From a virus, in IMG/VR virus record IMGVR_UViG_3300042901_002277: 64,000 nt of DNA. The stretch is one strand, 5' to 3'. How positions within the stretch are numbered: the stretch's first letter is position 1; every line of letters starts with the position of its first letter. Shown one piece after another: positions 1-64,000 of this stretch. The position numbers were made by a program, and so were the translations under genes. A model generated the notes under the pieces. That model made no database searches and had not been told where the DNA came from. It saw only the letters and a list, made by a program, of their open reading frames with translations.

Positions 1-1
1 G

Positions 2-829
2 GAGTCCCTGGAGCAATTCAAGGAAATCTCGCGCTTGCTCTACAAGACGCAAAAGCAAATCACTCGCATGGCTTATCCGTACGAAAAAACAACAAACATT
101 GTGAGCAAGAACGCGCGACTCGGACAGTCAGTAACTGGAATCCTCCAGTGTTCAGAAGAGCAGGTTTCTTGGTTGTCACCAGCATACGAGTACTTGCAGG
201 AATTTGATAAGCAGTATTCTGCAGAGCGTGGATGGCCAGCGTCGGTTCGTTTAACAACGGTTCAGCCATCAGGAACGCTTTCGTTGCTTCCTGGAGTAAC
301 TCCTGGAATTCACCCTGCATTTGCTCCGTTCTATGTGAGACGTGTTCGCTTCGGTTCGTCTGACCCACTCGTTGAGGCATGTCGCAAGCGTGGATACAAG
401 ATTCAGTGGGACATTGGAATCGACGGCAGAGAAGACCACACTCGTTACGTTGTGGATTTCCCATGCATGTCGCCAGAGGGTTCAACGCTTGCTTCAGCAA
501 TGACTGCTGTGCAACAACTTGAATGGGTTAAGAAGATGCAAACTGAATGGGCCGATAATGCCGTTTCGGTTACCGTCTACTACCGAAAAGAAGAGCTCGG
601 AGAAATTCAAGAATGGCTCTCGAAGAACTACGACAAGAGCGTGAAGTCGGTTTCGTTCTTGCTTCACGTAGACCACAACTTCTCGTTGCCCCCATACGAA
701 GAAATCACCAAGGAGGAGTACAACAAGATGCTCGCCAAAGTTGATTTCTCCACTCCATTGCAAGATGTAACTTTTATGGGTGATTTGGACCTCGACAATT
801 GCGCAACAGGTGCTTGTCCGATAAAGTAA
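2..829 (+). CDS. nrdJ: Class II (B12-dependent) ribonucleotide reductase, C-terminal part (5' truncated by window)
   Basis: TTVQPSGTLSLL motif, WADNAVSVTVYY, C-terminal redox tail CATGACPIK; frame open from position 2. Confidence 0.9.
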   Translation, partial: ESLEQFKEISRLLYKTQKQITRMAYPYEKTTNIVSKNARLGQSVTGILQCSEEQVSWLSPAYEYLQEFDKQYSAERGWPASVRLTTVQPSGTLSLLPGVTPGIHPAFAPFYVRRVRFGSSDPLVEACRKRGYKIQWDIGIDGREDHTRYVVDFPCMSPEGSTLASAMTAVQQLEWVKKMQTEWADNAVSVTVYYRKEELGEIQEWLSKNYDKSVKSVSFLLHVDHNFSLPPYEEITKEEYNKMLAKVDFSTPLQDVTFMGDLDLDNCATGACPIK

Positions 830-836
830 TTGGCAT

Positions 837-910
837 GCGTCGGTAGCTCAATCGGATAGAGCAACAGACTTCTAATCTGTAGGCTGTAGGTTCGATTCCT
901 ACCCGACGCG
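837..910 (+). tRNA. tRNA-Arg(TCT)
   Basis: Acceptor GCGTCGG/CCGACGC, anticodon arm ACAGA-CTTCTAA-TCTGT, T-loop GGTTCGATTCC; CCA not encoded. Confidence 0.95.
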
Positions 911-934
911 CACAGTTAGTATTAGTTAGACCAC

Positions 935-1024
935 GGAATGGTGGCAGAGAGGCTTATTGCACCTGTCTTGAAAACAGGAGTCCGTTTGCGCGGACCGGGG
1001 GTTCAAATCCCTCCCATTCCTCCA
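935..1024 (+). tRNA. tRNA-Ser(TGA)
   Basis: Acceptor GGAATGG/CCATTCC, anticodon arm CCTGT-CTTGAAA-ACAGG, long variable arm, GGTTCAAATCC, encoded CCA. Confidence 0.93.
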
Positions 1025-1025
1025 C

Positions 1026-1101
1026 GCCCTTGAAGCATAATCGGCCATGCACCTCACTTGTAATGAGGAGATAGTGGGTTCAAATCCCACCAAGGGCTCC
1101 A
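1026..1101 (+). tRNA. tRNA-Thr(TGT)
   Basis: Acceptor GCCCTTG/CAAGGGC, anticodon arm CCTCA-CTTGTAA-TGAGG, GGTTCAAATCC, encoded CCA. Confidence 0.92.
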
Positions 1102-1122
1102 ATGAGGTAGAATTTAGCCCCT

Positions 1123-1923
1123 ATGGGCATAACGATTTACAGGAACCAGCGAATCGGTGAAATACCGTCAACTCCAGCCACGTCCATTATTGACGACTCT
1201 GTTACCCCGGACAGCGTGAAAGTCCTAGAGGAATACGGCTCCATTCTTGGTCATCCTGTTTCGTACGCCCAGGAGCAAAATGGAAGATTAATCCAAAATC
1301 TTGTTCCAGTTCATAAGACTGAATATCAGCAGATATCAACGTCATCGAAAGTTGAGCTGGAGATGCACACGGAGTCATCATTCCATCCGTACAGACCTTC
1401 ATACGTCCTTCTTCTTTGCTTGCGCGGCGATGATGCAGTGGCAACCACCTACGCTGATGATTTCGACATCGTTCCAAGATTAAGTCAAGAGGCAATTTCT
1501 ATACTTCAAAAAGAATGGTTTACAACTCAGATTGACCAGAGTTTTAGGTCAGATGGGCAGCCAGATATCGATGTTCGGACAGCGATACTTGAAGAAACGA
1601 ATAGGGACGCTAATCCAGGATGGAAAATAACTTATGACTCATGGTTTATGAAAGCCATTGGAGACGGAAGTGATGAATCTCGCTCCCAGGCGGAGAGGGC
1701 GCTCCAGGAGATGCGCGATGCGGTAAATTCCTCCACAAAAGAAATTATTCTAAAGACTGGTGATTTACTAGTGATAAATAATGACTGCACTGTGCATGGC
1801 AGAAAGCCGTTTCAACCACGATATGACGGAACAGATAGGTGGGTTCAAAGGATGCTTGTTGTGCGCGAAATGCCACCACCGGAGCACGTCAATGGGCACA
1901 TGATTATCACGGAGTTTAACTAA
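1123..1923 (+). CDS. TauD/clavaminate synthase-like 2OG-Fe(II) dioxygenase (CAS/AsnO/VioC type)
   Basis: LEMHTE (HxE), LLLCLR, VHGRKPF-PRYDGTDRWVQR motifs. Confidence 0.85.
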   Translation: MGITIYRNQRIGEIPSTPATSIIDDSVTPDSVKVLEEYGSILGHPVSYAQEQNGRLIQNLVPVHKTEYQQISTSSKVELEMHTESSFHPYRPSYVLLLCLRGDDAVATTYADDFDIVPRLSQEAISILQKEWFTTQIDQSFRSDGQPDIDVRTAILEETNRDANPGWKITYDSWFMKAIGDGSDESRSQAERALQEMRDAVNSSTKEIILKTGDLLVINNDCTVHGRKPFQPRYDGTDRWVQRMLVVREMPPPEHVNGHMIITEFN

Positions 1924-1925
1924 TA

Positions 1926-2222
1926 ATGGATTTTGACGTGATGTTCGAACCAAGATATGACCTTTATCAGGTCGCAATTTTTCAGTCCAGATACAGCGGA
2001 ATATACGAAGGTGGAGATTGGTTCGCGATTGCCAATTTTAAGAGTTTCGAAGAAACAGGAATTTCAGAATACGTATTCGGCGATGACTGCGATGCTGTGG
2101 ATTTTTGGATGTCTGAAAAATCAGAAATGATTGGAGTTGGTAGTACTCCAGACGCTGCAGTCAAAAACCTCTACGAAAGATATACGACTAAGGGTGGACC
2201 TACTCAAACATCTTCGGATTAA
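1926..2222 (+). CDS. Hypothetical protein
   Basis: 98-aa ORF starting 2 nt after the upstream stop. Confidence 0.7.
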   Translation: MDFDVMFEPRYDLYQVAIFQSRYSGIYEGGDWFAIANFKSFEETGISEYVFGDDCDAVDFWMSEKSEMIGVGSTPDAAVKNLYERYTTKGGPTQTSSD

Positions 2223-2346
2223 TAAAGGTCATTTTGTCCCACATCCTCTTCAACATAGGAATCGAAGCTGCGGAGACAAATAGTGCAATAGCAATAGCGG
2301 TTATCAATGGGTTGTTTTTCCCAATTTTTAGCTTATTTACATTCAT
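2200..2346 (-). CDS. Small membrane protein (48 aa, not in ORF track)
   Basis: MNVNKLKIGKNNPLITAIAIALFVSAASIPMLKRMW...; one hydrophobic helix. Confidence 0.4.
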   Translation of the reverse strand: MNVNKLKIGKNNPLITAIAIALFVSAASIPMLKRMWDKMTFINPKMFE

Positions 2347-2412
2347 GATTGGTCCCATCTATTTTAGAGATACTATCCACAGGTTCATCTTATAATAAGA
2401 TTGCACGCCATA

Positions 2413-2568
2413 ATGTACGTTATGTTCTTCATAGTTTTAATCTTAGCAACAGCAGCAGTTTTATCAGCGCACAGATTCGTCATGAGCTCAGTGGAGTCCT
2501 ACGATGGTTATGGGACGGGCACTTTTCGTGAGTGGCAGCAATTCGAGAGGGAAAAGCTCAACTTCTAA
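2413..2568 (+). CDS. Small membrane protein (51 aa, not in ORF track)
   Basis: MYVMFFIVLILATAAVLSAHRF...; N-terminal hydrophobic helix; TATAAT at 2391. Confidence 0.45.
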   Translation: MYVMFFIVLILATAAVLSAHRFVMSSVESYDGYGTGTFREWQQFEREKLNF

Positions 2569-2569
2569 G

Positions 2570-3178
2570 CTATTTAACGTATATCCCGATACGTTCTAAT
2601 TCTGTTCCTTCGTCACTGATAAATCTGTAGCCTTCTGGCTTCGGGTCTGGCTCATCTTTCCATGCCGGTATCATCGACGTGTTTCCGTGAGAAAAATCTG
2701 GATTTTCTCTCAGGTGGATTTCAATGAGTTTCCCGCCTATGAATTCGCAGTTGATTGTTCTGTACTGAAGTGGGATTAATCCTATGAACTGGGGAAGAGG
2801 ATGCCACTTATCTGTTTTTTCCCATTTGGTGAATCTTTGATAGGGGCGCTCTGGGTGCTTTGTCCCGACTGTTTTGAGGATTGGCTGATACCCCTTGTAG
2901 TCGATGCTTAGGTGTTCGCCTTCGAAGACCTCACACCAGAACTCGCCTGGATGAAGAAGTTCTGTAGTTTTTTCTTCTATGTATATTTTTCTTGCCTTTT
3001 CGCCCATCCCCTCGATGTTCATTACGGGCTTAACAAAGTACTCACCTGGTTCCGGAACTGGAGTTCCTCGTGGACCACACTTGTGTCCAGAAAGCCTAGA
3101 AACAATTAGCTTGTCGAATATCCATAGGTGTTTTGGGTCGCAGTTAAGCCAGGCTTTGGCTTCTAGTGATTGTTCCAC
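2570..3178 (-). CDS. Phage protein, possible ATP-grasp fold
   Basis: VKPVMN-GMG, CEVFEGEHLSID, NCEFIGGKLIEIHLR resemble ATP-grasp motifs. Confidence 0.5.
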   Translation of the reverse strand: MEQSLEAKAWLNCDPKHLWIFDKLIVSRLSGHKCGPRGTPVPEPGEYFVKPVMNIEGMGEKARKIYIEEKTTELLHPGEFWCEVFEGEHLSIDYKGYQPILKTVGTKHPERPYQRFTKWEKTDKWHPLPQFIGLIPLQYRTINCEFIGGKLIEIHLRENPDFSHGNTSMIPAWKDEPDPKPEGYRFISDEGTELERIGIYVK

Positions 3179-3180
3179 AT

Positions 3181-3426
3181 TTACGGCTCAATGAAGATGC
3201 ACTCACCAGGGCATTCTTCGGCGGCTTCAATGACGTCAGGAAGTCTTTCGTCTGCGAAAGATGCCATTCCCTCTGCTCCCTCTGGGTTCCCCACAGCGGC
3301 CGCATAAATCTTGTCCCCTTCTTTTACATACGCAAGACCGTCTGGCATCATGTGAAAAACATCTGGGGCTATCTCTGCGCATAGTCCATCTCCAGTACAT
3401 AAGTCTTGGTCAATCCATACTCTCAT
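3181..3426 (-). CDS. Single-cluster ferredoxin (actinobacterial type, 3Fe-4S/4Fe-4S)
   Basis: IDQDLCTGDGLCAEIAP ... AAEECPGECI (CxxDxxC...CP). Confidence 0.92.
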   Translation of the reverse strand: MRVWIDQDLCTGDGLCAEIAPDVFHMMPDGLAYVKEGDKIYAAAVGNPEGAEGMASFADERLPDVIEAAEECPGECIFIEP

Positions 3427-3821
3427 TACTTAAATTCAGTCCAAGTTTTATCGCCAACGCCAAAATACTCTCTAGCGTAACCAGATTGAATAATATCCCT
3501 GTTAAGGCAGGCTGTTGTTGGGTCGTCTATTTTGTCTGAGCTATAAATTCTTGCAAGAACACGTCCGTACTTGTCATTCTTGTCTGGAATCGTGTTAACA
3601 AAAACCCACTTATGATTTGTTAGCCAATCTTTGGTAAATGACTTAGCCTTTAACCCCAATGCTTTTTCTGCAAGGTCTTTCGTTCTTGATTCAGGAGTAT
3701 TGACTCCATACAAGCGAACACGAATCTTGTGATGCACACTAAACCCCAAGTCGACCATCAGGTCCACGGTGTCGCCGTCTACAACATTAAGGACCGTAGC
3801 ACCATACCAAAATCGCTCCAT
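3426..3821 (-). CDS. Thermonuclease (SNase) family protein
   Basis: VVDGDTV, RVRLYGVNTPE, DKYGRVLA. Confidence 0.9.
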   Translation of the reverse strand: MERFWYGATVLNVVDGDTVDLMVDLGFSVHHKIRVRLYGVNTPESRTKDLAEKALGLKAKSFTKDWLTNHKWVFVNTIPDKNDKYGRVLARIYSSDKIDDPTTACLNRDIIQSGYAREYFGVGDKTWTEFK

Positions 3822-5356
3822 CAGAAGTCTCTTATATTGCGATTTTTGCCTGAAGTCCGTTTTGGTGCTGGTGGTCCAGCTTGCGGCAACGGCTTAAATA
3901 TAGCGTCTGCTGCTTGACCTTTACGCGGTAGTTCGATTGGTTTCACTCTTGGTCCGCCACCAGGGCTTTGTGGTCCCTTGTCAATACTGTCTGGGCGTCT
4001 ACGGTCTTCTGCGCTCGTGGGGCGACGTGAATCAGTTTGACCTCTTCTTGTCGCTGCATCTGTTGCGCCAACGCCACGATTTGCTCTTGACCTATCGGCT
4101 GAATCAGGTCTCCTGTTGGGTGCTGAACGGTCTGTTCTGTCAGCGCCTCGTCTATCGTCAGCACTTGTTGGTCTACGTGAATCAGTTTGTCCACGACGAG
4201 TTGCGGCATCTGATGCCTGTGGGGTTCCACGATTTGCTTGAACACGCTCTGCCGAGTCGATACGACGAGCTGGTGGAGAATTATCAACTCTGTCTGCTGG
4301 CTTTCTGTCTGCAGCAGATGAGCGCTGTGCCTGACCGGTAAGTCTGTCGCTTTGCGCTTGGTTTCTTCTATCTCTCGCTGCATCAGTATTTGCTCTGCCG
4401 ATTTGAGCTTGTGCCTCAGCTCCGGAACGAACAGTTTGCTTATCGAAAGCAGCGCGTGCTCGAGCTCTAGCATCTCTTTCTTTCTTTGAACGGTTTGCTA
4501 CATCCCTGTTTGGCTTGATGCCCTGAGAGGCCAGTTGTCCACGTACGAACTTTCTACGACGCTTCTCGTAATCAGAATTGCTTTGTCGCTTGTACGGAAC
4601 TCGCTGTTCATCTGGCGTACCATCAAAAATCATTCCGTCGCCGTCACTGTCAACTGCGTCTAGCGAACCTTGTGCTGTTGCGCCAATTGTCCCACCGCGC
4701 TGCTGACCGATGGTCTGTCCTTGAAGTTGCTTTTCTTCTACTGATTCAGAACCATCTTTTTTCTTTGTATTCTGGTATCTCTCAAGAAGTCTCTTGCCCT
4801 TAGCGGCAAGCTTCGCTGCATCTTCTGCATTCTTTGGAACTCTTTCGCCCCACGCCGCAGCAGAAAGCGCTAAACGTGTTGCTCTACCTTTTTCATCAAC
4901 CATTGGGCCTGATGGATTCGTAAAAAATCTTGTAAGAAATGAACCTTTGCGACGCATCTTTTCCGGGGTGTCAGCAGCGCCCTTTACTCCTGGCTTTAGG
5001 TTTGAGCCTTCTGTTCTGTTGAAGTGCGCTCTTCCAGCTGCTGTCAAACCACCCTTTGGGTCTTTTAGTTTTTGCTTTGCTGATTTCTCATCTACCGGAA
5101 CGCAGTTTGGAACCATCTTTCCGGCCTTGCTTCTCTTCATCCCGATTTGCTTATAACCGTCCCAGCACGGACTGTCTGATGCTTTTGTTTCGTTGTCCTC
5201 GAAAGAGTCAAAATCATCCGAGTAATTATCAAACACTTTTGACGAGAAGTACTCGTCATATATAGGCATTAATTCTTCGTCATCTACTTCTGATACCACT
5301 TCAACCTTGAGATTGAGCAATTCTTCGAAAAGTTGGTCGTCATCTATTTCGTTCAT
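3821..5356 (-). CDS. Putative head-associated protein: acidic N-terminus, PCWDGY...VPNCVP motif, DUF6321-like segment, Arg-rich repetitive C-terminus
   Basis: Start moved to ATG 5356 (GGAG upstream); KDPKGGLTAAGR...RRKGSFLTR; shares short motifs with other head-module proteins. Confidence 0.6.
   Translation of the reverse strand: MNEIDDDQLFEELLNLKVEVVSEVDDEELMPIYDEYFSSKVFDNYSDDFDSFEDNETKASDSPCWDGYKQIGMKRSKAGKMVPNCVPVDEKSAKQKLKDPKGGLTAAGRAHFNRTEGSNLKPGVKGAADTPEKMRRKGSFLTRFFTNPSGPMVDEKGRATRLALSAAAWGERVPKNAEDAAKLAAKGKRLLERYQNTKKKDGSESVEEKQLQGQTIGQQRGGTIGATAQGSLDAVDSDGDGMIFDGTPDEQRVPYKRQSNSDYEKRRRKFVRGQLASQGIKPNRDVANRSKKERDARARARAAFDKQTVRSGAEAQAQIGRANTDAARDRRNQAQSDRLTGQAQRSSAADRKPADRVDNSPPARRIDSAERVQANRGTPQASDAATRRGQTDSRRPTSADDRRGADRTDRSAPNRRPDSADRSRANRGVGATDAATRRGQTDSRRPTSAEDRRRPDSIDKGPQSPGGGPRVKPIELPRKGQAADAIFKPLPQAGPPAPKRTSGKNRNIRDF
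4010..4210 (-). repeat. Coding direct repeat, 150-nt (50-aa) period
   Basis: DAATRRGQTDSRRPTSA occurs twice, 150 nt apart, with synonymous differences. Confidence 0.85.
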
Positions 5357-5407
5357 TTCACAATTCTCCCATATTTTTATTGGTTTGAAGGACAATAAAT
5401 GATAACA

Positions 5408-5941
5408 CTAGCCAGCGTCAACAATCATGTGAATCCTATGAGTGGAGCCGCCATTGTCAACCTTGTGGACTCTGTTTGTGTTATCTATCACCCAAATCTC
5501 CCCTGGTTTTAAATTCTTGGAAATGCCACCAACCGTAAAAGAACATAGACCGTTTGTAACAATTGGTATGTGTATTCTGTGGGTGTTTCGGTGCACCACC
5601 CCCTGGTCTTTGTGTGGTTTGATAATCCCACCAGGGTTCATCCTTGTCAACATTGAGGACTTTTCCGACACTTGACCGATGTGTTCTCTGGCGATTTCGC
5701 AGACTTTCATTATATCCGAACTGAATTGTTCGTAATGTTTGTGTTTTTCTGGACTTGAGTCATTTGACTTCGGAGAATACTTCAACGGGATTGTCTCGGT
5801 GTGGTAGCTGGCTTGCCCCATTGTGTTTTTTCTACCCTCATATTCACTCCAATCTAGGTCATTGAAGGATAAAACCTTATTCAATAGGTTTTGAAAGTCG
5901 GGGAAAACTCCAATATACCTAAATGCTTCATTTTCTTTCAT
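5408..5941 (-). CDS. Aspartyl/asparaginyl beta-hydroxylase family 2OG-Fe(II) oxygenase
   Basis: IKPHKD, HRIHIPI, W-IDNTNRVHKVDNGGSTHRIHMIVD. Confidence 0.85.
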   Translation of the reverse strand: MKENEAFRYIGVFPDFQNLLNKVLSFNDLDWSEYEGRKNTMGQASYHTETIPLKYSPKSNDSSPEKHKHYEQFSSDIMKVCEIAREHIGQVSEKSSMLTRMNPGGIIKPHKDQGVVHRNTHRIHIPIVTNGLCSFTVGGISKNLKPGEIWVIDNTNRVHKVDNGGSTHRIHMIVDAG

Positions 5942-5954
5942 GAAATCATCCTGT

Positions 5955-5995
5955 ATAAAAAAAGAAACCCCCGGTTTTTAGGCCGGGGGTTTCTT
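5955..5995 (-). terminator. Intrinsic terminator after major capsid gene
   Basis: 13-bp stem AAGAAACCCCCGG/CCGGGGGTTTCTT followed by a T-tract on the minus strand. Confidence 0.9.
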
Positions 5996-6015
5996 GACTT
6001 ACTTTTTGACTTTGA

Positions 6016-7392
6016 TTATGCGCCTGGTGCAGCGTCAAAATCAATCGAAACGAACGCTTCTGGACGCTTAACAGCGAGAGCAAGTCTCTGTTCTGCAAGA
6101 ATCACGATTGCGTTGCGCACGAAGAAGTCTGAGTGCTGTTCCGAAATTCGGATTGAAGCCTGCTCGCGGTCGTACAGCTGTGCAGCAGTACCGAAGGCAC
6201 CGACGAGGCCGGTTCCTTCTGTCATTGCTGGAGTGTCGATAACTGGCATTCTCCAAACGCGTGGCTCGCCACCCATTGCAACCGAAACTGCGATGAGGTA
6301 TTGACCCTGCTCGTCCTTCGTCAACTCGATGTCTTCCCAGTCGTTCGGGTGCAATACAACGCCCGATGGCTCGTAGTAAGCCAAGAACGAGAGTGTTGCA
6401 GCGCGACGAATTGCATCAGCCTTGGTGTCTGCTACTGGAGCAGTTGCACCGTCTGACCATGCGTATGTCTGGATGTTTGGTGTGTTCAAAACGCCCAAGA
6501 GGTTCTCGCCAGCGCCATCGCCGTTAAGAATTTGGTTGTCTTCCAACAAACGAAGGCCGTACATCAATTCGTTGTCGATGATTGAACGCAGCTGTGGCTC
6601 ATCGGCAAGGACGTTGCGGTGTGCAGCTTCCCAGTGTGCCAATGTGCGAACAGGAGCCTGCTCACCAACGAATGAGAATGATGACTGTGGCTTCAACGCA
6701 AATGCGCTGTTTCCACCGTTACGCTCTGCAATTGTTGATGCTGAGTTAACACCAGCAGCGTAGCCGTAACCCTCCTGGATAGGAGTGGTGAAGCCGAGCT
6801 GACGGAAGTACTCAATAACAGCAGCAGTTGTTGTGCGAACTGGGAACAAGTCACGAACACGCTTGGTGCGCATTGGCTGTGTAATCATCGCATCGCGCTG
6901 TACTGAACCAAACGAGCCAAGACGGCTGTTTGCTACGTCAGTTCCAGGGATTGCTGAGTAAACATCCTTTACGTTGTATGAACCAGATGTGAATGAAGCC
7001 TTTACCTGCCATGGTGCAACCATGTTTGCGCCGTTGCGGCCGTTTGCGAGGGTCTTGAATTCTGCTGAGTCCAAGAACATTTCGCCGATTGACTTGATTT
7101 CACGGCTTGAAAGCTGTGCAACTTCTGCACTTGCTGCAGCGAATGAACCTGCAACACTCTCAGCTGGCTGTGAAGCCCAAGAATCAACGCTGTTCATCGT
7201 CTGCATACCGTCGATGAGGCTCTTGATTTCCTTGATGTCTGACATGTTCTTGTCGAACGCTGTCTTCTGCTCAGGGGTGACGACAACTGTGCCGTCTTCT
7301 ACACGGAATGAATCCGCAATGGCCTTATTATCGGCCATCTTTCCACGAAGTGCACCTTGCAGTTCGTTTAATCTTGAATTGTCTTGCGACAT
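6016..7392 (-). CDS. Major capsid protein, HK97 family, with N-terminal delta (scaffold) region
   Basis: VRDLFP, KPQS, VRTLAHW, EDNQILNGDG-GENLLG, HPNDW, FVRNAIVILAEQRLAL-V-RPEAF; RBS AGGAG. Confidence 0.95.
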   Translation of the reverse strand: MSQDNSRLNELQGALRGKMADNKAIADSFRVEDGTVVVTPEQKTAFDKNMSDIKEIKSLIDGMQTMNSVDSWASQPAESVAGSFAAASAEVAQLSSREIKSIGEMFLDSAEFKTLANGRNGANMVAPWQVKASFTSGSYNVKDVYSAIPGTDVANSRLGSFGSVQRDAMITQPMRTKRVRDLFPVRTTTAAVIEYFRQLGFTTPIQEGYGYAAGVNSASTIAERNGGNSAFALKPQSSFSFVGEQAPVRTLAHWEAAHRNVLADEPQLRSIIDNELMYGLRLLEDNQILNGDGAGENLLGVLNTPNIQTYAWSDGATAPVADTKADAIRRAATLSFLAYYEPSGVVLHPNDWEDIELTKDEQGQYLIAVSVAMGGEPRVWRMPVIDTPAMTEGTGLVGAFGTAAQLYDREQASIRISEQHSDFFVRNAIVILAEQRLALAVKRPEAFVSIDFDAAPGA

Positions 7393-7470
7393 GTTTTGCT
7401 CCTATTGGAATTGTTTGAGGGTTGGATTATTTACTTCGTGGCTTAGGTAAGCACCCAGCCCTAGTTATAT

Positions 7471-7504
7471 AAAGTAACAGAGATTTACACCTTTTAGTGG
7501 AACT
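7471..7504 (-). promoter_or_regulatory. Putative capsid-gene promoter
   Basis: AGTTCCACTA-18 nt-TACTTT with TG extension; same layout as at 44171 and 46230. Confidence 0.5.
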
Positions 7505-7540
7505 ACTTTATTTGCAAATAAAAGTGTGTAAATGATTAAT

Positions 7541-8260
7541 TTAATCTTCTGTCAGTTCTTCTTGGATTGATTTTTTTCTTTTTAGTTTTCCTAGCTCTTC
7601 TCGTAAAACTGTTCTGATTACATTTCTTTCTTGCGCAGCTCTTCCTCTTCGTCCAAGCGAAGTTGTGCCAGCTAAACGGGCGTAATCACTCATGTTTGTG
7701 CACGGCATCCAAACTGCCCTGCCAGTTTTGGATATTCTTCTGCTTATCCCAATACACCCCATTTGACGCGAACGAGCACGAGCTGATTCCGGGTCAGTAA
7801 AAACATCTGGGTCATTGTCTCTAACGTATTGAGGACCAGTCATTGCCGCTTTTGCCATGCTCGCGCCAAACATGTTCATTGTTGGGCCGCCAGAAACGGT
7901 AGAACCACTTGATACGGATGAGCCAATAGCTTGAGGTGGCGCGAACTGGTTTGGACCAGAAGTTATGCCAGGACCAGAGCCGTTTATCCCCTGTATTGGT
8001 CTTTCTTGAAGTTTTTCCCAGCCGTTTCTTTTTTTCTTACGCTTCTTGCGACCGACTTCTTCTCTTTCAAGACGCCCTTCGACCGATGACTTCTCTTTCC
8101 ATTTAGAAGTTTCTGCTCTGTTGGAAATTCGCTCTAAAGAATCCATTGAAGCACAAGGCATCCAATTCCCGTCTTCGTCTTTATGTGCCCCTCTGCATCC
8201 AATCATTTCTGCAACACGAAGCGCTTCCATCTTTTTGACTAATTCTTTTTGCTTAGCCAT
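7541..8260 (-). CDS. Head-module protein with two GC-G...WMPC (DUF3721-like) motifs
   Basis: AEMIGCRGAH...WMPC and RQMGCIG...WMPC. Confidence 0.65.
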   Translation of the reverse strand: MAKQKELVKKMEALRVAEMIGCRGAHKDEDGNWMPCASMDSLERISNRAETSKWKEKSSVEGRLEREEVGRKKRKKKRNGWEKLQERPIQGINGSGPGITSGPNQFAPPQAIGSSVSSGSTVSGGPTMNMFGASMAKAAMTGPQYVRDNDPDVFTDPESARARSRQMGCIGISRRISKTGRAVWMPCTNMSDYARLAGTTSLGRRGRAAQERNVIRTVLREELGKLKRKKSIQEELTED

Positions 8261-8261
8261 T

Positions 8262-8996
8262 CTAGAATCGCTTCAGTCTTTGCTCTATGGCCTTGCTTAT
8301 TCTTGTGCCATGGCTTAATTCTTGATTTTCAGATAGTGATTTAACTCTTCTTAACGAGCGGTTGCTTGTACAGCCAATTTCTGACTTCTCGTCAATAAAC
8401 CGAGATATCTTTCTCGACATGCCAAATCCTGCTGATTCTTGAATTTTCATAGATTCAAAAGATTGCTTGTATTCTGAGCGTTGGTCGATAAATTTTCCAG
8501 ATTTAGTATCGATTGAGACTTTTTTGCTTTTCGCCTCTTTTATTAAAGAAATCTTTTTAATCTTATTTTTGAAAGATTTTGCTCTGTAATCGAACTTTGA
8601 GAACTCTGATGAAGTTTTATCCACTTTTTCTAATTTAGTCTCAATTTCTGAATTCTTGTTAATTATGGTTCTGCCAACAAAAACGGTTTTTGAAGCAAAA
8701 GTCTTCTTAATCACCTTTTCGGCGAATTCATTCAATTCTATTTTCTTTGACAATGTTTTATCAATAATCGATTTTGCCGCATTATCGCTAATAGACCTGA
8801 ATGCAGTTGATTCAGTCCATTCTGGAGCTTTTATGTCAGCTTCTGAAGCAAATGTCTTTTGTGCGTGCTCGGCCCAATCTGAACCCATTTCATGGAATCC
8901 GTAGAAAGACAAAGAATCATCACTTTTCACAACTAGCGCAAATGGAGTATCTCTGACCACATCTTTAATTACGAGTATTTCAGGCATCTGTTCCAC
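8262..8996 (-). CDS. Hypothetical Lys-rich protein
   Basis: 244-aa ORF tightly packed in the head operon. Confidence 0.7.
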   Translation of the reverse strand: MEQMPEILVIKDVVRDTPFALVVKSDDSLSFYGFHEMGSDWAEHAQKTFASEADIKAPEWTESTAFRSISDNAAKSIIDKTLSKKIELNEFAEKVIKKTFASKTVFVGRTIINKNSEIETKLEKVDKTSSEFSKFDYRAKSFKNKIKKISLIKEAKSKKVSIDTKSGKFIDQRSEYKQSFESMKIQESAGFGMSRKISRFIDEKSEIGCTSNRSLRRVKSLSENQELSHGTRISKAIEQRLKRF

Positions 8997-11010
8997 CTTT
9001 TAGCATTTCAACAATATTCCTCTTGCTGTTAGAGAGGGTTTCTAGTCTGTTTTTGTACAAAGTTTCAACTATCGACAAGTGGGTCTTTTCTCCAGCAGAG
9101 AGCCCATCTTTTTCAAATCGACTACGTAGCTCGTTCATCTTAAAAGAGCGCGCTCTCTTAAGCAGCGCTTCAATATGCTTCCTATATGCAACCTGTTGGT
9201 CTTGCTTTAAGTTGTTGTAATATTCGGAGTACCTAGCACCGTTTGAGCCTTGGTAAAACCCAGCGATAGTCATTTTTGCTCTCTTGGATATCTGAATCTT
9301 GTCAAGGTCAACCAACCCAGACGTCACGTTCTGTGCGAGCATCGGCACTGCGCCTTCGGGTGTTGTTAATGGATAGATTGAAGAACTAGGTCTATCTCTT
9401 TGGTCTGTCAAGAAATCAGAGACCATTATCGCTGCAACGTCTTCTGGTTTTAGGTCGGAGAACTTTACGTCAGGGCTAAACGTTGCACCCTTTAGCGCTG
9501 TTTCAACATCTTCTCGGATGTATCTTCTCTTATCTGACGGCTTGTCAGCAAAGATTACGTCTGGAGACTGCAAACCTAGATGTTGTTGTAAATCAGATGC
9601 AAATCTTTCAGCCAGGTGTTGATACTTCTTTGGTGATGAATACAGGAAATACTTATCTGCGCCAATTGTGAGAAGAGACTGGTTGTTCGCAAGTTTTCTC
9701 TCTTGTATAAGCTTACTGTTCGCCAACAGCTTTGGCATTATTTCTGCTGAGACCATAGATATTGAGCCACCTGCAGAAACATGTTCAATTGCAGCTTCAA
9801 GAGAGGTTATCTTCTTCCCGGTTTGAGCAGTTGATGAAGACTGTCTTGCAACAGTCCCACTTTCTCCTGCAGTGGCTTTTGGTCTTCTTTTGCCAGAGAA
9901 AGCCTCAGTCGCCCAACGGAATTTTCCTTTTACTATTTCATTTGGATTTTTGATTCCTATAAAGTTTTCCGAGTATCTAATTCCATCGCCCGTTTCGTCT
10001 GCAACCATCTTTAGCTTGGATGCAGGGTCAGATGTTGACTGCGACTCAATTGCTGTATTGACAGTGCGACCAAGTTTTCTTCTCTCACCAACTGAAAGCT
10101 TTCTTGCCTTCTCTAGCGTGATTGTGGAGCTACCGGGGAGAACATAGATAAGCGACTTAACGCCAGTATTGGATAGAAGGCCAAGTTCGTCATTGCCGAT
10201 GTCGTCTGGGGAGAGAGCGGAAAGGATGTATGTTGCGCCTTCCATGTCTCTGTTATCGGGGATTGCTCTTAGCACCTTTGCGGGAACTACTGGCTCTAGA
10301 ACAAAACCATCTCTTCTGACCATTCTTGTGGCCTTGCCGTTGTACCCACCAATTTCTGAAACCATACCCTTTACTTGCTCTGCAGCGGAACGTGGGTTGT
10401 CAAGTGAAACTTTTGGAATCTGTGGCTTGCGTGATTCGATTAAACCCCCGGGTAAATCACCAGGGGTCAGAGGCTTCCCTGTTACGGGTTCTGGTTTTGC
10501 AGGGCCACGTCCTGCGCGTCGCAAAGCAGCAACAAGCATTCTTAGCGGAGATGGAATATCAAAAAGTTTTGCTCCACACGTGGATAAACGCGAGTCAGTA
10601 AATCTTCCACCGTATTGGTATCCTTCTGGACACCTGTAGCCACGATTCTGCCCTGGCTTTGAGCCACCGACACCACCAGGTTTCCCGGGTGTAAGAGTTC
10701 TGTAGATTGCAGAGCGGACAGGGGAGCGGATTGGGTCAGAGTCTCCAGGGATTGCAATGCTCCTCAGAGTAGAACCAATCCGTGAAGCTTTTGTTTGTAT
10801 CTCTACGGAGTCGAATGCGCTCTTTCTGAGAATCCTGTCTGTCCCATTACGCTTGGACAAAGCCTTGAATGACACTACATTTTCAGAAAGCTTTATTCTT
10901 GAGCGCGCAATATTATGCAGATTCTTTGCATCAATATCTGCAATTACGATACGCGCGACAACTACGGCACGCCCAGGACAGCATGGCAATGAGCCATCAA
11001 TTTCACTCAT
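8980..11010 (-). CDS. Putative internal head protein with RCP...FTD...C motif and degenerate HipA/PI3K-like kinase domain
   Basis: Start moved to ATG 11010 overlapping the upstream stop; LAERFASDLQQHLGL and DFLTDQRDR resemble HipA/PI3K-type motifs. Confidence 0.55.
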   Translation of the reverse strand: MSEIDGSLPCCPGRAVVVARIVIADIDAKNLHNIARSRIKLSENVVSFKALSKRNGTDRILRKSAFDSVEIQTKASRIGSTLRSIAIPGDSDPIRSPVRSAIYRTLTPGKPGGVGGSKPGQNRGYRCPEGYQYGGRFTDSRLSTCGAKLFDIPSPLRMLVAALRRAGRGPAKPEPVTGKPLTPGDLPGGLIESRKPQIPKVSLDNPRSAAEQVKGMVSEIGGYNGKATRMVRRDGFVLEPVVPAKVLRAIPDNRDMEGATYILSALSPDDIGNDELGLLSNTGVKSLIYVLPGSSTITLEKARKLSVGERRKLGRTVNTAIESQSTSDPASKLKMVADETGDGIRYSENFIGIKNPNEIVKGKFRWATEAFSGKRRPKATAGESGTVARQSSSTAQTGKKITSLEAAIEHVSAGGSISMVSAEIMPKLLANSKLIQERKLANNQSLLTIGADKYFLYSSPKKYQHLAERFASDLQQHLGLQSPDVIFADKPSDKRRYIREDVETALKGATFSPDVKFSDLKPEDVAAIMVSDFLTDQRDRPSSSIYPLTTPEGAVPMLAQNVTSGLVDLDKIQISKRAKMTIAGFYQGSNGARYSEYYNNLKQDQQVAYRKHIEALLKRARSFKMNELRSRFEKDGLSAGEKTHLSIVETLYKNRLETLSNSKRNIVEMLKGGTDA

Positions 11011-11668
11011 AGTCCCCACCACAGCACTCTGCAGACTTGCGACCTTCTGGAATCTCAAACTTCATGGTCTCGCCATTTTCGTCTTCGCCTTCCATTTCCC
11101 AGTTTTTGTCGTCTCTTAGGAATTCAGAGAACTTTGGCTCCATCTCGATGAAGTCGCGCAAGACGCTAAAAGCATGGAGAATGTCTGATTCGGTTACAAC
11201 GTCCTTTGGGTTATTCCCATCGGCGCTCTTAAACTCATGAAAGAATACATCGTCTTCGTAATGTGAATCATTGAGAGACTTTTTCACAGTGCGCTTTGCT
11301 GCTCTACGCAGATGACTTGAAAATTCAGAATTTGACCAGTTTCTTTTCTTCAATTTTCCGCGGCAGTTCTTCATGCCTGGATGATGGCATCCCTCATTTG
11401 GCCAAAGACCAGTTGTTTCATGATGCAACCATGCACAAATATTGTTCAATGGGTATAGCTCTGGGTGGTTTGCAAGAATCACTCTACAACGACGGAATCC
11501 GCCTGGCTTACGCATGATTGGTCGCCAGTAACGCAAAAGTCGTTCTAGGTTTCCACGACGAGGGCCGTATCCACGGAGCAGGTCGCCAGTGACTAGCTCT
11601 TGAGGGATTATTCCGCCAAGAGGGTCGAGTTTCACTTCGTTATTTTCGAATTCAGAACTCATTGCCAT
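11003..11668 (-). CDS. Head-module protein with Cys/His motif
   Basis: LLRYW...PGGFRRC...CAWLHHETTGLWP...CHHPGMKNC. Confidence 0.65.
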   Translation of the reverse strand: MAMSSEFENNEVKLDPLGGIIPQELVTGDLLRGYGPRRGNLERLLRYWRPIMRKPGGFRRCRVILANHPELYPLNNICAWLHHETTGLWPNEGCHHPGMKNCRGKLKKRNWSNSEFSSHLRRAAKRTVKKSLNDSHYEDDVFFHEFKSADGNNPKDVVTESDILHAFSVLRDFIEMEPKFSEFLRDDKNWEMEGEDENGETMKFEIPEGRKSAECCGGDYE

Positions 11669-12086
11669 CCTCGTGTTTATTTGCGGAATTGTCTACCTTA
11701 TAATCTACCATTTTAATGAGACTCTTATTATTTATAAAGTCAATTGCTCGTGCATTCTTCTTTTCGAGTTTCACTTTTGTTTCACCAACTGTTGACAGTG
11801 TTGTTATACCCTCAAGAACTTCTTTTTCTATTTCGACATCTTTCTTGATGAATGTCTCATACCATTTCCCCTTTGTTGGATTCTTGGGAGCATCCCATAG
11901 AGAACGATGAAACTTGGTGTTTCTAATCTTGTTTAATCCTTGTGCCTTTGACGCCCACGAAAAGAAGTAAATCTTTACAGAGGAGCCATCTGGTCTTACG
12001 ATTGCTCCATCCTTTTCTCCAGCCTTTGCGTCTACGTCGTAATAGACCTTGTTCCCGTCGTATGTTCCAACAAGTACAGCTTTCAT
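11652..12086 (-). CDS. Hypothetical protein
   Basis: 144-aa ORF coupled to both neighbours. Confidence 0.7.
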   Translation of the reverse strand: MKAVLVGTYDGNKVYYDVDAKAGEKDGAIVRPDGSSVKIYFFSWASKAQGLNKIRNTKFHRSLWDAPKNPTKGKWYETFIKKDVEIEKEVLEGITTLSTVGETKVKLEKKNARAIDFINNKSLIKMVDYKVDNSANKHEDGNEF

Positions 12087-12088
12087 AA

Positions 12089-15000
12089 TTAGTCGACCAT
12101 CAAATCTAATTGCCCGCTTTTTCTGATGCTGTCAAGTGTTTTCTTTAGTTCTGCTTCAACTTCTGCATCGATGTTTCTCTTAAGTATCTCATCAACCCTG
12201 GTTGTTGGGCTGGCTGTTTTATCATACGAACGAGGATTCTCGATATTCATGCCTTGTGGGTGAGCGAACTTGACGTAGCCGATTCCCATTCCTTCATACT
12301 TCTCTTTAATCTTCTTAGCAGCACGATACTCCTTGAGCTTTACCATGCTTACCGTATTTAATGGTTTGCCCCCAGATATTGAATAGAAGTAGGCAACCTC
12401 TTCTGGCGTGAATCCAAGTTTCTCAAGCTTTGATGCAAGCGACCTATCGTTCACAACATCCGAGATGTCTTCAGACTCTGCAACCTTTGCAACCTTTGTG
12501 TACGGGTAGTGAATTCCCTCTACTTCGCTCTTCTTGAATCCACCAAGAATCTGGGCCTCAAATGGCTCGTGACCTCTAGTCGACGAGTCAACAGCGCCAA
12601 CTGGCGCCATTCTGCCATTTTCATCCATTGATGCATTGACAGAGGAGAAGTTCTTGTCCATCTTTGCTCCTAGAAGATGAAGCATCGCTTCGGTGTTCTG
12701 TTTCTTTGAAGAAATCCCATCAGCATTCATGATTGCGTCGGCGATGTCATCAGGGTCGTTGGAGTTCATCGCTACTGGTCTGTGCGCCGACTGTAGGGCC
12801 TCTCCGCGTCCGTATGCAGTGCGATTAGACACTTCTGGCTTGAGGATTACCTCTATCTCCCCTAGCGCCGTAAGACCGTCTCCCACAATGTCATTGTCGC
12901 CAACCTCAAAGATTGCATCGCTTCCGATATTGCCCTTGCCCGACGCGGCTACTCTTCTCTTCTTTTCTTCATTGTGTGAACGATGCACAACGTATCCGCT
13001 GACAGGCTTGGCTGAGTTTGGAGTTGATTTGCTAATGCCAATCCTGCTGTTGTACTCATCTCTAAATACATCTGATGAGCGTCCAGCCCTTCTGCCTGAA
13101 CTAAATACACCATCAAAGTCATCGAACTCGGTCTTTACTGGTTTGTAGTCATTCTCATCAAACCCAGCAAACGGGTCATCGTATTCATTCGATATTGAAG
13201 TTGACGGAGTTGTTGGTGTTGCGTCAAAATCGCCAAACGGGTCAGTCTCTGAGGGCTTGCTCTTTCCTCTGCCAAACCTTTTCCCTATTTTTTCACGAGC
13301 AGAACCAATCACCTGTCCCGCATTTTCAAACAACTCGCCTCTTTCGGCTCGTATGATATTGCCGAACTCATCAAGTCTCTGCCTGTTCTCATCTGTAACG
13401 ACTCGCTCATCAATGAAATCTGAAGCAATAGTCCAAGCGTCTGCAAGCTTGTCCACCACTGGGTCCGGAAGGCCGTTTGGTGCGACTCGGTCAACAGCCG
13501 ACATTGCAACATCCATTTGATTCTGGGTTATCCTGCCCCTTTCAACTGCTTCCTCTAGACCGCGTTCAGCAATTTCTCGTCCAGCCCTTCTGGCAACATC
13601 AACCGCAAGCGCGGTTGCGAAACCAGCAGGTCCACCAGCAGCAAGAGCACCAGCCATGTTTACGCCGTACTTAACGCGTTCACGAGTATCTTCATCTGCT
13701 CCTGAACGCTTCAGAACTGCATCCAATACTCGCCCTGTTGCACGACTGCCAGCGATTCCAGCAACTCTCTGCTTCCTACTTGAACCACTTCTTGCCCCAG
13801 AAGAGAGCTTTGGAGACTCCCTTCTAGTTATTGGATTCAGTCTTCTCTCAAGTCTTCTTCCAATTGCACCACTTTCAAGGATGATGTCGTCGGTTTCCGT
13901 CGGAAGGAATTCACCATCATCCGCAAACTTAGTAAGTTGACTTTCTGTCATTCTTATGCGTGGCCGCTTATCTATTCCTGCGTGGAACTCAACTGCAGCA
14001 TCTTCAACATCCTTGAGTATTGCTTCTATTGACTTTCTAGCAACAACATCAGCTACTGCTGGGTCTAGTGATTCCCTCGACATGTCGTTCATTACATCTC
14101 TTGGACTCTCACCAGCCATGACGCGCTTGGTATCTTCAAATGTCATATTTGCCCTGGTGGCTCTTAAAACTTTTCTTTCTTCGCGCGTCTGTGGGACGCC
14201 AAGAACTTCACGCCCTGCAGTTGGGTCCGACGCAGAACCTACTGACGTCATGCCACTTTCTGACACATAGTCTTCAGACGGTGGTTCACCAAAAGAACCG
14301 CCAGCGCTTATTACTTCACGCTTGACTTCTACGTTCTTGTCTTCGATTTCTACGTCACGCTTTGGTCGTGATGGAGTAGAAGAAAGACCGTTCTCCCTTC
14401 TTTGCGCAACATACTTATTGGCAACTCTGTCAATCTTCTTCTTGGTCCCCTTTGCGTGCCTCGATACGCCAGAACCTTCTTCGCCTATAGATGCAGAAAG
14501 CCTGTCTAGAACATCAACGACATTATCCTGCTCTTGAACGCGGACGACTACTGTTCCGTCAGGCTTTACATCAACAACTTTCATTTTTCCTGGAGGAAGA
14601 ATTAAAGCCCCTTCTTGACCGAGTTCTGTTTCATTAGTCCTGAATAGACCTTTATCACCCTTAGATACTTGCACTATTACGCGAGTCTTTTCCTTACCGG
14701 CACGAGTAACCACATCGCCATCAGGGTCACGCACTTCTCCTGGCTTATGTGGTGATTCATCAGTGATGATTCGTCCACTTACAAAACCTTGATTATCGAA
14801 GTTCTCGCTTATGTCTTTAAATCCGCTCTCTGTTACACCAAAATAAATCTCTGCTTCGATTTCCAGGTCATCAGGGATGGATGACTCATCTATCGCTTCC
14901 ATTGCTGGAATAAGGACTTTCTGGATTTGGTCTTCGAGTGATGCCGTATCGCTTTCTGGAGACAGGTTTCCAGCACTTCTTTGCGCCCTTCGATAACTGC

Positions 15001-18000
15001 GGTTAATACTCTTTACTGCCGCTACGTTGCTGTCTGGGTCAAGAAGATTCCCCACGTCTGTTGTAGCTGGGTCCCCAAGTCTTTCAACTGCTCTTGCTTG
15101 CTCTTCGGACATTGCGTAGTATTCATCTTGCTGAATTTTTTTTGCGTAGCTCGCCCCAGCCTTGTCAGTCTTTACTTTCTTTGACTTTTTCATGGCTTGC
15201 TGTCTTGGAGGATTTACTATCTCATCAATTCTGGTGTCAAGTTCACGTCTCTGCTTCGACCAAACTTTTGCATCTTCGGAACCTTCGAGCTTGGACTTAT
15301 ATATGTCTCGGATTATTTTCTTGTCTTCTAGTAGAACCGATTTTGCCTCTGACGATAGACCTGGCTCCTTGAGGGACACCTCAATATCGGCAAGCTTTTG
15401 CACCACCTCTTCAGGGTTCATGTCGTTGGTTTGCTGCCTCAGATTTTTGATTTCTTCTTGGCGCGCTTTGGCAGCCATTTCCTTTGGACGCAATGTACCT
15501 TCTGAAAACATCTTTTCACGAACAGACTTACGCAGGGCTCTCATGTCTCTACTGCGTCTATCCCTATCTTCGCTGCTAAACCTTTCAGCCCACCTTTTTT
15601 CTATCAAGGATATTTTTTCATTGTTTTCTTTGATTTTTCTATTCAAATCTTTAAAATCTGGCGAGTCCTTACTTACTCCATTTTTCTCCATATCGTCGAA
15701 GGCGTCGTTATACGCTTCTTTTTGATACTGAAGTCCAGAAAGAGATTCTATAAATTTTTCGTTAGTTATTGAATTGCTTGTAGTCCATCCCTCTATGTTG
15801 GACATTTCTTTTTCATGAGCTATATCAAGTCGTCGTTTTGCTAGGACCTGAGGGGTGGGTGGGTTTAATATTTCATCAACACCCTTATCAAGTTCCTTTT
15901 TCTTTTTTGACCAATCCTTGGGGTCACCAGCATCGCTAAATCTTGACTTATATATTGCTCGAATCATTTTCTTATCTTCAAGCAGCTCCGACTTCATTCC
16001 TTCTGAAATGCCGGGTTCTTTGAGGGACGTCTCGATATCGGCAAGTTTTTGCACAAACTCATCGACTGTCATTCTATTCGCTCTGGCTTCGAGGTCGTTT
16101 ATGTCCTGCTGACGTGTTCTCGCCGCCATCTCATCTGGGCGAAGCTTGCCTTCAGCAAACATCTTTTGTCGAACCGATTCCTTCATAGACTTCATATCTT
16201 TTTTACGCTTTTCACTATCAGGGCTGCTAAACCTCTCTGCCCAATTCTTTTCTATAAGCGATATGTAGTCATTTGTTTCTTTTATCTTGCGATTAATCTC
16301 CTTGAATTGTGGAGAGTCCTTGCTTTCCCCGCTTGCCTCAAGATTGTCGTAAGAATCATTTAATGATTCTTTTCTGTATTGAAGCTCTGCGAGGCTATCG
16401 ACAAAATCATCACTTGTCGTGGACGTGTCATTTGACCAGTTTTGAATTTGCGAAAGACGACTCTTGTGCTCTATTTCAAGCCGTTTCCTCACTTCTGCAA
16501 CGCTGTTTCCAGACAACTCTGGGTCCGGACCAAGGTTCTCGTAGTAGCGAGCCTCGATTTCTCTTAAGCCTTCTGCGTCAGACCTTCTTCTAATGTCAAT
16601 GTATCTACCGTCAGATACGTCATCCATCCACTCAAGTGCAGCATCGATATCGTCCCCGTATATGAGACCAAGGTCTCTAAGAGCCCAAAGCTCTGCGGCA
16701 GCTTCCAGCGCCCAGTGCTCTGCTCCGTATTTATCGTTGAAATACATCTTTGGATATTCTCCAGCAAGAAATCCAACTACATCCGTTCTGGATAAGGCGT
16801 TTTTAAGTGACTCAAGGTCAATCCCGTCTCCAGCCTTTGACATAAGGTCCATCACCATCCCGCTAGTGAGGTCTCTAATATTCTCCACCTTTACAGGCTC
16901 ACCCTTGTCGTTGAGGACTGTAATGAAACCATTAGTCCTAATCTGTCGCTCTGCTTCTCTGTTGAAAGCTTGCATTTGAATAGTATGGGCAATCTCGTGC
17001 TTCATAATATGTCGCGCAAATGCTCGTTCTTCCACCATCGCTGCAAGTTGTTTTGAATGCCCATCGACAGTAACCAAAAAATCAGTCAGGGCAGTTGCTC
17101 TTTCCGAATCAGTCTTTCCACCAACAAAGTCGATTCGCATTCTTTCGCCTGGAGCAAGGCTTGGTATTAATGCTTCCTGATTATTCATTATCTCAGGAAT
17201 ATCAACATATATGATACTCATCACACGTTTGCTGTCAGGCGATGTATACCCACCTGTAGAGGCCTCATCCATGCGTGGGTCGTCAGGACTTTTAACTTGA
17301 AAATTAATCTTTGCGATTGTCCTCATGTGCTCTGGGTCTGCAATGAATGAATCAAGAGCCGATTCGAGCAGAGCTCTTTCAGTTGTGTACCAGCGCTCTG
17401 TGTCTGCTGCGATAAGGCTCTTTTGACGTTCTGGAGTCAGGTCTGAGAATCCAGGAACATGCGCAAGTCTTGCTTTTACTATCTTGTCAATATCCTCTGC
17501 TGAAAGCCTGCTGCTTGTATCTATCGTCCATGCACCACTGTCTCTCAGCTTTTGGAAAACCTCGAATACGTCGTCATTCGTTTTCCTTTTTTCATCTGTT
17601 CTGATTACGCCAAGCGAGTCCATCAGGCTTGCGACGTTTATGTCCTGTTGAGCAAGCTTGTCCTGCGCACGAATCATGCCATCAACGAATACCCTACTAT
17701 TTCTATCGTTCAGGCTTGCTTCACGCCACTTTTTAATGTTCTTAATTCTTTTGCCGTTTTCATCACGCCATACGGTTCTGCCAATTCCCGGTATTGCTCC
17801 GTTATCTAGCCATGAGATAAACTCAAAAAGTTTTTTTGTTGTGTTTTTTACGCCGGTTTCTTTGCTGACATCAATCCCGCTTGCCATCCTTTTGGCAAAA
17901 TCAAATATCTCAGATGCAGAAATTCCAAAACAATTTGTTCCTGCGCTGTCTGTGAATTGGTTTGCTGCAGGCGTTCCAGGAGGGCACCTAAATTTTCCAT

Positions 18001-18643
18001 TTTCATCAACAATTATCCCGAACGCGCTGGCGGCTCTCGCTATAAGGGAACGACCTCTTTGCCCAATAGTTTGCCCTGGAAGTCTTTTTTCACCATAGCC
18101 AGAAGAGTTGGCGGTTTTTTCTCCGTTAAGGCTAAATGGGTCAAGGGTCTGTTCCGACTCCTCGATAATCTCGTCAGTCTTTTTATTGACTTTATATTTT
18201 CTTATTCGCAGTTTTGGTTTTGCTGCAAGAACTCTTGCGTATTCGTCAGCCGAAACAGAACGTGGTTCATCAACCCATCCAAAGTTTGGTTTCTTTACGG
18301 CTGTCTTTCGCAATTTAACTGATGGGAACAGGTTGAGGATTTTACCTTCTTCCCACTTTTGGCCCGGAAGATAGTTGTACCCGTTTAGACGCTCAACCAT
18401 TCCGGGCGTACCACCCTTGTTGGTTCTCTTTTTCCCATCAGTGTCTTGATATGTTTCTTTACCAGTCGCGCTGTCGAGCGCCTTGACAGAAAGACCAGCG
18501 TTCAGTGTTGGTCTTGTTATTGACTCAAGTACGGCCTTCTTGAACGCAATTGCTGCGTCGTTTAAGTCTCGCCTTCCAGCGAGCGGCGATACAAGCCTCT
18601 CGGATGTGATTGTACGTGTTTTATAGAACGGCTTACCCGTCAT
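12089..18643 (-). CDS. Giant (~2184 aa) polyvalent-type putative internal head protein: zincin HExxH, 217-aa tandem duplication, degenerate VIP2-like ART, DUF3626-like C-terminus
   Basis: Start moved to ATG 18643 (GAAAGG upstream, just after the 18660 stop); KHEIAH plus LEAAAE; GFVS...VSKGDKG...E-ALILPPG; EAQILGG. Confidence 0.7.
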   Translation of the reverse strand: MTGKPFYKTRTITSERLVSPLAGRRDLNDAAIAFKKAVLESITRPTLNAGLSVKALDSATGKETYQDTDGKKRTNKGGTPGMVERLNGYNYLPGQKWEEGKILNLFPSVKLRKTAVKKPNFGWVDEPRSVSADEYARVLAAKPKLRIRKYKVNKKTDEIIEESEQTLDPFSLNGEKTANSSGYGEKRLPGQTIGQRGRSLIARAASAFGIIVDENGKFRCPPGTPAANQFTDSAGTNCFGISASEIFDFAKRMASGIDVSKETGVKNTTKKLFEFISWLDNGAIPGIGRTVWRDENGKRIKNIKKWREASLNDRNSRVFVDGMIRAQDKLAQQDINVASLMDSLGVIRTDEKRKTNDDVFEVFQKLRDSGAWTIDTSSRLSAEDIDKIVKARLAHVPGFSDLTPERQKSLIAADTERWYTTERALLESALDSFIADPEHMRTIAKINFQVKSPDDPRMDEASTGGYTSPDSKRVMSIIYVDIPEIMNNQEALIPSLAPGERMRIDFVGGKTDSERATALTDFLVTVDGHSKQLAAMVEERAFARHIMKHEIAHTIQMQAFNREAERQIRTNGFITVLNDKGEPVKVENIRDLTSGMVMDLMSKAGDGIDLESLKNALSRTDVVGFLAGEYPKMYFNDKYGAEHWALEAAAELWALRDLGLIYGDDIDAALEWMDDVSDGRYIDIRRRSDAEGLREIEARYYENLGPDPELSGNSVAEVRKRLEIEHKSRLSQIQNWSNDTSTTSDDFVDSLAELQYRKESLNDSYDNLEASGESKDSPQFKEINRKIKETNDYISLIEKNWAERFSSPDSEKRKKDMKSMKESVRQKMFAEGKLRPDEMAARTRQQDINDLEARANRMTVDEFVQKLADIETSLKEPGISEGMKSELLEDKKMIRAIYKSRFSDAGDPKDWSKKKKELDKGVDEILNPPTPQVLAKRRLDIAHEKEMSNIEGWTTSNSITNEKFIESLSGLQYQKEAYNDAFDDMEKNGVSKDSPDFKDLNRKIKENNEKISLIEKRWAERFSSEDRDRRSRDMRALRKSVREKMFSEGTLRPKEMAAKARQEEIKNLRQQTNDMNPEEVVQKLADIEVSLKEPGLSSEAKSVLLEDKKIIRDIYKSKLEGSEDAKVWSKQRRELDTRIDEIVNPPRQQAMKKSKKVKTDKAGASYAKKIQQDEYYAMSEEQARAVERLGDPATTDVGNLLDPDSNVAAVKSINRSYRRAQRSAGNLSPESDTASLEDQIQKVLIPAMEAIDESSIPDDLEIEAEIYFGVTESGFKDISENFDNQGFVSGRIITDESPHKPGEVRDPDGDVVTRAGKEKTRVIVQVSKGDKGLFRTNETELGQEGALILPPGKMKVVDVKPDGTVVVRVQEQDNVVDVLDRLSASIGEEGSGVSRHAKGTKKKIDRVANKYVAQRRENGLSSTPSRPKRDVEIEDKNVEVKREVISAGGSFGEPPSEDYVSESGMTSVGSASDPTAGREVLGVPQTREERKVLRATRANMTFEDTKRVMAGESPRDVMNDMSRESLDPAVADVVARKSIEAILKDVEDAAVEFHAGIDKRPRIRMTESQLTKFADDGEFLPTETDDIILESGAIGRRLERRLNPITRRESPKLSSGARSGSSRKQRVAGIAGSRATGRVLDAVLKRSGADEDTRERVKYGVNMAGALAAGGPAGFATALAVDVARRAGREIAERGLEEAVERGRITQNQMDVAMSAVDRVAPNGLPDPVVDKLADAWTIASDFIDERVVTDENRQRLDEFGNIIRAERGELFENAGQVIGSAREKIGKRFGRGKSKPSETDPFGDFDATPTTPSTSISNEYDDPFAGFDENDYKPVKTEFDDFDGVFSSGRRAGRSSDVFRDEYNSRIGISKSTPNSAKPVSGYVVHRSHNEEKKRRVAASGKGNIGSDAIFEVGDNDIVGDGLTALGEIEVILKPEVSNRTAYGRGEALQSAHRPVAMNSNDPDDIADAIMNADGISSKKQNTEAMLHLLGAKMDKNFSSVNASMDENGRMAPVGAVDSSTRGHEPFEAQILGGFKKSEVEGIHYPYTKVAKVAESEDISDVVNDRSLASKLEKLGFTPEEVAYFYSISGGKPLNTVSMVKLKEYRAAKKIKEKYEGMGIGYVKFAHPQGMNIENPRSYDKTASPTTRVDEILKRNIDAEVEAELKKTLDSIRKSGQLDLMVD
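15206..16490 (-). repeat. Tandem coding duplication, 651-nt (217-aa) period
   Basis: Two aligned copies of LQY-KE...SKDSP-FK--NRKIKE-N--ISLIEK-WAERFSS...VQKLADIE-SLKEPG...LLEDKK-IR-IYKS...DEI-NPP. Confidence 0.93.
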
Positions 18644-18659
18644 GGCGGGCCGCCCTTTC

Positions 18660-20117
18660 TTAGATTGTGTCAGTTTCTGCTTCGAGCAGCTGGAATTCAA
18701 CAAGCGACTTCATGAAATCTCCATCAAGGGTTTCATCTTCTTTCTTGCTCATTCCTTCGCCACCTGCAACCCAGCCTGCTGGGATTAGATTTTCTTTGCC
18801 GAGTTCACGAGCGCGCTTAAGGATGTGTCGCTTTGCGGCTTCCTTGTCTTTTGCTCGACCGAATGCTTGAATCGCATTTCTCAGGTCGGACTCGCTTGCA
18901 ATTGGGTATGAGCCATCTGGAAGCGCGTTTCCTTCCTTGGCCATTGAATTACGCTGCTCTTCGGTGAATGCGCGCTTCAGAGCAATTTCTGCTGCTTCGG
19001 CTTCAATCTCTTCTGCTTCTTCTGGTTCGTACTTGTCGTAACCAAGAACTTCGCCATCAAGAGCAACGAATACATCGTATGACTTTCCGTCAAATCCTTC
19101 GATTTCAACAGCGTATGAGTCGATGCCTTCGAAGTTGTCTGGCTCAACAGCAACCACATGACCGTCAATTGACTTGACTGCGATTTCAGCTGCGTCAGTG
19201 AAGCTAATCAAATTGAGTTCATCAATTGCTGCCTTCTGCTCAAACACGCTTTCATCAAGCTTGTGCCAGCCCATGACTTCTGCCGAAGTTCCATCAATGA
19301 ACACTTCGACTGCCTTGCCATCCTTGCCCTGAACATCAATGACGAACATGTCGGCATCTGGTGAGTAACCTGAATCGATTACTTTTCCATCGAACATTTC
19401 TTCAGCCATTCCCTCAACACTCAAGAGGCCTGGCATTCCTTTTTCTGCGATACATCCACCTGGGCAGTTGTCGCAGACAGAAGTTACGGCTGAGTAGGAC
19501 TTACGCTCAATTGCGCAGATGTAATCATGGTCGCCAAGCTCATCTGACTTCATTCCCATTGTCGCCATGCGGCGCTTGCGGAATTTTTCCATCATGATAT
19601 TTTGCTTCTCAGCTTCCGCCATGTCCTCTTCATCTTCGGAGTCCATGTCGTCTTCCATCGAGCCTTTTTCTTCTTCAGTGAAGTCTTCTTCGTCTGGGTA
19701 TTCAGCTTCAAATTCGTCTTCTTCACCGGCACCTTTTTTCTTGAACTTGTGCATAGCGGTGTTGACTTTTTCTTCATCATCCATCATGTCTTCGTCATCT
19801 TCCATGTCTTCCTCTTCGGACTCCATGTCTTCTTCCGCGCCTTCTTCCATGTCCTCTTCCATGCCCATGGCCTTCATTGGCTTCTTCTTTGGCATCATGC
19901 CGTACATCTTTTGCATGTCCTCTTCGGTCATGTCTTCATCAGCAACATCAAGGTCTGTTGCTGGTACCATCTTCATCTCTACTGGCATTGCACCGCATTT
20001 GCCACACACCTTTGCGCCTGGTGTAAAACCGCATGCAGAAGCCTCAAGCCCCTTGGCGCACTTGAGCACAGCTCCTTCGCTGTCAATACTCACTGTTGCC
20101 TTGTCGTCGTAAGCCAT
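18660..20117 (-). CDS. Acidic scaffold-like head protein with Cys motifs, two PepSY-like domains and a DUF6582-like C-terminus
   Basis: D/E/M-rich tract; CGKCG, CDNCPGGC; AAEIAVKSIDGHVVAVE...YAVEIE...YDVFVALDGEVL; ALPDGSYPI...LRNAIQAFGRA. Confidence 0.65.
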   Translation of the reverse strand: MAYDDKATVSIDSEGAVLKCAKGLEASACGFTPGAKVCGKCGAMPVEMKMVPATDLDVADEDMTEEDMQKMYGMMPKKKPMKAMGMEEDMEEGAEEDMESEEEDMEDDEDMMDDEEKVNTAMHKFKKKGAGEEDEFEAEYPDEEDFTEEEKGSMEDDMDSEDEEDMAEAEKQNIMMEKFRKRRMATMGMKSDELGDHDYICAIERKSYSAVTSVCDNCPGGCIAEKGMPGLLSVEGMAEEMFDGKVIDSGYSPDADMFVIDVQGKDGKAVEVFIDGTSAEVMGWHKLDESVFEQKAAIDELNLISFTDAAEIAVKSIDGHVVAVEPDNFEGIDSYAVEIEGFDGKSYDVFVALDGEVLGYDKYEPEEAEEIEAEAAEIALKRAFTEEQRNSMAKEGNALPDGSYPIASESDLRNAIQAFGRAKDKEAAKRHILKRARELGKENLIPAGWVAGGEGMSKKEDETLDGDFMKSLVEFQLLEAETDTI

Positions 20118-20254
20118 AAAATAGAGCTCCTTGCGCCTAATGGTATGCAGAAGGCTAAACAGCCAACTGTTTATTAAATTATTTGTTTGTAAAAGTATAA
20201 CCTACCACAGCGCCGCTATGGGAAGTATTGATAAAACGCTTTTCTAATTATCTG

Positions 20255-23200
20255 TTAACGTCTACTTTTCGAGTTGTCGTGAAGTCGGAGAAGACTTGTC
20301 CATTGAGTTGGAGACAGGAACCCTTGTGCCTTGAATTGCGAAACAAGGCTTTGAGCGAAATTGCTCCACGTGGCATTTTCTGCCCAGCCCATTATTTCAT
20401 TTTGCATTCTTGGGGTTATGTTCTCTGGGGCTCCGTTGTTCTTGCGTCCAGATGCAAGCTTTTCAACTGCTTCCTGTCCGGTGTTGGATATTCTGCGAGC
20501 AGCTCTTCTTCCGCTACTCAACGAACCACCACTCTTAATTGACTCAACCGTCTCGTCGGTGTCGAACATTGTGTTAAGTCTGTCAACTATTACCTGAACT
20601 TCGTCATCGGAATAACGAAGTGCTTTTCCAGTGTTTTTACTGAATTTTCCTTCTTTTCCTTCTTCGAAAGCCTTGAGTCTTGTTTGGACCTTGGTTGCTC
20701 CAATCACTTCGTCAAGTTCTCTACCTTTTACTCTTTTGCCTCTTCTGGCAAGAGTGTCGGTGATGTTTTTCCAAAGGTCGAATTGTCTAATTGAGTTGTC
20801 AAACTTAACTCCCTCTTCACCGAATACGTCTCCAGCGCTTGGGATTATGCCCTTGTCGACAAGTTGCTCAATAATGGATGTCGGAACTCCTTCTTTTTTC
20901 CATTTTTTAAGCTGTATTGCAGTTGGCTTAATCTCTTCACCGTCAACCTCAAACGTAATGGCTTCTGCTAGGTCGTCATCAGACTCAACTCCGAATGATT
21001 CTGCAAGGGCAGAAACGGGGAAGGCGCTCTTTGAAACTTCTCTAGCAACAAACTCCTCAGGAAGCTCGAAATCTATTGGTGCGTAGAGGGGGTACATCGC
21101 TATACCCTCTTCTTTGTAGTCCTCGTATTCTGCTCTGCTTAGCTGATTACCTCTACGACGGTCATACCAGTAAGGAGCTGCATCGAAGCCCCAAACTGCC
21201 TCAAGCGTCTCGTATGACCTGCCTGGGTCTCTGCCGTTAAAGAATGCCCTGTCGATAAATTCGTAAGCGTCTATTTCAGAAATACCCGCCCCATCTTGGA
21301 ACATCTTTTCAAGTTCTATCTCGCTTACGCCAAGGAATTTTGCACTCTGCTCCCTGTCTAGTGGGTTCCCGTCTTCGTCCCTAAGAATTTGCTCGAGTTT
21401 TTTAGCGTCAAGCATCCACTTACCATCTGGTGACCTGTCGTTATTCCCTGACATTTTGCCAAATTTTATTTTGACTTTGTCCTGAAGGTAATTGCCGACA
21501 CTGTTTCTGGTCTCGCTGTTAGGGAATCTGAGTCTTCCAGAGCTGAGTCGGTCGGTACCAAATTCATCTTTGCTTGGTCCTGGTCGCCTCTTGCTTGGGA
21601 TAGTTGCTGCTCTTTGTCTTACTCCGTCAGCGAATGCCTGTCTATCGGCATCCGCCATTGGGCGACGCTTTGAGCCTTGAGTTCTATTTCTTCTACCAGA
21701 AGAAAACTCTGCTGCATCGCCTTCAACCATATCGAAGTTAGAGAGGTTCCTAGGAGAAAAAACATCATCAGGAGTTCCCGTAATATCTTCTCTGTCTATG
21801 GCCACTCCATTGTCTTCAAAGAACGTCTGAGTGCTAAAAAGGTCGCTCAGCTCGTCTTCAAGACCATTTACGTTCTTGACGTACAAATCTCCAAGCTTTG
21901 ATGCAAACTCTTGTGGAGTCAAATCTCCACGGTCTGCAGAATCGATGAGTTCTTTTATTTCGGCAATTTGCTCTTCGTGGGTAACCGTGGAGAATCTGTC
22001 TTCTACGTCGTCAATTTCCTCGAGTGCATAGATAATGGAGTCTGCGTCAGATTTGATTAGGTCAATAGCTCTTTCGTTGTCCCCATCGGCAAGGTCTATA
22101 TTTCTCTCCATCGCTGATTCGAAATCAACTGGGCCTGGAATGTCCCTTGCCCCCATGCGAGTTGTGGTTCTGAAGGCATCTTCTAGTTCAGAAATGCTGC
22201 CCTTCATGTCCTCAATCTCGTCATTTAGTCCAGAGAGGGTCTCTTCTGTACGTCTCAATTCATCGTGAATTCTGTCTATCGCATCGTCGATGTCCACCAG
22301 CAAATCCATCTCATCTTCTGCAACTGGCGCATATTTGTCAATTTCGAAAATAGACGAACCGGCAGGCATTCTCTTGCCATCAAGCAAGGAACGGAGCAAA
22401 TCATTTCTTAGAGCGACAAGTCGGTCGAGAGATTGAACTGCTTCGGCGTGGTCTTCAAGAGGGATTGTTACGCGGAACTCACCTTTTTTCTCTGTTCCAA
22501 GCCTTCCGCCAAAAGCATTTTGTACAACCATGCTCTCGTATCGAGCGTCGTCCTCAATCTCCGCACGCACTTCATCAAGTGGTCTGATTCTCCCAGAACT
22601 CAATCTGCCTGAAGTGACATTTCTTGTTCTTTGCGCCCTGGCACCAGGGGTGCCACGTGGAACACCTGGTTGTGTCGGGTTGTATGGAGCATCCGCGCCG
22701 TCAACTAGTCCCTCAATCTTGTGGAGACTGTAACTTCTGTACTGACCTTGGTCATCGTCAAGACCTACGACATATATGCCGCCGCCTTTTTTGGCCATCA
22801 TTCCAGTTGGGTAGATGGTTCTTGGCTTTCCGCCGTACGTGAATGAAACGCTTTCACCGTTCCTGCGTATCGAGTCAAAATCGTACTTATCAGCAGGCAC
22901 AGGGGCTAATCGAGAAGCGATGTATCTTGAGTTTGAACCAGCTTCATCCGTTCTCTTAAGAGCATTCGATACTGTGCCAATTGTTTCTACTGGAGTTTCG
23001 TCGTATCTTGAGCGAACGCCAGATGAAAGCCTGCCATTTTCTCTTGCAAGCTCCATCCGAATATCGCTGGCCTCATCTGCCCAGTCTTCTGCGCTCCATT
23101 CAAGACGTGATTCATCAATCTCCGCAATCATCCGCGTGTATTGCTGCCTGTCGTAACGTTCGTTCACAATCCTTATGGAATCTTGATACTCTGCGTCTCT

Positions 23201-26200
23201 GCGGGCTGTTTCTTCGTCAAGCATGCTTGATATTTTTTCAAAATCTGTTTCTTCTTTGAATTTTTTAGCCCATGCTTTACGGGTGTCTTCGTAATCGCTA
23301 ATCCACCTAGCCACATCTTCAGGACTGTCGTATTCATCGCTGACGACTCCAGCCCAATCACGGTCGGAGTCCTCATTGAATTCAAGTCGCAGCAGTGCTG
23401 CACTCCAAAGGCCGTTTTCGCCCTCGGTGATGTCCCATTCATTGTCTGAAGCCCTTGATTCTTCAAAATCTGCACGGCCAACAAAGTAGTGCCTGTCGTT
23501 AATGCGACCACCTCTTGCCATATCAAATCTGGTTAAGAGTTCATCTCCGAATGCGCCCATTTCGTCAGCAAGGGTTCTTATTGTTCCTTCTGGATTCCTT
23601 ACGTATTTTTCACGTTTGCCAGAAGAAAGTGAAGGACCGATGTCGCCATATCCTCCGTCGTTGTTGCCTGGGAGTACTCCTGACTCTGCAACTTTTTTGC
23701 CGAGCTTTGCGCTCATTGATGGAGACTTTGATATTGCGTAATCATGTGCTTTTTGAGCTTCGCCAAAAGCCTTCTTCATTGCATCAGGGTCAGACTTAAG
23801 TTTCTTCAACCAGCCAGCAAGATACTGCGCATGGTCCTCTCTTGGCTCTGGGGTTAGACCATGTGCAGCCATAAAGAATGCAGAAGCTATTTCTGCAACA
23901 AGTTCTTCTTGTGCATACTCAGGGCTTCCAAACTCTCCAAGATGGTCTCTGTTCAGACGTGATGGATGTCCTGTCCAGTGCATTAACTCGTGAGCGAATA
24001 CCGCGTAATAACCTTCTCTGCTCTTGAATGCAGAGAATGGAGGAAGATGTATTTCGTCTGTTGATGGTCTATAGAATGCTCTATCTCCACCAGTATTAAC
24101 AACCGCACCAACTTCTGACAAGGCTTGTTCAAGTTCGGCTACGCGCTCTTCTTCTGGGAGTTCTGGGACTCTGAACTTCTCCTTATCGATTCCGTCAATT
24201 TGGTCGATGTTGAAAACATGTCCAGTCTTAAAGAACACTCCTCCGGACCCGCGAATTTCATTTCCGTCTGCATCCTTCTTTTTAGGAATAATTGTAGGAA
24301 TCAATATCAAGGTGCCTTTTTCGCCCTTGCGTACTGTTCCGCCCTCTTTTTTCCACTGATTAAACCCAGCCCATAGAGGCATGTCGTAACCCATTGCGTC
24401 CTGCTTGAACATCAGCATTACGCTGTTGATTCCGCTGTAAGGACGGTTGTTGTTCGTTACGTTCTTCGGCAGAGATGTCTTGTGCCAAGGGAACTCCCAC
24501 TTGCCATCACCTGATTCTTGAATCTTTTCTATTTGCTCTATCAGGTTTGATTGAACGCTTCTGTAAACCTCGTCCAACTTTCCTGATGAAAGCCTTTGAC
24601 CAACTTCAAGGTCATCAAGAGGACTTACGTAATCTTTTCTTCCAGAAGAGAATGCTCCATCGCGGTCAAGCCAGCGTTTTGCTTCTTTATCCATGCTGCG
24701 CATGAGTTGCATATGCTTTTGCTCGCGAGTTCTAATATCTTCTCTGCTCATTCCAAGGGCTTCTGCCGTTGCGGCAAGAGACTCCCCGCCCATGCGGCGA
24801 AGATAAATTGATTCATTCAGAGCAAGCTCTGCTGCTTCTTCTGCAGCCATGCGTGCCTGGTCTTCACGATAAGCCTCAATGTCATCAAAGTCTGGAGTTT
24901 GCAATGTTCCGCGCTCGCGGGCCATATGGCGCATTTCTGCTTGTCTAACTTCCTCGCGCTTCATACCAAGAGCTTTTGCTGTTTCTGCAAGAGACTCTCC
25001 AGCCATGCGGCGTTCAAATACTTCTCTGTCAGAGATTCGCGATTCCTGTTCTTCGCTTATTCTTCCTGAAGAAAGGTTTCTGTCTTGACGGTTGTCGTAG
25101 AGCCTTTCCAGATAATCCTGGTACATCGCCTTTGCGGCTCTGTTGAAGTTGTCGCTGTAGTTATCGCCTTGTTCTCTGTACTCGTCTAGATATTCTTCCT
25201 GCTTCGGTGAATCACTGCTGTAAAGCCAGTGGTCAAGAATTCTTTCTACTTCATCTTCGCTTGAGCCATCTGAGGAGAGGTCTCTCCGCATCTCCGACAT
25301 CATGTCAGCCCATTCTCTGTCGTCCTTGTCGAGCTCGAGCATCATTTCACGGTCCGGGTGAGCTTCTGGCGTGTACTCCAATAGGCTCGACAAATCCACA
25401 TCATGGTCTTCAAGGGTCTGCCAATCTCCATCCCTTGCTGCGTCTACGAGGAAGCTGGCATAATTGTCTCTAATTGCATCAACATTGTCACCACGTTCGT
25501 AGTCACCTGAATCATCAATGAATTTTCTAAAACCATAATCAAAATCTGGGTCTGAATCTGCACCACCAATTACGCGGCCTATTTCATCTGCAAGATTTTT
25601 GGCTGCCTGTTGCTTGTCGATTTCGTCAAGTTCGTCAAATTTGCGCATCCCTGAAGAGAAGCGTGAAGTCAGCCCACTGTCGCTGAGTTTTTGTTTAAAT
25701 GCTTCTTGGTGCTCTGCGCTTCCGTATTCAGCTCCGGCTGGTTTGTAGTTCTCCGCTACGTATTGCAGCTTGTCAATTGGGGCTGCTTCTTCGTAGATAC
25801 TCTCGAAGTACTCTTGGTCGGATGCATCACTGCGTCGTTCTGGTTTGGCGTAGTCAATTAGCTCTTGTTCGGTTGTTGGACCATAAACTGATTCATATTT
25901 TTCTTCGTCGGTTCCATCTGCGTCTACGAATTCATTAAACACCCAATCGTCCCAGGACTCACCTTCTGGAAGCATGTCATCAAGAATGTCGATAAATGCC
26001 GCATTTCTGTTGAACATCTCTCTTTCGCGGTCATCCATCGGCACTGGTCGGTCGCTGTCTGTTCGTCCAGAAGAAAGACCTGACAATGAGACTTCAGCAT
26101 CACTGTCGTATTTTTCAATCCAGCCAAGTGAGCCAAGGTCTAGTTCCTCTTCGGCTCGAGTTACAGCGACATAAGACAGCCTGAGTTCTTGCTCATCAGG

Positions 26201-29200
26201 GAATACAACGTTGCCCAAATCGTCTTTTTTCGGTCCTCTAAAGTCAGACCAAATCAACACCCTTGGCGACTCTAGGCCCTTAGATGTATGTGCAGTCTGT
26301 ATGTGCACGTACTCATCTCTGTTTTTAGGCAATTTAGCCTTATCCGTGATAACTCTGTCCAAGGCGTCGCGAAGTTCTTCAAACGAATACTTGTCAAGTA
26401 TCTTTCCAAGCATGTTCAGTCGATTGTTATCTTTTTTCTCAATCGCTTTATTGAATTCATCTAGGGTTGTTATACCGTCTAGGTCTTGGCTCTCCTTCGG
26501 CTTGCCAAAATTTTGCTTGCCATCAACATCCGTGAAGTAACCCGTTCCAGTTGCTGAAGTTGTCATGTACTCAATGTTGTCAATGAACGCACTAAGGTCG
26601 TCTTTGAAGTTTTTGCTGCCATAGACAGTTCTACCTTTTTCAAAGCTATCCAGCGTTGCTGCTATTCCTCCGCCGTTAGACCTTGTCAAAATCATTGTTG
26701 GATTACTGATTGAGCCAACTCTTCCATCTACAGGTCGTCCGGACTTGTCTGTTTTTCTACCGTTCATTCGCTCGGTTCTTCCGAGCAAATTCAAGAACCT
26801 ATTTCCCCTATCGGCTATTTCTTTTCCAAATCTGAAGGAGTCGGTAATTGGCATGTCGTATTTTGCATATGCATCAGCAAGGGTTTTCCCGTCAGCCCCA
26901 CGCCACGCGTTAATAGCCTGGTTCGTATCTCCGATGTAAATTCGCTGAATACCATTTGAGTTACGCAATATTCCGGCAAAAACAGGATTCATATCCTGGG
27001 CCTCGTCGACCATTGCCACGTTTACTCCCTCGGAGTCACCAATGTCAGGATTCGTTAAAGCCCACATCTTTGTTACATGCATGTTCGTCATCGGAAGCAT
27101 GCCCTTACCCGAGTCGCTGCCTTTTGGAGCAACTCGCGGAGTATTCATGTCTTCCCACATCTTTTTAGCAAATGGGAGAAGTTCTGCGATAATTTCAGGA
27201 TTTTCTACGGCCATTTTGCCGTTGTACTTTCCCGCGAAGTGCTGTGAGCCAATTTCTGTATCACCACTAATTGCAAAGGCATCTACAGCTTTTGCGACTC
27301 TCTTGTACACATCTACTGCTGTTAATTCTTTACCTTCGTCAACAGTCCCTCTTGTGCCCAGGTAGGTTGCTCTGTCTACGAATCTCATTATTGGTTTTAT
27401 ATATGCGCTGTCTTTGGAGAAACTCTTTGCCGTCATTTCCGGATTGATTGTACGCATTGCGTTGTATGAAACGCCGTCCATCGTCATTACCTTGACATTG
27501 TCCGGCATCCCTCTCTTGCCAGCATCGTCTTTTGCATTTGCGTTGAAGACCAAATACAGAGCTCTAGCTGAAGGTTCTGTATCTTTGAGTCGTTCTGCAA
27601 AATTTATTACCGTAGTAGTTTTTCCGGTTGCTGCAAGAGCTGAAATCTTTACATCATCTCCAGTCATCATTGCGTCTATTGCATTCGACTGCTCCGGAGT
27701 TGGCTTTCTGCCACCAGGTGCATTTGGGTAGTCGTATTCAGGTACGTCTGCCAGGTCAATAATTTCTCTTCTCTTTCCAGAGAATGGAGCGCTTGGTGAT
27801 TTTGATGTAGAAGTTTTTGGAGTACTATCTGGTTTTGCCCCACCGAACATTCTGTCCAATGTCGACCATTGTTTTTCAGAAAGCTTTCCGTTTCTGCGGT
27901 ACTGACGAGCAACGCTTGCGGCGAAAGTCTCTGTTCCGTCAGGCTTGCGAGCCGAGGCTGATTCAGCAGCTTCTATCAATCTTTTTTGTTTAGCTGAATC
28001 AGGAATCGCACCAGAAGAAAGTTTTCCGTCATCAACAGGCTTGGAACGTTTTTCGTTGACAGAGGCAATTTCTCCCTCCATGTGGAACCGAGCCTGCGCC
28101 CAATCTCCCGCATTAACAAGCCTCTCAAATCTTGCTCGCGACTTATCTGTTGGACCCTCTAAGTCAAGGTTTCTCTCTTCTAGTGCGTTGGCGATAATTT
28201 CGTCAAGTTCACCCATGAGGCCCAGGTATGCGCGTGCCCGACCATTAATCGGGCCATCATTGATTTCGTCTCCGTTGACTCGGGATTTTAACGCGCGAAG
28301 GTCCGCTAGTACCGGCTTCCAAGCGGCAAGTCTCTCTGTCTCACTACCAAATTGATTACCAGAAGAAAGTTTGCCTTCTGAATTAAGCTTGCGAAGTTCC
28401 TGAAGGTCTGGTCCTTTTGCTGCACCAGCACCAGCTTTTTTCTTTTTCTTTTTCTTTTTCTTTAGTGTGTCTGCATCCAAAAGACCAATGTCGTTCAGGT
28501 ATTCGTTGAGGGTGGCGATGTCTTCTTTTGCCCAGTCCTGCGTGTCTGGGTACTTAGACTTGACGTCTGCTCTAAGGGCCGATTCAATTCCGTCCCAGTT
28601 GTCTGAGTCATCCCTGCTGTGCGCATCAAGATAGGCGCTAACCGATTTTGCATAGCTTGAATACCAGTTGCTGTATTCTTGCGAAGCTTTTTGCTTCTCG
28701 TTGAACTTTTCAGGACGCTTTCTTACGGAATCGCCATTCCACATAACACGTGCTTGGTTGACTCCGATTTCGCGACCACGGAGATAGTCAGAACTTAAAT
28801 TGTTATCTGCGTTGTAGCGTGGAACTTCTTCCCAGCCAAGACCCTGCTCATCCCATGCTTTAGCGATTGCTTCGTGGTCTACGCGCTTCTGATTTTCTTC
28901 AGCATTTGGGAATTGCTTTTCCATGTCGGCAGAACGGTCTGCATGGCGACGCTCATTACGCTTGCCAGAAGAGAGTTTTTCTGTATCAGCAAGTTCGGCT
29001 CGCTGACTCATCTGCCTCTTTGATGGCTTCGGTGAATTGATGGAGCCAGGACCAGAAGGCGTTGGGTCGGGTTGTTCCCATGGCGTGCCGTCGCCGACCA
29101 TGCTATTTAGGTTTGCGTCTTCGACTGTTCTTGGGTCCCAGCCTGGAGGCGGATTTATACCGGAACCACGAGAGCGACGACCCCTTTTACCGCCAAGATT

Positions 29201-30946
29201 TGGTCGGTCAATTCCTCGGCTTGCAATCGCACGACCGATACGGCGGCCAAGTGCTTTTTCTTCTATTTGCTCAGAAGCTATTTTTTTTTTTAGAAATTCA
29301 TAAGCAGAAGATGCAGCTCTAGTTATAGCGTCCTTCGACTCTTCGCTGAGCGGTGAGTTAATCACGATTCCGTACTCGTTGACGGTTGTGTCAATTCTGT
29401 GGTAATCAAGAACTGGGTCAATTACCGACTTGAATTCAAAGGCGTCTTCAAGATTTACTGGAATGACGTATGACGAGTCTTGAGCCAAGAATGGGTCGAG
29501 ACCCTTTTCCTCAAGCTCTTGCTCCTCTACGCCCCACTCCTCAAGAGTCTTATAAGAGCGACGCTTTCTACGGCGCTTCTTCACCGTGTTACGCAAAACC
29601 CCAAGAATGAATTCTCCAGGGTACTTCGCTTCGATGTCCTCAACCATCTTGATTTCTTCGTCATCAAGAATGTCGTTGTATTCCTTCTTGCCAAATCCGA
29701 CAACAACTCCATCTGGGATGATTGCAAATCGGCACTTGCCCTCGTCTTCGACTTTAAGGCCAAGAATCTTGCACTTGCCTTCGCCTTGGTAGAGGACGCA
29801 ATTTGAGCACTTTACGCCGATGTCTTTTACTTTGTTCTCGGCAGGCGGGTAATATCCAGCCCAAATTCCATCACCATCTTCGTCAAACTTTCCGTACTTG
29901 CGAGCGATACGAACAAGCGATTCGGCAAGCTCGCTCTCTTCTGCACCAAGCTCTGGCTTTTTGTTCTTGTCAGAACCTTCGTACTCAACAGGCGCCAATG
30001 GAACCATGACCATTCCGCCATTAACTGGCTTCATTGCTACAGGCATTGCCATTGCAGGGTTATTTGTCGACGGCTTATTCGGTTTGCCCATAATCCCAGG
30101 CATTGGCGAAGGGCCAGACTGGACTGGCGGTTTTGCCTGTTCTGCGTGAATTAATTCTGGCTTGCCAAACATGTACTCGCTTCCAGTGAAGTGGTAACCA
30201 ATTCTGAATTTTCCTTTTCCTGGCTTCACAAAAACCACAGAGTTCTCAGTCGCTTCAACAACCATGACTGGTCCTGCGGCGCGGCGTGAAAGTTCGGCAA
30301 CCACTCCTGCAAGCTGTGGTCCACTTATTCTTTGTGAAACACCTTCGTCAAACAGTCCGTCTCGTCGTGGCTCTGATGATGGAGCGCTTATTGACATAGG
30401 CATCATCCCATGCATCTTCTCTTCATCGCTCTTTACGGAAATTGTTCCAGTTAGTTGGTTCGCGCCGTGAAGAACAGGGGAAACCTCGTAGAGTTCTACT
30501 TCGTAGAGAACGTTTGCTTGCAGGTTGTCGTCGTACTGCGCTCTAAGAGTCTTGTAGCCGATTGACCACTCTTGCTCTTCGCCAAAGAAAGCCACGTTCG
30601 CAAATGCTTCTTTGCCCTTTTCTGACTGCAGGTTGAATTGAACCTTTGCGTACAATCCGCCAATTCCAGCCATTTTCATCTTCATAGGAAGGCGTGGGTC
30701 GGAAGCAGGGACTTCGTATATTTCAAGGACCTTACCAATTGGGTCGTTCCAGTTGTGGCCCCATACAACACGTGGCTTACGACGCTGAAGGCTCTTAGCA
30801 AATGCACCAGTAGCGCAAATGTCACCAACAGAGTCTTTGTTGCCTATTCCGGAAACAAAACATTCAACAATTCCTTCAAGCTCATCTAGCTTGATGAGAC
30901 CATTCGAGGCCTTGTATTGAATGTTTCCGAAGTTAGAGTTTGGCAT
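20255..30946 (-). CDS. 3563-aa polyprotein: HK97-type prohead protease fused to multiple cargo domains
   Basis: Single open frame; RBS AAGGAG; domains listed separately. Confidence 0.9.
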   Translation of the reverse strand: MPNSNFGNIQYKASNGLIKLDELEGIVECFVSGIGNKDSVGDICATGAFAKSLQRRKPRVVWGHNWNDPIGKVLEIYEVPASDPRLPMKMKMAGIGGLYAKVQFNLQSEKGKEAFANVAFFGEEQEWSIGYKTLRAQYDDNLQANVLYEVELYEVSPVLHGANQLTGTISVKSDEEKMHGMMPMSISAPSSEPRRDGLFDEGVSQRISGPQLAGVVAELSRRAAGPVMVVEATENSVVFVKPGKGKFRIGYHFTGSEYMFGKPELIHAEQAKPPVQSGPSPMPGIMGKPNKPSTNNPAMAMPVAMKPVNGGMVMVPLAPVEYEGSDKNKKPELGAEESELAESLVRIARKYGKFDEDGDGIWAGYYPPAENKVKDIGVKCSNCVLYQGEGKCKILGLKVEDEGKCRFAIIPDGVVVGFGKKEYNDILDDEEIKMVEDIEAKYPGEFILGVLRNTVKKRRRKRRSYKTLEEWGVEEQELEEKGLDPFLAQDSSYVIPVNLEDAFEFKSVIDPVLDYHRIDTTVNEYGIVINSPLSEESKDAITRAASSAYEFLKKKIASEQIEEKALGRRIGRAIASRGIDRPNLGGKRGRRSRGSGINPPPGWDPRTVEDANLNSMVGDGTPWEQPDPTPSGPGSINSPKPSKRQMSQRAELADTEKLSSGKRNERRHADRSADMEKQFPNAEENQKRVDHEAIAKAWDEQGLGWEEVPRYNADNNLSSDYLRGREIGVNQARVMWNGDSVRKRPEKFNEKQKASQEYSNWYSSYAKSVSAYLDAHSRDDSDNWDGIESALRADVKSKYPDTQDWAKEDIATLNEYLNDIGLLDADTLKKKKKKKKKAGAGAAKGPDLQELRKLNSEGKLSSGNQFGSETERLAAWKPVLADLRALKSRVNGDEINDGPINGRARAYLGLMGELDEIIANALEERNLDLEGPTDKSRARFERLVNAGDWAQARFHMEGEIASVNEKRSKPVDDGKLSSGAIPDSAKQKRLIEAAESASARKPDGTETFAASVARQYRRNGKLSEKQWSTLDRMFGGAKPDSTPKTSTSKSPSAPFSGKRREIIDLADVPEYDYPNAPGGRKPTPEQSNAIDAMMTGDDVKISALAATGKTTTVINFAERLKDTEPSARALYLVFNANAKDDAGKRGMPDNVKVMTMDGVSYNAMRTINPEMTAKSFSKDSAYIKPIMRFVDRATYLGTRGTVDEGKELTAVDVYKRVAKAVDAFAISGDTEIGSQHFAGKYNGKMAVENPEIIAELLPFAKKMWEDMNTPRVAPKGSDSGKGMLPMTNMHVTKMWALTNPDIGDSEGVNVAMVDEAQDMNPVFAGILRNSNGIQRIYIGDTNQAINAWRGADGKTLADAYAKYDMPITDSFRFGKEIADRGNRFLNLLGRTERMNGRKTDKSGRPVDGRVGSISNPTMILTRSNGGGIAATLDSFEKGRTVYGSKNFKDDLSAFIDNIEYMTTSATGTGYFTDVDGKQNFGKPKESQDLDGITTLDEFNKAIEKKDNNRLNMLGKILDKYSFEELRDALDRVITDKAKLPKNRDEYVHIQTAHTSKGLESPRVLIWSDFRGPKKDDLGNVVFPDEQELRLSYVAVTRAEEELDLGSLGWIEKYDSDAEVSLSGLSSGRTDSDRPVPMDDREREMFNRNAAFIDILDDMLPEGESWDDWVFNEFVDADGTDEEKYESVYGPTTEQELIDYAKPERRSDASDQEYFESIYEEAAPIDKLQYVAENYKPAGAEYGSAEHQEAFKQKLSDSGLTSRFSSGMRKFDELDEIDKQQAAKNLADEIGRVIGGADSDPDFDYGFRKFIDDSGDYERGDNVDAIRDNYASFLVDAARDGDWQTLEDHDVDLSSLLEYTPEAHPDREMMLELDKDDREWADMMSEMRRDLSSDGSSEDEVERILDHWLYSSDSPKQEEYLDEYREQGDNYSDNFNRAAKAMYQDYLERLYDNRQDRNLSSGRISEEQESRISDREVFERRMAGESLAETAKALGMKREEVRQAEMRHMARERGTLQTPDFDDIEAYREDQARMAAEEAAELALNESIYLRRMGGESLAATAEALGMSREDIRTREQKHMQLMRSMDKEAKRWLDRDGAFSSGRKDYVSPLDDLEVGQRLSSGKLDEVYRSVQSNLIEQIEKIQESGDGKWEFPWHKTSLPKNVTNNNRPYSGINSVMLMFKQDAMGYDMPLWAGFNQWKKEGGTVRKGEKGTLILIPTIIPKKKDADGNEIRGSGGVFFKTGHVFNIDQIDGIDKEKFRVPELPEEERVAELEQALSEVGAVVNTGGDRAFYRPSTDEIHLPPFSAFKSREGYYAVFAHELMHWTGHPSRLNRDHLGEFGSPEYAQEELVAEIASAFFMAAHGLTPEPREDHAQYLAGWLKKLKSDPDAMKKAFGEAQKAHDYAISKSPSMSAKLGKKVAESGVLPGNNDGGYGDIGPSLSSGKREKYVRNPEGTIRTLADEMGAFGDELLTRFDMARGGRINDRHYFVGRADFEESRASDNEWDITEGENGLWSAALLRLEFNEDSDRDWAGVVSDEYDSPEDVARWISDYEDTRKAWAKKFKEETDFEKISSMLDEETARRDAEYQDSIRIVNERYDRQQYTRMIAEIDESRLEWSAEDWADEASDIRMELARENGRLSSGVRSRYDETPVETIGTVSNALKRTDEAGSNSRYIASRLAPVPADKYDFDSIRRNGESVSFTYGGKPRTIYPTGMMAKKGGGIYVVGLDDDQGQYRSYSLHKIEGLVDGADAPYNPTQPGVPRGTPGARAQRTRNVTSGRLSSGRIRPLDEVRAEIEDDARYESMVVQNAFGGRLGTEKKGEFRVTIPLEDHAEAVQSLDRLVALRNDLLRSLLDGKRMPAGSSIFEIDKYAPVAEDEMDLLVDIDDAIDRIHDELRRTEETLSGLNDEIEDMKGSISELEDAFRTTTRMGARDIPGPVDFESAMERNIDLADGDNERAIDLIKSDADSIIYALEEIDDVEDRFSTVTHEEQIAEIKELIDSADRGDLTPQEFASKLGDLYVKNVNGLEDELSDLFSTQTFFEDNGVAIDREDITGTPDDVFSPRNLSNFDMVEGDAAEFSSGRRNRTQGSKRRPMADADRQAFADGVRQRAATIPSKRRPGPSKDEFGTDRLSSGRLRFPNSETRNSVGNYLQDKVKIKFGKMSGNNDRSPDGKWMLDAKKLEQILRDEDGNPLDREQSAKFLGVSEIELEKMFQDGAGISEIDAYEFIDRAFFNGRDPGRSYETLEAVWGFDAAPYWYDRRRGNQLSRAEYEDYKEEGIAMYPLYAPIDFELPEEFVAREVSKSAFPVSALAESFGVESDDDLAEAITFEVDGEEIKPTAIQLKKWKKEGVPTSIIEQLVDKGIIPSAGDVFGEEGVKFDNSIRQFDLWKNITDTLARRGKRVKGRELDEVIGATKVQTRLKAFEEGKEGKFSKNTGKALRYSDDEVQVIVDRLNTMFDTDETVESIKSGGSLSSGRRAARRISNTGQEAVEKLASGRKNNGAPENITPRMQNEIMGWAENATWSNFAQSLVSQFKAQGFLSPTQWTSLLRLHDNSKSRR
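22715..22870 (-). other. WYL-like domain within polyprotein
   Basis: VSFTYGGKPRTIYP...GIYVVGLD...YRSYSLHKI matches WYL pattern Y..R.V.P...YL.A.D...R.FRL.RI. Confidence 0.65.
23720..24575 (-). other. ArdC-like module (ssDNA-binding ArdC-N/DUF1738 + zincin metallopeptidase) within polyprotein
   Basis: PW...N...RPYSGIN, FNQW...VRKGEKG, VFNIDQ, AFYRPSTDEIHLP, AHELMHWTGHPSRLNR, YAQEELVAE, HAQYL-GW. Confidence 0.93.
24710..25040 (-). other. Two sigma70 region-4-like HTH domains within polyprotein
   Basis: RRMAGESLAETAKALGMKREEVRQAEMRHM and RRMGGESLAATAEALGMSREDIRTREQKHM. Confidence 0.7.
26130..27705 (-). other. SF1 (UvrD/Rep-like) helicase domain within polyprotein
   Basis: PTPEQ, ATGKTTT, VDEAQD, GDTNQAINAWRGA, SFRFG, TAHTSKGLE, YVAVTRA. 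Confidence 0.92.
30430..30946 (-). other. Prohead (maturation) protease domain, HK97 gp4/S78 type
   Basis: DSVGD...GAF..SL, VVWGHNW-PIG (His), EWSIGY (Ser), LYEVSPVLHGAN. Confidence 0.92.
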
Positions 30947-30973
30947 AGCGCTCCTTGGTTACAAACGATATTA

Positions 30974-31001
30974 GAGTAACAACGAGCGCGCTCACAGCAA
31001 G
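30974..31001 (-). promoter_or_regulatory. Putative sigmaA-type promoter of the polyprotein gene
   Basis: TTGCTG-16 nt-TACTCT with TG extension. Confidence 0.5.
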
Positions 31002-31022
31002 TATTGGTACAAAATCAAATAG

Positions 31023-31061
31023 TTTCAGTAAACGATTTGGAAATCTGTTGTTTTACTGAAA
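31023..31061. repeat. Inverted repeat between portal and polyprotein genes
   Basis: TTTCAGTAAA...TTTACTGAAA with inner GATTT/AAATC. Confidence 0.6.
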
Positions 31062-31065
31062 GTCC

Positions 31066-33141
31066 CTAAATGAACTGGCCAAACTTCCACGCTCTTCGCG
31101 ATTCGTCTTCTGCAATTTCAAATCTTTGCTTAGCCATGAGGTTCGCATACATGCTTACAAGCGCACCACGGAAAGATGCTGCTCTCTCCTCTTCGCCCAT
31201 GACAGCCAATGAGTTAAACATCATTGAGGAAACCTGGTTAAAGTTTTCAAGATTCATACTCTTTATGCGCGACATTTGCGAATCAATCTGAGCGTTGAGG
31301 TCCGACTGATTTATACTCTTTTCCGACTTCTGACCGTACCCATCGTTATACATATTGAACGAGTCCTGGATAATTGCAGAAATGACAGGCCTTATATCCT
31401 CGTCCATCTGCTTGTCCCATACCTCGGGGGAGAGTATGGAGTCGATTTCTAGGGTCCCAGCAAACAGTGACTTCTTTGCCTTTGAGCCGCTTGCCTTTTC
31501 AAGAACCACTCTTTGTTGTCTCTCAATAACCCGTTCGATACTTCTGTTGAGTATCTCGTTCCACCTAGTCAGTGACTCTGTGCTTTTTACCTGTAGCTCA
31601 CTCTCGATTGACTTATACATCATCTCTCCAGATGGCACAGATGCCGCTCCAGCCGGTATCGGCTCGGCGGTGGTAGCAACAGCAGCAAGCGCCTCTGGTG
31701 GGATTGTGCTTTGTGCCAGCTGGTCTGGGGCTGGGGTTTCGACTTGAGCCAATGCTCCCTGCATGGTGTTCGGGTCAAGCGGTGGTTGTCCATCCACCCC
31801 AGGAACTGGGGCGTCTGGTGCTGGTGCGCCTGGCATAGGCTCTCCCGGCATTGGCGCTCCCGGCATTGGTGGTCCACCCATTTCTGCCGATGGAGCAGTT
31901 TCCATCTTTTTCTTTGTATTCGCGATTGGAATAAGGTTAGGGTTCATGAGCAGAGAGTCCGCAAGGTCTGCTTCAACTTCTTTTCTTCCAGAACCCATTC
32001 TGTACTCGTTATTGCTGATAAGGCCAGTTTGAAATTCCTGCATCAGGTATCTTTCACGCTCTTGCTTGTAGAGCTGAAGAATTGGAACTTCGCTTGTATC
32101 GAAGTCGATGTAGTACTCATCGTCTAGTTCGTCTAGAGAACGCGCTAGTGGTTCAAGGTGTGGAAGCATGGTTTCCATCCAGAACACGCGGATTTCTTCG
32201 CTTGCGTTACTGAATGTTCTTCCTGCAGCGTTTCCGATTACAGACTCTGGGACGCCGAATGATGCAAGAATTTCTTCTTTTGTAATCTGTCTCATTTGTG
32301 CGTAAGCAACGTCTCTCGGCGAAGCAGATGTGTCTACATAGTCAACACCATCGTCAGCAGAGATAACCGTCGTATGACCCGCTCTTCCGATGTTCCCACG
32401 GAATCTGCTCTTTAATTCTTCCTTGTCATCGTCTTCGATTTCTCCACGCAAAACGAGCAGGCCACCAGGTCTTCCGTCGTTGAGTAGATAGTTTCTGTTG
32501 TATAGCTTTGCAAGATTTTCAATTTCAATTGCAACGCCAGCCGACTCAAGAGGGGTGAGTGACAAATATGGGTCAAGAGGGTGAGGTCTTCTAATCCAGC
32601 AAACATCCTCTGGTTTCATTATGATTTTTTGACCGTAAGGCATTTGCACTTCGTACCCAGACACAAACTTCTTTGCATCTGGGATTGGTGCTGTTGATTG
32701 AGGAGGCAAAAGGTTGAGACCAATTATTCTTCCGTCTCTTCCACGAACCTTTTCAATGAATACACCGCGTGTACCAAGCAAAAGTTGAGCGGACATTCTG
32801 TATCTGAAGATAAAAGAGTTTTCACCAACGTTTGATTTGGTGTTCAGAACTTCAAGCAAAGAGTTGTTTTTTGCTCTATTCCCAACAAGAATTTCTCCAT
32901 CTGGAGAGTTGTCCTTGCGAAGAATAATTGGTAGTCGTGCTTGATTTCCTGCAATCGCATCGATGCATCGTGCAACCCAAGTGACCTTCTGCATTCCTTC
33001 GCGGTATGCACGCTCGACATCCCATGAGTCTCTATACGGTCTTCCTGCATAGCTTGGGTTCTGCGCTATAGGCGCGCCAGGGCCTAGTTCCTTGGATTGT
33101 GCGTTTGAGAGCGACTTATTGCTCGATTGATTCCATGCCAT
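31066..33141 (-). CDS. Portal protein, HK97 family, with C-terminal extension
   Basis: WVARCIDAIA--ARLP, LTPLESA, NDGRPGGLL, EILASFGVPESVIG, TFSNA, GLISNNEYR. Confidence 0.92.
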   Translation of the reverse strand: MAWNQSSNKSLSNAQSKELGPGAPIAQNPSYAGRPYRDSWDVERAYREGMQKVTWVARCIDAIAGNQARLPIILRKDNSPDGEILVGNRAKNNSLLEVLNTKSNVGENSFIFRYRMSAQLLLGTRGVFIEKVRGRDGRIIGLNLLPPQSTAPIPDAKKFVSGYEVQMPYGQKIIMKPEDVCWIRRPHPLDPYLSLTPLESAGVAIEIENLAKLYNRNYLLNDGRPGGLLVLRGEIEDDDKEELKSRFRGNIGRAGHTTVISADDGVDYVDTSASPRDVAYAQMRQITKEEILASFGVPESVIGNAAGRTFSNASEEIRVFWMETMLPHLEPLARSLDELDDEYYIDFDTSEVPILQLYKQERERYLMQEFQTGLISNNEYRMGSGRKEVEADLADSLLMNPNLIPIANTKKKMETAPSAEMGGPPMPGAPMPGEPMPGAPAPDAPVPGVDGQPPLDPNTMQGALAQVETPAPDQLAQSTIPPEALAAVATTAEPIPAGAASVPSGEMMYKSIESELQVKSTESLTRWNEILNRSIERVIERQQRVVLEKASGSKAKKSLFAGTLEIDSILSPEVWDKQMDEDIRPVISAIIQDSFNMYNDGYGQKSEKSINQSDLNAQIDSQMSRIKSMNLENFNQVSSMMFNSLAVMGEEERAASFRGALVSMYANLMAKQRFEIAEDESRRAWKFGQFI

Positions 33142-33143
33142 AT

Positions 33144-33344
33144 TTACTCAAGACCTAATAGGAAGCCGAAAAAACCACAAGTTATGCCTGCCACTATCAA
33201 TCCGGCAGGTAAGAAAATAAGTGCCGCACCAATACTGGTAAACAGTATAAATGAAATCATAAGCAAGTTGGCGAACGTAGTGCGTTTAAATAAGGATTTG
33301 ATGCTTGCTGGTAGGTTTTTTAATTTAGACAGTAATTTTGACAT
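33144..33344 (-). CDS. Small two-helix membrane protein upstream of portal
   Basis: 66 aa from ATG 33344; TACTGT 7 nt upstream suggests a leaderless start. Confidence 0.65.
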   Translation of the reverse strand: MSKLLSKLKNLPASIKSLFKRTTFANLLMISFILFTSIGAALIFLPAGLIVAGITCGFFGFLLGLE

Positions 33345-33397
33345 ATCACCTACAGTAGCGCATTCCGTGCTTAACTGTATCAAGAGGCAAATTAAAT

Positions 33398-34705
33398 ATG
33401 ACAACAAATTGGAATCAGGTTCTGGAGTACCTTCAGCCGAAGATGCCGCCTTTCTGCCCAGAAGAGCCGTCAATAAATCAGAAAGTTTTTTTGCGGACCA
33501 ACTCCATTGAGGCTTTATTCGGTGGTGCGGCTGGCGGTGGAAAGTCTTCTGCGCTTCTTATGTCTGCTTTGCAGTATGTAGATGTCCCCAATTATTCCGC
33601 GATTCTCTTCAGACGAACATTTGCCGACTTGTCACTCCCTGGAGCTTTGATGGACCGTTTTAAGTCATGGGCGGCTCTTTATGACGACATCCACTGGAAC
33701 AACAACAGCTTCCAAGCAACGTTCCCGTCAGGGGCAAGAGTCTCGTTCGGTTACTTGAACAACACCGGCGACTATCTTCGCTACAAGGGTTCGGAATTCC
33801 AATTTATCGGCATGGACGAAGTAACTGAAATCCGTGAAAGCGATTACAGGTACATGTTCTCCCGTCTGCGTCGACCGGCATCTGGACCTCTTTCTTCGGT
33901 CCCCTTGCGAATGCGTTCGGCCTCAAACCCTGCCCCCAATTGGGTTAGACAGCGTTTCATCGTTGAAGGAAAAACCGAGGGCAGAATCTTCGTCCCTTCA
34001 AAATTGACAGATAACCCGGGAATTGACGCCGTTTCATACCGCCAAGCCCTTCAGGCTCTTGACCCAATTGAAAGACGCAGATTGGAAGAAGGAGACTGGT
34101 GGAGCACGACTTTGGGAACCCTGTTCGATAGGACCTCAATAGTCATCGTTGACGATAATGAAATCCCTCAAATAACATCGTCTGCCAGAGCCGTGAGGTT
34201 TTGGGACCTTGCAGCCACGGAGCCAAATCACTCCAACCCCAACCCGGACTGGACGGTTGGAACGCTGATGCTTTTTGACCAAGGAATCGCCTACGTTTTG
34301 GATGTGAAGAAGGCTCGGGTAAGAGGGGAAAAGGTAGAAGAACTTATAGCCAGAACGGCCTACGAGGACGGCAAGGGTGTGCCGATTCGGATGGAACAAG
34401 AGCCTGGTTCATCGGGCAAGGCGCTCATGGACCAATACGCTAGATATGTTGTTCCAGGCTACGATTTTGGGGCAATTCGGTCAACTGGCGACAAGGTGAC
34501 CAGAGCAAGACCATTTGCCGCTGCGGCAGCCAACGGCAACGTTCGTGTGGTCCGAGGAACATGGCTGTCGGACTGGCTTGACGAATTTTCCTCATTTCCA
34601 GAGGCTTGCGACCACGACGACCAAGTTGACTCTGCGGTTGGAGCTTTTACGCATTTAACAGGGCTCGGGTTGCCACAGCGAGGAAGAATCGCTATAGTCG
34701 TGTGA
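33398..34705 (+). CDS. terL: Terminase large subunit
   Basis: FGGAAGGGKS (Walker A), GMDEVTE (Walker B), SNP, DNP, FWDLAAT, HDDQVDS. Confidence 0.95.
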   Translation: MTTNWNQVLEYLQPKMPPFCPEEPSINQKVFLRTNSIEALFGGAAGGGKSSALLMSALQYVDVPNYSAILFRRTFADLSLPGALMDRFKSWAALYDDIHWNNNSFQATFPSGARVSFGYLNNTGDYLRYKGSEFQFIGMDEVTEIRESDYRYMFSRLRRPASGPLSSVPLRMRSASNPAPNWVRQRFIVEGKTEGRIFVPSKLTDNPGIDAVSYRQALQALDPIERRRLEEGDWWSTTLGTLFDRTSIVIVDDNEIPQITSSARAVRFWDLAATEPNHSNPNPDWTVGTLMLFDQGIAYVLDVKKARVRGEKVEELIARTAYEDGKGVPIRMEQEPGSSGKALMDQYARYVVPGYDFGAIRSTGDKVTRARPFAAAAANGNVRVVRGTWLSDWLDEFSSFPEACDHDDQVDSAVGAFTHLTGLGLPQRGRIAIVV

Positions 34706-34740
34706 GATAACTATCCAAACCTAATAAGGAAACTACTAAC

Positions 34741-35244
34741 ATGAAACCAGAAAGAATACTTGAAGTTCGTCAATACCTGCTTGCCCTTGGTCAAGAGCTT
34801 GATGAATACATCAACTCAAACCCAGAGACGCAAGACGCTTGCGACATTCTCTACGAAATGAACATGGTCAAACGAGATATCTCAACCGTTTACGATTCTT
34901 TCTCAGTATCCGTTGGACAACTAATCGCTGATGGAAAGAACATCCAATTAGGCAACGGCGGTGTGATTGAAAAGAAAAGTTCTTATGAGCGCCGTGCATG
35001 GCAACACAAAGACCTCGCAAGTGTTGTTGCTCAGAAACTCGTAAGAATGTCTGTCGACATTGATACTGGGGAAATAATCAAATCCCCTGAAGAGATTGCA
35101 ATGCAGGTTCTCGATTACGTTCAACCTTCGTACTGGAGAGTAAAAGAACTTTCTAGTCTTGGAATCAATGTGGACAATTACTGCGAAACAGGTGTACTAA
35201 AAACAAGCATTATCGTCAGAAAGGGCGACGCAAATGACAAATAA
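34741..35244 (+). CDS. Hypothetical protein
   Basis: 167-aa ORF with RBS AAGGA. Confidence 0.75.
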   Translation: MKPERILEVRQYLLALGQELDEYINSNPETQDACDILYEMNMVKRDISTVYDSFSVSVGQLIADGKNIQLGNGGVIEKKSSYERRAWQHKDLASVVAQKLVRMSVDIDTGEIIKSPEEIAMQVLDYVQPSYWRVKELSSLGINVDNYCETGVLKTSIIVRKGDANDK

Positions 35245-35896
35245 CAACATCTATCAGACTCTGTCCGAACCATTCCCAGCGGAGATGGAGAAGAGGCTTA
35301 ACAAGGGTGGGGCAAATCTCATCTACATTCCTGTCAGCGAAGTAATCAACAGAATGAACAAGGTTCTTGGCGTTGAGAACTGGTCGTTCACTGTTCATAG
35401 CTGGCAACAACTTGGGACTTCGATTGTTGCGCATATACAACTCCAGGCAAAAATTAATGGCGAAACTGTTCATCGCGATGGTGTTGGTGGGCAAAAAATC
35501 AAACTGAACAAACAGGGTGAACCAGTTGATATTGGCGACGAAGTTAAAGGTGCAGTTTCTGACGCTTTGAAGAAAGCAGTCCAAACACTCGGCGTTGGTC
35601 TTTACCTTGCACGAAGTGAAGAAGCAATTGAAATTGAACAAGTCATGGACAGCGAACTAGAAGCAGAGGCACGTGTGACACCTGGAGTTTCAACTAAGTG
35701 GGATGGTTTCATGGGTATTGCAAAGAGTCTTTCTCCAGAGAATAGAGAAAAGCTCAATGAGTACTGGAGCACTTACAGTAATGGACAACCAAAACCAAAG
35801 CGTGAAACAGTGACCGAAGATGCTCTTGATAAGTTGATTGCAGAAGCAACTCGTCTTTCATTCGGCGGAGACTATGTGGTTGTAGATGACAAGTGA
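35234..35896 (+). CDS. Rad52/Rad22-family (Sak-like) single-strand annealing protein
   Basis: LSEPFP, YIPVSEVINRMNKVLG--NW, KGAVSDALKKAVQTLGVGLYL. Confidence 0.88.
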   Translation: MTNNNIYQTLSEPFPAEMEKRLNKGGANLIYIPVSEVINRMNKVLGVENWSFTVHSWQQLGTSIVAHIQLQAKINGETVHRDGVGGQKIKLNKQGEPVDIGDEVKGAVSDALKKAVQTLGVGLYLARSEEAIEIEQVMDSELEAEARVTPGVSTKWDGFMGIAKSLSPENREKLNEYWSTYSNGQPKPKRETVTEDALDKLIAEATRLSFGGDYVVVDDK

Positions 35897-36689
35897 GCTA
35901 AAGGCTCCTGACTACTTGTCACCATCTTCCATTGGGACATTTAAACAGTGCCCACAGAAGTTCAAGTTCAACAAAATTGACCTAATCCCAGACCCATCTA
36001 ACCACTGGGCGGTATTGGGTAATTTTGTCCACGACATTCTTGAAGAGATGTATAAGCTCCCAGCAGAATTGAGGACACTTGCAAACTGTCGCCCATTAGC
36101 GAAACAGATATGGGACGAGAAGTGGGCAGAAGAAGCAATGAAAGTTGTTGACGGCTTTAAGGTCACTTACAAAATAGTCTCTCTCAGCGATGCTGAGGCG
36201 TTGAACAAGTTTCGTTGGGCTGCATGGTTTTGTGTTGAGAATCTCTGGAATCTTGAGGACCCACAAAAACTTGAACCAACCGGCCTTGAGTACGAACTAA
36301 ACGGAGAGATAGCTGGAGTAAGGCTTCGTGGATTCATAGACAGATACAGCCAGACGGAAGGCAAAATGTCTCTGACCGTAAGTGACTACAAAACAGGAAA
36401 GACACCAAAGTACGACCTGGACGAAAAGTTTTCTCAGCTTTTAATTTATGCAAAACTTCTAATCAACCTTGGTGTTGGCGATGTCGACAAAGTTGAGCTT
36501 TTGTACCTTAAGGACGGAGTGAAACTTACGCGAGAAGTAACTCACTCTGAAATAGTAAAACTTGAAGAAATGATTCAAGAGACAAAGTCGCAAATAGATG
36601 AAAAATGCAGGACCGGTGAGTTTGAAGCAAAGACTTCGTTTCTGTGTAATTTTTGCAGTTACAAACGCATATGTCCGGCGTGGAGATAA
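35886..36689 (+). CDS. PD-(D/E)XK RecB/Cas4-like exonuclease
   Basis: LSPSS---F-QCP, GNFVHDILE, GFIDR, DYKTGK, QLLIY, CNFC----ICP. Confidence 0.9.
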   Translation: MTSELKAPDYLSPSSIGTFKQCPQKFKFNKIDLIPDPSNHWAVLGNFVHDILEEMYKLPAELRTLANCRPLAKQIWDEKWAEEAMKVVDGFKVTYKIVSLSDAEALNKFRWAAWFCVENLWNLEDPQKLEPTGLEYELNGEIAGVRLRGFIDRYSQTEGKMSLTVSDYKTGKTPKYDLDEKFSQLLIYAKLLINLGVGDVDKVELLYLKDGVKLTREVTHSEIVKLEEMIQETKSQIDEKCRTGEFEAKTSFLCNFCSYKRICPAWR

Positions 36690-36691
36690 AG

Positions 36692-37201
36692 ATGATGCTT
36701 AATGATGACGCATTCGCAAGAATGGTTGCAGAGGAAGTTAAGAACAAGCTTTCTCCGCTTCACAAAAAACAATTGATGGAGAAGGATAACTGGGACAGAT
36801 GGAGAGACGCGCTCCTATTTCTTTCCGAGAACCTAAAAGAACAGATTGACGAGATTGAGTATGATGCTCAGGCAGATGATGCCAGGTATACGGCGCTCGG
36901 CAGAGATGGCAAACGGCTTGCAATTGAGGCAAAAGCCGCGTATGACTCAAAGCTGAAGAAAGTCAGTAGGTTTAAGTTCCACGTTGATAAGCGACTTGAT
37001 GAAGTTGCTGCAATGATTGAAACTGGCGATGAAATATCTTCAGATGGGTGGGAACAGGTTGATTTTTACAAGAGAGCAATTGCTACTCATCGTGCAATGT
37101 TGAGAGACTACGACCTAGAAGAGACATCAATTGACAGGGCTCTCTGGGCGACTCTTGAAAGCAAGTGGGAGTTTGACCAGATTGACGTTGAGAATCTCTA
37201 A
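36692..37201 (+). CDS. Hypothetical protein
   Basis: Start moved to ATG 36692 (GGAG upstream). Confidence 0.7.
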   Translation: MMLNDDAFARMVAEEVKNKLSPLHKKQLMEKDNWDRWRDALLFLSENLKEQIDEIEYDAQADDARYTALGRDGKRLAIEAKAAYDSKLKKVSRFKFHVDKRLDEVAAMIETGDEISSDGWEQVDFYKRAIATHRAMLRDYDLEETSIDRALWATLESKWEFDQIDVENL

Positions 37202-37206
37202 CTAAG

Positions 37207-37581
37207 GTGAAACCTAGAAAGCCACTCAAGAGGGGTAAACCGCCCAAAAGAGGCGCTCCCCCAAAGAGGACTGGTTCCATAAAGAAAAGAAGCAAAAAAC
37301 AATCTGAGCTTTATGAACTACGGCGTCCATTTGTGGAGAAGATTCTTAGCGAACGACCGTTCTGTCAGGCTTGCAAAGTTTTCGCACAGCATGATGAAAA
37401 AGTAACTTTTATCCAAAAAAATAGTACGGATGTTCACGAAATAATTCGTCGCTCACAGGGTGGTTCGATACTTGATGAGGATAATGTTCTTGCAGTTTGC
37501 AGGCCGTGTCACACCAGGATTGGCAACTACCCACAACTTGCTTTTGATTTGGGTTTAGCAAAACATGGTTGGGAACGTTAG
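37207..37581 (+). CDS. HNH endonuclease with basic N-terminus
   Basis: CQAC ... DVHEII-RSQGGS...N...VCRPCH. Confidence 0.85.
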   Translation: MKPRKPLKRGKPPKRGAPPKRTGSIKKRSKKQSELYELRRPFVEKILSERPFCQACKVFAQHDEKVTFIQKNSTDVHEIIRRSQGGSILDEDNVLAVCRPCHTRIGNYPQLAFDLGLAKHGWER

Positions 37582-37590
37582 TTTTTGACA

Positions 37591-37629
37591 TAAAAAAAAG
37601 CACCCCATCCAAAATGAATGGGGTGCTTT
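37591..37629 (-). terminator. Intrinsic terminator
   Basis: AAAGCACCCCAT/ATGGGGTGCTTT stem with T8 on the minus strand. Confidence 0.85.
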
Positions 37630-37647
37630 ATTTACTAGAAAGTCTAA

Positions 37648-38004
37648 TTAGCCTTCAACTACAGTGAAAGCAACTGTCATGTTCGAACCAGCAGTGCTGG
37701 AACCGACAGCCGATACGTCGAGGCTGACGAGTGCACCTTTTGTGAAGTAAAGGTTTGATGCTTGAGCCGAAAGTGTTCCTTCGTCCGATGTTCCAGCAGC
37801 AGCAATCGAGAACGCTGCTGCGACGTTAGAACCAATTTTCAAGTCTGCTGTAAGAGCTGAACCAACTGGGGCTGTGGTTACGGCTACGTAAGCGCCGGTG
37901 ACAGAACCAGCAAACGGCATAGCCATTGTAACGATGCTGGATGTTGATAGTCCACCAGCAATGTTCATTGTGATGGTTGTTGGGGCGAGTGCTGCTGTTG
38001 ACAT
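37648..38004 (-). CDS. Small Ala/Ser/Thr-rich beta-sandwich protein, possible capsid decoration protein
   Basis: 118 aa, RBS AGGAG, TATACT upstream, own terminator. Confidence 0.55.
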   Translation of the reverse strand: MSTAALAPTTITMNIAGGLSTSSIVTMAMPFAGSVTGAYVAVTTAPVGSALTADLKIGSNVAAAFSIAAAGTSDEGTLSAQASNLYFTKGALVSLDVSAVGSSTAGSNMTVAFTVVEG

Positions 38005-38134
38005 TTTTTCTCCTATATTGAATTGGGTACGAAGAAAGTATACATCTCTAAGTTTTATTTAAAAATAACTTTAAAAAATTTTTTTATAATTAACACTTTC
38101 AGTATTTATTCCGGGTGTACTGTAGTAATCCTTA

Positions 38135-38194
38135 GGACCGTTATAGGTGCGAAAGTCGGGTGGGGAGACTCACTCGGCTTTTGCATGTTTGTCC
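38135..38194 (+). ncRNA. Candidate structured RNA 1 (long hairpin, GAGA tetraloop)
   Basis: TGCGAAAGTCGGGTGGG-GAGA-CTCACTCGGCTTTTGCA pairs only with G-U wobbles on the + strand; GGAC/GTCC outer helix. Confidence 0.5.
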
Positions 38195-38282
38195 CCATCT
38201 GCTTAATTTTTAATAATAAATGCTTTACTATTTAGCTTTAATAAATAGTGTTACTCTTTTTCCATCTAGCCAATATCTACTC

Positions 38283-38371
38283 CGAGTGGAAGAAGGGCAG
38301 GTGGTCAAAAGGTCTAGTAGCGAAAGCTATGGCAAATCGAAGACTCGACTGCACGCCACCTGTGTCACTCG
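38283..38371 (+). ncRNA. Candidate structured RNA 2 (bulged rod, GAAA tetraloop)
   Basis: Nested helices CGAGTG/CACTCG, GCAGGTGG/CCACCTGT, GGTCT/AGACT, GTAGC-GAAA-GCTAT; TG-T-TACTCT upstream; terminator downstream. Confidence 0.55.
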
Positions 38372-38373
38372 AC

Positions 38374-38416
38374 AAACCCGCTGAACCGGCTAGGTGTTCG
38401 GCGGGTTTTTGCTTTT
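38374..38416 (+). terminator. Intrinsic terminator after candidate RNA 2
   Basis: AAACCCGCTGAAC...GTTCGGCGGGTTT then TTGCTTTT. Confidence 0.8.
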
Positions 38417-38434
38417 ATGGATTAGTATCTGTCC

Positions 38435-38965
38435 GTGAATATCAATCTACTTGGGCTTGACCTTTCCTTAACGTCCACTGGGTATTCTCATAACGGTGAT
38501 ACGGGCGTCATCTCAACCAGTGAAAAAGGCGTCCAAAGGCTAAAGACAATTTCTGAAACAATTAAAAAAATAGTTTTGGAAAATGATATAGACGTAGTCA
38601 TCGTTGAGGGTTATTCCTTCGCATCTCGCAGCGGACAGGCGTTTTCTATTGGGGAACTTGGTGGAGTCGTCAGACTTTGCCTGTTTGAACTAGGCGTGCC
38701 ATTCGTGGAAATACCGCCAACATGTAGAGCCAAGTTCGCCACCGGAAAAGGCAACGCTTCAAAGAACGAAGTCATTTCTTCTATTTCCGCCAAGACCGGA
38801 ATCGTATGGGGGAACCCTGGGGCAGACGACAAATGCGATGCTTGGATTCTTGAAGAGATGGCTCTCGCTTTTATGGAAAAACCCAGGTTTTCTTGGCCAG
38901 CAACGAATATGTCAGCCTTAGACAAAGTAGATTGGAGCCCACTACAAGTGAAAGGCAGTACATGA
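38435..38965 (+). CDS. ruvC: RuvC-like Holliday junction resolvase
   Basis: GLDLSLTSTG, IVEGYSF, GELGGVVR, FATGKGNASK, DDKCDA; GTG start 6 nt after TAGTAT. Confidence 0.88.
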   Translation: MNINLLGLDLSLTSTGYSHNGDTGVISTSEKGVQRLKTISETIKKIVLENDIDVVIVEGYSFASRSGQAFSIGELGGVVRLCLFELGVPFVEIPPTCRAKFATGKGNASKNEVISSISAKTGIVWGNPGADDKCDAWILEEMALAFMEKPRFSWPATNMSALDKVDWSPLQVKGST

Positions 38966-39297
38966 GAAGCGCACCTATTAGTCAGGTTGAAATTGAACAA
39001 GAGATGCTCAGGCTCGTTGGGGAACTAGAAAAAGAAACTGAAGCATTTGAAGTCCTCGCCGTTGAAGCGGCTAAGAAAGAAGCAAGGTACAAGTCGAACT
39101 GGGCAAAGGAATATCTTGCTCGCTCTGGCTCAATCAAAGAGCGTGAGGCTTGGGCAGACTACAAGCTTGATGATGTTAACTACGAATACAAAATTGCAGA
39201 GGCTCTTGTTAAAACAAAGCGAGAAGCACTACTATCTATACGAACATCGATAGATGCAATGCGTACACTTAACGCGAACGTGAGAATACAGGTATGA
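38962..39297 (+). CDS. Hypothetical coiled-coil protein
   Basis: ATGA overlap with the ruvC stop. Confidence 0.7.
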   Translation: MRSAPISQVEIEQEMLRLVGELEKETEAFEVLAVEAAKKEARYKSNWAKEYLARSGSIKEREAWADYKLDDVNYEYKIAEALVKTKREALLSIRTSIDAMRTLNANVRIQV

Positions 39298-40088
39298 GCG
39301 GAATACATCCTTCCTTAAAATCTCTCGCTGTCGACATTGAAAGTCTTGACTACCTTGAGGGAAATCCGCGAATCGGAAATGTTGAAGCAATCATGGCTTC
39401 ATACTCGGAGTTTGGCCAGGTAAAGCCAATCGTCGCTAAGAAAAATGAAGACGGAACAGCAACTGTTATCGCAGGTAATCACCAACTTGAAGCGGCTATT
39501 AATCTCGGGTGGGAACAGATTGCGGTTATTTTTTTAGACGCCGACGATAAGAAAGCAATTGCTTTTGCGCTTGCCGACAACAGAACGATGGAGCTTGGCT
39601 ATACAGAACCAGAACTCCTTACGGACATGCTTCTTGAAATTAGCGAGTACTACCCAGACCTTCTTGATGGATTAGGTTGGGACGAATTTGAACTTGCGTC
39701 AATGGAAAGCGACATGATAATTGAGCAAGCAAGAATGGATAACTCCGAAGAAGAGATTCCACACACTAGAGAACAAATAGCAGAGCAAAAAGTTTACGAC
39801 GATGCTGTTGACTCAATAAAAGGAATGGTTCAAAAAGATGATTCTGGAGAAAACAGAATTGTTGCTAATTCAAACCTAGACCATTCTGATATTGCTACTC
39901 GTGGCTCCACTGTTGCGGTACCGGGCTCGGCTCCACAAGCAGCTGTTCAATACACGATTGTTTTCGATAATGCCGACCAACAGGCTCAGTGGTACAAATT
40001 CATCAAGTGGCTGCGTTCTGACCCAGCTGTTGACGGAGACACCACGGCAGAAAAACTGATTAACTTCATAGACCCACACATGCCATGA
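39294..40088 (+). CDS. ParB/Srx N-terminal domain protein
   Basis: GNPR-GNVEAI--S-EFGQVKPIV, VIAGNHQLEAA--LGW, ALADNRT. Confidence 0.88.
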   Translation: MSGIHPSLKSLAVDIESLDYLEGNPRIGNVEAIMASYSEFGQVKPIVAKKNEDGTATVIAGNHQLEAAINLGWEQIAVIFLDADDKKAIAFALADNRTMELGYTEPELLTDMLLEISEYYPDLLDGLGWDEFELASMESDMIIEQARMDNSEEEIPHTREQIAEQKVYDDAVDSIKGMVQKDDSGENRIVANSNLDHSDIATRGSTVAVPGSAPQAAVQYTIVFDNADQQAQWYKFIKWLRSDPAVDGDTTAEKLINFIDPHMP

Positions 40089-41230
40089 CCAGACAGAGAA
40101 TGTTCTTGAACATTTCGTGCGTGGAAGCTGCGCGTCAAAGAATCAGACATGTCTACGACCAGTTCGACACTGTATGCGTGCAGTTCTCTGGGGGCAAAGA
40201 CTCAACGGCTGCCCTGCTATTAGCGAAAGAAGTCCATGAGGAACGCGGACTCGGCCCGGTAAAAGTCATCTTTAGAGACGAAGAGATGGTTAGCCCAAAG
40301 ACCATTGAATATGTTGAAAGAGTAAGAAACTACGACTGGGTAGACATGGAATGGTATTGCCTTCCATTTATTGCCGAGGTGTGGGTTCTTGGAAAGCGTG
40401 AACGAATCCTTCTATGGGGTGCTCTTCGCGGTAGCGAGGGCAGGTGGGTTAGGGATATGCCACCATGGGCAATCAATGCTGAAACGCTTGGACTAAACCC
40501 AGCCATGTCACTCCCGGAGCAAACCGACTATTACACAATGCAAGGAAAGGTCGGAAACGTTGCTTTTATTACTGGCGTTCGTGCAAGTGAGTCGATGGTT
40601 CGTTATCGCTCAATCGTTCAGAAGCTTCATGAGAATTACATCGTTACCCCATACAAGCTGAAAAGAGGGATACCTCTTAAGTTTGCAAAGGTGATTTACG
40701 ACTGGAATACGGACGATGTTTTCAAGTTTATAGTCGAAGAGCATGGTTCTGATTATTGCGAGTACTACGACCTTGCTGCTTTGACTGGAAGCAATACGCG
40801 AGTTGGCATCCCACTCCACTCGATTGCTATCAGAAGAATTGGAGATGTCGTTGCTACTGAGCCAGAGTTCTACGACAGACTTGTTGAGTGTTTCCCGCAC
40901 ATTGACGCTCAAAGAAGAATATGGAAAGACTTCGATGTTGAAAAGTTGATTTCCAAGTATGCCAAGGATGGTTTTACTGGTGCGTCCAACTTCATTAATG
41001 ATTTTATTATCGGCGAAGAAGCAGCGCGTTCTGCAAGAACCTTCGTTGCAAAGTTTAGACAGAAGCAAGCAACAGACCCAGGCGGGTATCCGCTCAATTA
41101 CTTGATTAGAACGCTTCTTCTAAATCAGTTTGACTCAAACTCTCCAACACCAGTCGGCCCTAAGACAAAGGCACATGCTGTAAGAACTATTGAACAAACA
41201 GAGGAACAAAGTGAAACATTTGAATATTAA
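40085..41230 (+). CDS. PAPS-reductase-like PP-loop protein (IbrA/YbdN-like)
   Basis: QFSGGKDS, RDEE, TGVRASES--R, IYDW. Confidence 0.85.
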   Translation: MTRQRMFLNISCVEAARQRIRHVYDQFDTVCVQFSGGKDSTAALLLAKEVHEERGLGPVKVIFRDEEMVSPKTIEYVERVRNYDWVDMEWYCLPFIAEVWVLGKRERILLWGALRGSEGRWVRDMPPWAINAETLGLNPAMSLPEQTDYYTMQGKVGNVAFITGVRASESMVRYRSIVQKLHENYIVTPYKLKRGIPLKFAKVIYDWNTDDVFKFIVEEHGSDYCEYYDLAALTGSNTRVGIPLHSIAIRRIGDVVATEPEFYDRLVECFPHIDAQRRIWKDFDVEKLISKYAKDGFTGASNFINDFIIGEEAARSARTFVAKFRQKQATDPGGYPLNYLIRTLLLNQFDSNSPTPVGPKTKAHAVRTIEQTEEQSETFEY

Positions 41231-41768
41231 TTACGTTAAGGCAAGTGATTTGAAAATCCCAGAGTGGAAAGCAACGTACATACTTCGCCCTGACCTTCTA
41301 GTGCTTTCTGCGTCTTTAATGGAGTTTGGGTTTATCGAACCAATCCATATTCGTGCTTCAACCAAAGAGGTCATTGATGGCAGCGAAAGACTGAGACTAG
41401 CCCTAAACGTTTCCAGAATTATTGATGCTCACGGGGACATGATTCCAGTAATCGAACACGATTGCGACGGTCTTACGGCAATGATGATGCACCTACGCCT
41501 GAATAGGGGTCGCGGCAATCTTGTGTCAAAGAAGATTTCAAACATCGTACGAAAGCTAAAACAGTCTGGCAAATACAATCGCCACGATTTTGATTCTCTT
41601 TTGTGCATGAAGACTGACGAGCTTGAGGTAATGTTGGAGGCGTCAATCATAAAGACAAGAAACATAGCTGAACACACATACTCTCGTGCCTGGGTCCCAA
41701 TTGAGGCCCCTGCCGGAACAGTGGACAGCGAACCAGTTGTAGAAAGACCACCGAATCCAGATAGGTGA
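41211..41768 (+). CDS. ParB-like protein (IbrB/YbdM-like)
   Basis: SLMEFGFIEPI, VIDGSERL, HLRLNRGRG; GTG start with GAGGA. Confidence 0.75.
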   Translation: MKHLNINYVKASDLKIPEWKATYILRPDLLVLSASLMEFGFIEPIHIRASTKEVIDGSERLRLALNVSRIIDAHGDMIPVIEHDCDGLTAMMMHLRLNRGRGNLVSKKISNIVRKLKQSGKYNRHDFDSLLCMKTDELEVMLEASIIKTRNIAEHTYSRAWVPIEAPAGTVDSEPVVERPPNPDR

Positions 41769-41818
41769 CGGTGATATAATTACTTTATTAATCCGTCCGA
41801 AAATAAGGAATAATTAAT

Positions 41819-42271
41819 ATGCCACAGCCAATTCAAGGTCCAACACTTGCCGAAGTTGCACTCAATGTTGACCGTAGACAAAAAGAAATCAGAAAAAGAG
41901 GGCAGGTTTCACGTCGTGGGGCAGCAGAACTCAAGAAGCTTGCGGAAGCATTGAAGGGTGCTGGGGCAACTAAAAAAGATTTAGCTAGACAGAGGCAAAT
42001 AGCCAGACAGTTATACGCTTACAGGGACGGGAAAAAGGGCTCCATATCCACCCGAAAAGCCAATGCGCTTTTCAATGAGTCTGGAAGAATTGCCGCAAGA
42101 GCAAGAAAAAGAACGGCAGAACTAAAGGCTGCAGCCGACAAGAAAAAGGTCGCCCAGAAAGCCGTTTCTAGAAAGAAGGCCGCTAAGAAGAGGGCTGCCA
42201 AGAAAACGGCAAAGAAGACTGCCAAGAAGGCCGCACGACCAGTTAAAAAAGCAGCCAAGAAAAGTCGTTAG
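41819..42271 (+). CDS. Highly basic histone H1-like protein
   Basis: C-terminal KKAAKK/KKTAKK repeats; TG-A-TATAAT promoter at ~41772. Confidence 0.75.
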   Translation: MPQPIQGPTLAEVALNVDRRQKEIRKRGQVSRRGAAELKKLAEALKGAGATKKDLARQRQIARQLYAYRDGKKGSISTRKANALFNESGRIAARARKRTAELKAAADKKKVAQKAVSRKKAAKKRAAKKTAKKTAKKAARPVKKAAKKSR

Positions 42272-42357
42272 AACTTAATTATTGAGCTGTAAATAATTAG
42301 TGCTTTTATTTAAAGTGCTACAATTGGACTGAAAAGTTGCAACCTCAGAGGTAAGCC

Positions 42358-43002
42358 ATGCTCGTGTCAGTTCAGGACCTAATCATATATATGGACATCT
42401 CTCTATCCTTGCGTCAGCAAGATGCTGCAGAGATGGTTCTCGAAGGTCTTCAAAGCGAGCTAGAGGCATACCTGAGAAGACCTGTTGAACCGACAGAGTT
42501 CACCGAAGAATACGTTCTTGACTCAGGCCATCTCGGCGTTCCAATGGGAACTTTTCTGTCCGTGAACAGACCAGTTGGAGACTCATTCAGCACCACAAGT
42601 CCTGTAGAAAATACTGTTTATACAGAGCCACCGCAGACTATATATTTGCGCAATTCACCAGTTGTCTCCGTGATTGAGGTTACCGTCAAGCCACAGTTCG
42701 GCGCTGAACGGGTGCTCGTTCCAGAAAGCGACTATGTCGTTAGGCGATTTGGAATTGATTACTTCTTCGGATTCTCCAATGACATAGTGACGGTTAACTA
42801 CACGGCTGGACTTGATGGTGAGAACATAAAGATGTTCAAGTTGATGATTCTTCGTGCGGCGACTCGTGAAATGCAAAACATGCACGACGACGTTGTTGGT
42901 GTTAAGGACCTCAACACAAGAAACGTCGCCCCACTGGAAACAGGATTTAGCGACCGCGAGCTTGCCTCTGTCAGAAAGTACAGAAGAGTTAGAGTTGCGT
43001 AA
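42358..43002 (+). CDS. Head-tail adaptor/connector protein
   Basis: ELEAYLRR...FTEE, LRNSPVVSV, VNYTAG, VRKYRR; first gene of neck operon. Confidence 0.75.
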   Translation: MLVSVQDLIIYMDISLSLRQQDAAEMVLEGLQSELEAYLRRPVEPTEFTEEYVLDSGHLGVPMGTFLSVNRPVGDSFSTTSPVENTVYTEPPQTIYLRNSPVVSVIEVTVKPQFGAERVLVPESDYVVRRFGIDYFFGFSNDIVTVNYTAGLDGENIKMFKLMILRAATREMQNMHDDVVGVKDLNTRNVAPLETGFSDRELASVRKYRRVRVA

Positions 43003-43487
43003 TGGCTAGGACAACTGGCAGGATAACGATTGAGGTCGATGTTAAGGCGGACGACGTCCTTGAACTTTTAGACGACATGAAGGACAGGGCGAATGATATG
43101 CGACCCGTATTCAGGTGGGCAAAGGGTCAGCTCGAACTAGCCAATGCAGCAAACTTCATGGCGAACGGTCTTCCAAGCGGCAAGCCATGGGCGCCTCTTG
43201 ATAAAGACTACGGAACCTGGAAATCGGCACGCTTCCCCGGACGCGGAACGATGGTTCAGACTGGAAACCTTTTTAGAAGTCTTATTAACATGAACGATTC
43301 TGCAGTTAATGTCATAGAAAAAGATACGGCCACATTCGGAACAAATGTAGAGTACGCAAAGTTCCATCAGTACGGAACCACAAAAATGCCTGCAAGAAAA
43401 ATCGTGTTTACTCCAAGAGAGTTCCCACGAGAACTTGGAATCTCTATGGTTAAATACATAACTCTAGGTGAGGACGGAATCGCATGA
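43002..43487 (+). CDS. Virion morphogenesis / tail completion protein (Mu gpG-like)
   Basis: G-PWAPL, TGNLFRSL, FGTNVEYAKFHQYGT-KMPAR. Confidence 0.85.
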   Translation: MARTTGRITIEVDVKADDVLELLDDMKDRANDMRPVFRWAKGQLELANAANFMANGLPSGKPWAPLDKDYGTWKSARFPGRGTMVQTGNLFRSLINMNDSAVNVIEKDTATFGTNVEYAKFHQYGTTKMPARKIVFTPREFPRELGISMVKYITLGEDGIA

Positions 43488-44116
43488 GCCTGATGCATGG
43501 CCCACAGTTCGCCAAGTCTTATGTCAATGAATATCTTAAATTAGATGTTCCAATCAGAATAATTAGATACCGCAATGGTTGGAATGTTGACGACATCACA
43601 CTCCCAACACCTGTTGACTTCTTTATCCACGAACCAATTGCAATGGATACGTGGCCAACAATAATTACAGCTGCAATATCTACGAGTAAATTTGAAAGAA
43701 TCGGCCACGACGGAACGGACCCGCTTTACCGGGTTGACTATGCAATGCGCACCTATGTTTGGGCAAGAGCAGATGGCGCAGAGGCCGTAACAACCATGAG
43801 AGACCGGTTGACTACGGTCCTTAGAGCCTCGCTTCTTGACTACCCATGCCTAAAGGCGTACGACGATAGAAACTCTTTTCGTGCAATGATTGACGAGTCA
43901 ACCCTTCGCGAAGAATTTTCTGACTTGACCCTGTTAAAAGGCGACAGATTCCTTGCGGGTTCTTACATTTCTTACACCCTGCAAATCGATGAAATTGTCA
44001 CACGAGAGCCAATCGGTACGGTTCAAGAATTTGACCTCGAAGTCACTCAGACCGGTGTCCAGATAGACCCAGATACAGGCGACATAAAAGAGCTACCAAC
44101 ATTTGAGCCCGCGTGA
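43484..44116 (+). CDS. Putative tail terminator protein
   Basis: Position between neck and sheath genes. Confidence 0.55.
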   Translation: MSLMHGPQFAKSYVNEYLKLDVPIRIIRYRNGWNVDDITLPTPVDFFIHEPIAMDTWPTIITAAISTSKFERIGHDGTDPLYRVDYAMRTYVWARADGAEAVTTMRDRLTTVLRASLLDYPCLKAYDDRNSFRAMIDESTLREEFSDLTLLKGDRFLAGSYISYTLQIDEIVTREPIGTVQEFDLEVTQTGVQIDPDTGDIKELPTFEPA

Positions 44117-44170
44117 AGTACAATAAAAAAGGTTTAAAACATAAAACCGTTTACATCAAATCTTTTTAAC

Positions 44171-44205
44171 AGTTGCATTAGAAAAACGTTTTGCATCTGT
44201 ACAAT
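44171..44205 (+). promoter_or_regulatory. Putative sheath-operon promoter
   Basis: AGTTGCATTA-19 nt-TACAAT. Confidence 0.5.
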
Positions 44206-44256
44206 TGAAACTAATAAGCGGGATTCCAATCCTAAAACGAGCAACAGGAGTGTCCA

Positions 44257-45717
44257 ATGCCCGGTGTAGTCATTTCAACAGCAGTAAGAACAGGTCCATC
44301 AGCAACAACGGTTCGCGAATCATCGCAGCTCTTTGTCGTTGGTAAAGCACAGCGCGGACCAGCCGATGAAGCAGTACTCATTGAGAGCATTGCAGACTTT
44401 GAAGCAAAGTTCGGTGGTTACCTTTCAAGTTCATACCTGCACCCAACAGTTGAAACATTTTTTGAAGAAGGTGGCACACAGTGCTATGTTGCTCGCACCG
44501 TAGGCGCATCAGCAACATCAGGAACACTTGAGCTCGATAACTCATCCGCAGCTCCTGTTTTGACAATCGACGCAAACGGTCCTGGAGTATGGAGCGCCGA
44601 TGTAGACGTTGAAGTGGTTGAAGTTGTTGCAGGCACATCATTCAGAGTCAATATTTACTACCAAGATGTTCTTGTCTACTCAACTGGAACCGTAACGTCA
44701 GCAGCACAAGCAGCTGGAAGGATTAACCTCAGCGCAGTAGCAGCTCAGTACGTTTCAGCATCAGCAACAGACGGAGCAACAACTCTTCCTGTAGCAATTG
44801 CCGCAACAGCGCTTTCAACTGGAGCCGCTGGTAACTCAGTTGTTGTCGGTGATTATGTCAGCTCACTCGACTTGTTCAACGGAGCACTTGGTTCTGGAGC
44901 TGTTACTTGTCCTGAAATCTCAAACTCAACAATGCACGACGCGCTTATCGCTCATGCAAATACAAACAGCAGAATTGCAATTCTTCATGACGTAGAAAAT
45001 GCAAGCATCGCCGCTGTTAAAGCAACAGCACTTGGCTTGCAGGCAGGCGACAACGCAGAGCATGCAGCCCTGTACTACCCATGGATTGAGGTTCCGACCA
45101 CAGTTAATGGCGTAACACGCTTTATCCCACCAGTTGGCTACGTTGCAGCAAAGAGAGCAACTGCTCATAACCAGACTGGCTCACATGTTCCAGCTGCTGG
45201 TTTGCTCTCAGCATCACGATTCGTTGCTGGCGTGAAGACCGACATCGATAAGACAAACGGAGACTCGCTTGATGACAATTGCGTCAATGCAATTAGAATC
45301 ATTCAGAACTCTGTTCGAATCTACGGTGCACGCTCATTGTCAGCCGATGACGAGAACTTCAGATACATCACAGCTCAAGACACCGTGAACCATGTTGTTA
45401 TTGAGGCTGGCAGAAGCCTTGAAGACCTCGTCTTCAGCACGATTGACGGAAGAAACACAATCTTCAGCGCAATCGAGTCACGACTCATTGCAATTCTTTC
45501 CCCGCTTCGCGACATCGGAGCCTTGTTTGAGGCATTTGATGCAAACGGAAGAAAGATTGACTCAGGTTTCACCGTTCGATGCGATGCAAAGCTCAACCCA
45601 GTTTCACAGCTTGCCGGTGGCACTGTGAAGGCAAAAGTTGGTCTTCGTGTGAGCAGCGTCGGCGACAAAATCGAAGTCGACATTATCAAGTCAAACCTTA
45701 CGGCGTCAGTCGTCTAA
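44257..45717 (+). CDS. Contractile tail sheath protein
   Basis: MPGVVI, GKAQRGP, FFEEGG--CYVAR, ALYYPW, PPVGYVA, VNAIR, IYGARSL. Confidence 0.92.
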   Translation: MPGVVISTAVRTGPSATTVRESSQLFVVGKAQRGPADEAVLIESIADFEAKFGGYLSSSYLHPTVETFFEEGGTQCYVARTVGASATSGTLELDNSSAAPVLTIDANGPGVWSADVDVEVVEVVAGTSFRVNIYYQDVLVYSTGTVTSAAQAAGRINLSAVAAQYVSASATDGATTLPVAIAATALSTGAAGNSVVVGDYVSSLDLFNGALGSGAVTCPEISNSTMHDALIAHANTNSRIAILHDVENASIAAVKATALGLQAGDNAEHAALYYPWIEVPTTVNGVTRFIPPVGYVAAKRATAHNQTGSHVPAAGLLSASRFVAGVKTDIDKTNGDSLDDNCVNAIRIIQNSVRIYGARSLSADDENFRYITAQDTVNHVVIEAGRSLEDLVFSTIDGRNTIFSAIESRLIAILSPLRDIGALFEAFDANGRKIDSGFTVRCDAKLNPVSQLAGGTVKAKVGLRVSSVGDKIEVDIIKSNLTASVV

Positions 45718-45731
45718 CGGAGGAATAAAGC

Positions 45732-46205
45732 ATGCCAAATACAAAAGTTTCGCAAAGGCAAGTACTTGGAAGTATTGTGCCAATTAACCAGACACACCCT
45801 AAGTGGACAAACTTTAAGTTCGCTCAGGTCTCTGGTGGTGAAATAACTGCCTCCGTTGAGAAGATTTATGAAGGCGGAAAGCTTCGCCCGACAGTTCTTT
45901 GTGCTCCATCAGAAATTGGTGACATCACACTGACAGCTCACTACGATTCAGACAGAGTCGCATCAGAGCTTGGAACTGGAATCGCAGAGAAGATTGCTCG
46001 TCTCCGCCCACTCGTTGGTCGCGCAGAGTACGACGTAACAGTTCAGGTTTTTGACTGCGACCTTGCAGTTCCTGGTACTGACCGCGTTTACTACAAAGCC
46101 CTTCTTGTTGGAATCACAGAACCAGATGGCGACTCATCATCAGGCGCACCAGCAACATTTGCTCTGACATTTGCAATCCAGGACGTTGAATCGCCAACAG
46201 CCTAG
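45732..46205 (+). CDS. Tail tube protein
   Basis: 157 aa directly after sheath; FAQVSGG, ITLTA; RBS GGAGG. Confidence 0.8.
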   Translation: MPNTKVSQRQVLGSIVPINQTHPKWTNFKFAQVSGGEITASVEKIYEGGKLRPTVLCAPSEIGDITLTAHYDSDRVASELGTGIAEKIARLRPLVGRAEYDVTVQVFDCDLAVPGTDRVYYKALLVGITEPDGDSSSGAPATFALTFAIQDVESPTA

Positions 46206-46229
46206 TTTATTTAAAACTAGACAAAAAGT

Positions 46230-46264
46230 AGTTGCACTAGCTCTCACTATCCATGTGGTAGTTT
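46230..46264 (+). promoter_or_regulatory. Putative leaderless promoter of the tail chaperone gene
   Basis: AGTTGCACTA-19 nt-TAGTTT, 7 nt before ATG 46272. Confidence 0.5.
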
Positions 46265-46271
46265 TTGCCCC

Positions 46272-46817
46272 ATGAGCGACAACAGCCTTTACAGCACAGA
46301 AGTAGAAGTTCCAGTTTCACCAGCAAAAGCAAAGCAGGCTAAAGCAGAAGCTGCCCCGAAGGGCGATACTGCATTAGACCGACTTCGTGAAGTTATTACC
46401 AAGAAGGTAGAACGCACGGTTGTTTTGCTTGAAGTCCCAGAACGTCCTGGTGTTCATGTTCGCATTAGTCCGAACATCACCCAGAATCAAATGCGCAACT
46501 GGCGCAAAGCATCTGGTGAAGATTCACGAAATGGTCTTGATGCAACGAAGTTCGCATGCATGGTTATCGGACACACGACTGTTGGTATCGAGATTGATGG
46601 CGAAGAAGTGTTTGATGAAAACGGAAATGAAATCACATTTGCTTCACCGCTTCTTCTTGAAATGACCGAAACATCACGTCCACTTCCAGATTGTGTTAGA
46701 GCATTCTTTGGTGTAGACCCACACGTCGAAGCTGCTGCATTAGCAATTCTTGATGCCTCTGGCTACTCGGATACGGTTGATGCCGTGGACCCCTCGAAGG
46801 GGTCTTCGACGAACTAG
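46272..46817 (+). CDS. Tail assembly chaperone (G-like)
   Basis: Between tube and tape measure genes; ends ...VDPSKGSSTN. Confidence 0.75.
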   Translation: MSDNSLYSTEVEVPVSPAKAKQAKAEAAPKGDTALDRLREVITKKVERTVVLLEVPERPGVHVRISPNITQNQMRNWRKASGEDSRNGLDATKFACMVIGHTTVGIEIDGEEVFDENGNEITFASPLLLEMTETSRPLPDCVRAFFGVDPHVEAAALAILDASGYSDTVDAVDPSKGSSTN

Positions 46818-46990
46818 TCGATTCAGCAGAAATTAAAACAGCTGCTCGACTTGGAGAACTGTTCGGGACAGACCCCGTAAAAATCCTTCAATCAGACGAC
46901 ATTGACTGGATGATTAGGCTCGCCTGTGCTAAAGTTATATCTAACGACCGCGAAGAGCAAGAGCGAAAGTCGAAGACTCAGCAGGCTTAG
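46781..46990 (+). CDS. Tail assembly chaperone frameshift extension (T-like, -1 frame; not in ORF track)
   Basis: 69 sense codons ...EGVFDELVDSAEIKTAARLGELFGTDP...QQA with no early start codon, overlapping the G end. Confidence 0.7.
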   Translation, partial: CRGPLEGVFDELVDSAEIKTAARLGELFGTDPVKILQSDDIDWMIRLACAKVISNDREEQERKSKTQQA

Positions 46991-47053
46991 ACTGCATAGC
47001 TCGGCCGCTTTTACACTCACGTGACTTAAAAACTCACATGGAGCAGTAAAGGT

Positions 47054-50000
47054 ATGGCAGACGAAAAAATCGTCATAAAAATTGATGTAGACGCAAGGAC
47101 TACTTCGATTGAAAAAACAACGCAGGCAATCAAACGCCTTAAGCGTGAGTCAGGCAAATTCTCTTCTGGCCGTAGTGACGTAAACACCTATCTAGACAAA
47201 ATGGATAAGGGTTTAACTAAAAGTACCAATAAGCTTAAAAGGCACTTTGACTTTGTGGATAAAGGTGTCAAAGCTTTTGGTGGCGTGCTAAAGAAGTTTG
47301 TATCTGTAGCTTTAAAGGGAATAATCTTAGAAATGGCTGCTCTTGGCGCAGCAATGCTTGGAGTTCATGCCTTATTTGTTGCTGGCAAATTTCTAGCCAA
47401 GGCATATTCAGGGGCAATGCAAATACTTGCTGGCGGTGCCGCGGCCGCAACAGTGGCAATAGCGACGGCTGCCGCTGCAATACGCGAACAGCAGGCAGCA
47501 ATGTACGCATACCGTGGGAAGGGCGCTAAAGAGCTTGGTTCTGGGTTAGACCAGGCACGAGCAGGAATGCGCGCCTTGCAAATGGATGCAGACCTAGCCG
47601 GTCTAGGTGTTGCTGCACTGAATAAATCATATGCCGTCATGTCGAAAACAATGAGCACACCACAAATCAATGCAAGTACTGGTTTGTTTAAGGGCCTTAT
47701 GGACTTCGGCTCCGCCGGTCAGGACCCAGCAGCCGCAGCAGAAAAAGTTGCAGCAGTAATTGAATCTCTGTCAAACTCGAAGAAGAGTCTTTCTGATGTT
47801 AAAGCTGCTGCAAACGCCGTTGGTCCAGAAATGGCAGAAGCACTAAAGAAAGCAAACGTAAAAACAAAAGACCAACTCAAGCAATTGATTATGTCTGGAA
47901 AGCTTGCAGAATTTGGCGGTGTTGCAGGACAGTTTGATGCTGTAAATAATACTCTTATTGGCAAAGTTAAAACATTCTTTAATTTAATAAAGGGTCAATT
48001 TGCTGACTTCGGACAAGGATTTCTAGAACCGGCAAAAGTAGCAATGCAAAAAATATTTAATATCATCTCTCGCGATATTAGAAAGTTGATGGCTACAACA
48101 TCAGCATTCGGCACCGGAACATTTATGGACTCGCTGGTTTCTGGTGTCGATAAGGTCAGTTCATTCATGGTGAATGTTATTGAAAAATGGCTACCTAAAA
48201 CGCAAGGATTCTTTAGCAGGATAAGCAATTGGTGGGATTCATTTACCGGCGGCTGGAAGAGAATGGTCGATTCCATGCGTCCATTGATTGATGGAGCCAG
48301 AGTTCTAGAGAAGGCATTTTCTCCAATTTGGGCAGCGATAAAACAGGGCGGAATCGACAACCTAAACAACTTCAGAGAAGGATTACTTGAAAACGAGACC
48401 GAAGTTATTGAGTTTGGAAACAGAGTAGGCGACCTTATATCTGGCATTTCAGATTTTGCTCAAGGTCTGAAGAATGCATTCTTCGATATATTGCCAATAA
48501 TCAATGACGTAGTTGGTGGTCTAACTATGATGTTTAAGCAAGCTGCTGGATTTATGACGATGTTTAGTGGTAAGGGTTCGTTCTTGAGTCTCCTTCCAAT
48601 TTTGACAATGTTCCTTGGCGGGAGAAAAATGTCCGCCACAAAGGGCGGGTTTATGACCGCTGGGAGCATGGGTCTTCAGAATATGAACGTCCAAGCTGCA
48701 AACGTGAATATAAATGGCGCAGGCCCTGGTGTTGGCGGACCAAGGGCCCCTGGTGGCGCGGCTCCAGGTCCGTCTTCAGGAAGAGTAACCGCCTCGCAAG
48801 CAGCGAAGATGAGCTCTGCTCAGCGCGGCGGGTTGTCTCCAAGACAGTATATGCAACAACAAAATTCTTTAATTGCAAGTCAGTTGACAAATACGAATAC
48901 ACAATACAACTCTACTGCCACACCTTATCCAGGAATTGCCATGACTCCAGCATCCGGTCCGCTCGGAACAATGAATCCATTTGTTCCCGGAACTGCTTAT
49001 GATGATGCAAAAAAGAAAGGAGGAAGATTCACAAGATTGAACCAAGCTCGCGGAAAATATAGCGACTTTGCAAATAAGCAAAGATATGTGCGAAGCAGCT
49101 CGCAGTACGGTGGAAAACTTTTTGGCAATGAACAAACAGGTCAAAAAGGCATAAATAACAGTATGACTGCAAAAATGGGGACCGCAATGGCTCTCAGTAC
49201 TATGAGTCAATTCGCACCGGAAGAAATGCGTGGAGCAATGGCTCTCGGTGGTGCCGTTGGTGCATTCAACCCACTAGCAGGACTTGCCGTTGCAGGAATC
49301 GGCGGTGCCACCCAGGCTCAGGGCGCCGGTAAGGGTGCTTTGTCCGGTGCAATGGGTGGCGCTGCAATGGGTGCATTCTTTGGACCGGCCGGTATTGCCA
49401 TCGGAGCAGGAATAGGACTGCTTGCTGGCGGAATTATGGGTGGAATAAATAAGCTCAGACAGCAAGCAAAAGAAGCGAAAGAGTCGATAAAGAGCACGGT
49501 AGGAAGCGTTCTGACTGGAATAATGACAGAACGTTCAGTTGAGTTTGAAGATAATTTGAATGCCGTAAATCGTGGTGGAATTACTAAAGGACGCCGTGGC
49601 TCTCTTGAAGGCATCGGAGCAGAATTTGTTTCAAAAACAAAACCGCTAGGAGAAAAAGCCAAGCAAATAAGACCAGGAGATATTCGCGGCTCAAGAGATT
49701 TTCTACAAGATATTTTTAAAAACCAAGCTCAATACGGAATCAAAATGACCGAAGACGAGCTGAAGAAGGCACTTAAGGACCCAAGCAGCTCGATACGTGA
49801 GTTCACAAAACAAATAGAAGAGCGTGGCAAAGCATTTACGATGCTTGACGATGTAAATACTCAACGTCTTGACATGCTTGAAAAAATGAGTGGAAAAACA
49901 AGACCAGAACTTGAAGCACTGGCAAAAGACTTAGGTGTAAATCTTTACGACGCAACAATAAAGTTCGACGAGATGGTTACAAAGTTGAAGATAAATATGT

Positions 50001-51271
50001 TGCGTTCAGCCGATGAGATGAAAGCGGCGAACATGAACGCGCTTCTTGATTCAACGAATGTCTTTGATGCGGCAATCAAGCAGATGGAAGCAACATACGC
50101 GATTGATGCAAAGTCAAGAACCCTTAAGGACCAATTTGATGCTGGGAGCCTAACGGAAAAAGGCGTTCTTCAGTACATGCAGTCGCTACCTTCCGACTTA
50201 GCCGCCCTCTACAAGGGAGATGCCGTAAAGGCATTCTATGAAACAAGAAGGTCTGTTGGGACCGCTGAAGGAAGCCAATTCCAGACCGGTGGCGCGCTCG
50301 AGGGTATGGCCGATGTTTTCTTGAAGAATCCAATATTCCAGGATTACCTAAAACAATCTGAAACAGCATTAATCAATACTGGCTCAGAACAAGTTGGAGC
50401 ACTTCTAGCTAAGTCTGGATATGCAGCAGACAAGGGAGCAATCACGTCTGCAATTTCAGGACTAGAACCTGGAAAACAAGAAGCATTCTTGACTGCACTA
50501 CAGAACGGAACACTCCCAGGAATGTTCTCTGATAAGACCGACGCCGCAGGAAGAAAACAGTCTGGCGGTGGAATAACAGCAGTTCTTGCTCAGCTTGGAA
50601 TGGACCCAGCAACACTTGAAAAGATTCCAACCGAGCAGCTAGACGCAGCAACAAAAATGGATGAGGCTAGTACTGCATTTAAAGATGCCGTTCAGCAGTA
50701 CGTTGACAACACCGCAAAGTTCTTCGGCCCTGATGCAGCAAAACCAGATTGGTGGTCAAAAGAAGCAATGAGTGAGATTATGGGTGGAGATACATCTTCT
50801 CCAAGAGGAAAAGGAATCGGCGACACTACATCTTCTCGCCTCGCGCAGACGATGGGTCGTCATGCTGCAATGAATGGCCAACTCACTGGAACTAGAACAA
50901 TAACTTCTGCATACAGGACAATGGGTCTTGGCTCTCCGAGTTCAGACCATGTGACTGGTCGCGCATATGACCTTGTCGGACAGAACCTTGGTGCATATTC
51001 AAAGCTTGTTCATGCAAACGGTGGTTTTGCTGAATTCCACGGGAATAATGCAAATAGGCATCTCCACGTCGTTCCGGGTCCTGGCGGAATGGGTGACACT
51101 ACAGTTCCATCGTTTGGAAAGATGCCACAATCAACGCCAGCCAGAAGCGGCTCAAGTGTTACAAACAACATCACCGTAAATGGTGCTCCTGGCCAATCTC
51201 CTGACGCAATCGCTGCTGCAGTAATCCAGAAAATTGAAGCGCGAGAGAGAAATATCAGGGAGCGTAGATAA
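47054..51271 (+). CDS. Tape measure protein with C-terminal M15-like (LAS) peptidase domain
   Basis: 1405 aa, Ala/Gly-rich helical; ITSAYR...SDHVTGRAYD...HLHV. Confidence 0.9.
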   Translation: MADEKIVIKIDVDARTTSIEKTTQAIKRLKRESGKFSSGRSDVNTYLDKMDKGLTKSTNKLKRHFDFVDKGVKAFGGVLKKFVSVALKGIILEMAALGAAMLGVHALFVAGKFLAKAYSGAMQILAGGAAAATVAIATAAAAIREQQAAMYAYRGKGAKELGSGLDQARAGMRALQMDADLAGLGVAALNKSYAVMSKTMSTPQINASTGLFKGLMDFGSAGQDPAAAAEKVAAVIESLSNSKKSLSDVKAAANAVGPEMAEALKKANVKTKDQLKQLIMSGKLAEFGGVAGQFDAVNNTLIGKVKTFFNLIKGQFADFGQGFLEPAKVAMQKIFNIISRDIRKLMATTSAFGTGTFMDSLVSGVDKVSSFMVNVIEKWLPKTQGFFSRISNWWDSFTGGWKRMVDSMRPLIDGARVLEKAFSPIWAAIKQGGIDNLNNFREGLLENETEVIEFGNRVGDLISGISDFAQGLKNAFFDILPIINDVVGGLTMMFKQAAGFMTMFSGKGSFLSLLPILTMFLGGRKMSATKGGFMTAGSMGLQNMNVQAANVNINGAGPGVGGPRAPGGAAPGPSSGRVTASQAAKMSSAQRGGLSPRQYMQQQNSLIASQLTNTNTQYNSTATPYPGIAMTPASGPLGTMNPFVPGTAYDDAKKKGGRFTRLNQARGKYSDFANKQRYVRSSSQYGGKLFGNEQTGQKGINNSMTAKMGTAMALSTMSQFAPEEMRGAMALGGAVGAFNPLAGLAVAGIGGATQAQGAGKGALSGAMGGAAMGAFFGPAGIAIGAGIGLLAGGIMGGINKLRQQAKEAKESIKSTVGSVLTGIMTERSVEFEDNLNAVNRGGITKGRRGSLEGIGAEFVSKTKPLGEKAKQIRPGDIRGSRDFLQDIFKNQAQYGIKMTEDELKKALKDPSSSIREFTKQIEERGKAFTMLDDVNTQRLDMLEKMSGKTRPELEALAKDLGVNLYDATIKFDEMVTKLKINMLRSADEMKAANMNALLDSTNVFDAAIKQMEATYAIDAKSRTLKDQFDAGSLTEKGVLQYMQSLPSDLAALYKGDAVKAFYETRRSVGTAEGSQFQTGGALEGMADVFLKNPIFQDYLKQSETALINTGSEQVGALLAKSGYAADKGAITSAISGLEPGKQEAFLTALQNGTLPGMFSDKTDAAGRKQSGGGITAVLAQLGMDPATLEKIPTEQLDAATKMDEASTAFKDAVQQYVDNTAKFFGPDAAKPDWWSKEAMSEIMGGDTSSPRGKGIGDTTSSRLAQTMGRHAAMNGQLTGTRTITSAYRTMGLGSPSSDHVTGRAYDLVGQNLGAYSKLVHANGGFAEFHGNNANRHLHVVPGPGGMGDTTVPSFGKMPQSTPARSGSSVTNNITVNGAPGQSPDAIAAAVIQKIEARERNIRERR

Positions 51272-52827
51272 TGACAACAGGAGATACAGTTGGGCCATAT
51301 TACACAGGCTCTATTCACTATCTGCAAATAAGACGGCTCAGCCTTGAGACGGTGGGTAGCTTTTATAAGGGATATCAAATAAAGGGTTTATTTAAAGTCA
51401 CTGACTCCAGGCTCGCGAAACCGGACGAACCAACAGGGGCTGGTTGGCTTAGATTGAACAACAAGCAATACTGGAATCCATTTCCACTTTACTCAAAATA
51501 CATTGAAGAATACAATGTTGGCGACGAAATGGTTCAACAGGTATACGAACTTAGGTCAACTAGCGCAAACACCAATGACCCAAGTGGGGTGAGTGTTTCT
51601 AATCTCGCAATAACAAACACGCAAAGCAGACCTGGATATACTTTTGTTGATGTTGGCACATCAAGATTGTTTCAATCTTCAATATATAGGGCAACATTTC
51701 AGTACGTTCAGTGGTCGGAGCTCAGCAAGGGTGGCGTTTCTTCAAATGCAAAAGGAATAAATCCATACGGTGGGAACTCGGTTCAAGTGTGGGTCAAGGT
51801 AACTGGGGATGGAGCAACCGCAGACAGTGGTGCTACATACTGGTATCACCCATTGTTTCAAAAGTTCTTTGTAATACCATCTAGCGTCCCATATTTGATT
51901 GGGGCTGTTGGCAATACGACTAAAGACTCACTGCAAGAGGGTAAAATACTTGCATTAATTGCTCAAGGAAACACCAGGGCACAAGCAATTGCTCTTATTG
52001 AATCACCTCCCCCAACGCCAGGTTCTCCCGGCGCAGGAGGTGGTGCTGGTGCTGGAGGTAATGGAGGAGCTGGGTCTGGGGGCACTGGCGGGAATCAAAA
52101 TGGCAGTCAGTCAGAGCAGTCGTCTGCCCCGAAAGCTGCAATAAAAGCTACTGTTCGCGTTCGCGGCAACTTCGGATTTGTCGCACCAGGTGAGCCAGAG
52201 GGTGGAGAGCCGCAAATGGTTCAGTACTACAAGTCTGGAGACAGCCAACTACAAACAACTGCTAGACATTATTTCCTTCCAAAACCCAATCAGGTCAATT
52301 ATCAAAACCTTGGTTCAGAATGGACGGAGATAGAAAGAGTTGGAAGAATACCGTTGGTTGACTGGAAGAACTATAGGTTGATGAAAGTCTCCTTTCAGTT
52401 TTTGGTTATTCCAGACAATACCTACAGAACTGGAGCATTCGGAGAAACCGCAGACGATGGAATAACATTCTCGATTGACGAAAAGCTGGAGAATCTTAGG
52501 AATATGGCGGCTAGGCCTTACCCGGTAATACTTTACGGATTCGACGACCTGCTAATAAATGCAAACCCATTTTCTATGTCAACTGGGGCAGGTGTGCAAT
52601 TCGTAATAAACGATTTAACAATATCCTCTTTAATAAGAACTGAAACTGGTTCTATAAATAGGGCTACGTGCGACATAACACTGCAAGAAGTACCAATTGA
52701 ATACATAAACATTATTTCACTGCCAAAACTTGTTCCAGGGCAGATAATTCCTCCTGCACCAACTATCGCGACACCAGGATTTGGCGAGCGAGATTCATTT
52801 GTAGATAGAACAAAGAAGTATGGGTAA
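51271..52827 (+). CDS. Putative tail tube initiator / baseplate protein
   Basis: After tape measure; W-EIERVGRIPL...ATCDITLQE C-terminal domain. Confidence 0.55.
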   Translation: MTTGDTVGPYYTGSIHYLQIRRLSLETVGSFYKGYQIKGLFKVTDSRLAKPDEPTGAGWLRLNNKQYWNPFPLYSKYIEEYNVGDEMVQQVYELRSTSANTNDPSGVSVSNLAITNTQSRPGYTFVDVGTSRLFQSSIYRATFQYVQWSELSKGGVSSNAKGINPYGGNSVQVWVKVTGDGATADSGATYWYHPLFQKFFVIPSSVPYLIGAVGNTTKDSLQEGKILALIAQGNTRAQAIALIESPPPTPGSPGAGGGAGAGGNGGAGSGGTGGNQNGSQSEQSSAPKAAIKATVRVRGNFGFVAPGEPEGGEPQMVQYYKSGDSQLQTTARHYFLPKPNQVNYQNLGSEWTEIERVGRIPLVDWKNYRLMKVSFQFLVIPDNTYRTGAFGETADDGITFSIDEKLENLRNMAARPYPVILYGFDDLLINANPFSMSTGAGVQFVINDLTISSLIRTETGSINRATCDITLQEVPIEYINIISLPKLVPGQIIPPAPTIATPGFGERDSFVDRTKKYG

Positions 52828-54455
52828 TGGCTACAAATTTTCAGTATACAAGTCCTGATATTGGTGCTTATTCTGGAAACGTGCCAAATACTGCTGGCAA
52901 AATTTCAATTGGCTCATTATCCGATGGAGTTATGACCAACATTGACCATTCAATAATTTCGGTCAGCGTCGAATACACCATGAATCAATCATCACAACTT
53001 AGTTTTGAGGTTGTAGAAACTATGAATACTGATTATTCTCAAATTGCAGAGGCTGAAAAAACATATCCAAGAGTTCTTGAGTTTGCGGAAAATAACTATT
53101 TTCAAATTGGTAGAGATGTTATTTACGAAACAACAACTTTAAACGAAATAGACAACACAAATAATTCTGGCATAAACTTAATAAAACAAAAACAACTTTT
53201 TGAGATAGCTTCACTAACATTTGCGCAGGGTCCTGGTGGAAGCCCGACTTGGCAGGTCAAGTGTTATTCAAAAGCAATACAGCAAATGAAACGTGACAGA
53301 AATCCAGGAACAGTAAAAGGAACTGGAAGCGCATTCGTAAAAAATGCAGCAAAAAAGTACGGATTGAAATACTTTGGAGAAGAGACTTCAAAGAAGCAGG
53401 TGGTAACAAAAGCAACTGGAGACAAACAAGCTGACTCTTTGTGGGACGTTCTGGACCGACTTGCTAAAGATGCAAAATTCGTAGTTTACGAAGTTGATGG
53501 GTTTTTAGTATTTGCTTCAGAAAAATATCTTCTGCATAAATGGGGGATGGACAGTGGAGACACTGTTCGAATTTGGAACAAGAAAAAAACAAGGTTTGAA
53601 CCAAAAGGGACAAAATACATACCCCTTCAATACCCTGCTGTTGGAAAGGGCGCACCTGGATATTTCTTTGCCATGTCATACCCAACAATAAATGTTTCTA
53701 CAAACGACCCTAGATACGGTGATGGCTCAATAACAGTAGATAGACAAAATGGAACACAAATACGACCAGGGATGACGGCGTATGTAGGAAATGTGCCAAG
53801 CCTTAACGGATACTACCTTATTGATTCTGTAAGTTTTTCCGACAGGACTCCAGACCCAGTTACGGTTAGCTTTAGAAAGCCAACACTTGAGCCAAAAGAA
53901 GAAAAAGAACTCCCAGTTGGCGTTAGGTTCTTGCAGACAAACGCCGAAAGACCTATAGCCACAAGAGTCACACCGAGCACGGTGCAATCAGCCCCAAACG
54001 GCGCTTACTTCCCCCTTCCGACACAAGCAACAGAAAATAATTTTGCATCCACGTATCCGCGAATGAAGAGCGGTTTGATTTCAATAGGCAATATCCCTCT
54101 TTACTCAAGGCCAGTACTAACTTTTAACGGAGAACCAAAAACAACATTCTCAATCACAATATTTCAAAAACCGGATTTGACAATCAATCCAAATGGATGG
54201 AAGCCTGGGAATACGGCTGTCCTCATAACACCAATATGGACCGTTGGTGGTTTTGCTGTTGAGCTAACAGAGGCAGAAGCAATTGCTAAATACCTTTCTG
54301 ATGGATTATTTTTAGCAAAACTAGACAGTCCTGCTAATGCAAAAAAATATGCAGACTTTATTCATAGGCAGCAGATAGAGATATTGCGAGTCAGGTTCCC
54401 TGAAATCGACTACCACAACGGTGGCGTCTACCCAAACACGGCTGGTTTGACATGA
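52827..54455 (+). CDS. Putative baseplate hub protein
   Basis: Position; SLWDVLDRLAKDAKF, YLIDSVSF. Confidence 0.6.
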   Translation: MATNFQYTSPDIGAYSGNVPNTAGKISIGSLSDGVMTNIDHSIISVSVEYTMNQSSQLSFEVVETMNTDYSQIAEAEKTYPRVLEFAENNYFQIGRDVIYETTTLNEIDNTNNSGINLIKQKQLFEIASLTFAQGPGGSPTWQVKCYSKAIQQMKRDRNPGTVKGTGSAFVKNAAKKYGLKYFGEETSKKQVVTKATGDKQADSLWDVLDRLAKDAKFVVYEVDGFLVFASEKYLLHKWGMDSGDTVRIWNKKKTRFEPKGTKYIPLQYPAVGKGAPGYFFAMSYPTINVSTNDPRYGDGSITVDRQNGTQIRPGMTAYVGNVPSLNGYYLIDSVSFSDRTPDPVTVSFRKPTLEPKEEKELPVGVRFLQTNAERPIATRVTPSTVQSAPNGAYFPLPTQATENNFASTYPRMKSGLISIGNIPLYSRPVLTFNGEPKTTFSITIFQKPDLTINPNGWKPGNTAVLITPIWTVGGFAVELTEAEAIAKYLSDGLFLAKLDSPANAKKYADFIHRQQIEILRVRFPEIDYHNGGVYPNTAGLT

Positions 54456-54539
54456 GTAATTTGAAAATTATGAACCTTCATTCATTTATGCACTTTAATG
54501 TAAACTTTACTTGTCAAACTCGAAGAAACAAGGTTTAAC

Positions 54540-54917
54540 ATGGGTTCCCCAGATATTGTAAACAGAGAAAAAGGCTCATCTCACCCGCTTAGGCCTGGGA
54601 AGTTTTATAGCGGAACAGTCACGTATGTGGACGCATCTGGCCGTGTCACGGTAAATGTCAAGGCGCTTGGCGCCACATTTGGTCCGGTAACTCCGGTTGG
54701 TGTAACAACTCTTAACAAGATGATAAAAGGCGACATTGTAACCTGCACGTTTACAGATGAGTTTTTTACTGACCTAATAGTTTTTGGCTCATCAAAGATA
54801 AAAGCTGATGTATTTGCTTCTAAGACAGTTGTAGAAAATCTACTGTCGACAATAACTAGCCTTCAAAATCAAATCATCGTCTTGAATCAGCGCGTAACAG
54901 CATTGGAGAACGCGTAA
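54540..54917 (+). CDS. Putative baseplate spike (OB-fold) protein
   Basis: YSGTVTYVD--GRVTV, KGD-V; coiled-coil C-terminus. Confidence 0.55.
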   Translation: MGSPDIVNREKGSSHPLRPGKFYSGTVTYVDASGRVTVNVKALGATFGPVTPVGVTTLNKMIKGDIVTCTFTDEFFTDLIVFGSSKIKADVFASKTVVENLLSTITSLQNQIIVLNQRVTALENA

Positions 54918-55225
54918 TGGACATGATTAAATTCCCAGTAAAGTTTGACAGAAGCGGTTTCCAGAAGCACAGCGACGGAAGCGAAGACTACTACGCCCAG
55001 CTTCTGACCATATCAATTCTTACAGAGCCAAGAACACATGTCTTCTCTCCTCGTTTTGGAGTACTTGACCCATCGTTCCGCGGAATCGACAAAGGTGTAT
55101 TTATTTTGAATGCGGCAAGATTCGTGCCTGAAGTACAAATAACAAATCTAAACACAAACATAAACACAAATGGAAATGAAATGAAAGTTGAGTTTTCGTT
55201 TAGGGTAAAAGGCGAGGTTGGCTAA
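54917..55225 (+). CDS. Baseplate wedge gp25-like protein
   Basis: IKFP, LTEP...P-FGV-DP, RFVPEVQI. Confidence 0.7.
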   Translation: MDMIKFPVKFDRSGFQKHSDGSEDYYAQLLTISILTEPRTHVFSPRFGVLDPSFRGIDKGVFILNAARFVPEVQITNLNTNINTNGNEMKVEFSFRVKGEVG

Positions 55226-56673
55226 TGGCCGCAGATTTTTCTAGATATATCGACCTAAGTATTTTCGATGCTGAACCTGGTGATATTTACTTCGATGCAA
55301 TAGAAATTGCAAGATTAACCCTGCCCGAGTTTAACCTGCGTGTTGGAACACCAGAAGACGCAATATTCCAAGCAGCAGCATATATAAGTTCATTGAATAT
55401 TGCATCAGTTAATCGACTTCCGGACAGATTGATGGAAGGGATAATTAATATTCTTGGCTACTCAAAGCAGCAGGCAGTTGCCGCTGAGGTCGATGTAACA
55501 ATAACTCTCGATTCTTATTCCGGTGGAACCGTACCTGCTGGAACGATATTTAGCTATGAGACATTGTTCGAAGATGAAGTAACAGAATTTGCTTTTCAGA
55601 CTGTTGAGACACTCGTCATTGAGGGAATTGAAAACCCTGGTGAAGAGGATGAGCTACCTAGCGCTTCTGTGACTGTATCATGCCTCAGCCCTGGAGTAAT
55701 CCCACCGATAACAACCCCAGGTACCGAGCTTAGCGTAATTAGTGCTGGAACAAACATTCTGTCTGTTGAAACTTTTGCAAACTTTGCCAATGGAATTAAC
55801 GCAGATGAGGATTCTGACTATCTCTCCAAATCTGCAACATATCTGCGCTCATTGAGCTCGGCGATAAATAAATCCTCACAGCTAGATTCGTACATACTAT
55901 CTAGCTACCCAAGCGTCGTCAGCCGAGTCAAATCATACGACCTGACTGACGGGGACACAGGACTCGGCGATATCTCTGTTCCAAGAACAGCAAATATCGT
56001 AACAACATTTCTTAATACCGAGCTGGCCACAGTTGAAACTGATGAAAATCATTTGTTCGTCATCGGAGATGTTGTTTATTTGGAAGGCTGTGGAGCTTCT
56101 TTTAACGGTCAAAAAACAGTTACTGGAACATCGGATACAACATTTTCATTTGTAAGCGCATTCTCGAACTCTGGGAGCACATCCGTTACCGGAACAGCAT
56201 CTGCCGGGATTGAAAATCCTGGCAACGTAGCCGTATTTACTTATGGTCTGAATACGTTTTTGACACAAACAGAAAAAGAAACAATACTTCTAGACATTAC
56301 AGATAGGTCTGTTGCTGGTCTTTCTTTCAATATACTTGACGCAAATTTGTTAACAATGGAGCTGGTTGCGTCAATAGTCCTCGACCCTGCGTTCGTGCAA
56401 GAAACATTGCAGGAGAATATTGAAAATAATATAATTTCATACCTGTCGCCTGCTGAATTTCCTTATACGGATGACAGAGTAAGAAAAACACGCCTTATCT
56501 CCCTGATTAGCAATATTCCTGGCGTTGTTTACGTTGAGTCCCTGTCAATAACTGGGACAAACGACGGATGGTTGCCGCAGTTCGGAGACGATATTTTGTT
56601 CTTGGACAAAGGGTCGCTTCCACTAATTTCAGCAGAAGATTTGACCATAACATACACATTGGCTCCCGAATAA
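55225..56673 (+). CDS. Baseplate J-like wedge protein
   Basis: VPAGT-F, GINADEDSDYL, ISNIPGVVYV. Confidence 0.8.
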   Translation: MAADFSRYIDLSIFDAEPGDIYFDAIEIARLTLPEFNLRVGTPEDAIFQAAAYISSLNIASVNRLPDRLMEGIINILGYSKQQAVAAEVDVTITLDSYSGGTVPAGTIFSYETLFEDEVTEFAFQTVETLVIEGIENPGEEDELPSASVTVSCLSPGVIPPITTPGTELSVISAGTNILSVETFANFANGINADEDSDYLSKSATYLRSLSSAINKSSQLDSYILSSYPSVVSRVKSYDLTDGDTGLGDISVPRTANIVTTFLNTELATVETDENHLFVIGDVVYLEGCGASFNGQKTVTGTSDTTFSFVSAFSNSGSTSVTGTASAGIENPGNVAVFTYGLNTFLTQTEKETILLDITDRSVAGLSFNILDANLLTMELVASIVLDPAFVQETLQENIENNIISYLSPAEFPYTDDRVRKTRLISLISNIPGVVYVESLSITGTNDGWLPQFGDDILFLDKGSLPLISAEDLTITYTLAPE

Positions 56674-56674
56674 C

Positions 56675-58201
56675 ATGGCTACAACAGTAAATCTTTTATC
56701 GGCCAATAGCGCACTACTTAGGTCTACATCAGCAAGCGTTAGCATCCCCATTTCTTCTTCTGGAACAGAATGGGTAACCACCAACAGCACGCTTAGCATT
56801 ATCCCAACAGAGTTCATTACGAACCTGAGATACGTATTGCGTGTTGCACCATCCGGGTCCGGCGACGTAACAATCATTCTTGACGAGCAGCTTTTGAGAC
56901 TTTCCGAGAACGGAAAAACACTATCCTTTAACGCAAAAGTAAGACCGTCATCAGAGTGCACCGTGACAGCTCAGCTCGTTGTAGATGGCGAAACAGCTGC
57001 CGAACCTTACCAGCAGACTTTGTCAGGTGGGCTATATGGCTCGATTCAGTCCAATACGGTTGTGGTTCCTGATGGCGAAGAAGCGCACAGTGTATCTGCG
57101 TCAATAACAGTATCGGGACACGGTGGTGGAAACATATTCCTCACATACCCAAACCTTATTGATGACAGAGCTTTTTACAATAATCAATATATTTCTCTAG
57201 CAAGAAACTTTATGCCAGATTTCTATTGGGAAATAGATAGCGCACAGCAGCATCCAACCGCCCCATTCCACAAACTACTAGACATACTCACATCAGCTTC
57301 TAACGAAGTTATGAATGAATATAAGGAAATCTACCCATTTGAACGTGATGAAATTACAAATGCAGTAGAACTTGCTGAACCAGTGGTGAACAGCGCTCTT
57401 GTGAACCCTGCATTCGTAAAAGATAAATACGTTAACTGGCTTTCACAATTTACAGGTTCTACCGTTCGGAAGAACATATCAAAAGCAGATGGGTCACGAT
57501 TCTTTTCAAACTACGCAGAAGAACGAGCTTTTATCGAATGGCAGCTGCTTACTTCTTATTACGGACGAAGCGCTGGGACCAGGAGCGCGCTGATTAATTC
57601 AGCCAGACAGGTTTTGATTTCCACCAAGGACGACACTGAACCAACCAAAAGCGTTTCTATAACCCCAAATTACGATGGAGATAATTGGAGCTTTCTCGTT
57701 AGAACCTTAGAGAACGAAACACCAGACGCGTCTAATGGCGAGTCAAGCTTTTTAGTTCTTGCCGCCATGGAACCAGCAAGACCGATGGGTTACAAGATTT
57801 TCCACGAGACGATTGATGAGTTTTACTTAACTCTTGACGATATTGCGTTTGGACGTCTTTCAGAGATAAGACTTGGTGTAGTTGTCGCCCCCACAGACGC
57901 CCCAGACAGCATTACGGTGCCCTCTGTGACGTCAACAACTGCAACCCTAAGATTCTTGCCCCTATCTGTTCCTGGGGGCGGAGACGGCGGCGGAATTATC
58001 TCCAACTACCAATATGCGCTGTCAACAGATGGGACAACATATGACCCATACGTTGCCCTGTCTCCCCCAAAGGGTAGCCCGCCAATAACCATAACCGGTC
58101 TAAGCAGTTCGACAAACTACTACGTCAAGCTCAAGGCAGTTAACGAGGCTGGTGTCAGTGCTGTTGAATCTACACCAGTGACCTTCACGACTTCAGCATA
58201 A
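56675..58201 (+). CDS. Baseplate wedge (gpI-like) protein with C-terminal FN3 domain
   Basis: WLSQFTG, GTRSAL, RPMG; ITGLSSSTNYYVKLKAVNEAG. Confidence 0.7.
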   Translation: MATTVNLLSANSALLRSTSASVSIPISSSGTEWVTTNSTLSIIPTEFITNLRYVLRVAPSGSGDVTIILDEQLLRLSENGKTLSFNAKVRPSSECTVTAQLVVDGETAAEPYQQTLSGGLYGSIQSNTVVVPDGEEAHSVSASITVSGHGGGNIFLTYPNLIDDRAFYNNQYISLARNFMPDFYWEIDSAQQHPTAPFHKLLDILTSASNEVMNEYKEIYPFERDEITNAVELAEPVVNSALVNPAFVKDKYVNWLSQFTGSTVRKNISKADGSRFFSNYAEERAFIEWQLLTSYYGRSAGTRSALINSARQVLISTKDDTEPTKSVSITPNYDGDNWSFLVRTLENETPDASNGESSFLVLAAMEPARPMGYKIFHETIDEFYLTLDDIAFGRLSEIRLGVVVAPTDAPDSITVPSVTSTTATLRFLPLSVPGGGDGGGIISNYQYALSTDGTTYDPYVALSPPKGSPPITITGLSSSTNYYVKLKAVNEAGVSAVESTPVTFTTSA

Positions 58202-58245
58202 ATAAAAATGATAAACTTTTCACTTAATAATAAGGAGATTTAAAA

Positions 58246-59388
58246 ATGGCTGGCTCAGGAATCAGAGTATTCGCTTCTGGAGAAATACTCACCGCAGCAC
58301 AAGTTAATGGCTACCTCATGGACCAGGCTGTTGCCCGTTTTGCTGACGCCGGTACGCGTGACGCCTCATTTGGCGGTGCTGGCCAGCCGGTCCTGACAGA
58401 GGGCCGTATTTGTTACCTCGATGATGTCAACTTAATTCAATTTTATGACGGAGCTTCATGGGTCAGCTCCTCCCAGTTTACCGTGGGCGATGGAACAATT
58501 ACAGAAGCAAAATTAGCTGCGAACTCCGTAACATCTGACAAAATCGCTCCAGGAACAGTCATTGCAGCCGATATTGCTGCTGGAACGATTACGGCAACGG
58601 AACTAGCAGATGGCGCTGTCACGTCAGGAAAGATTCTTGACGGAACTATTGTCAATGCAGATATAAATGCTTCTGCTGCAATTGCATTATCAAAACTAGC
58701 CACAAGCACAGCTGGGAACATAATTGTCTATAACTCTTCAGGTGTACCAACCGCAGTAGCTGAAACTGGAGACGTAACAATCTCGGATACTGGAGTTACC
58801 GCAATCGCATCTGGTGTCATTGTTGATGCCGACATCAATTCCTCAGCAGCTATTGCCGATACCAAACTAGCGACAATTTCGACGGCAGGAAAAGTTTCAA
58901 ACTCTGCGACAACAGCAACAAGCGCGAATACGAACTCAGCGATTGTCGCTCGTGACGCCAGTGGAAACTTTTCTGCTGGGGCCGTATCAGCAACCAGTGC
59001 ATCAGTATCAGGAAGATTTGATGGAACATCAATTAGAGAAGTTGTCTTAGATGCTTCGGTTTCTGCAAGCGTTGTTACAGCAGACTACTCAACTGGTGAT
59101 ATCTTCTATGTTGGTACAGCACCTTCAAGTAACTTTACGGTGAACCTGACTAATGCACCAACAGACAATGGAAAAGCAATTACGGTCGTTATTTTCGTAA
59201 CACAGGGTGCAACTGGCTACATACCGAATGCTGTTCAAGTTGCTGGAGCTGGTCAGACAATAAAGTGGGCAAATAGTGCCGCACCTGTACCAACATCTTC
59301 TGCCGGAAAGATAGACATCTTTTCATTTACGTTCATACGTCGTAGTTCTGCGTGGACCGTATTTGGTAGCTCAAACCTAGGTTACTAA
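58246..59388 (+). CDS. Tail fibre protein
   Basis: F-SGEILTAAQVN-YL, repeated VTSDKI/IVNADI units, TIKWAN...KIDIFSF. Confidence 0.75.
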   Translation: MAGSGIRVFASGEILTAAQVNGYLMDQAVARFADAGTRDASFGGAGQPVLTEGRICYLDDVNLIQFYDGASWVSSSQFTVGDGTITEAKLAANSVTSDKIAPGTVIAADIAAGTITATELADGAVTSGKILDGTIVNADINASAAIALSKLATSTAGNIIVYNSSGVPTAVAETGDVTISDTGVTAIASGVIVDADINSSAAIADTKLATISTAGKVSNSATTATSANTNSAIVARDASGNFSAGAVSATSASVSGRFDGTSIREVVLDASVSASVVTADYSTGDIFYVGTAPSSNFTVNLTNAPTDNGKAITVVIFVTQGATGYIPNAVQVAGAGQTIKWANSAAPVPTSSAGKIDIFSFTFIRRSSAWTVFGSSNLGY

Positions 59389-59389
59389 T

Positions 59390-60388
59390 ATGCCGTTTTT
59401 GGCTTCTGTTTCAGCTAGACAAGGCGGTTTTTTGCTCGCCAATGCTGCGAAGCTTCCTGCCCCGACATTTGGTGCGTCAACCGGAACTTCAGGCGGCTAC
59501 ACGTTCTCCATATCAAATTACGACGCGACAATAACATATTCATTTTCCGTATCAAACGGTGGTAGCGCATCGCAGGTCGGTGGAGCTGTTACGGTAACTG
59601 GTCTTGGCAATAACGTCACTGCAACATGTACTGTTACCGTCAACAAAAATGGCTGGTTAACAAACTCATCCAGCACAACTGGCACTTCTTTCTCCCAGCT
59701 AGCAACTCCGACATTTGGTGCGTCAACCGGAACTTCAGGCGGCTACACGTTCTCTATTTCAAACTACAGCGCTCTTAATACATATGCATTCTCTGTAACG
59801 AATGGAGGAAGCGCTACACAGTCATCAGGGACGGTTACTGTTACAGGACTTGCCAACGCAACAACTGCAACATGTACGGTGAATGTAAGTAGAATCGGAT
59901 TTGTTGCAAACTCAGCCAACACAACAGGAACATCATTCTCTCAGCTTGCAACGCCAACATATGGTAGTTATGCCATTGGAGCAGACCCAGGAAGATTTAA
60001 GTTTAGAGTTTCTATAGCAAACTATGATGCGCTAAACACATACACTGTTAGCGTAAGTGCTGGCTCCTTTACTCGTTCTGCTGCGGCAATCACTGTTACC
60101 GGATTGTCGGATAGTCAATCTTCTACTGTATTTGTAACCGCAAGTCGTTCTGGGTTTGCAACCAGCACTCAGGCTTCAGAAGCATTTTCCGCACCAGGAA
60201 CTCCATGTACTGCTGGAACCTTCTTATCTGGGCCTAAGTACTTTAATACATTCGGTGGTGTGGTTAATGGTTGTGCCTATAACGATGTATGCGATGGGAA
60301 CTATGGCATTGTTCTATCGTTCGTCAGTGGTCCATGCGCAACATTGAGCGGTGGAGACTACTGTAGTGGATGCTCCCCAGCATACTAG
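59390..60388 (+). CDS. Tail fibre-associated protein with three ~82-aa beta repeats and Cys-rich C-terminus
   Basis: PT[FY]G...F-ISNY...VTVTGL repeats; six Cys in the last ~60 aa. Confidence 0.7.
   Translation: MPFLASVSARQGGFLLANAAKLPAPTFGASTGTSGGYTFSISNYDATITYSFSVSNGGSASQVGGAVTVTGLGNNVTATCTVTVNKNGWLTNSSSTTGTSFSQLATPTFGASTGTSGGYTFSISNYSALNTYAFSVTNGGSATQSSGTVTVTGLANATTATCTVNVSRIGFVANSANTTGTSFSQLATPTYGSYAIGADPGRFKFRVSIANYDALNTYTVSVSAGSFTRSAAAITVTGLSDSQSSTVFVTASRSGFATSTQASEAFSAPGTPCTAGTFLSGPKYFNTFGGVVNGCAYNDVCDGNYGIVLSFVSGPCATLSGGDYCSGCSPAY
59462..59754 (+). repeat. 47-bp identical direct repeat, 246-nt period
   Basis: CCGACATTTGGTGCGTCAACCGGAACTTCAGGCGGCTACACGTTCTC at 59462-59508 and 59708-59754. 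Confidence 0.92.
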
Positions 60389-60419
60389 AAGATAGTATGC
60401 TTTTGATTAAGGAGAAATT

Positions 60420-60632
60420 ATGAGCGATAGCAAGCAGGAATTTAAACATTTTGCTTTTGTGGTTGATGGAGTAGTTGTTGAGATAATGTCAATTGCATCT
60501 AGTCCAGAGTGGAATAACTTTAATGAACTATATTCGTCAAGGCCGACAATCATTGAAGTTCCCGCAAGCCTTGAAGAATTTGGAAAAGGTTATAGGTGGG
60601 ATGGAGAAAACTTTAGCCCTCCAACAGAATAA
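60420..60632 (+). CDS. Small tail fibre-associated protein
   Basis: FAFVVDGVV...GYRWDGENFSPP; RBS AAGGAG. Confidence 0.65.
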   Translation: MSDSKQEFKHFAFVVDGVVVEIMSIASSPEWNNFNELYSSRPTIIEVPASLEEFGKGYRWDGENFSPPTE

Positions 60633-60856
60633 TGACACCTTGGCAGGAGTATAAGAAGAAACTTGGAGAAACACGTCCCTGGGATGTAGTTAATCTAAAA
60701 AACCATACAACAGAAGAAGAAGCAAATTCTCGACTTGCTGTATGCGAAGTATGTCCAAGCCTGTTAAAACTCACCCACCAATGCAAAGAGTGTGGTTGCT
60801 TTATGAAAATCAAAGTTAAATTGAAAGCCGCAACATGCCCACTAGGTAAGTGGTGA
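60632..60856 (+). CDS. Small Cys-rich protein (DUF6171-like)
   Basis: RLAVCEVCP...CKECGCFM--K...CPLGKW. Confidence 0.75.
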   Translation: MTPWQEYKKKLGETRPWDVVNLKNHTTEEEANSRLAVCEVCPSLLKLTHQCKECGCFMKIKVKLKAATCPLGKW

Positions 60857-60900
60857 TATTTAATTTTTAGACAAAATAATCTAAATAAAAATGAATTGTC

Positions 60901-61899
60901 ATGGACACTTATTCTACAAATTGGAAAAATCAACTAAATAGCAATAATAGAATATTTGTATCAATAGCTTCTTTAAATGAAGAAGACCTGCTAAATACAG
61001 TAAAAAATATTTATGAAAAAGCAGATAATCCAGATGGTGTAAGAATCGGAATTTGCAATCAAAAAACAATTGGAAGTTTTGAAGATTTTTCAAATTTTAA
61101 AAATGTAAAAACTATAAATATAAGCCACCCACTAATTCGTGGGATTGGAATTGCTAGATGTGAATCACTATGGTTGTGGGGCGGTGAGAAATACATCCTT
61201 CAGGTTGATGCACACAGCCGATTTGTCGAATCTTGGGATTCAAAACTTATCAGCTGGTATAAAAAACTTGAATGCATAAACAAGAATATAATTATTTCTC
61301 AACGCCCATCTGCTTTCACAAAAAATAAAAATGGGGTTATTAGTTATGATACGAATCTTCCAAGCGTTGAAAAGTTAAGAGAATTTCAAATTATTGATGC
61401 AATAGAAAAATTTACAAATACAAAATTTTCAAATGAATATCGAACTTCAATTTCATCAAAAATAGAGCATAATTTTATAAGTGAAGATTTCATAGAGCAT
61501 TATCTTGTTGCTGGTGGATTTATATTTTCAACATGGAAATTCTTTACAGAAGTCATGCCGGACCCGAGAATACAATTTTTCGGAGAAGAGCACACTATCC
61601 CGATGAGAGCTTTTTCACGCGGATATTCAATCTATGCAATAAACGATATTATTATCCACACCCTTGAAAAAACAGATGAATACCTGGATTCCGATATTGC
61701 ACGGGATGTTTGGCATAACATCTTCAATGCAGATATTGCATGCACTACCTATCTACACTTTATTGACTATTATAAGAACATACTTACAGCAGGCGAGCTA
61801 GGCTATTATGGGGCCACTGATATGGAAACATACAATGAATATGTAGATAAACTGGGATTTGATTATAGGAATATAAGTGGAATTGAGTTTTATGACTGA
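60901..61899 (+). CDS. GlcNAc-transferase family glycosyltransferase (Skp1 Gnt1/GT60-like)
   Basis: IFVSIAS, GIGIAR, YILQVDAHSRF--WD, AGGFIF, DP-I-FFGEE--R-F--G. Confidence 0.85.
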   Translation: MDTYSTNWKNQLNSNNRIFVSIASLNEEDLLNTVKNIYEKADNPDGVRIGICNQKTIGSFEDFSNFKNVKTINISHPLIRGIGIARCESLWLWGGEKYILQVDAHSRFVESWDSKLISWYKKLECINKNIIISQRPSAFTKNKNGVISYDTNLPSVEKLREFQIIDAIEKFTNTKFSNEYRTSISSKIEHNFISEDFIEHYLVAGGFIFSTWKFFTEVMPDPRIQFFGEEHTIPMRAFSRGYSIYAINDIIIHTLEKTDEYLDSDIARDVWHNIFNADIACTTYLHFIDYYKNILTAGELGYYGATDMETYNEYVDKLGFDYRNISGIEFYD

Positions 61900-62449
61900 A
61901 ATGATTGGAAGAGACGGCTCTGACATATTCCTTTGTAGTGGCTTGTTTGATAAAGAAGAAATAAGAGAAATACTTGATTTCTACATCTTGAATTCTGGTG
62001 AAATTCATAACGATGGAAAAATATCTGGTGAATTTCAGACTATACAGATATCTGAAAGCAATATAGATATTTCTAAATACGTAATTTCAAAGCTTGAAAA
62101 ATGTTTGTTTAATATTTTTAGAAATACATTTTCCCCAATATCTCTGCCCGACAAGAGGACTTCTATAAAAATTCAGTCAACCGGACAGAGACATCCATTA
62201 CATAGCGACTCCTCAAAGACAACTCATTCCGGGTATAACTATGGAGAGAATCTTGCCTATTCAGGAATTTTATCAATGTCCGATGACTACACGGGAGGCG
62301 AGGTTAACTTTCCTGGAGACAAAGCTTTTGCAAGGCTGGGTGCTGGCGATGCAATTTTTTTCCCATCACAAAAACATATTCACCAAGTAGAAATGGTTGA
62401 TTCTGGAAAAAGATTTACATTCTTGACATTTTGGGAAAATTGTGAATAG
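61892..62449 (+). CDS. 2OG-Fe(II) oxygenase, prolyl-4-hydroxylase-like
   Basis: LHSD, DDYTGGE--F, FFPS---HQV--V-SGKR. Confidence 0.85.
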   Translation: MTEMIGRDGSDIFLCSGLFDKEEIREILDFYILNSGEIHNDGKISGEFQTIQISESNIDISKYVISKLEKCLFNIFRNTFSPISLPDKRTSIKIQSTGQRHPLHSDSSKTTHSGYNYGENLAYSGILSMSDDYTGGEVNFPGDKAFARLGAGDAIFFPSQKHIHQVEMVDSGKRFTFLTFWENCE

Positions 62450-63482
62450 TGATTTACATAATTCAATATTAGATAAATTAAAAAACACACAAATATCAGA
62501 TGTTCAAATAGACCCATTTGGGTATTGCAATGCAAAGTGCTGGTTTTGCCCTGTTAGTACTCATGGGAATATGCTTGACTACTCCAGGCATATGGATGTT
62601 GACGTTTTGGAAAATATACTTTTTGATATTGACTCTGAAAAATCAAAAGATAACGGAATTATTTCGAAAAGATTAAGGCAGATACACACTGCTCACTATA
62701 ATGAAATTTTACTCTATAAGCATTTTGAGGAATTTTTAATTATTCTTTCAAAATTTAAACTTAAAATGCTCATACTTTCAAATGGGGTAAATTTAACCCC
62801 AGAAAAAATAGACATTATAAATAAGTATAAGGATTCAATCAGTGGAATATATTTAAACATTCCAGCTTTTGAAAGAAGCCTGTGGTCGGAAAGAACCGGA
62901 ATGAACGAGTTTCTTTTTGATTCACTAATATCAAACCTGAAATATGCTGAAGCCAACCTCGTATATTTCACACAGAAAAATTCTTTCTCTATCGGTGTGA
63001 ATTGCCCTACCTATGATTCTCTTTCTGAAAACGGAGGAATTATATCGAGCTTAAGCAATTTCCCAAATATTGATTTACGTACAACTGATGGGGAACTGGA
63101 TGTGCAAATAAAACAAGCAAAACTTTTATTCCCGTCCTTAAGGTTTCATCCAGAAACAGATTTGTACGATAGGGCAGGACTGTTGCAAGAGTCTTCGATT
63201 ATTTCAAATTTGCACTTAATTAATAAAAACAATAAAAAATACGTAACCGATTGCAGTTATGGTCCAAAAGGTCGAACTTTCGGATGGCTAAACATAAACA
63301 GCAAAGCAGAAACATTCTTATGCTGTAATGATTTTAAATATGAATATGTATTTGGGAATATGCGCGATTCTAAATTAAGTGAGATTTGGTTTAGCGACAA
63401 ACATGTAAACACCATTAATTCATCATTCAGCGAGATATGTACTAGGTGCATACATTCTGTATGGGCGGACCAGCGTGTATAG
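62442..63482 (+). CDS. Radical SAM protein with SPASM/twitch-like C-terminus
   Basis: CNAKCWFC; SNG; LCCND---FGN------EIW...CTRC. Confidence 0.88.
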   Translation: MNSDLHNSILDKLKNTQISDVQIDPFGYCNAKCWFCPVSTHGNMLDYSRHMDVDVLENILFDIDSEKSKDNGIISKRLRQIHTAHYNEILLYKHFEEFLIILSKFKLKMLILSNGVNLTPEKIDIINKYKDSISGIYLNIPAFERSLWSERTGMNEFLFDSLISNLKYAEANLVYFTQKNSFSIGVNCPTYDSLSENGGIISSLSNFPNIDLRTTDGELDVQIKQAKLLFPSLRFHPETDLYDRAGLLQESSIISNLHLINKNNKKYVTDCSYGPKGRTFGWLNINSKAETFLCCNDFKYEYVFGNMRDSKLSEIWFSDKHVNTINSSFSEICTRCIHSVWADQRV

Positions 63483-64000
63483 CGATTCCATATTTTCAAC
63501 CACATTCGCAGAAATAGTAAAGAATATAGATTACTTTGCAGAATTTTATAGAAAAAATGGAATTCTTGTATTTGAAAAGCTCAACGCATCGGAAGAAGAA
63601 CAATATGAAATACTCTCGCTTCTTGGAGACAATCTTGGATTTAATCCAAATTCATCAAATAAAAACGAACTTAAAATCTGGCTTCGTTATGAAGAAAATC
63701 ATTCCAAGTCTCTTGAGCTGAGAAATCAATTTGGACCTCACCCACTTGATGATGAAATATTAATACATTGGCACTTAGAGCACATAGAAAACGATGTTCC
63801 ACAGGTTGCTGCTGCTTGGAATATGTTGAAGAATAATGTCTCAAGCCCAAATAATGGCTCTACTGGTTTTGTGAGTTGTTCCTCCGAGAATCTCTCCACA
63901 CCAGATGAATATATTGACTTCTTGAATCGGGTGGAAATAAAATGCACCGAAAATACCGGGTGGGAGATGGGATGGGATTCCTCGGATAGAAGGGCCGTGA
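63475..64000 (+). CDS. TauD-like dioxygenase, 3' truncated by window (not in ORF track)
   Basis: Open frame from GTG 63475 to the end; NGILVF, WHLEH, AAAWNM, GSTGFV. Confidence 0.7.
   Translation, partial: MYSDSIFSTTFAEIVKNIDYFAEFYRKNGILVFEKLNASEEEQYEILSLLGDNLGFNPNSSNKNELKIWLRYEENHSKSLELRNQFGPHPLDDEILIHWHLEHIENDVPQVAAAWNMLKNNVSSPNNGSTGFVSCSSENLSTPDEYIDFLNRVEIKCTENTGWEMGWDSSDRRAV

Follow-up and report, generated by a model that had tools for sequence, protein, structure and literature searches.

A short peptide motif shared by the giant head-cargo proteins and the tail tape-measure protein of uncultured freshwater phages is a probable cutting site for a second phage protease

A family of uncultured freshwater phages was found to mark the joints of its giant head-cargo proteins, as well as its tail tape-measure protein, with one short peptide tag. 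This tag is probably a cutting site for a second phage protease rather than for the head protease to which some of the cargo is fused, although no cut has been observed, and the best candidate for this second enzyme is a predicted zincin metallopeptidase encoded in a nearby head-operon polyprotein. The analysis started from a 64,000-nucleotide stretch of IMG/VR record IMGVR_UViG_3300042901_002277 (hereafter the window), which belongs to a complete 160-kb actinophage genome. An earlier note made from the sequence alone had reported 14 [LF]SSG motifs in a 3563-aa frame of this window and had proposed that fusion to the protease loads the cargo into the capsid, where cleavage at the motif would release about 15 separate proteins. 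We confirmed what the note had observed, whereas the mechanism it put forward was supported only in part. The polyprotein is organized as follows.

20255-30946, minus strand: protease-scaffold-cargo polyprotein, one open frame of 3563 aa, with homologues of 1.0-4.7 kaa at the same place after the portal gene
30431-30910, minus strand: HK97-type S78 prohead protease domain (aa 13-172), His64 at 30755-30757 and Ser128 at 30563-30565, bordered by Lys sites at aa 12 and 172
29255-30430, minus strand: acidic, scaffold-like carrier region (aa 173-564) with Lys sites and no motif; the scaffold role is inferred
29281-29291, minus strand: A11 run just before the cargo, with stops following within 4-7 codons in both shifted frames; candidate slippage site giving a cargo-free short form (function inferred), A10-11 being kept in two sub-lineages of the LSSG clade and absent in other lineages
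29252-29257, minus strand: Lys564-Ala565, predicted S78 site that frees the cargo (cleavage inferred)
29069-29254, minus strand: basic Gly/Arg leader plus D-x-D-x-D-G...D-G-T-type tag (aa 565-626), candidate packaging or ejection tag
28964-28975, minus strand: motif 1, LSSG (aa 658), between the tag and the first module
28358-28369, minus strand: motif 2, LSSG (aa 860), main breakpoint against close relatives
28010-28021, minus strand: motif 3, LSSG (aa 976), start of the helicase module
26135-27709, minus strand: SF1 UvrD-like helicase (aa 1080-1604), found with Pfam and phrog_1967, helicase motifs present
26066-26077, minus strand: motif 4, LSSG (aa 1624), end of the helicase module
25649-25660, minus strand: motif 5, FSSG (aa 1763)
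25064-25075, minus strand: motif 6, LSSG (aa 1958)
24692-25033, minus strand: twin sigma-70 region-4-like HTH (Pfam and structure model)
24641-24652, minus strand: motif 7, FSSG (aa 2099), degenerate in relatives that keep motif 8
24581-24592, minus strand: motif 8, LSSG (aa 2119), directly before ArdC; S-S-G-K columns at least 90% conserved in 14 homologues
23702-24577, minus strand: ArdC-N plus MPTase (HExxH at 23978-23992), a mobile module found with Pfam and by Foldseek (6i89, E 2e-17)
23618-23629, minus strand: motif 9, LSSG (aa 2440)
23018-23029, minus strand: motif 10, LSSG (aa 2640)
22703-22879, minus strand: WYL-like domain (Pfam 22.2 bits over a cut-off of 21.8; weak Foldseek hits to PafBC, DriD and BrxR)
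22592-22603, minus strand: motif 11, LSSG (aa 2782)
21695-21706, minus strand: motif 12, FSSG (aa 3081)
21536-21547, minus strand: motif 13, LSSG (aa 3134)
20510-20521, minus strand: motif 14, LSSG (aa 3476)
20447-20458, minus strand: variant LASG (aa 3497), before the last 63-aa module

The positions given in the note are the exact low ends of these codon blocks, and ten of the 14 motifs are followed by R/K. Enrichment of the motif over the rest of the proteome had been named in advance as a test, and it was clear: 0.17 copies were expected from composition (Poisson P 1e-22), and in 1000 shuffles no 4-mer exceeded 5 copies, against 11 for LSSG. The other ~47,000 aa of the genome hold 6 copies, 3 of which lie in the 2204-aa neighbour and the tape measure. 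The note would also have been contradicted by motifs lying within folded domains, and none was found inside a Pfam or PHROG domain. In an AlphaFold model of aa 1950-2795, four motifs lie in coil with pLDDT<50 and two (2119 and 2640) at helix ends with pLDDT about 70, the other nine not having been modelled. An Atlas search with the module at aa 3138-3475 gave no usable hit. Two of the pieces between motifs are only 16-17 aa, so that there are 13 modules of 49-644 aa rather than 15 proteins. An assembly artefact joining separate genes, the other objection raised beforehand, was rejected because independent IMG/VR contigs carry the same continuous frame, as illustrated by contig L015 with 90% identity over aa 968-3376; sequencing reads were not examined.

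Then, homologues were compared for gain and loss of modules, as the note had suggested. With the motif masked, 116 of 199 homology breakpoints between relatives fall within 10 aa of a motif against 20.7 expected; for instance, the 98% identity to the close relative L009 ends at aa 859. Modules are gained, lost, reordered and moved as whole units, and 453 modules from 54 polyproteins form 116 clusters that change neighbours and even carrier protein. Such a pattern could also be expected if the motif were a relic of DNA recombination, i.e., a short homology at which cassettes are swapped, or a neutral linker. However, 102 different 12-nt spellings were counted among 136 roughly independent sites, with 326 in-frame against 6 off-frame DNA matches, and both AGY and TCN codons are used, in line with the note's view that the motif is kept at the protein level. 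Only 4 of 28 Ser codons in the window are AGY and TCT is over-used in the motif (51% against 22-40% in matched contexts), so a weak DNA-level kinship exists too. Besides, the motif is present with matching flavour in the tape measure, which is not a cassette array. A DNA repeat as the sole cause is therefore largely refuted and this reading is very unlikely.

Across the family, the motif is a code of the form x-[GRKS]-[LFM]-[ASR]-S-x with lineage flavours, among them LSSG, GFAS, GMASR and GLRS. It marks all head-cargo polyproteins, most of which are not fused to the protease, and the tape-measure protein. The other loci of the window that bear on its use are the following.

12089-18703, minus strand: second cargo polyprotein, 2204 aa, with motifs at 13796-13807 and 13094-13105 and a variant at 17876-17887
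16559-17521, minus strand: fixed, predicted zincin metallopeptidase domain of the 2204-aa protein (HExxH at 16985-16999, Glu-bearing helix near 16688-16720), best candidate reader of the motif
47054-51271, plus strand: tape-measure protein, with motif FSSG at 47159-47170 (aa 36) and a second site near aa 575-620 that is canonical in relatives and degenerate here
6016-7392, minus strand: HK97-fold major capsid protein (phrog_10), with Lys-type sites in its N-terminal domain and no [LF]SSG
31066-33141, minus strand: portal protein (Pfam PF04860), directly upstream of the polyprotein

Two mutually exclusive signatures were observed in 10 genomes. Capsid, scaffold and the protease's own borders carry [EDQ]-x-K/[SAG] (the slash marks the presumed cut), with 103 occurrences against 36 expected in head proteins, 22 against 6.1 in the protease N-parts and 9 against 26.6 in the cargo, which avoids it. 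Instead, the motif was counted 80 times against 5.2 expected in the cargo, 80 against 11.7 in other cargo and 20 against 4.8 in the tape measure, but 1 against 0.8 in the N-parts, 5 against 6.5 in head proteins, 7 against 6.4 in other tail proteins and 25 against 28.5 in the rest, and Lys is not enriched at the x position. A matrix built from the cargo of each genome scored its own tape measure best or second best in 9 of 10 genomes (permutation p 5e-6), and the tape measure was first or tied first among non-cargo proteins in 9 of 10. These p values are optimistic, since the general pattern was written after seeing the lineages and the genomes are related, and the background sets contain some false ORFs because ORFs were called by a simple longest-frame rule. 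A literature search, in which most subscription journals were not covered, found no description of this motif and no earlier note of its sharing with the tape measure or of the second protease.

The S78 domain was identified by Pfam PF04586 (36.6 bits over a cut-off of 21) and phrog_80, whereas TIGR01543 (48.9 bits) was under its cut-off of 59. His64, Ser128, the motifs around them and the C-terminal I-S-V-K are invariant in 17 of 17 sequences. S78 proteases cleave head proteins after Lys. Here the Lys signature is enriched in head proteins and at the domain borders and depleted in the cargo, which does not settle whether this enzyme cuts at Lys, no direct cleavage data being at hand. A Lys followed by a small residue precedes the basic leader in every cargo cassette examined. 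The leader and tag are shared by all cargo cassettes and also occur in the 524-aa ORF 3821-5395 and in unpunctuated marine relatives. In relatives, the same leader-tag-cargo cassette is fused to three other head proteins or stands alone behind a short propeptide. Hence, fusion to the protease, as the note proposed, is not supported as what loads such cargo in general.

The note further assumed that the fused S78 protease itself cuts the motif inside the prohead, which would require a second, relaxed specificity (register x-[LFM]-[ASR]/S, like the herpes assemblin Ala/Ser rule). S78 is intact and fused to the cargo, both signatures can be written hydrophobic-x/Ser, and GLRS lineages have a basic residue at that position. 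However, the two signatures partition between protein classes, with acidic against basic context, the mid-chain tape-measure site is out of reach of a prohead enzyme, and the motifs around the catalytic residues do not vary with flavour. In addition, two marine relatives have an intact S78, Lys sites, the tag and 1.7-2.1 kaa of cargo, but no zincin gene and no motif (2 against 0.7 expected in 6330 aa, none in the tape measure). This reading is unlikely.

The zincin domain belongs to the fixed part of the 2204-aa family, and its HExxH is kept in 21 of 21 homologues at 27-28% mean column identity. A structure model (pTM 0.76) shows the HExxH helix and a downstream Glu helix in a fold that, in VIA comparisons, is that of zinc endopeptidases: the best hit was the lethal-factor protease domain (Z 8.8, rmsd 3.8, 171 aligned, 9% identity), followed by PPEP-2/3 (Z 6.4-6.5), most further rows being zinc peptidases. 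A Z of 8.8 is modest, and Foldseek, PDB sequence and Pfam searches of this domain gave nothing significant. Five cultured actinophages lack both zincin and motif, as do the two marine relatives. This co-absence comes from one lineage (two partial contigs) plus distant phages, where an empty profile search shows little. A distance-matrix test did not favour the zincin either, the partial r with motif flavour being 0.27 for the zincin, 0.37 for S78 and 0.35 for the tape measure, so that the three are not separated. HExxH domains are common cargo modules and the conservation may serve another target.

Other readers of the motif were considered. The ArdC-linked MPTase was rejected because many motif-rich homologues lack it (contigs L036, L046 and, within the part examined, L048). 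The 692-aa conserved protein has no support as a protease, its nearest named Atlas clusters being kinase-fold, and no peptidase family was found among the small head-operon proteins. Sortase, lipobox, prepilin-peptidase and Prp motifs do not fit (wrong length, no Cys, no hydrophobic helix, no NLQxF). The motif might also be cut after L/F/M in the infected cell by a host protease or by the phage's own HslV/proteasome-beta-like Thr protease (116479-117102 of the phage genome, outside the window). The latter has the N-terminal T-T and other family motifs, is present in 4 of 4 near-complete relatives and was not found in the five unpunctuated cultured phages, and L/F/M without I/V fits a chymotrypsin-like pocket. 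However, its gene lies far from the virion operons with no sign of packaging, it would cut cargo from its anchor if present during assembly, and such enzymes are not known to read a five-residue motif; the marine contigs are uninformative as to its absence. We consider this possibility unlikely.

Our preferred, still tentative, explanation is a two-code processing of ejected virion proteins. In this view, the S78 protease cuts after Lys in [EDQ]-x-K/[SAG], maturing the head and freeing each cargo chain from its carrier, here at Lys564, as inferred from HK97-type precedent and from the statistics. The freed chain, led by the basic leader and the Asp/Gly tag, would then be cut at the [LFM]-[ASR]-S motif into its modules (helicase, HTHs, ArdC, WYL and unknown ones) by a second phage protease, most likely the zincin of the 2204-aa protein, which would also cut the tape-measure protein. 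Because the tape measure is inside the tail, this step most likely acts during or after ejection. The analysis itself demonstrates the motif, its place at module junctions, its restriction to cargo and tape measure, its co-variation within genomes, and the conservation and fold of the zincin, while packaging, ejection, cleavage, the enzyme, the scissile bond (before L/F/M if the zincin follows the usual rule) and the timing are inferred; neither cutting of the chain nor zincin activity on the motif was assayed, and their complex was not modelled. Against this explanation, a cut before L/F would create N-degrons. A bolder form is possible, though less likely than not, in which a co-ejected, sequence-specific zincin cuts every ejected protein, head cargo and tape measure alike, at a genome-wide tag that drifts in concert by lineage and makes the cargo genes a plug-and-play cassette array.

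Alternatively, the motif could be a recognition tag that is not cut, i.e., a grip for a chaperone, a loader or a translocation step that threads ejected proteins through the tail or refolds each module, the chain working as beads on a string. All the positional evidence fits binding as well as cutting, and the marked proteins are those expected to be ejected. Besides, uncut delivery of large MPTase-bearing proteins is known, since N4 virion RNA polymerase is packaged uncut and ArdC and TraC1 are transferred full-length despite their MPTase domains (PMC5512222). A conserved head-operon protein with a kinase-like fold and a variable catalytic loop could bind Ser motifs. Against this, the marine relatives carry long cargo and a tape measure without the motif, yet keep the kinase-like protein, leader and tag, and short, linker-located, one-per-junction sites with a redundant copy decaying look like protease sites. 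This alternative is also unlikely, but if the tag is not cut it would be a shared address label for ejected proteins, which is also of interest.

The processing of phage polyvalent proteins by zincins, proposed by Iyer et al. (2017, PMC5512222), has stood untested for want of a site. A defined site, a candidate enzyme, several natural specificity variants and a natural negative lineage are now in hand, so that the question can be tested with short peptides. The motif also gives domain borders for over 100 module families, mostly unannotated, which are candidates for injected host-takeover or anti-defence proteins in a freshwater phage family with many representatives in IMG/VR, and it predicts processing sites in the tape measure.

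[quoted passage not shown] The cultured actinophages Gordonia GMA6, DalanDe and Chidiebere and Brevibacterium Cantare have the closest cultured S78 domains (36-42% identity), repeated E-I-K-S in capsid proteins and large tagged head-operon proteins, but neither [LFM]-[SR]-S punctuation nor another repeated junction word in their large proteins, and no match to the zincin profile. Like the polyvalent proteins of phages and conjugative elements (PMC5512222), the polyprotein joins domains of disparate activity (protease, SF1 helicase, HTHs, ArdC-N, MPTase, WYL), is encoded with portal and terminase upstream and capsid downstream, and varies in architecture among orthologues; delivery into the host with the DNA was not measured. 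Its peptidase is N-terminal, whereas the assemblin-like peptidase is reported there as always C-terminal, a regularity rather than a core criterion. A text search of that paper turned up no linker motif, while here one motif marks all junctions of several proteins and the tape measure, and the candidate protease would act in trans from another protein. In the T4 capsid targeting sequence/gp21 system and in phiKZ gp175 and SPN3US gp245 processing (PMC9026906, PMC5694885), the prohead protease removes, at a short motif and as is inferred here, a propeptide from internal proteins that are later ejected. There, cargo proteins are separate genes and one Glu rule, the L/I-x-E of an S77 protease, serves capsid, scaffold and cargo; here the protease is S78, the junction motif holds no Glu, and of the two signatures the second is absent from capsid and scaffold. 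Finally, HK97 gp4 and T5 pb11 (MEROPS S78) share the domain, the His/Ser pair, the gene position after the portal and Lys-Ser/Ala sites in capsid N-terminal domains, whereas the present protease is fused to 3400 further residues and the [LF]SSG motif is not a Lys site.

The analysed sequence belongs to a virus record of 160,449 bases with a terminal overlap of 127 bases, and is hence probably part of a complete circular genome. Terminase, portal and HK97-type capsid genes were found, together with a tail module whose order and sequence suggest a contractile tail, and two WhiB genes pointed to an actinobacterial host, WhiB being a marker of actinophages (PMC6802176). Terminase and tail genes run opposite to the portal-capsid operon (window 33141-33398), an arrangement kept in all close relatives examined, and three tRNA genes (Arg-TCT, Ser-TGA, Thr-TGT; window 837-1101, + strand) follow the ribonucleotide reductase-like gene. 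Many relatives exist in IMG/VR, some of which, on the contigs L215 to L218, sit in bacterial MAGs labelled Bacteroidia, Phycisphaerae and Gammaproteobacteria, probably as a result of mis-binning. The closest cultured S78 domains are those of Gordonia and Brevibacterium phages, at 36-42% identity.

The observation of the earlier note held, as the polyprotein ORF and its 14 [LF]SSG motifs are as it described. Enrichment of the motif had been proposed beforehand as a test, and only 0.17 occurrences were expected (P about 1e-22). The position of the motifs relative to folded domains had been proposed in the same way, and the domains found by Pfam and PHROGs lie between motifs:
aa 26-176, protease
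aa 1080-1604, helicase
aa 1973-2083, HTH
aa 2124-2415, ArdC-N plus MPTase
aa 2696-2747, WYL

A structure model of aa 1950-2795, which recovered ArdC, placed four motifs in low-confidence coil and two at helix ends. The word is kept as protein, as illustrated by 326 in-frame against 6 off-frame DNA matches and by 102 spellings in 136 sites. Besides, TCT is over-used, which suggests that DNA exchange at the motif helps to spread it.

Homologues in the LSSG clade are 2.5-4.7 kaa long and carry 4-18 motifs. When they were compared for gain and loss of modules, as the earlier note had suggested, with the motif masked, 116 of 199 homology breakpoints were located within 10 residues of a motif against 20.7 expected, with a median distance of 7.5 against 68.5, although these relatives are not independent. 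Cutting 54 polyproteins at the motif resulted in 453 pieces falling into 116 clusters, with a median of 172 aa. The ArdC module has five different left neighbours, and some modules occur in different carrier proteins. Pentapeptide-repeat modules occur as cargo between motifs in the relatives L132, L142 and L215. In the relative L046 (genome G014), at 10001-20498, the protease polyprotein is split: it ends a few residues after a motif and is followed by a 1030-aa ORF with four more motifs and an ArdC module.

The motif is a family-wide code. Other lineages use G-F-A-S, G-M-A-S-R, G-L-R-S, G-F-S-S-S or G-L-A-S-S at the same kind of junction, the consensus being [GRKS]-[LFM]-[ASR]-S-[GSTRN], and these flavours broadly follow the protease tree. 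In ten genomes, the matches were concentrated in the protease fusion, the family of the 2204-aa protein, further giant proteins and the tape-measure protein. Those further proteins are fused to other head proteins or have only a short propeptide, but most show the same cassette start, i.e., a Lys site, a basic Gly/Arg leader and an Asp/Gly tag. Therefore, fusion to the protease is one of several ways of carrying the cassette. This is illustrated by two stand-alone cargo polyproteins of relatives, lying outside the head operon and having only a short propeptide, Lys site, leader and tag:
G003:79459-92211, 4250 aa, 11 motifs
G006:80836-90903, 3355 aa, 5 motifs

Other features of the window were noted:
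3821-5395 (-), 524-aa protein after the capsid gene, with the same Lys site, leader and Asp/Gly tag, followed by low-complexity Arg/Asp repeats and no motif
8980-11058 (-), 692-aa head-operon protein, 43-55% identical across relatives, with a Lys site, an R-C-P tag and a C-terminal kinase-like fold whose catalytic loop varies (probable pseudokinase); fused to the 221-aa neighbour and to cargo in marine relatives
11003-11668 (-), 221-aa protein with a nearly invariant 70-residue Cys/His-rich domain and a weak phrog_6439 match; possible metal-binding head component
12089-13100 (-), C-terminal module of the 2204-aa protein, with Glu-x-Glu and Glu-Ala-Gln-Ile motifs reminiscent of ADP-ribosyltransferase-like domains, and no Pfam hit
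18660-20117 (-), 485-aa acidic scaffold-like protein with PepSY domain(s) and a C-terminal segment also found at the end of Gordonia phage proteases

Then, the distribution of two signatures was compared. The signature [EDQ]-x-K-[SAG] is enriched in head proteins (103 against 36 expected) and in the protease N-part (22 against 6), borders the protease domain, and is depleted in its cargo (9 against 26.6). The junction motif shows the mirror pattern, with 80 matches against 5.2 expected in the cargo, 20 against 4.8 in the tape measure, 5 against 6.5 in head proteins, 7 against 6.4 in other tail proteins and 25 against 28.5 in the rest. Cultured relatives have repeated E-I-K-S in their capsid N-termini, and HK97 and T5 proteases cut after Lys. 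The simplest reading is that S78 handles the Lys sites, including Lys564, and that something else reads the junction motif. A further detail lies just before Lys564, where a run of 10-11 A, with stops in both shifted frames, is kept in two sub-lineages, while another poly-Lys stretch of the same gene avoids A runs. This run, for which slippage was not assayed, may give a cargo-free short form and so set the cargo copy number.

In the tape measure, sites occur near aa 36-60 and in the Gly/Pro linker near aa 575-770. A matrix derived from the cargo of a genome scored its own tape measure first in six genomes, second in three and fifth in one (permutation p 5e-6), and the tape measure was first or tied first among non-cargo proteins in nine of ten. 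The genomes being related, this p value is optimistic, but exact flavours match within clades, such as G-L-S-S-G in genome G014 and S-L-R-S in genome G005. A protein inside the tail tube is not a prohead substrate, so that the reader of the motif probably acts on ejected proteins, a step which is inferred.

As to the identity of this reader, the ArdC-linked MPTase is absent from many punctuated homologues. The best candidate is the zincin of the 2204-aa protein, encoded two genes downstream, which has HExxH at aa 569-573 in its fixed N-terminal part, kept in 21 of 21 homologues although mean column identity is 27-28%. Its model (pLDDT 71, pTM 0.76) aligned best to zinc endopeptidases, namely the lethal-factor protease domain (Z 8.8, 9% identity, a fold likeness only) and the Pro-Pro endopeptidases, while a Foldseek search gave nothing significant. 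PepSY domains regulate metalloproteases in other systems, and the gene of the 485-aa PepSY protein sits between the polyprotein and the zincin gene. Two marine relatives offer a natural control, since on contigs that hold the head and tail operons they keep an intact S78, Lys sites, leader, tag and a cargo of 1.7-2.1 kaa. They have no zincin gene and no HExxH in any long ORF, and no punctuation, with 2 matches against 0.7 expected in 6330 aa and none in the tape measure; however, this is one lineage, and a distance test did not separate zincin from S78. A phage-encoded HslV/proteasome-beta-like Thr protease with intact family motifs, located outside the window (G000:116479-117102, - strand, in the genome of this phage; L172:16482-17102 in a relative) and present in 4/4 near-complete relatives, is a second candidate.

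Taken together, the feature is real and wider than first reported, whereas the interpretation of the earlier note, in which fusion to the protease loads the cargo and cleavage at the motif releases the separate proteins, is only partly supported. The motif and its distribution were observed directly in the sequences, while its cleavage and the enzyme responsible are inferred. Proteolytic cleavage of some kind is considered likely. Attribution to the neighbouring zincin is the preferred reading but a tentative one, cleavage by S78 appears unlikely, and cleavage by another enzyme more unlikely still. An uncut recognition tag, although doubtful, is slightly better placed than S78.

No description of this motif was found in literature searches. 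The protein fulfills the tested core criteria of polyvalent proteins, for which zincin processing was proposed, although no site was found in the text (PMC5512222), and it differs from them in its N-terminal protease and in the shared motif. In its first step, which is inferred, it would work like the cargo processing of T4 or phiKZ (PMC9026906, PMC5694885), but those use one rule for all substrates.

What the first reader, a model, noticed from the sequence alone, without database searches (positions are those of the whole stretch)
29271..29300. A11 slippery run at the protease/cargo junction, with stops in both shifted frames
Seen: the minus strand reads TTT CTA AAA AAA AAA ATA GCT TCT GAG. 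This A11 is the longest homopolymer I noticed in the window and sits at codon ~552-556, just before EEKALGRR and the SSG-punctuated region. Losing one A gives AAA TAG at once; gaining one gives AAT AGC TTC TGA. Known: A/T runs of 9 or more promote RNA polymerase slippage and A AAA AAA supports -1 ribosomal shifts. Inference: this sets the ratio of a ~555-aa protease/scaffold form to the full cargo-bearing form, limiting cargo copies per head.
Basis: partly seen in the sequence, partly recalled or inferred. Interest (0 to 1): 0.8.

Follow-up and report, generated by a model that had tools for sequence, protein, structure and literature searches.

The report
Conserved slippery A-run in phage polyprotein
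An 11-A run inside a giant phage head gene is conserved across relatives and probably makes the cell's machinery slip, giving both a short 61-kDa protease form and the full 399-kDa protease-plus-injected-cargo form from one gene.

Summary
An A11 run (window 29281-29291, minus strand) codes L552-K-K-K-I556 of a 3563-aa ORF. It is the longest homopolymer in the 160-kb genome. One A fewer gives TAG at once; one more gives TGA three codons later.

The ORF is an N-terminal HK97-type prohead protease fused to a polyvalent cargo (UvrD helicase, sigma-r4, ArdC-N plus MPTase, WYL), placed next to the portal gene.

In about 167 related metagenomic loci the run is kept as pure A10/A11 down to 46% protein identity. 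This holds although these genes mostly prefer AAG, and the window's own K9 run is coded AAG/AAA alternately. The chance of this under lineage codon usage, over 14 lineages, is about 10^-20.

Other lineages have the same joint out of frame:
- A7 plus an immediate stop, with the cargo in the -1 frame (about 20 loci).
- A_AAA_AAG.
- A_AAT_TTT.
- A10 to A13 runs one base off.

Gene callers then give a 460-550-aa protease gene and a separate roughly 3000-aa cargo gene. A few lineages lack any run.

Best reading: a programmed slippage joint, like the dnaX alternatives, that yields short and long forms. No expression data could be obtained. An earlier scan note reports a similar frameshift layout in a 428-kb phage.

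The parts
29281..29291 (-). A11 homopolymer (T11 on the + strand): the slippery run. Third base of L552 (CTA), K553-K555 (AAA AAA AAA), first base of I556 (ATA). It contains two tandem in-phase A_AAA_AAA heptamers.
   Evidence: conserved as A10/A11 in homologues
29278..29280 (-). TAG read directly after the run when the message has one A fewer (or two more); it ends a 555-556-aa product.
   Evidence: an equivalent TAA/TAG made by an xTA Leu codon is present in most lineages
29271..29273 (-). TGA read three codons after the run when the message has one A more (or after a -1 ribosomal shift); it ends a 558-aa product ...KKKNSF.
   Evidence: an equivalent NNT GAN giving TGA is present in the other lineages
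29282..30946 (-). Codons 1-555: the part shared by the short and long forms (61.3 kDa). Prohead protease plus a roughly 380-aa extension that includes a Cys-rich motif and a folded alpha/beta unit at about 490-559, whose last helix ends at KKK.
30419..30871 (-). Peptidase_S78 (HK97-type prohead serine protease) domain, aa 26-176.
   Evidence: Pfam 36.6 bits against a cut-off of 21; PHROG head maturation protease, 7e-26
20255..29281 (-). Codons 556-3563 plus stop: the cargo part. A conserved linker module (EEKALGRR...DPTPxGPGSIxNPK) is followed by 14 [L/F]SSG-separated modules, including UvrD-type helicase, Sigma70_r4, ArdC-N plus MPTase-PolyVal, and WYL.
20255..30946 (-). Whole 3563-aa ORF (398.7 kDa): the protease-led polyvalent polyprotein.
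31066..33141 (-). Portal gene directly upstream (context: head module).
   Evidence: PHROG portal, 5e-58
6016..7392 (-). HK97-fold major capsid protein (context). The Phage_capsid domain covers aa 167-451, leaving a 166-aa N-terminal extension.

Best explanation
The A11 run is a selected slippage joint between the carrier part (prohead protease plus its roughly 380-aa extension) and the roughly 3000-aa cargo part of one head-module gene.

In this phage the genomic frame is continuous, so faithful expression gives the 399-kDa protease-cargo fusion. On a run of 11 A (T11 in the template) bacterial RNA polymerase is expected to add or drop A residues in a large share of transcripts. Ribosomes may also slide or shift -1 on the tandem A_AAA_AAA heptamers. 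Every message or ribosome that leaves the frame meets a stop within 0-3 codons and releases a 555-558-aa (about 61 kDa) protease form without cargo. One gene thus gives a fixed mixture of cargo-free and cargo-bearing protease.

Both forms presumably enter the procapsid through the shared N-terminal part. The cargo is then cut into modules (candidate sites: the 14 [L/F]SSG motifs) and leaves with the DNA.

Shown here:
- The anatomy of the run and its stops.
- Nucleotide-level conservation of the run.
- Codon choices that keep both off-frame stops.
- Relatives in which the same joint is out of frame at slippery sequences.

Inferred, not shown:
- That slippage happens in this phage, and at which level.
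- The short:long ratio.
- That the purpose is to set cargo dosage.
- The packaging and injection of the cargo.
For: 1. Run and stops are as described.

2. Synonymous conservation.
- 60 in-frame loci carry xxA AAA AAA AAA(A) at the homologous site, across a clade whose members are only 46-57% identical in protein.
- In a 15-lineage codon alignment, 192 columns have an invariant degenerate amino acid and only 7 have an invariant codon.
- Of 19 invariant Lys columns, only K553 and K554 are all-AAA. The others are mixed or AAG-dominated.
- The upstream ORFs prefer AAG (for example 12:32 and 7:33). The preceding codon is always A-ending even where the residue changes (CTA, TTA, ATA, GTA).
- The product of per-lineage probabilities over 14 lineages is 10^-20.6.

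3. Internal control. The window's own K9 run (aa 829-837) is coded AAG AAA AAG AAA AAG AAA AAG AAA AAA.

4. In 12 of the 14 representative in-frame lineages both shifted frames stop within 5-6 and 7-9 codons counted from the codon in which the run begins (two need 8-9 in the one-A-fewer frame). The stops are made by rare xTA Leu codons and by NNT before GAN. Background in the window ORF is 2-5% of positions.

5. The same joint is out of frame in relatives.
- About 20 loci have GGT GGT TCA AAA AAA TAA (or TAC TGA). The cargo is open for more than 2000 codons in the -1 frame, there is no conserved start codon, and peptide conservation begins right after the run.
- L061 and L092 are 96.5% identical and both have A9, reading A_AAA_AAG. 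L097 has the same.
- L163 and L164 have A10 and need one more A. L160 (A13), L161 (A11) and L162 (A12) need one fewer.
- L165-167, from three samples, have GC A_AAT_TTT CCC in the correct phase.
- Called genes in these contigs are a 534-608-aa Peptidase_S78 protein followed by a 2713-3352-aa ArdC-N/MPTase/UvrD protein.
- Dozens of database proteins end in LKKK or GG[SLQ]KK plus 0-6 residues.

6. The run was regained at a new place. L032, L085 and L161 carry an A10/A11 about 30 codons downstream, in a subclade that lost the original segment.

7. Within the stretches held, no frame break was seen in these ORFs other than at the joint (open frames run to the locus ends). The one exception is P0002, broken at the second K run.

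8. The run lies at a domain boundary: the end of a helix at 535-559 (local pLDDT about 80), followed by a disordered stretch. In L159 a stand-alone protease ORF ends at the same point.

9. Precedent. In dnaX, homologous genes use transcriptional slippage on A9 with stops in both non-zero frames, or -1 frameshifting, or the reversed layout (PMC5009743).
Against:
- Some close relatives (L022, L023, L026, L028, L080; 81-89% identity) and others (L030, L031, L062, L098) have an in-frame fusion with the 18-aa segment deleted and no run. The joint is therefore dispensable or replaceable.
- No significant RNA structure flanks the run in the window (z = -0.85).
- Some out-of-frame states rest on a single contig (L160, L161, L162; L059 against L041 at 99.9% identity). 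These could be assembly errors or plain mutations.
- In L076, L139 and L157 the cargo ORF may start on its own ATG with no slippery site.
- The in-frame layout would leave a third or more of the products full length, far more than a low-efficiency A7 shift would give in the split lineages. One common 'ratio' is therefore not evident.
Confidence: 0.62

Rival explanations
1. The two-product outcome is the same, but the shift is made mainly by the ribosome: -1 frameshifting on the in-phase A_AAA_AAA heptamers, or sliding on the poly(A) track of consecutive AAA lysine codons. RNA polymerase slippage plays a minor part.
For: - The run starts at the third codon position in every lineage (A7, A9, A10, A11), which is the phase a -1 X_XXY_YYZ shift needs.
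- Stable split relatives carry classical heptamers: A_AAA_AAA plus stop, A_AAA_AAG, and A_AAT_TTT.
- A small hairpin lies 7 nt after the A7 in the split clade, with G-C, G-U and A-U variation at one pair.
Against: - KKK coded AAA AAA AAA already contains a heptamer. Yet the preceding codon is also kept A-ending, so length of at least 10 seems to be selected, which matches the 9-10-bp RNA-DNA hybrid (PMC5009743).
- L160, L161 and L162 need one base fewer, which a -1 ribosomal shift cannot supply.
- There is no stimulatory structure in the window.
- The hairpin in the split clade is broken at 4 pairs in L077 and L078, and its covariation term is about zero.
Confidence: 0.2
2. The run is a DNA-level mutational hot spot or phase-variation switch. 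Replication slippage makes heritable subpopulations with or without the cargo, and the out-of-frame contigs are such variants. There is no programmed slippage during expression.
For: - L059 and L041 are 99.9% identical and differ by one A.
- Runs one base off in either direction occur in single contigs: L160 (A13), L161 (A11), L162 (A12).
- P0002, a 95%-identical relative, is broken at the other lysine run.
Against: - Seven contigs of 98-99% identity all have A11.
- The split A7 clade and the pair L061/L092 keep the out-of-frame state through divergence while the cargo frame stays open for 1200 to more than 2000 codons. The cargo must therefore be expressed from the shifted frame.
- A mere hot spot would be removed by AAG substitutions, which the genes otherwise prefer.
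Confidence: 0.1
3. There is no function in the nucleotides. A conserved LKKK peptide, codon bias and shared ancestry give the run by chance, and the nearby off-frame stops are incidental.
For: - K-K-K is conserved as a peptide.
- Some lineages (L049, L089, L093, L094) do prefer AAA at 0.74-0.84.
- The segment is dispensable in several lineages.
Against: - The combined codon-usage probability is 10^-20.6 over 14 lineages.
- Other invariant Lys columns are mixed or AAG.
- The residue before KKK varies (L, I, V) but its codon always ends in A.
- The K9 run in the same ORF avoids long A runs.
- The joint coincides with real frame changes in relatives.
Confidence: 0.04

Closest known systems
dnaX tau/gamma expression (Thermus thermophilus A9 transcriptional slippage; E. 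coli A_AAA_AAG -1 frameshift; 'reversed' layout in some bacteria), as reviewed in Atkins et al. 2016, PMC5009743
   Same: - A long form is encoded in one ORF.
- A homopolymeric A run has stop codons close by in both non-zero frames, so any slip gives a defined short form.
- Homologous genes in other lineages reach the same two products by -1 frameshifting, or with the long form requiring the shift.
   Different: - The gene is a phage head gene, not a replicase subunit.
- The run is 10-11 A, not 9.
- The long arm is a roughly 3000-aa multi-enzyme cargo.
- Far more layouts coexist in one family.
- Nothing has been measured here.
Programmed frameshifts in tailed-phage structural genes (lambda tail assembly chaperone G/GT; T7 capsid 10A/10B).
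   Same: Two N-terminally identical structural proteins are made in a set ratio from one locus by a slippery sequence in a late operon. The split A7-plus-stop relatives have exactly this 'shift to extend' layout.
   Different: - In the window the shift truncates instead of extending.
- The site joins a prohead protease to injected cargo, a junction I did not find described in two literature searches.
Polyvalent proteins of phages and conjugative elements (Iyer et al. 2017, PMC5512222)
   Same: A giant multidomain protein with MPTase-PolyVal, ArdC-N and helicase domains, encoded among virion late genes and predicted to be packaged, processed and injected.
   Different: [quoted passage not shown] Here the S78 prohead protease leads the protein.
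- No recoding site is mentioned in that paper: 'frameshift' occurs 0 times.
Earlier scan note e1-5374093: 'conserved frameshift port adding cargo domains' in a 428-kb phage
   Same: A head-module gene ends in an A run plus a stop, and a start-less cargo ORF lies in the -1 frame. This is the layout of the split relatives found here.
   Different: - It is another genome and another carrier gene.
- It is an unchecked AI note, used only as a pointer.
- The window itself has the in-frame version.

Membership tests
Programmed transcriptional slippage site (Thermus dnaX type) | Homopolymeric A or T run of about 9 or more inside a coding region | tested here: met
   A11 at 29281-29291
Programmed transcriptional slippage site (Thermus dnaX type) | Stop codons close by in both non-zero frames, so that slipped messages give a defined short product | tested here: met
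   TAG at once and TGA after 3 codons. The same holds in the other in-frame lineages.
Programmed transcriptional slippage site (Thermus dnaX type) | Run conserved at nucleotide level among diverged homologues | tested here: met
Programmed transcriptional slippage site (Thermus dnaX type) | Heterogeneous run length in mRNA but not in DNA; two protein products observed | not testable with these tools
-1 programmed ribosomal frameshift | X_XXY_YYZ heptamer in the zero-frame phase | tested here: met
   (CT)A_AAA_AAA and (AA)A_AAA_AAA, run phase 2. Relatives have A_AAA_AAA plus stop, A_AAA_AAG and A_AAT_TTT.
-1 programmed ribosomal frameshift | Stimulatory RNA structure 5-9 nt downstream (or an upstream SD-like element at about 10 nt) | tested here: not met
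   The window fold has z = -0.85. In the split clade a 9-bp hairpin lies 7 nt downstream, but its covariation is weak and it is broken in L077 and L078. The conserved GGTGGT lies only 2-3 nt upstream.
-1 programmed ribosomal frameshift | A long overlapping -1 ORF that the shift extends into | tested here: not met
   In the window the -1 frame stops after 3 codons. The feature is met only in relatives.
Polyvalent protein (Iyer et al. 2017) | Many effector domains in one polypeptide, including MPTase-PolyVal and typically ArdC-N | tested here: met
   MPTase-PolyVal 9e-43, ArdcN 1.5e-24, UvrD, Sigma70_r4 and WYL
Polyvalent protein (Iyer et al. 2017) | Encoded among virion or late genes | tested here: met
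   Portal lies directly upstream, TerL is divergent, and the capsid protein is in the same direction
Polyvalent protein (Iyer et al. 2017) | Assemblin-like peptidase, when present, at the C terminus | tested here: not met
   Peptidase_S78 is at aa 26-176, the N terminus; the paper's statement is
Polyvalent protein (Iyer et al. 2017) | Packaged in the virion and delivered with the DNA | not testable with these tools
   No virion proteome is available
Caudovirus prohead serine protease (Pfam Peptidase_S78, HK97 gp4 type) | Match above the curated cut-off; conserved His/Ser core | tested here: met
   36.6 bits against 21; PHROG 7e-26. H64, S128 and S156 are among the invariant columns in 25 sequences. 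Catalytic roles were not assigned.
Phase-variable contingency locus (DNA-level slipped-strand mispairing) | Run length differs among otherwise near-identical genomes | tested here: inconclusive
   Seven contigs of 98-99% identity all have A11. The one pair at 99.9% identity, L059 and L041, differs A9 against A10. No read-level data are available.

The most novel reading that the evidence does not exclude
A whole family of uncultured phages, known here only from metagenomic contigs, shares an evolutionarily mobile 'recoding joint'. It couples the prohead protease, acting as a capsid-entry carrier, to a giant injected polyvalent cargo. Lineages switch freely among several states: in-frame A10/A11 (slip to truncate), A7 plus stop, A_AAA_AAG or A_AAT_TTT (shift to extend), runs one base too long, loss, and regain at a nearby site. 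Because slippage at the joint keeps both products available in every state, single-base changes act as a dosage dial for how much anti-defence cargo is loaded per capsid.
Probability: 0.5. Interest if true: 0.82.

Novelty: new variant of a known kind. Interest (0 to 1): 0.72.

Why it matters
How phages load measured amounts of large internal or injected proteins into the capsid is poorly understood outside T4, P1, N4 and phiKZ. If this reading holds, three things follow.

- A single slippery run decides what share of the prohead-protease molecules drag a 340-kDa set of anti-defence enzymes (ArdC, helicase, sigma-like and WYL modules) into the head.
- It would be a second natural case, after dnaX, in which homologous genes reach the same two products by transcriptional slippage in some lineages and ribosomal frameshifting in others. 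It has many more intermediate states, which makes it a good system for studying how recoding sites evolve.
- For annotation, the 'protease' and 'giant hypothetical protein' genes that callers report separately in many metagenomic phages are probably one expression unit. In-frame versions should in turn be expected to make a short product.

Tried and rejected
- An exact-pattern scan of metagenome contigs for run-length variants of the window's own allele found nothing.
- The GenBank phage collection has no DNA match. Protein matches cover only the protease domain, aa 4-227, at no more than 42.5% identity, mostly Gordonia and Arthrobacter phages. No cultured relative carrying the joint was found.
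- An AlphaFold2 model of aa 1-660 from a 25-sequence alignment was poor (mean pLDDT 49.7). I used only the local boundary (helix 535-559, then disorder) and ran no fold search, because a low-confidence model gives meaningless matches.
- An RNA structure around the run in the window is not better than shuffles.
- The conserved GGTGGT before the A7 of the split clade was considered as an internal Shine-Dalgarno stimulator. It lies only 2-3 nt upstream, too close for -1 stimulation, and it also codes the conserved Gly-Gly, so I make no claim for it.
- Re-initiation at a start codon after the A7 was considered. The first start codons lie from +12 to +114 nt, are not conserved, and peptide conservation begins directly after the run. 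It is not excluded for L076, L139 and L157.
- Literature searches for a prohead-protease/cargo frameshift found nothing on the subject.
- Calling residues 180-555 a 'scaffold' was rejected as unproven: no family matches them, and the capsid protein has its own N-terminal extension.

Full report
**1. The observation**

The minus strand at 29300-29271 reads ...TTT CTA AAA AAA AAA ATA GCT TCT GA. The run of 11 A is at window 29281-29291. It lies in a 3563-codon ORF, 20255..30946(-), and spans the last base of L552, K553-K555 and the first base of I556.

It is the longest homopolymer in the window, where the next is 8. It is also the longest in the whole single-contig genome of 160,449 bp, where the next are one A10 and three A9. 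Base composition predicts 0.02-0.05 such runs in 64 kb.

Simulated run lengths give these products:

| Run length | Product |
|---|---|
| A9 | 557 aa |
| A10 | 555 aa, ...FLKKK* |
| A11 (genomic) | 3563 aa, 398.7 kDa |
| A12 | 558 aa, ...KKKNSF* |
| A13 | 556 aa |
| A14 | 3564 aa |

The first 555 residues weigh 61.3 kDa. Only 1.8% of positions in this ORF have stops this close in both shifted frames. Seven independent contigs of 98-99% identity have the same A11.

**2. The gene**

Pfam finds the following:
- Peptidase_S78, the HK97-type prohead protease, at aa 26-176.
- UvrD-type helicase pieces at about 1086-1602.
- Sigma70_r4.
- ArdC-N at 2127-2245.
- MPTase-PolyVal at 2271-2393.
- WYL at 2696-2747.

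Fourteen [L/F]SSG motifs separate the modules, and the first is at aa 658. The portal gene lies directly upstream, the large terminase is divergent, and an HK97-fold capsid gene lies further down the same strand.

This is a polyvalent protein in the sense of Iyer et al. 2017 (PMC5512222), but led by the prohead protease. That paper reports assemblin-like peptidases only at the C termini of such proteins.

Residues 180-555 match no family. A poor AlphaFold2 model (mean pLDDT 49.7) still shows a locally confident alpha/beta unit at about 490-559. Its last helix (535-559) ends at KKK, and a disordered stretch follows. In a 25-sequence alignment the KKK lies in an 18-residue variable segment between two conserved blocks. 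The run therefore sits at a domain boundary.

**3. Relatives**

The GenBank phage collection holds only distant protease matches. IMG/VR and metagenome scans gave 159 loci, and look-ups of called proteins gave eight more. A tree of the N-terminal 470 residues separates two deep clades.

**4. The clade that holds the window**

Sixty loci have the joint in frame with xxA AAA AAA AAA followed by a non-A base (A10) or an A (A11). The proteins are only 46-57% identical to the window and the flanking codons differ.

- The codon before KKK is CTA, TTA, ATA or GTA. The residue changes, but the final A does not.
- The same genes mostly prefer AAG. Upstream ORFs have AAA:AAG of 12:32, 10:35 and 7:33.
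- In a codon alignment of 15 representatives, 192 columns have an invariant degenerate residue and only 7 an invariant codon. Of 19 invariant lysine columns, only K553 and K554 are all-AAA, one is all-AAG and the rest are mixed.
- With each lineage's own codon usage, the probability of the pure run multiplies to 10^-20.6 over 14 lineages. Even a strong discount for shared ancestry leaves this far beyond chance.
- As an internal control, the window's K9 run (aa 829-837) is coded AAG AAA AAG AAA AAG AAA AAG AAA AAA.

In 12 of the 14 representative lineages both shifted frames end within 5-6 and 7-9 codons counted from the codon in which the run begins (two need 8-9 in the one-A-fewer frame). These stops depend on synonymous choices: a rare xTA leucine codon gives TAA or TAG, and an NNT codon before GAN gives TGA.

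**5. The same joint out of frame**

- *A7 plus stop.* About 20 loci of the other deep clade read GGT GGT TCA AAA AAA TAA (or TAC TGA, TTC TGA, or TAC AAG CGC CCT TAG). The protease ORF ends there at 460-486 codons. The -1 frame opens just upstream and runs for more than 2000 codons to the end of the locus. The first start codon in that frame varies from +12 to +114 nt. The peptide in the -1 frame is conserved from the first codon after the run.
- *A7 in frame.* Sister lineages (L116, L118, L119; L102-104) keep GGT GGT TCA (or CCA) AAA AAA but follow it with GGT, so the homologous cargo is in frame. The -1 frame then stops at once with AGG TGA.
- *A9.* L061 and L092 (96.5% identical over 3 kb) and L097 have A9, reading A_AAA_AAG, and need one more A or a -1 shift.
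- *A10.* L163 and L164 (two samples) have A10 where their kin have A11.
- *Runs one base too long.* L160 (A13), L161 (A11 at a second site) and L162 (A12) need one A fewer.
- *No homopolymer.* L165-167 (three samples) read GC A_AAT_TTT CCC, a canonical X_XXY_YYZ heptamer in the right phase, with the cargo open for more than 1000 codons in the -1 frame.
- *T runs.* In-frame relatives of that lineage have T7 or T8 at the same spot: CCT TTT TTT CAA and GCT TTT TTT TCA.
- *Gene calls.* In these contigs gene callers report a 534-608-aa Peptidase_S78 gene followed by a 2713-3352-aa gene with ArdC-N, MPTase-PolyVal and UvrD. A database search finds dozens of protein clusters that end LKKK or GG[SLQ]KK plus 0-6 residues.
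- *Stand-alone protease.* L159 has a protease ORF that ends at the same point with no cargo behind it.

Within the stretches held, no frame break was seen in these ORFs other than at the joint. The one exception is P0002, a 95%-identical relative broken at the second lysine run.

**6. Losses and a regain**

L022, L023, L026, L028 and L080 (81-89% identical to the window), and also L030, L031, L062 and L098, have lost the 18-residue segment and are fused in frame without a run. In the L030 subclade, L032, L085 and L161 carry a new A10/A11 (AGA or GGA AAA AAA AAA) about 30 codons further on. The joint is therefore not indispensable, but it has arisen again in the same linker.

**7. Mechanism**

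The pattern matches what the Atkins et al. review describes for dnaX (PMC5009743). Thermus makes tau and gamma about 1:1 by polymerase slippage on an A9 run with stops in both non-zero frames. E. coli uses a -1 shift at A_AAA_AAG. Some bacteria have the reversed layout, with the stop directly after the shift site.

For the window I favour RNA polymerase slippage as the main source of the short form, for three reasons:
- What is conserved is a length of at least 10, the size of the RNA-DNA hybrid. The extra A before KKK is not needed for a heptamer.
- Natural variants deviate in both directions.
- No stimulatory structure is present.

The constant phase of the run and the classical heptamers of the split relatives leave room for a ribosomal contribution. 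In the A7, A_AAA_AAG and A_AAT_TTT lineages the ribosome is probably the main actor. A weak hairpin 7 nt after the A7 has little covariation support.

The purpose, loading only some protease molecules with cargo, is inference. The in-frame and split layouts would be expected to give quite different ratios. The lineages without any run must obtain a cargo-free protease, if they need one, by proteolysis.

**8. Rivals**

- A purely DNA-level switch fits L059 against L041 and the single-contig variants. It does not explain stable split lineages whose cargo frames remain intact.
- Chance or peptide constraint is excluded by the codon statistics.

**9. Novelty**

Slippage and frameshift joints are well known, and so are polyvalent proteins. 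I did not find this joint, or any recoding site between a prohead protease and a cargo protein, in the papers searched. The theme may therefore be wider; I did not test that note.

I rate this as a new variant of a known kind. It is well supported by comparison and untested by experiment.

Noticed in passing
window 28436-28462 (- strand), aa 829-837: A K9 run is coded by a hexanucleotide repeat, (AAGAAA)x4 followed by AAA. A 95%-identical relative (P0002, 856 aa, a cluster of 15 sequences) is frame-shifted inside this run and ends about 20 residues later, near the second LSSG motif. This may be a second unstable or slippery spot, or an assembly error.
   Followed up: partly
L030:4350, L031:9841, L032:8977: An in-frame A9 (CGT AAA AAA AAA GG) lies directly after an SSGR motif deep in the cargo part. 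It is conserved in three loci of one subclade and may be another truncation point. It is not present in the window.
   Followed up: no
L064:7377-7399 and the aligned positions in L065-L078 (alignment A1, columns 24-46): A small hairpin, GCCCGACT...AGTCAGGGC, starts 7 nt after the A7 heptamer of the split clade. One pair varies among G-C, G-U and A-U, but four pairs are broken in L077 and L078. It is a possible frameshift stimulator.
   Followed up: partly
L076:7330-7480; L139, L157: In this lineage the protease ORF ends (...KSLK*) with no homopolymer or recognisable heptamer. The cargo frame (-1) contains an ATG about 60 nt downstream, so carrier and cargo may be fully separate genes here.
   Followed up: partly
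window 20255-28975 (- strand): 14 [L/F]SSG motifs, the first at aa 658: The count of 14 exact [L/F]SSG motifs, mostly followed by K or R, was confirmed. The first one after the joint is conserved as LSSG in many lineages of alignment A3. These are likely maturation cut sites, so the long form would release an N-terminal piece about 100 residues longer than the slipped short form.
   Followed up: partly
window 6016-7392 (- strand): In the major capsid protein the Phage_capsid domain covers only aa 167-451. The 166-aa N-terminal extension may be a delta-domain-like internal scaffold, which weakens the label 'scaffold' for aa 180-555 of the protease protein.
   Followed up: no
genome C1 74493-74501, 113059-113067, 122767-122776, 122935-122943 (outside the window): Four other A9/A10 runs exist in the 160-kb genome. 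Their coding context was not examined.
   Followed up: no
window about 837-1101 (genome C1 62900-63164) and genome C1 76078-76151: ARAGORN finds four phage tRNA genes: Thr-TGT, Ser-TGA, Arg-TCT and Met-CAT. There is no tRNA-Lys, so decoding of the AAA run depends on the host's lysine tRNA.
   Followed up: no
window 12089-18703 (- strand): A second giant ORF (2204 aa) in the head module has no Pfam or PHROG match. Between it and the polyprotein lies a 485-aa ORF (18660-20117) with only a weak PepSY hit.
   Followed up: no
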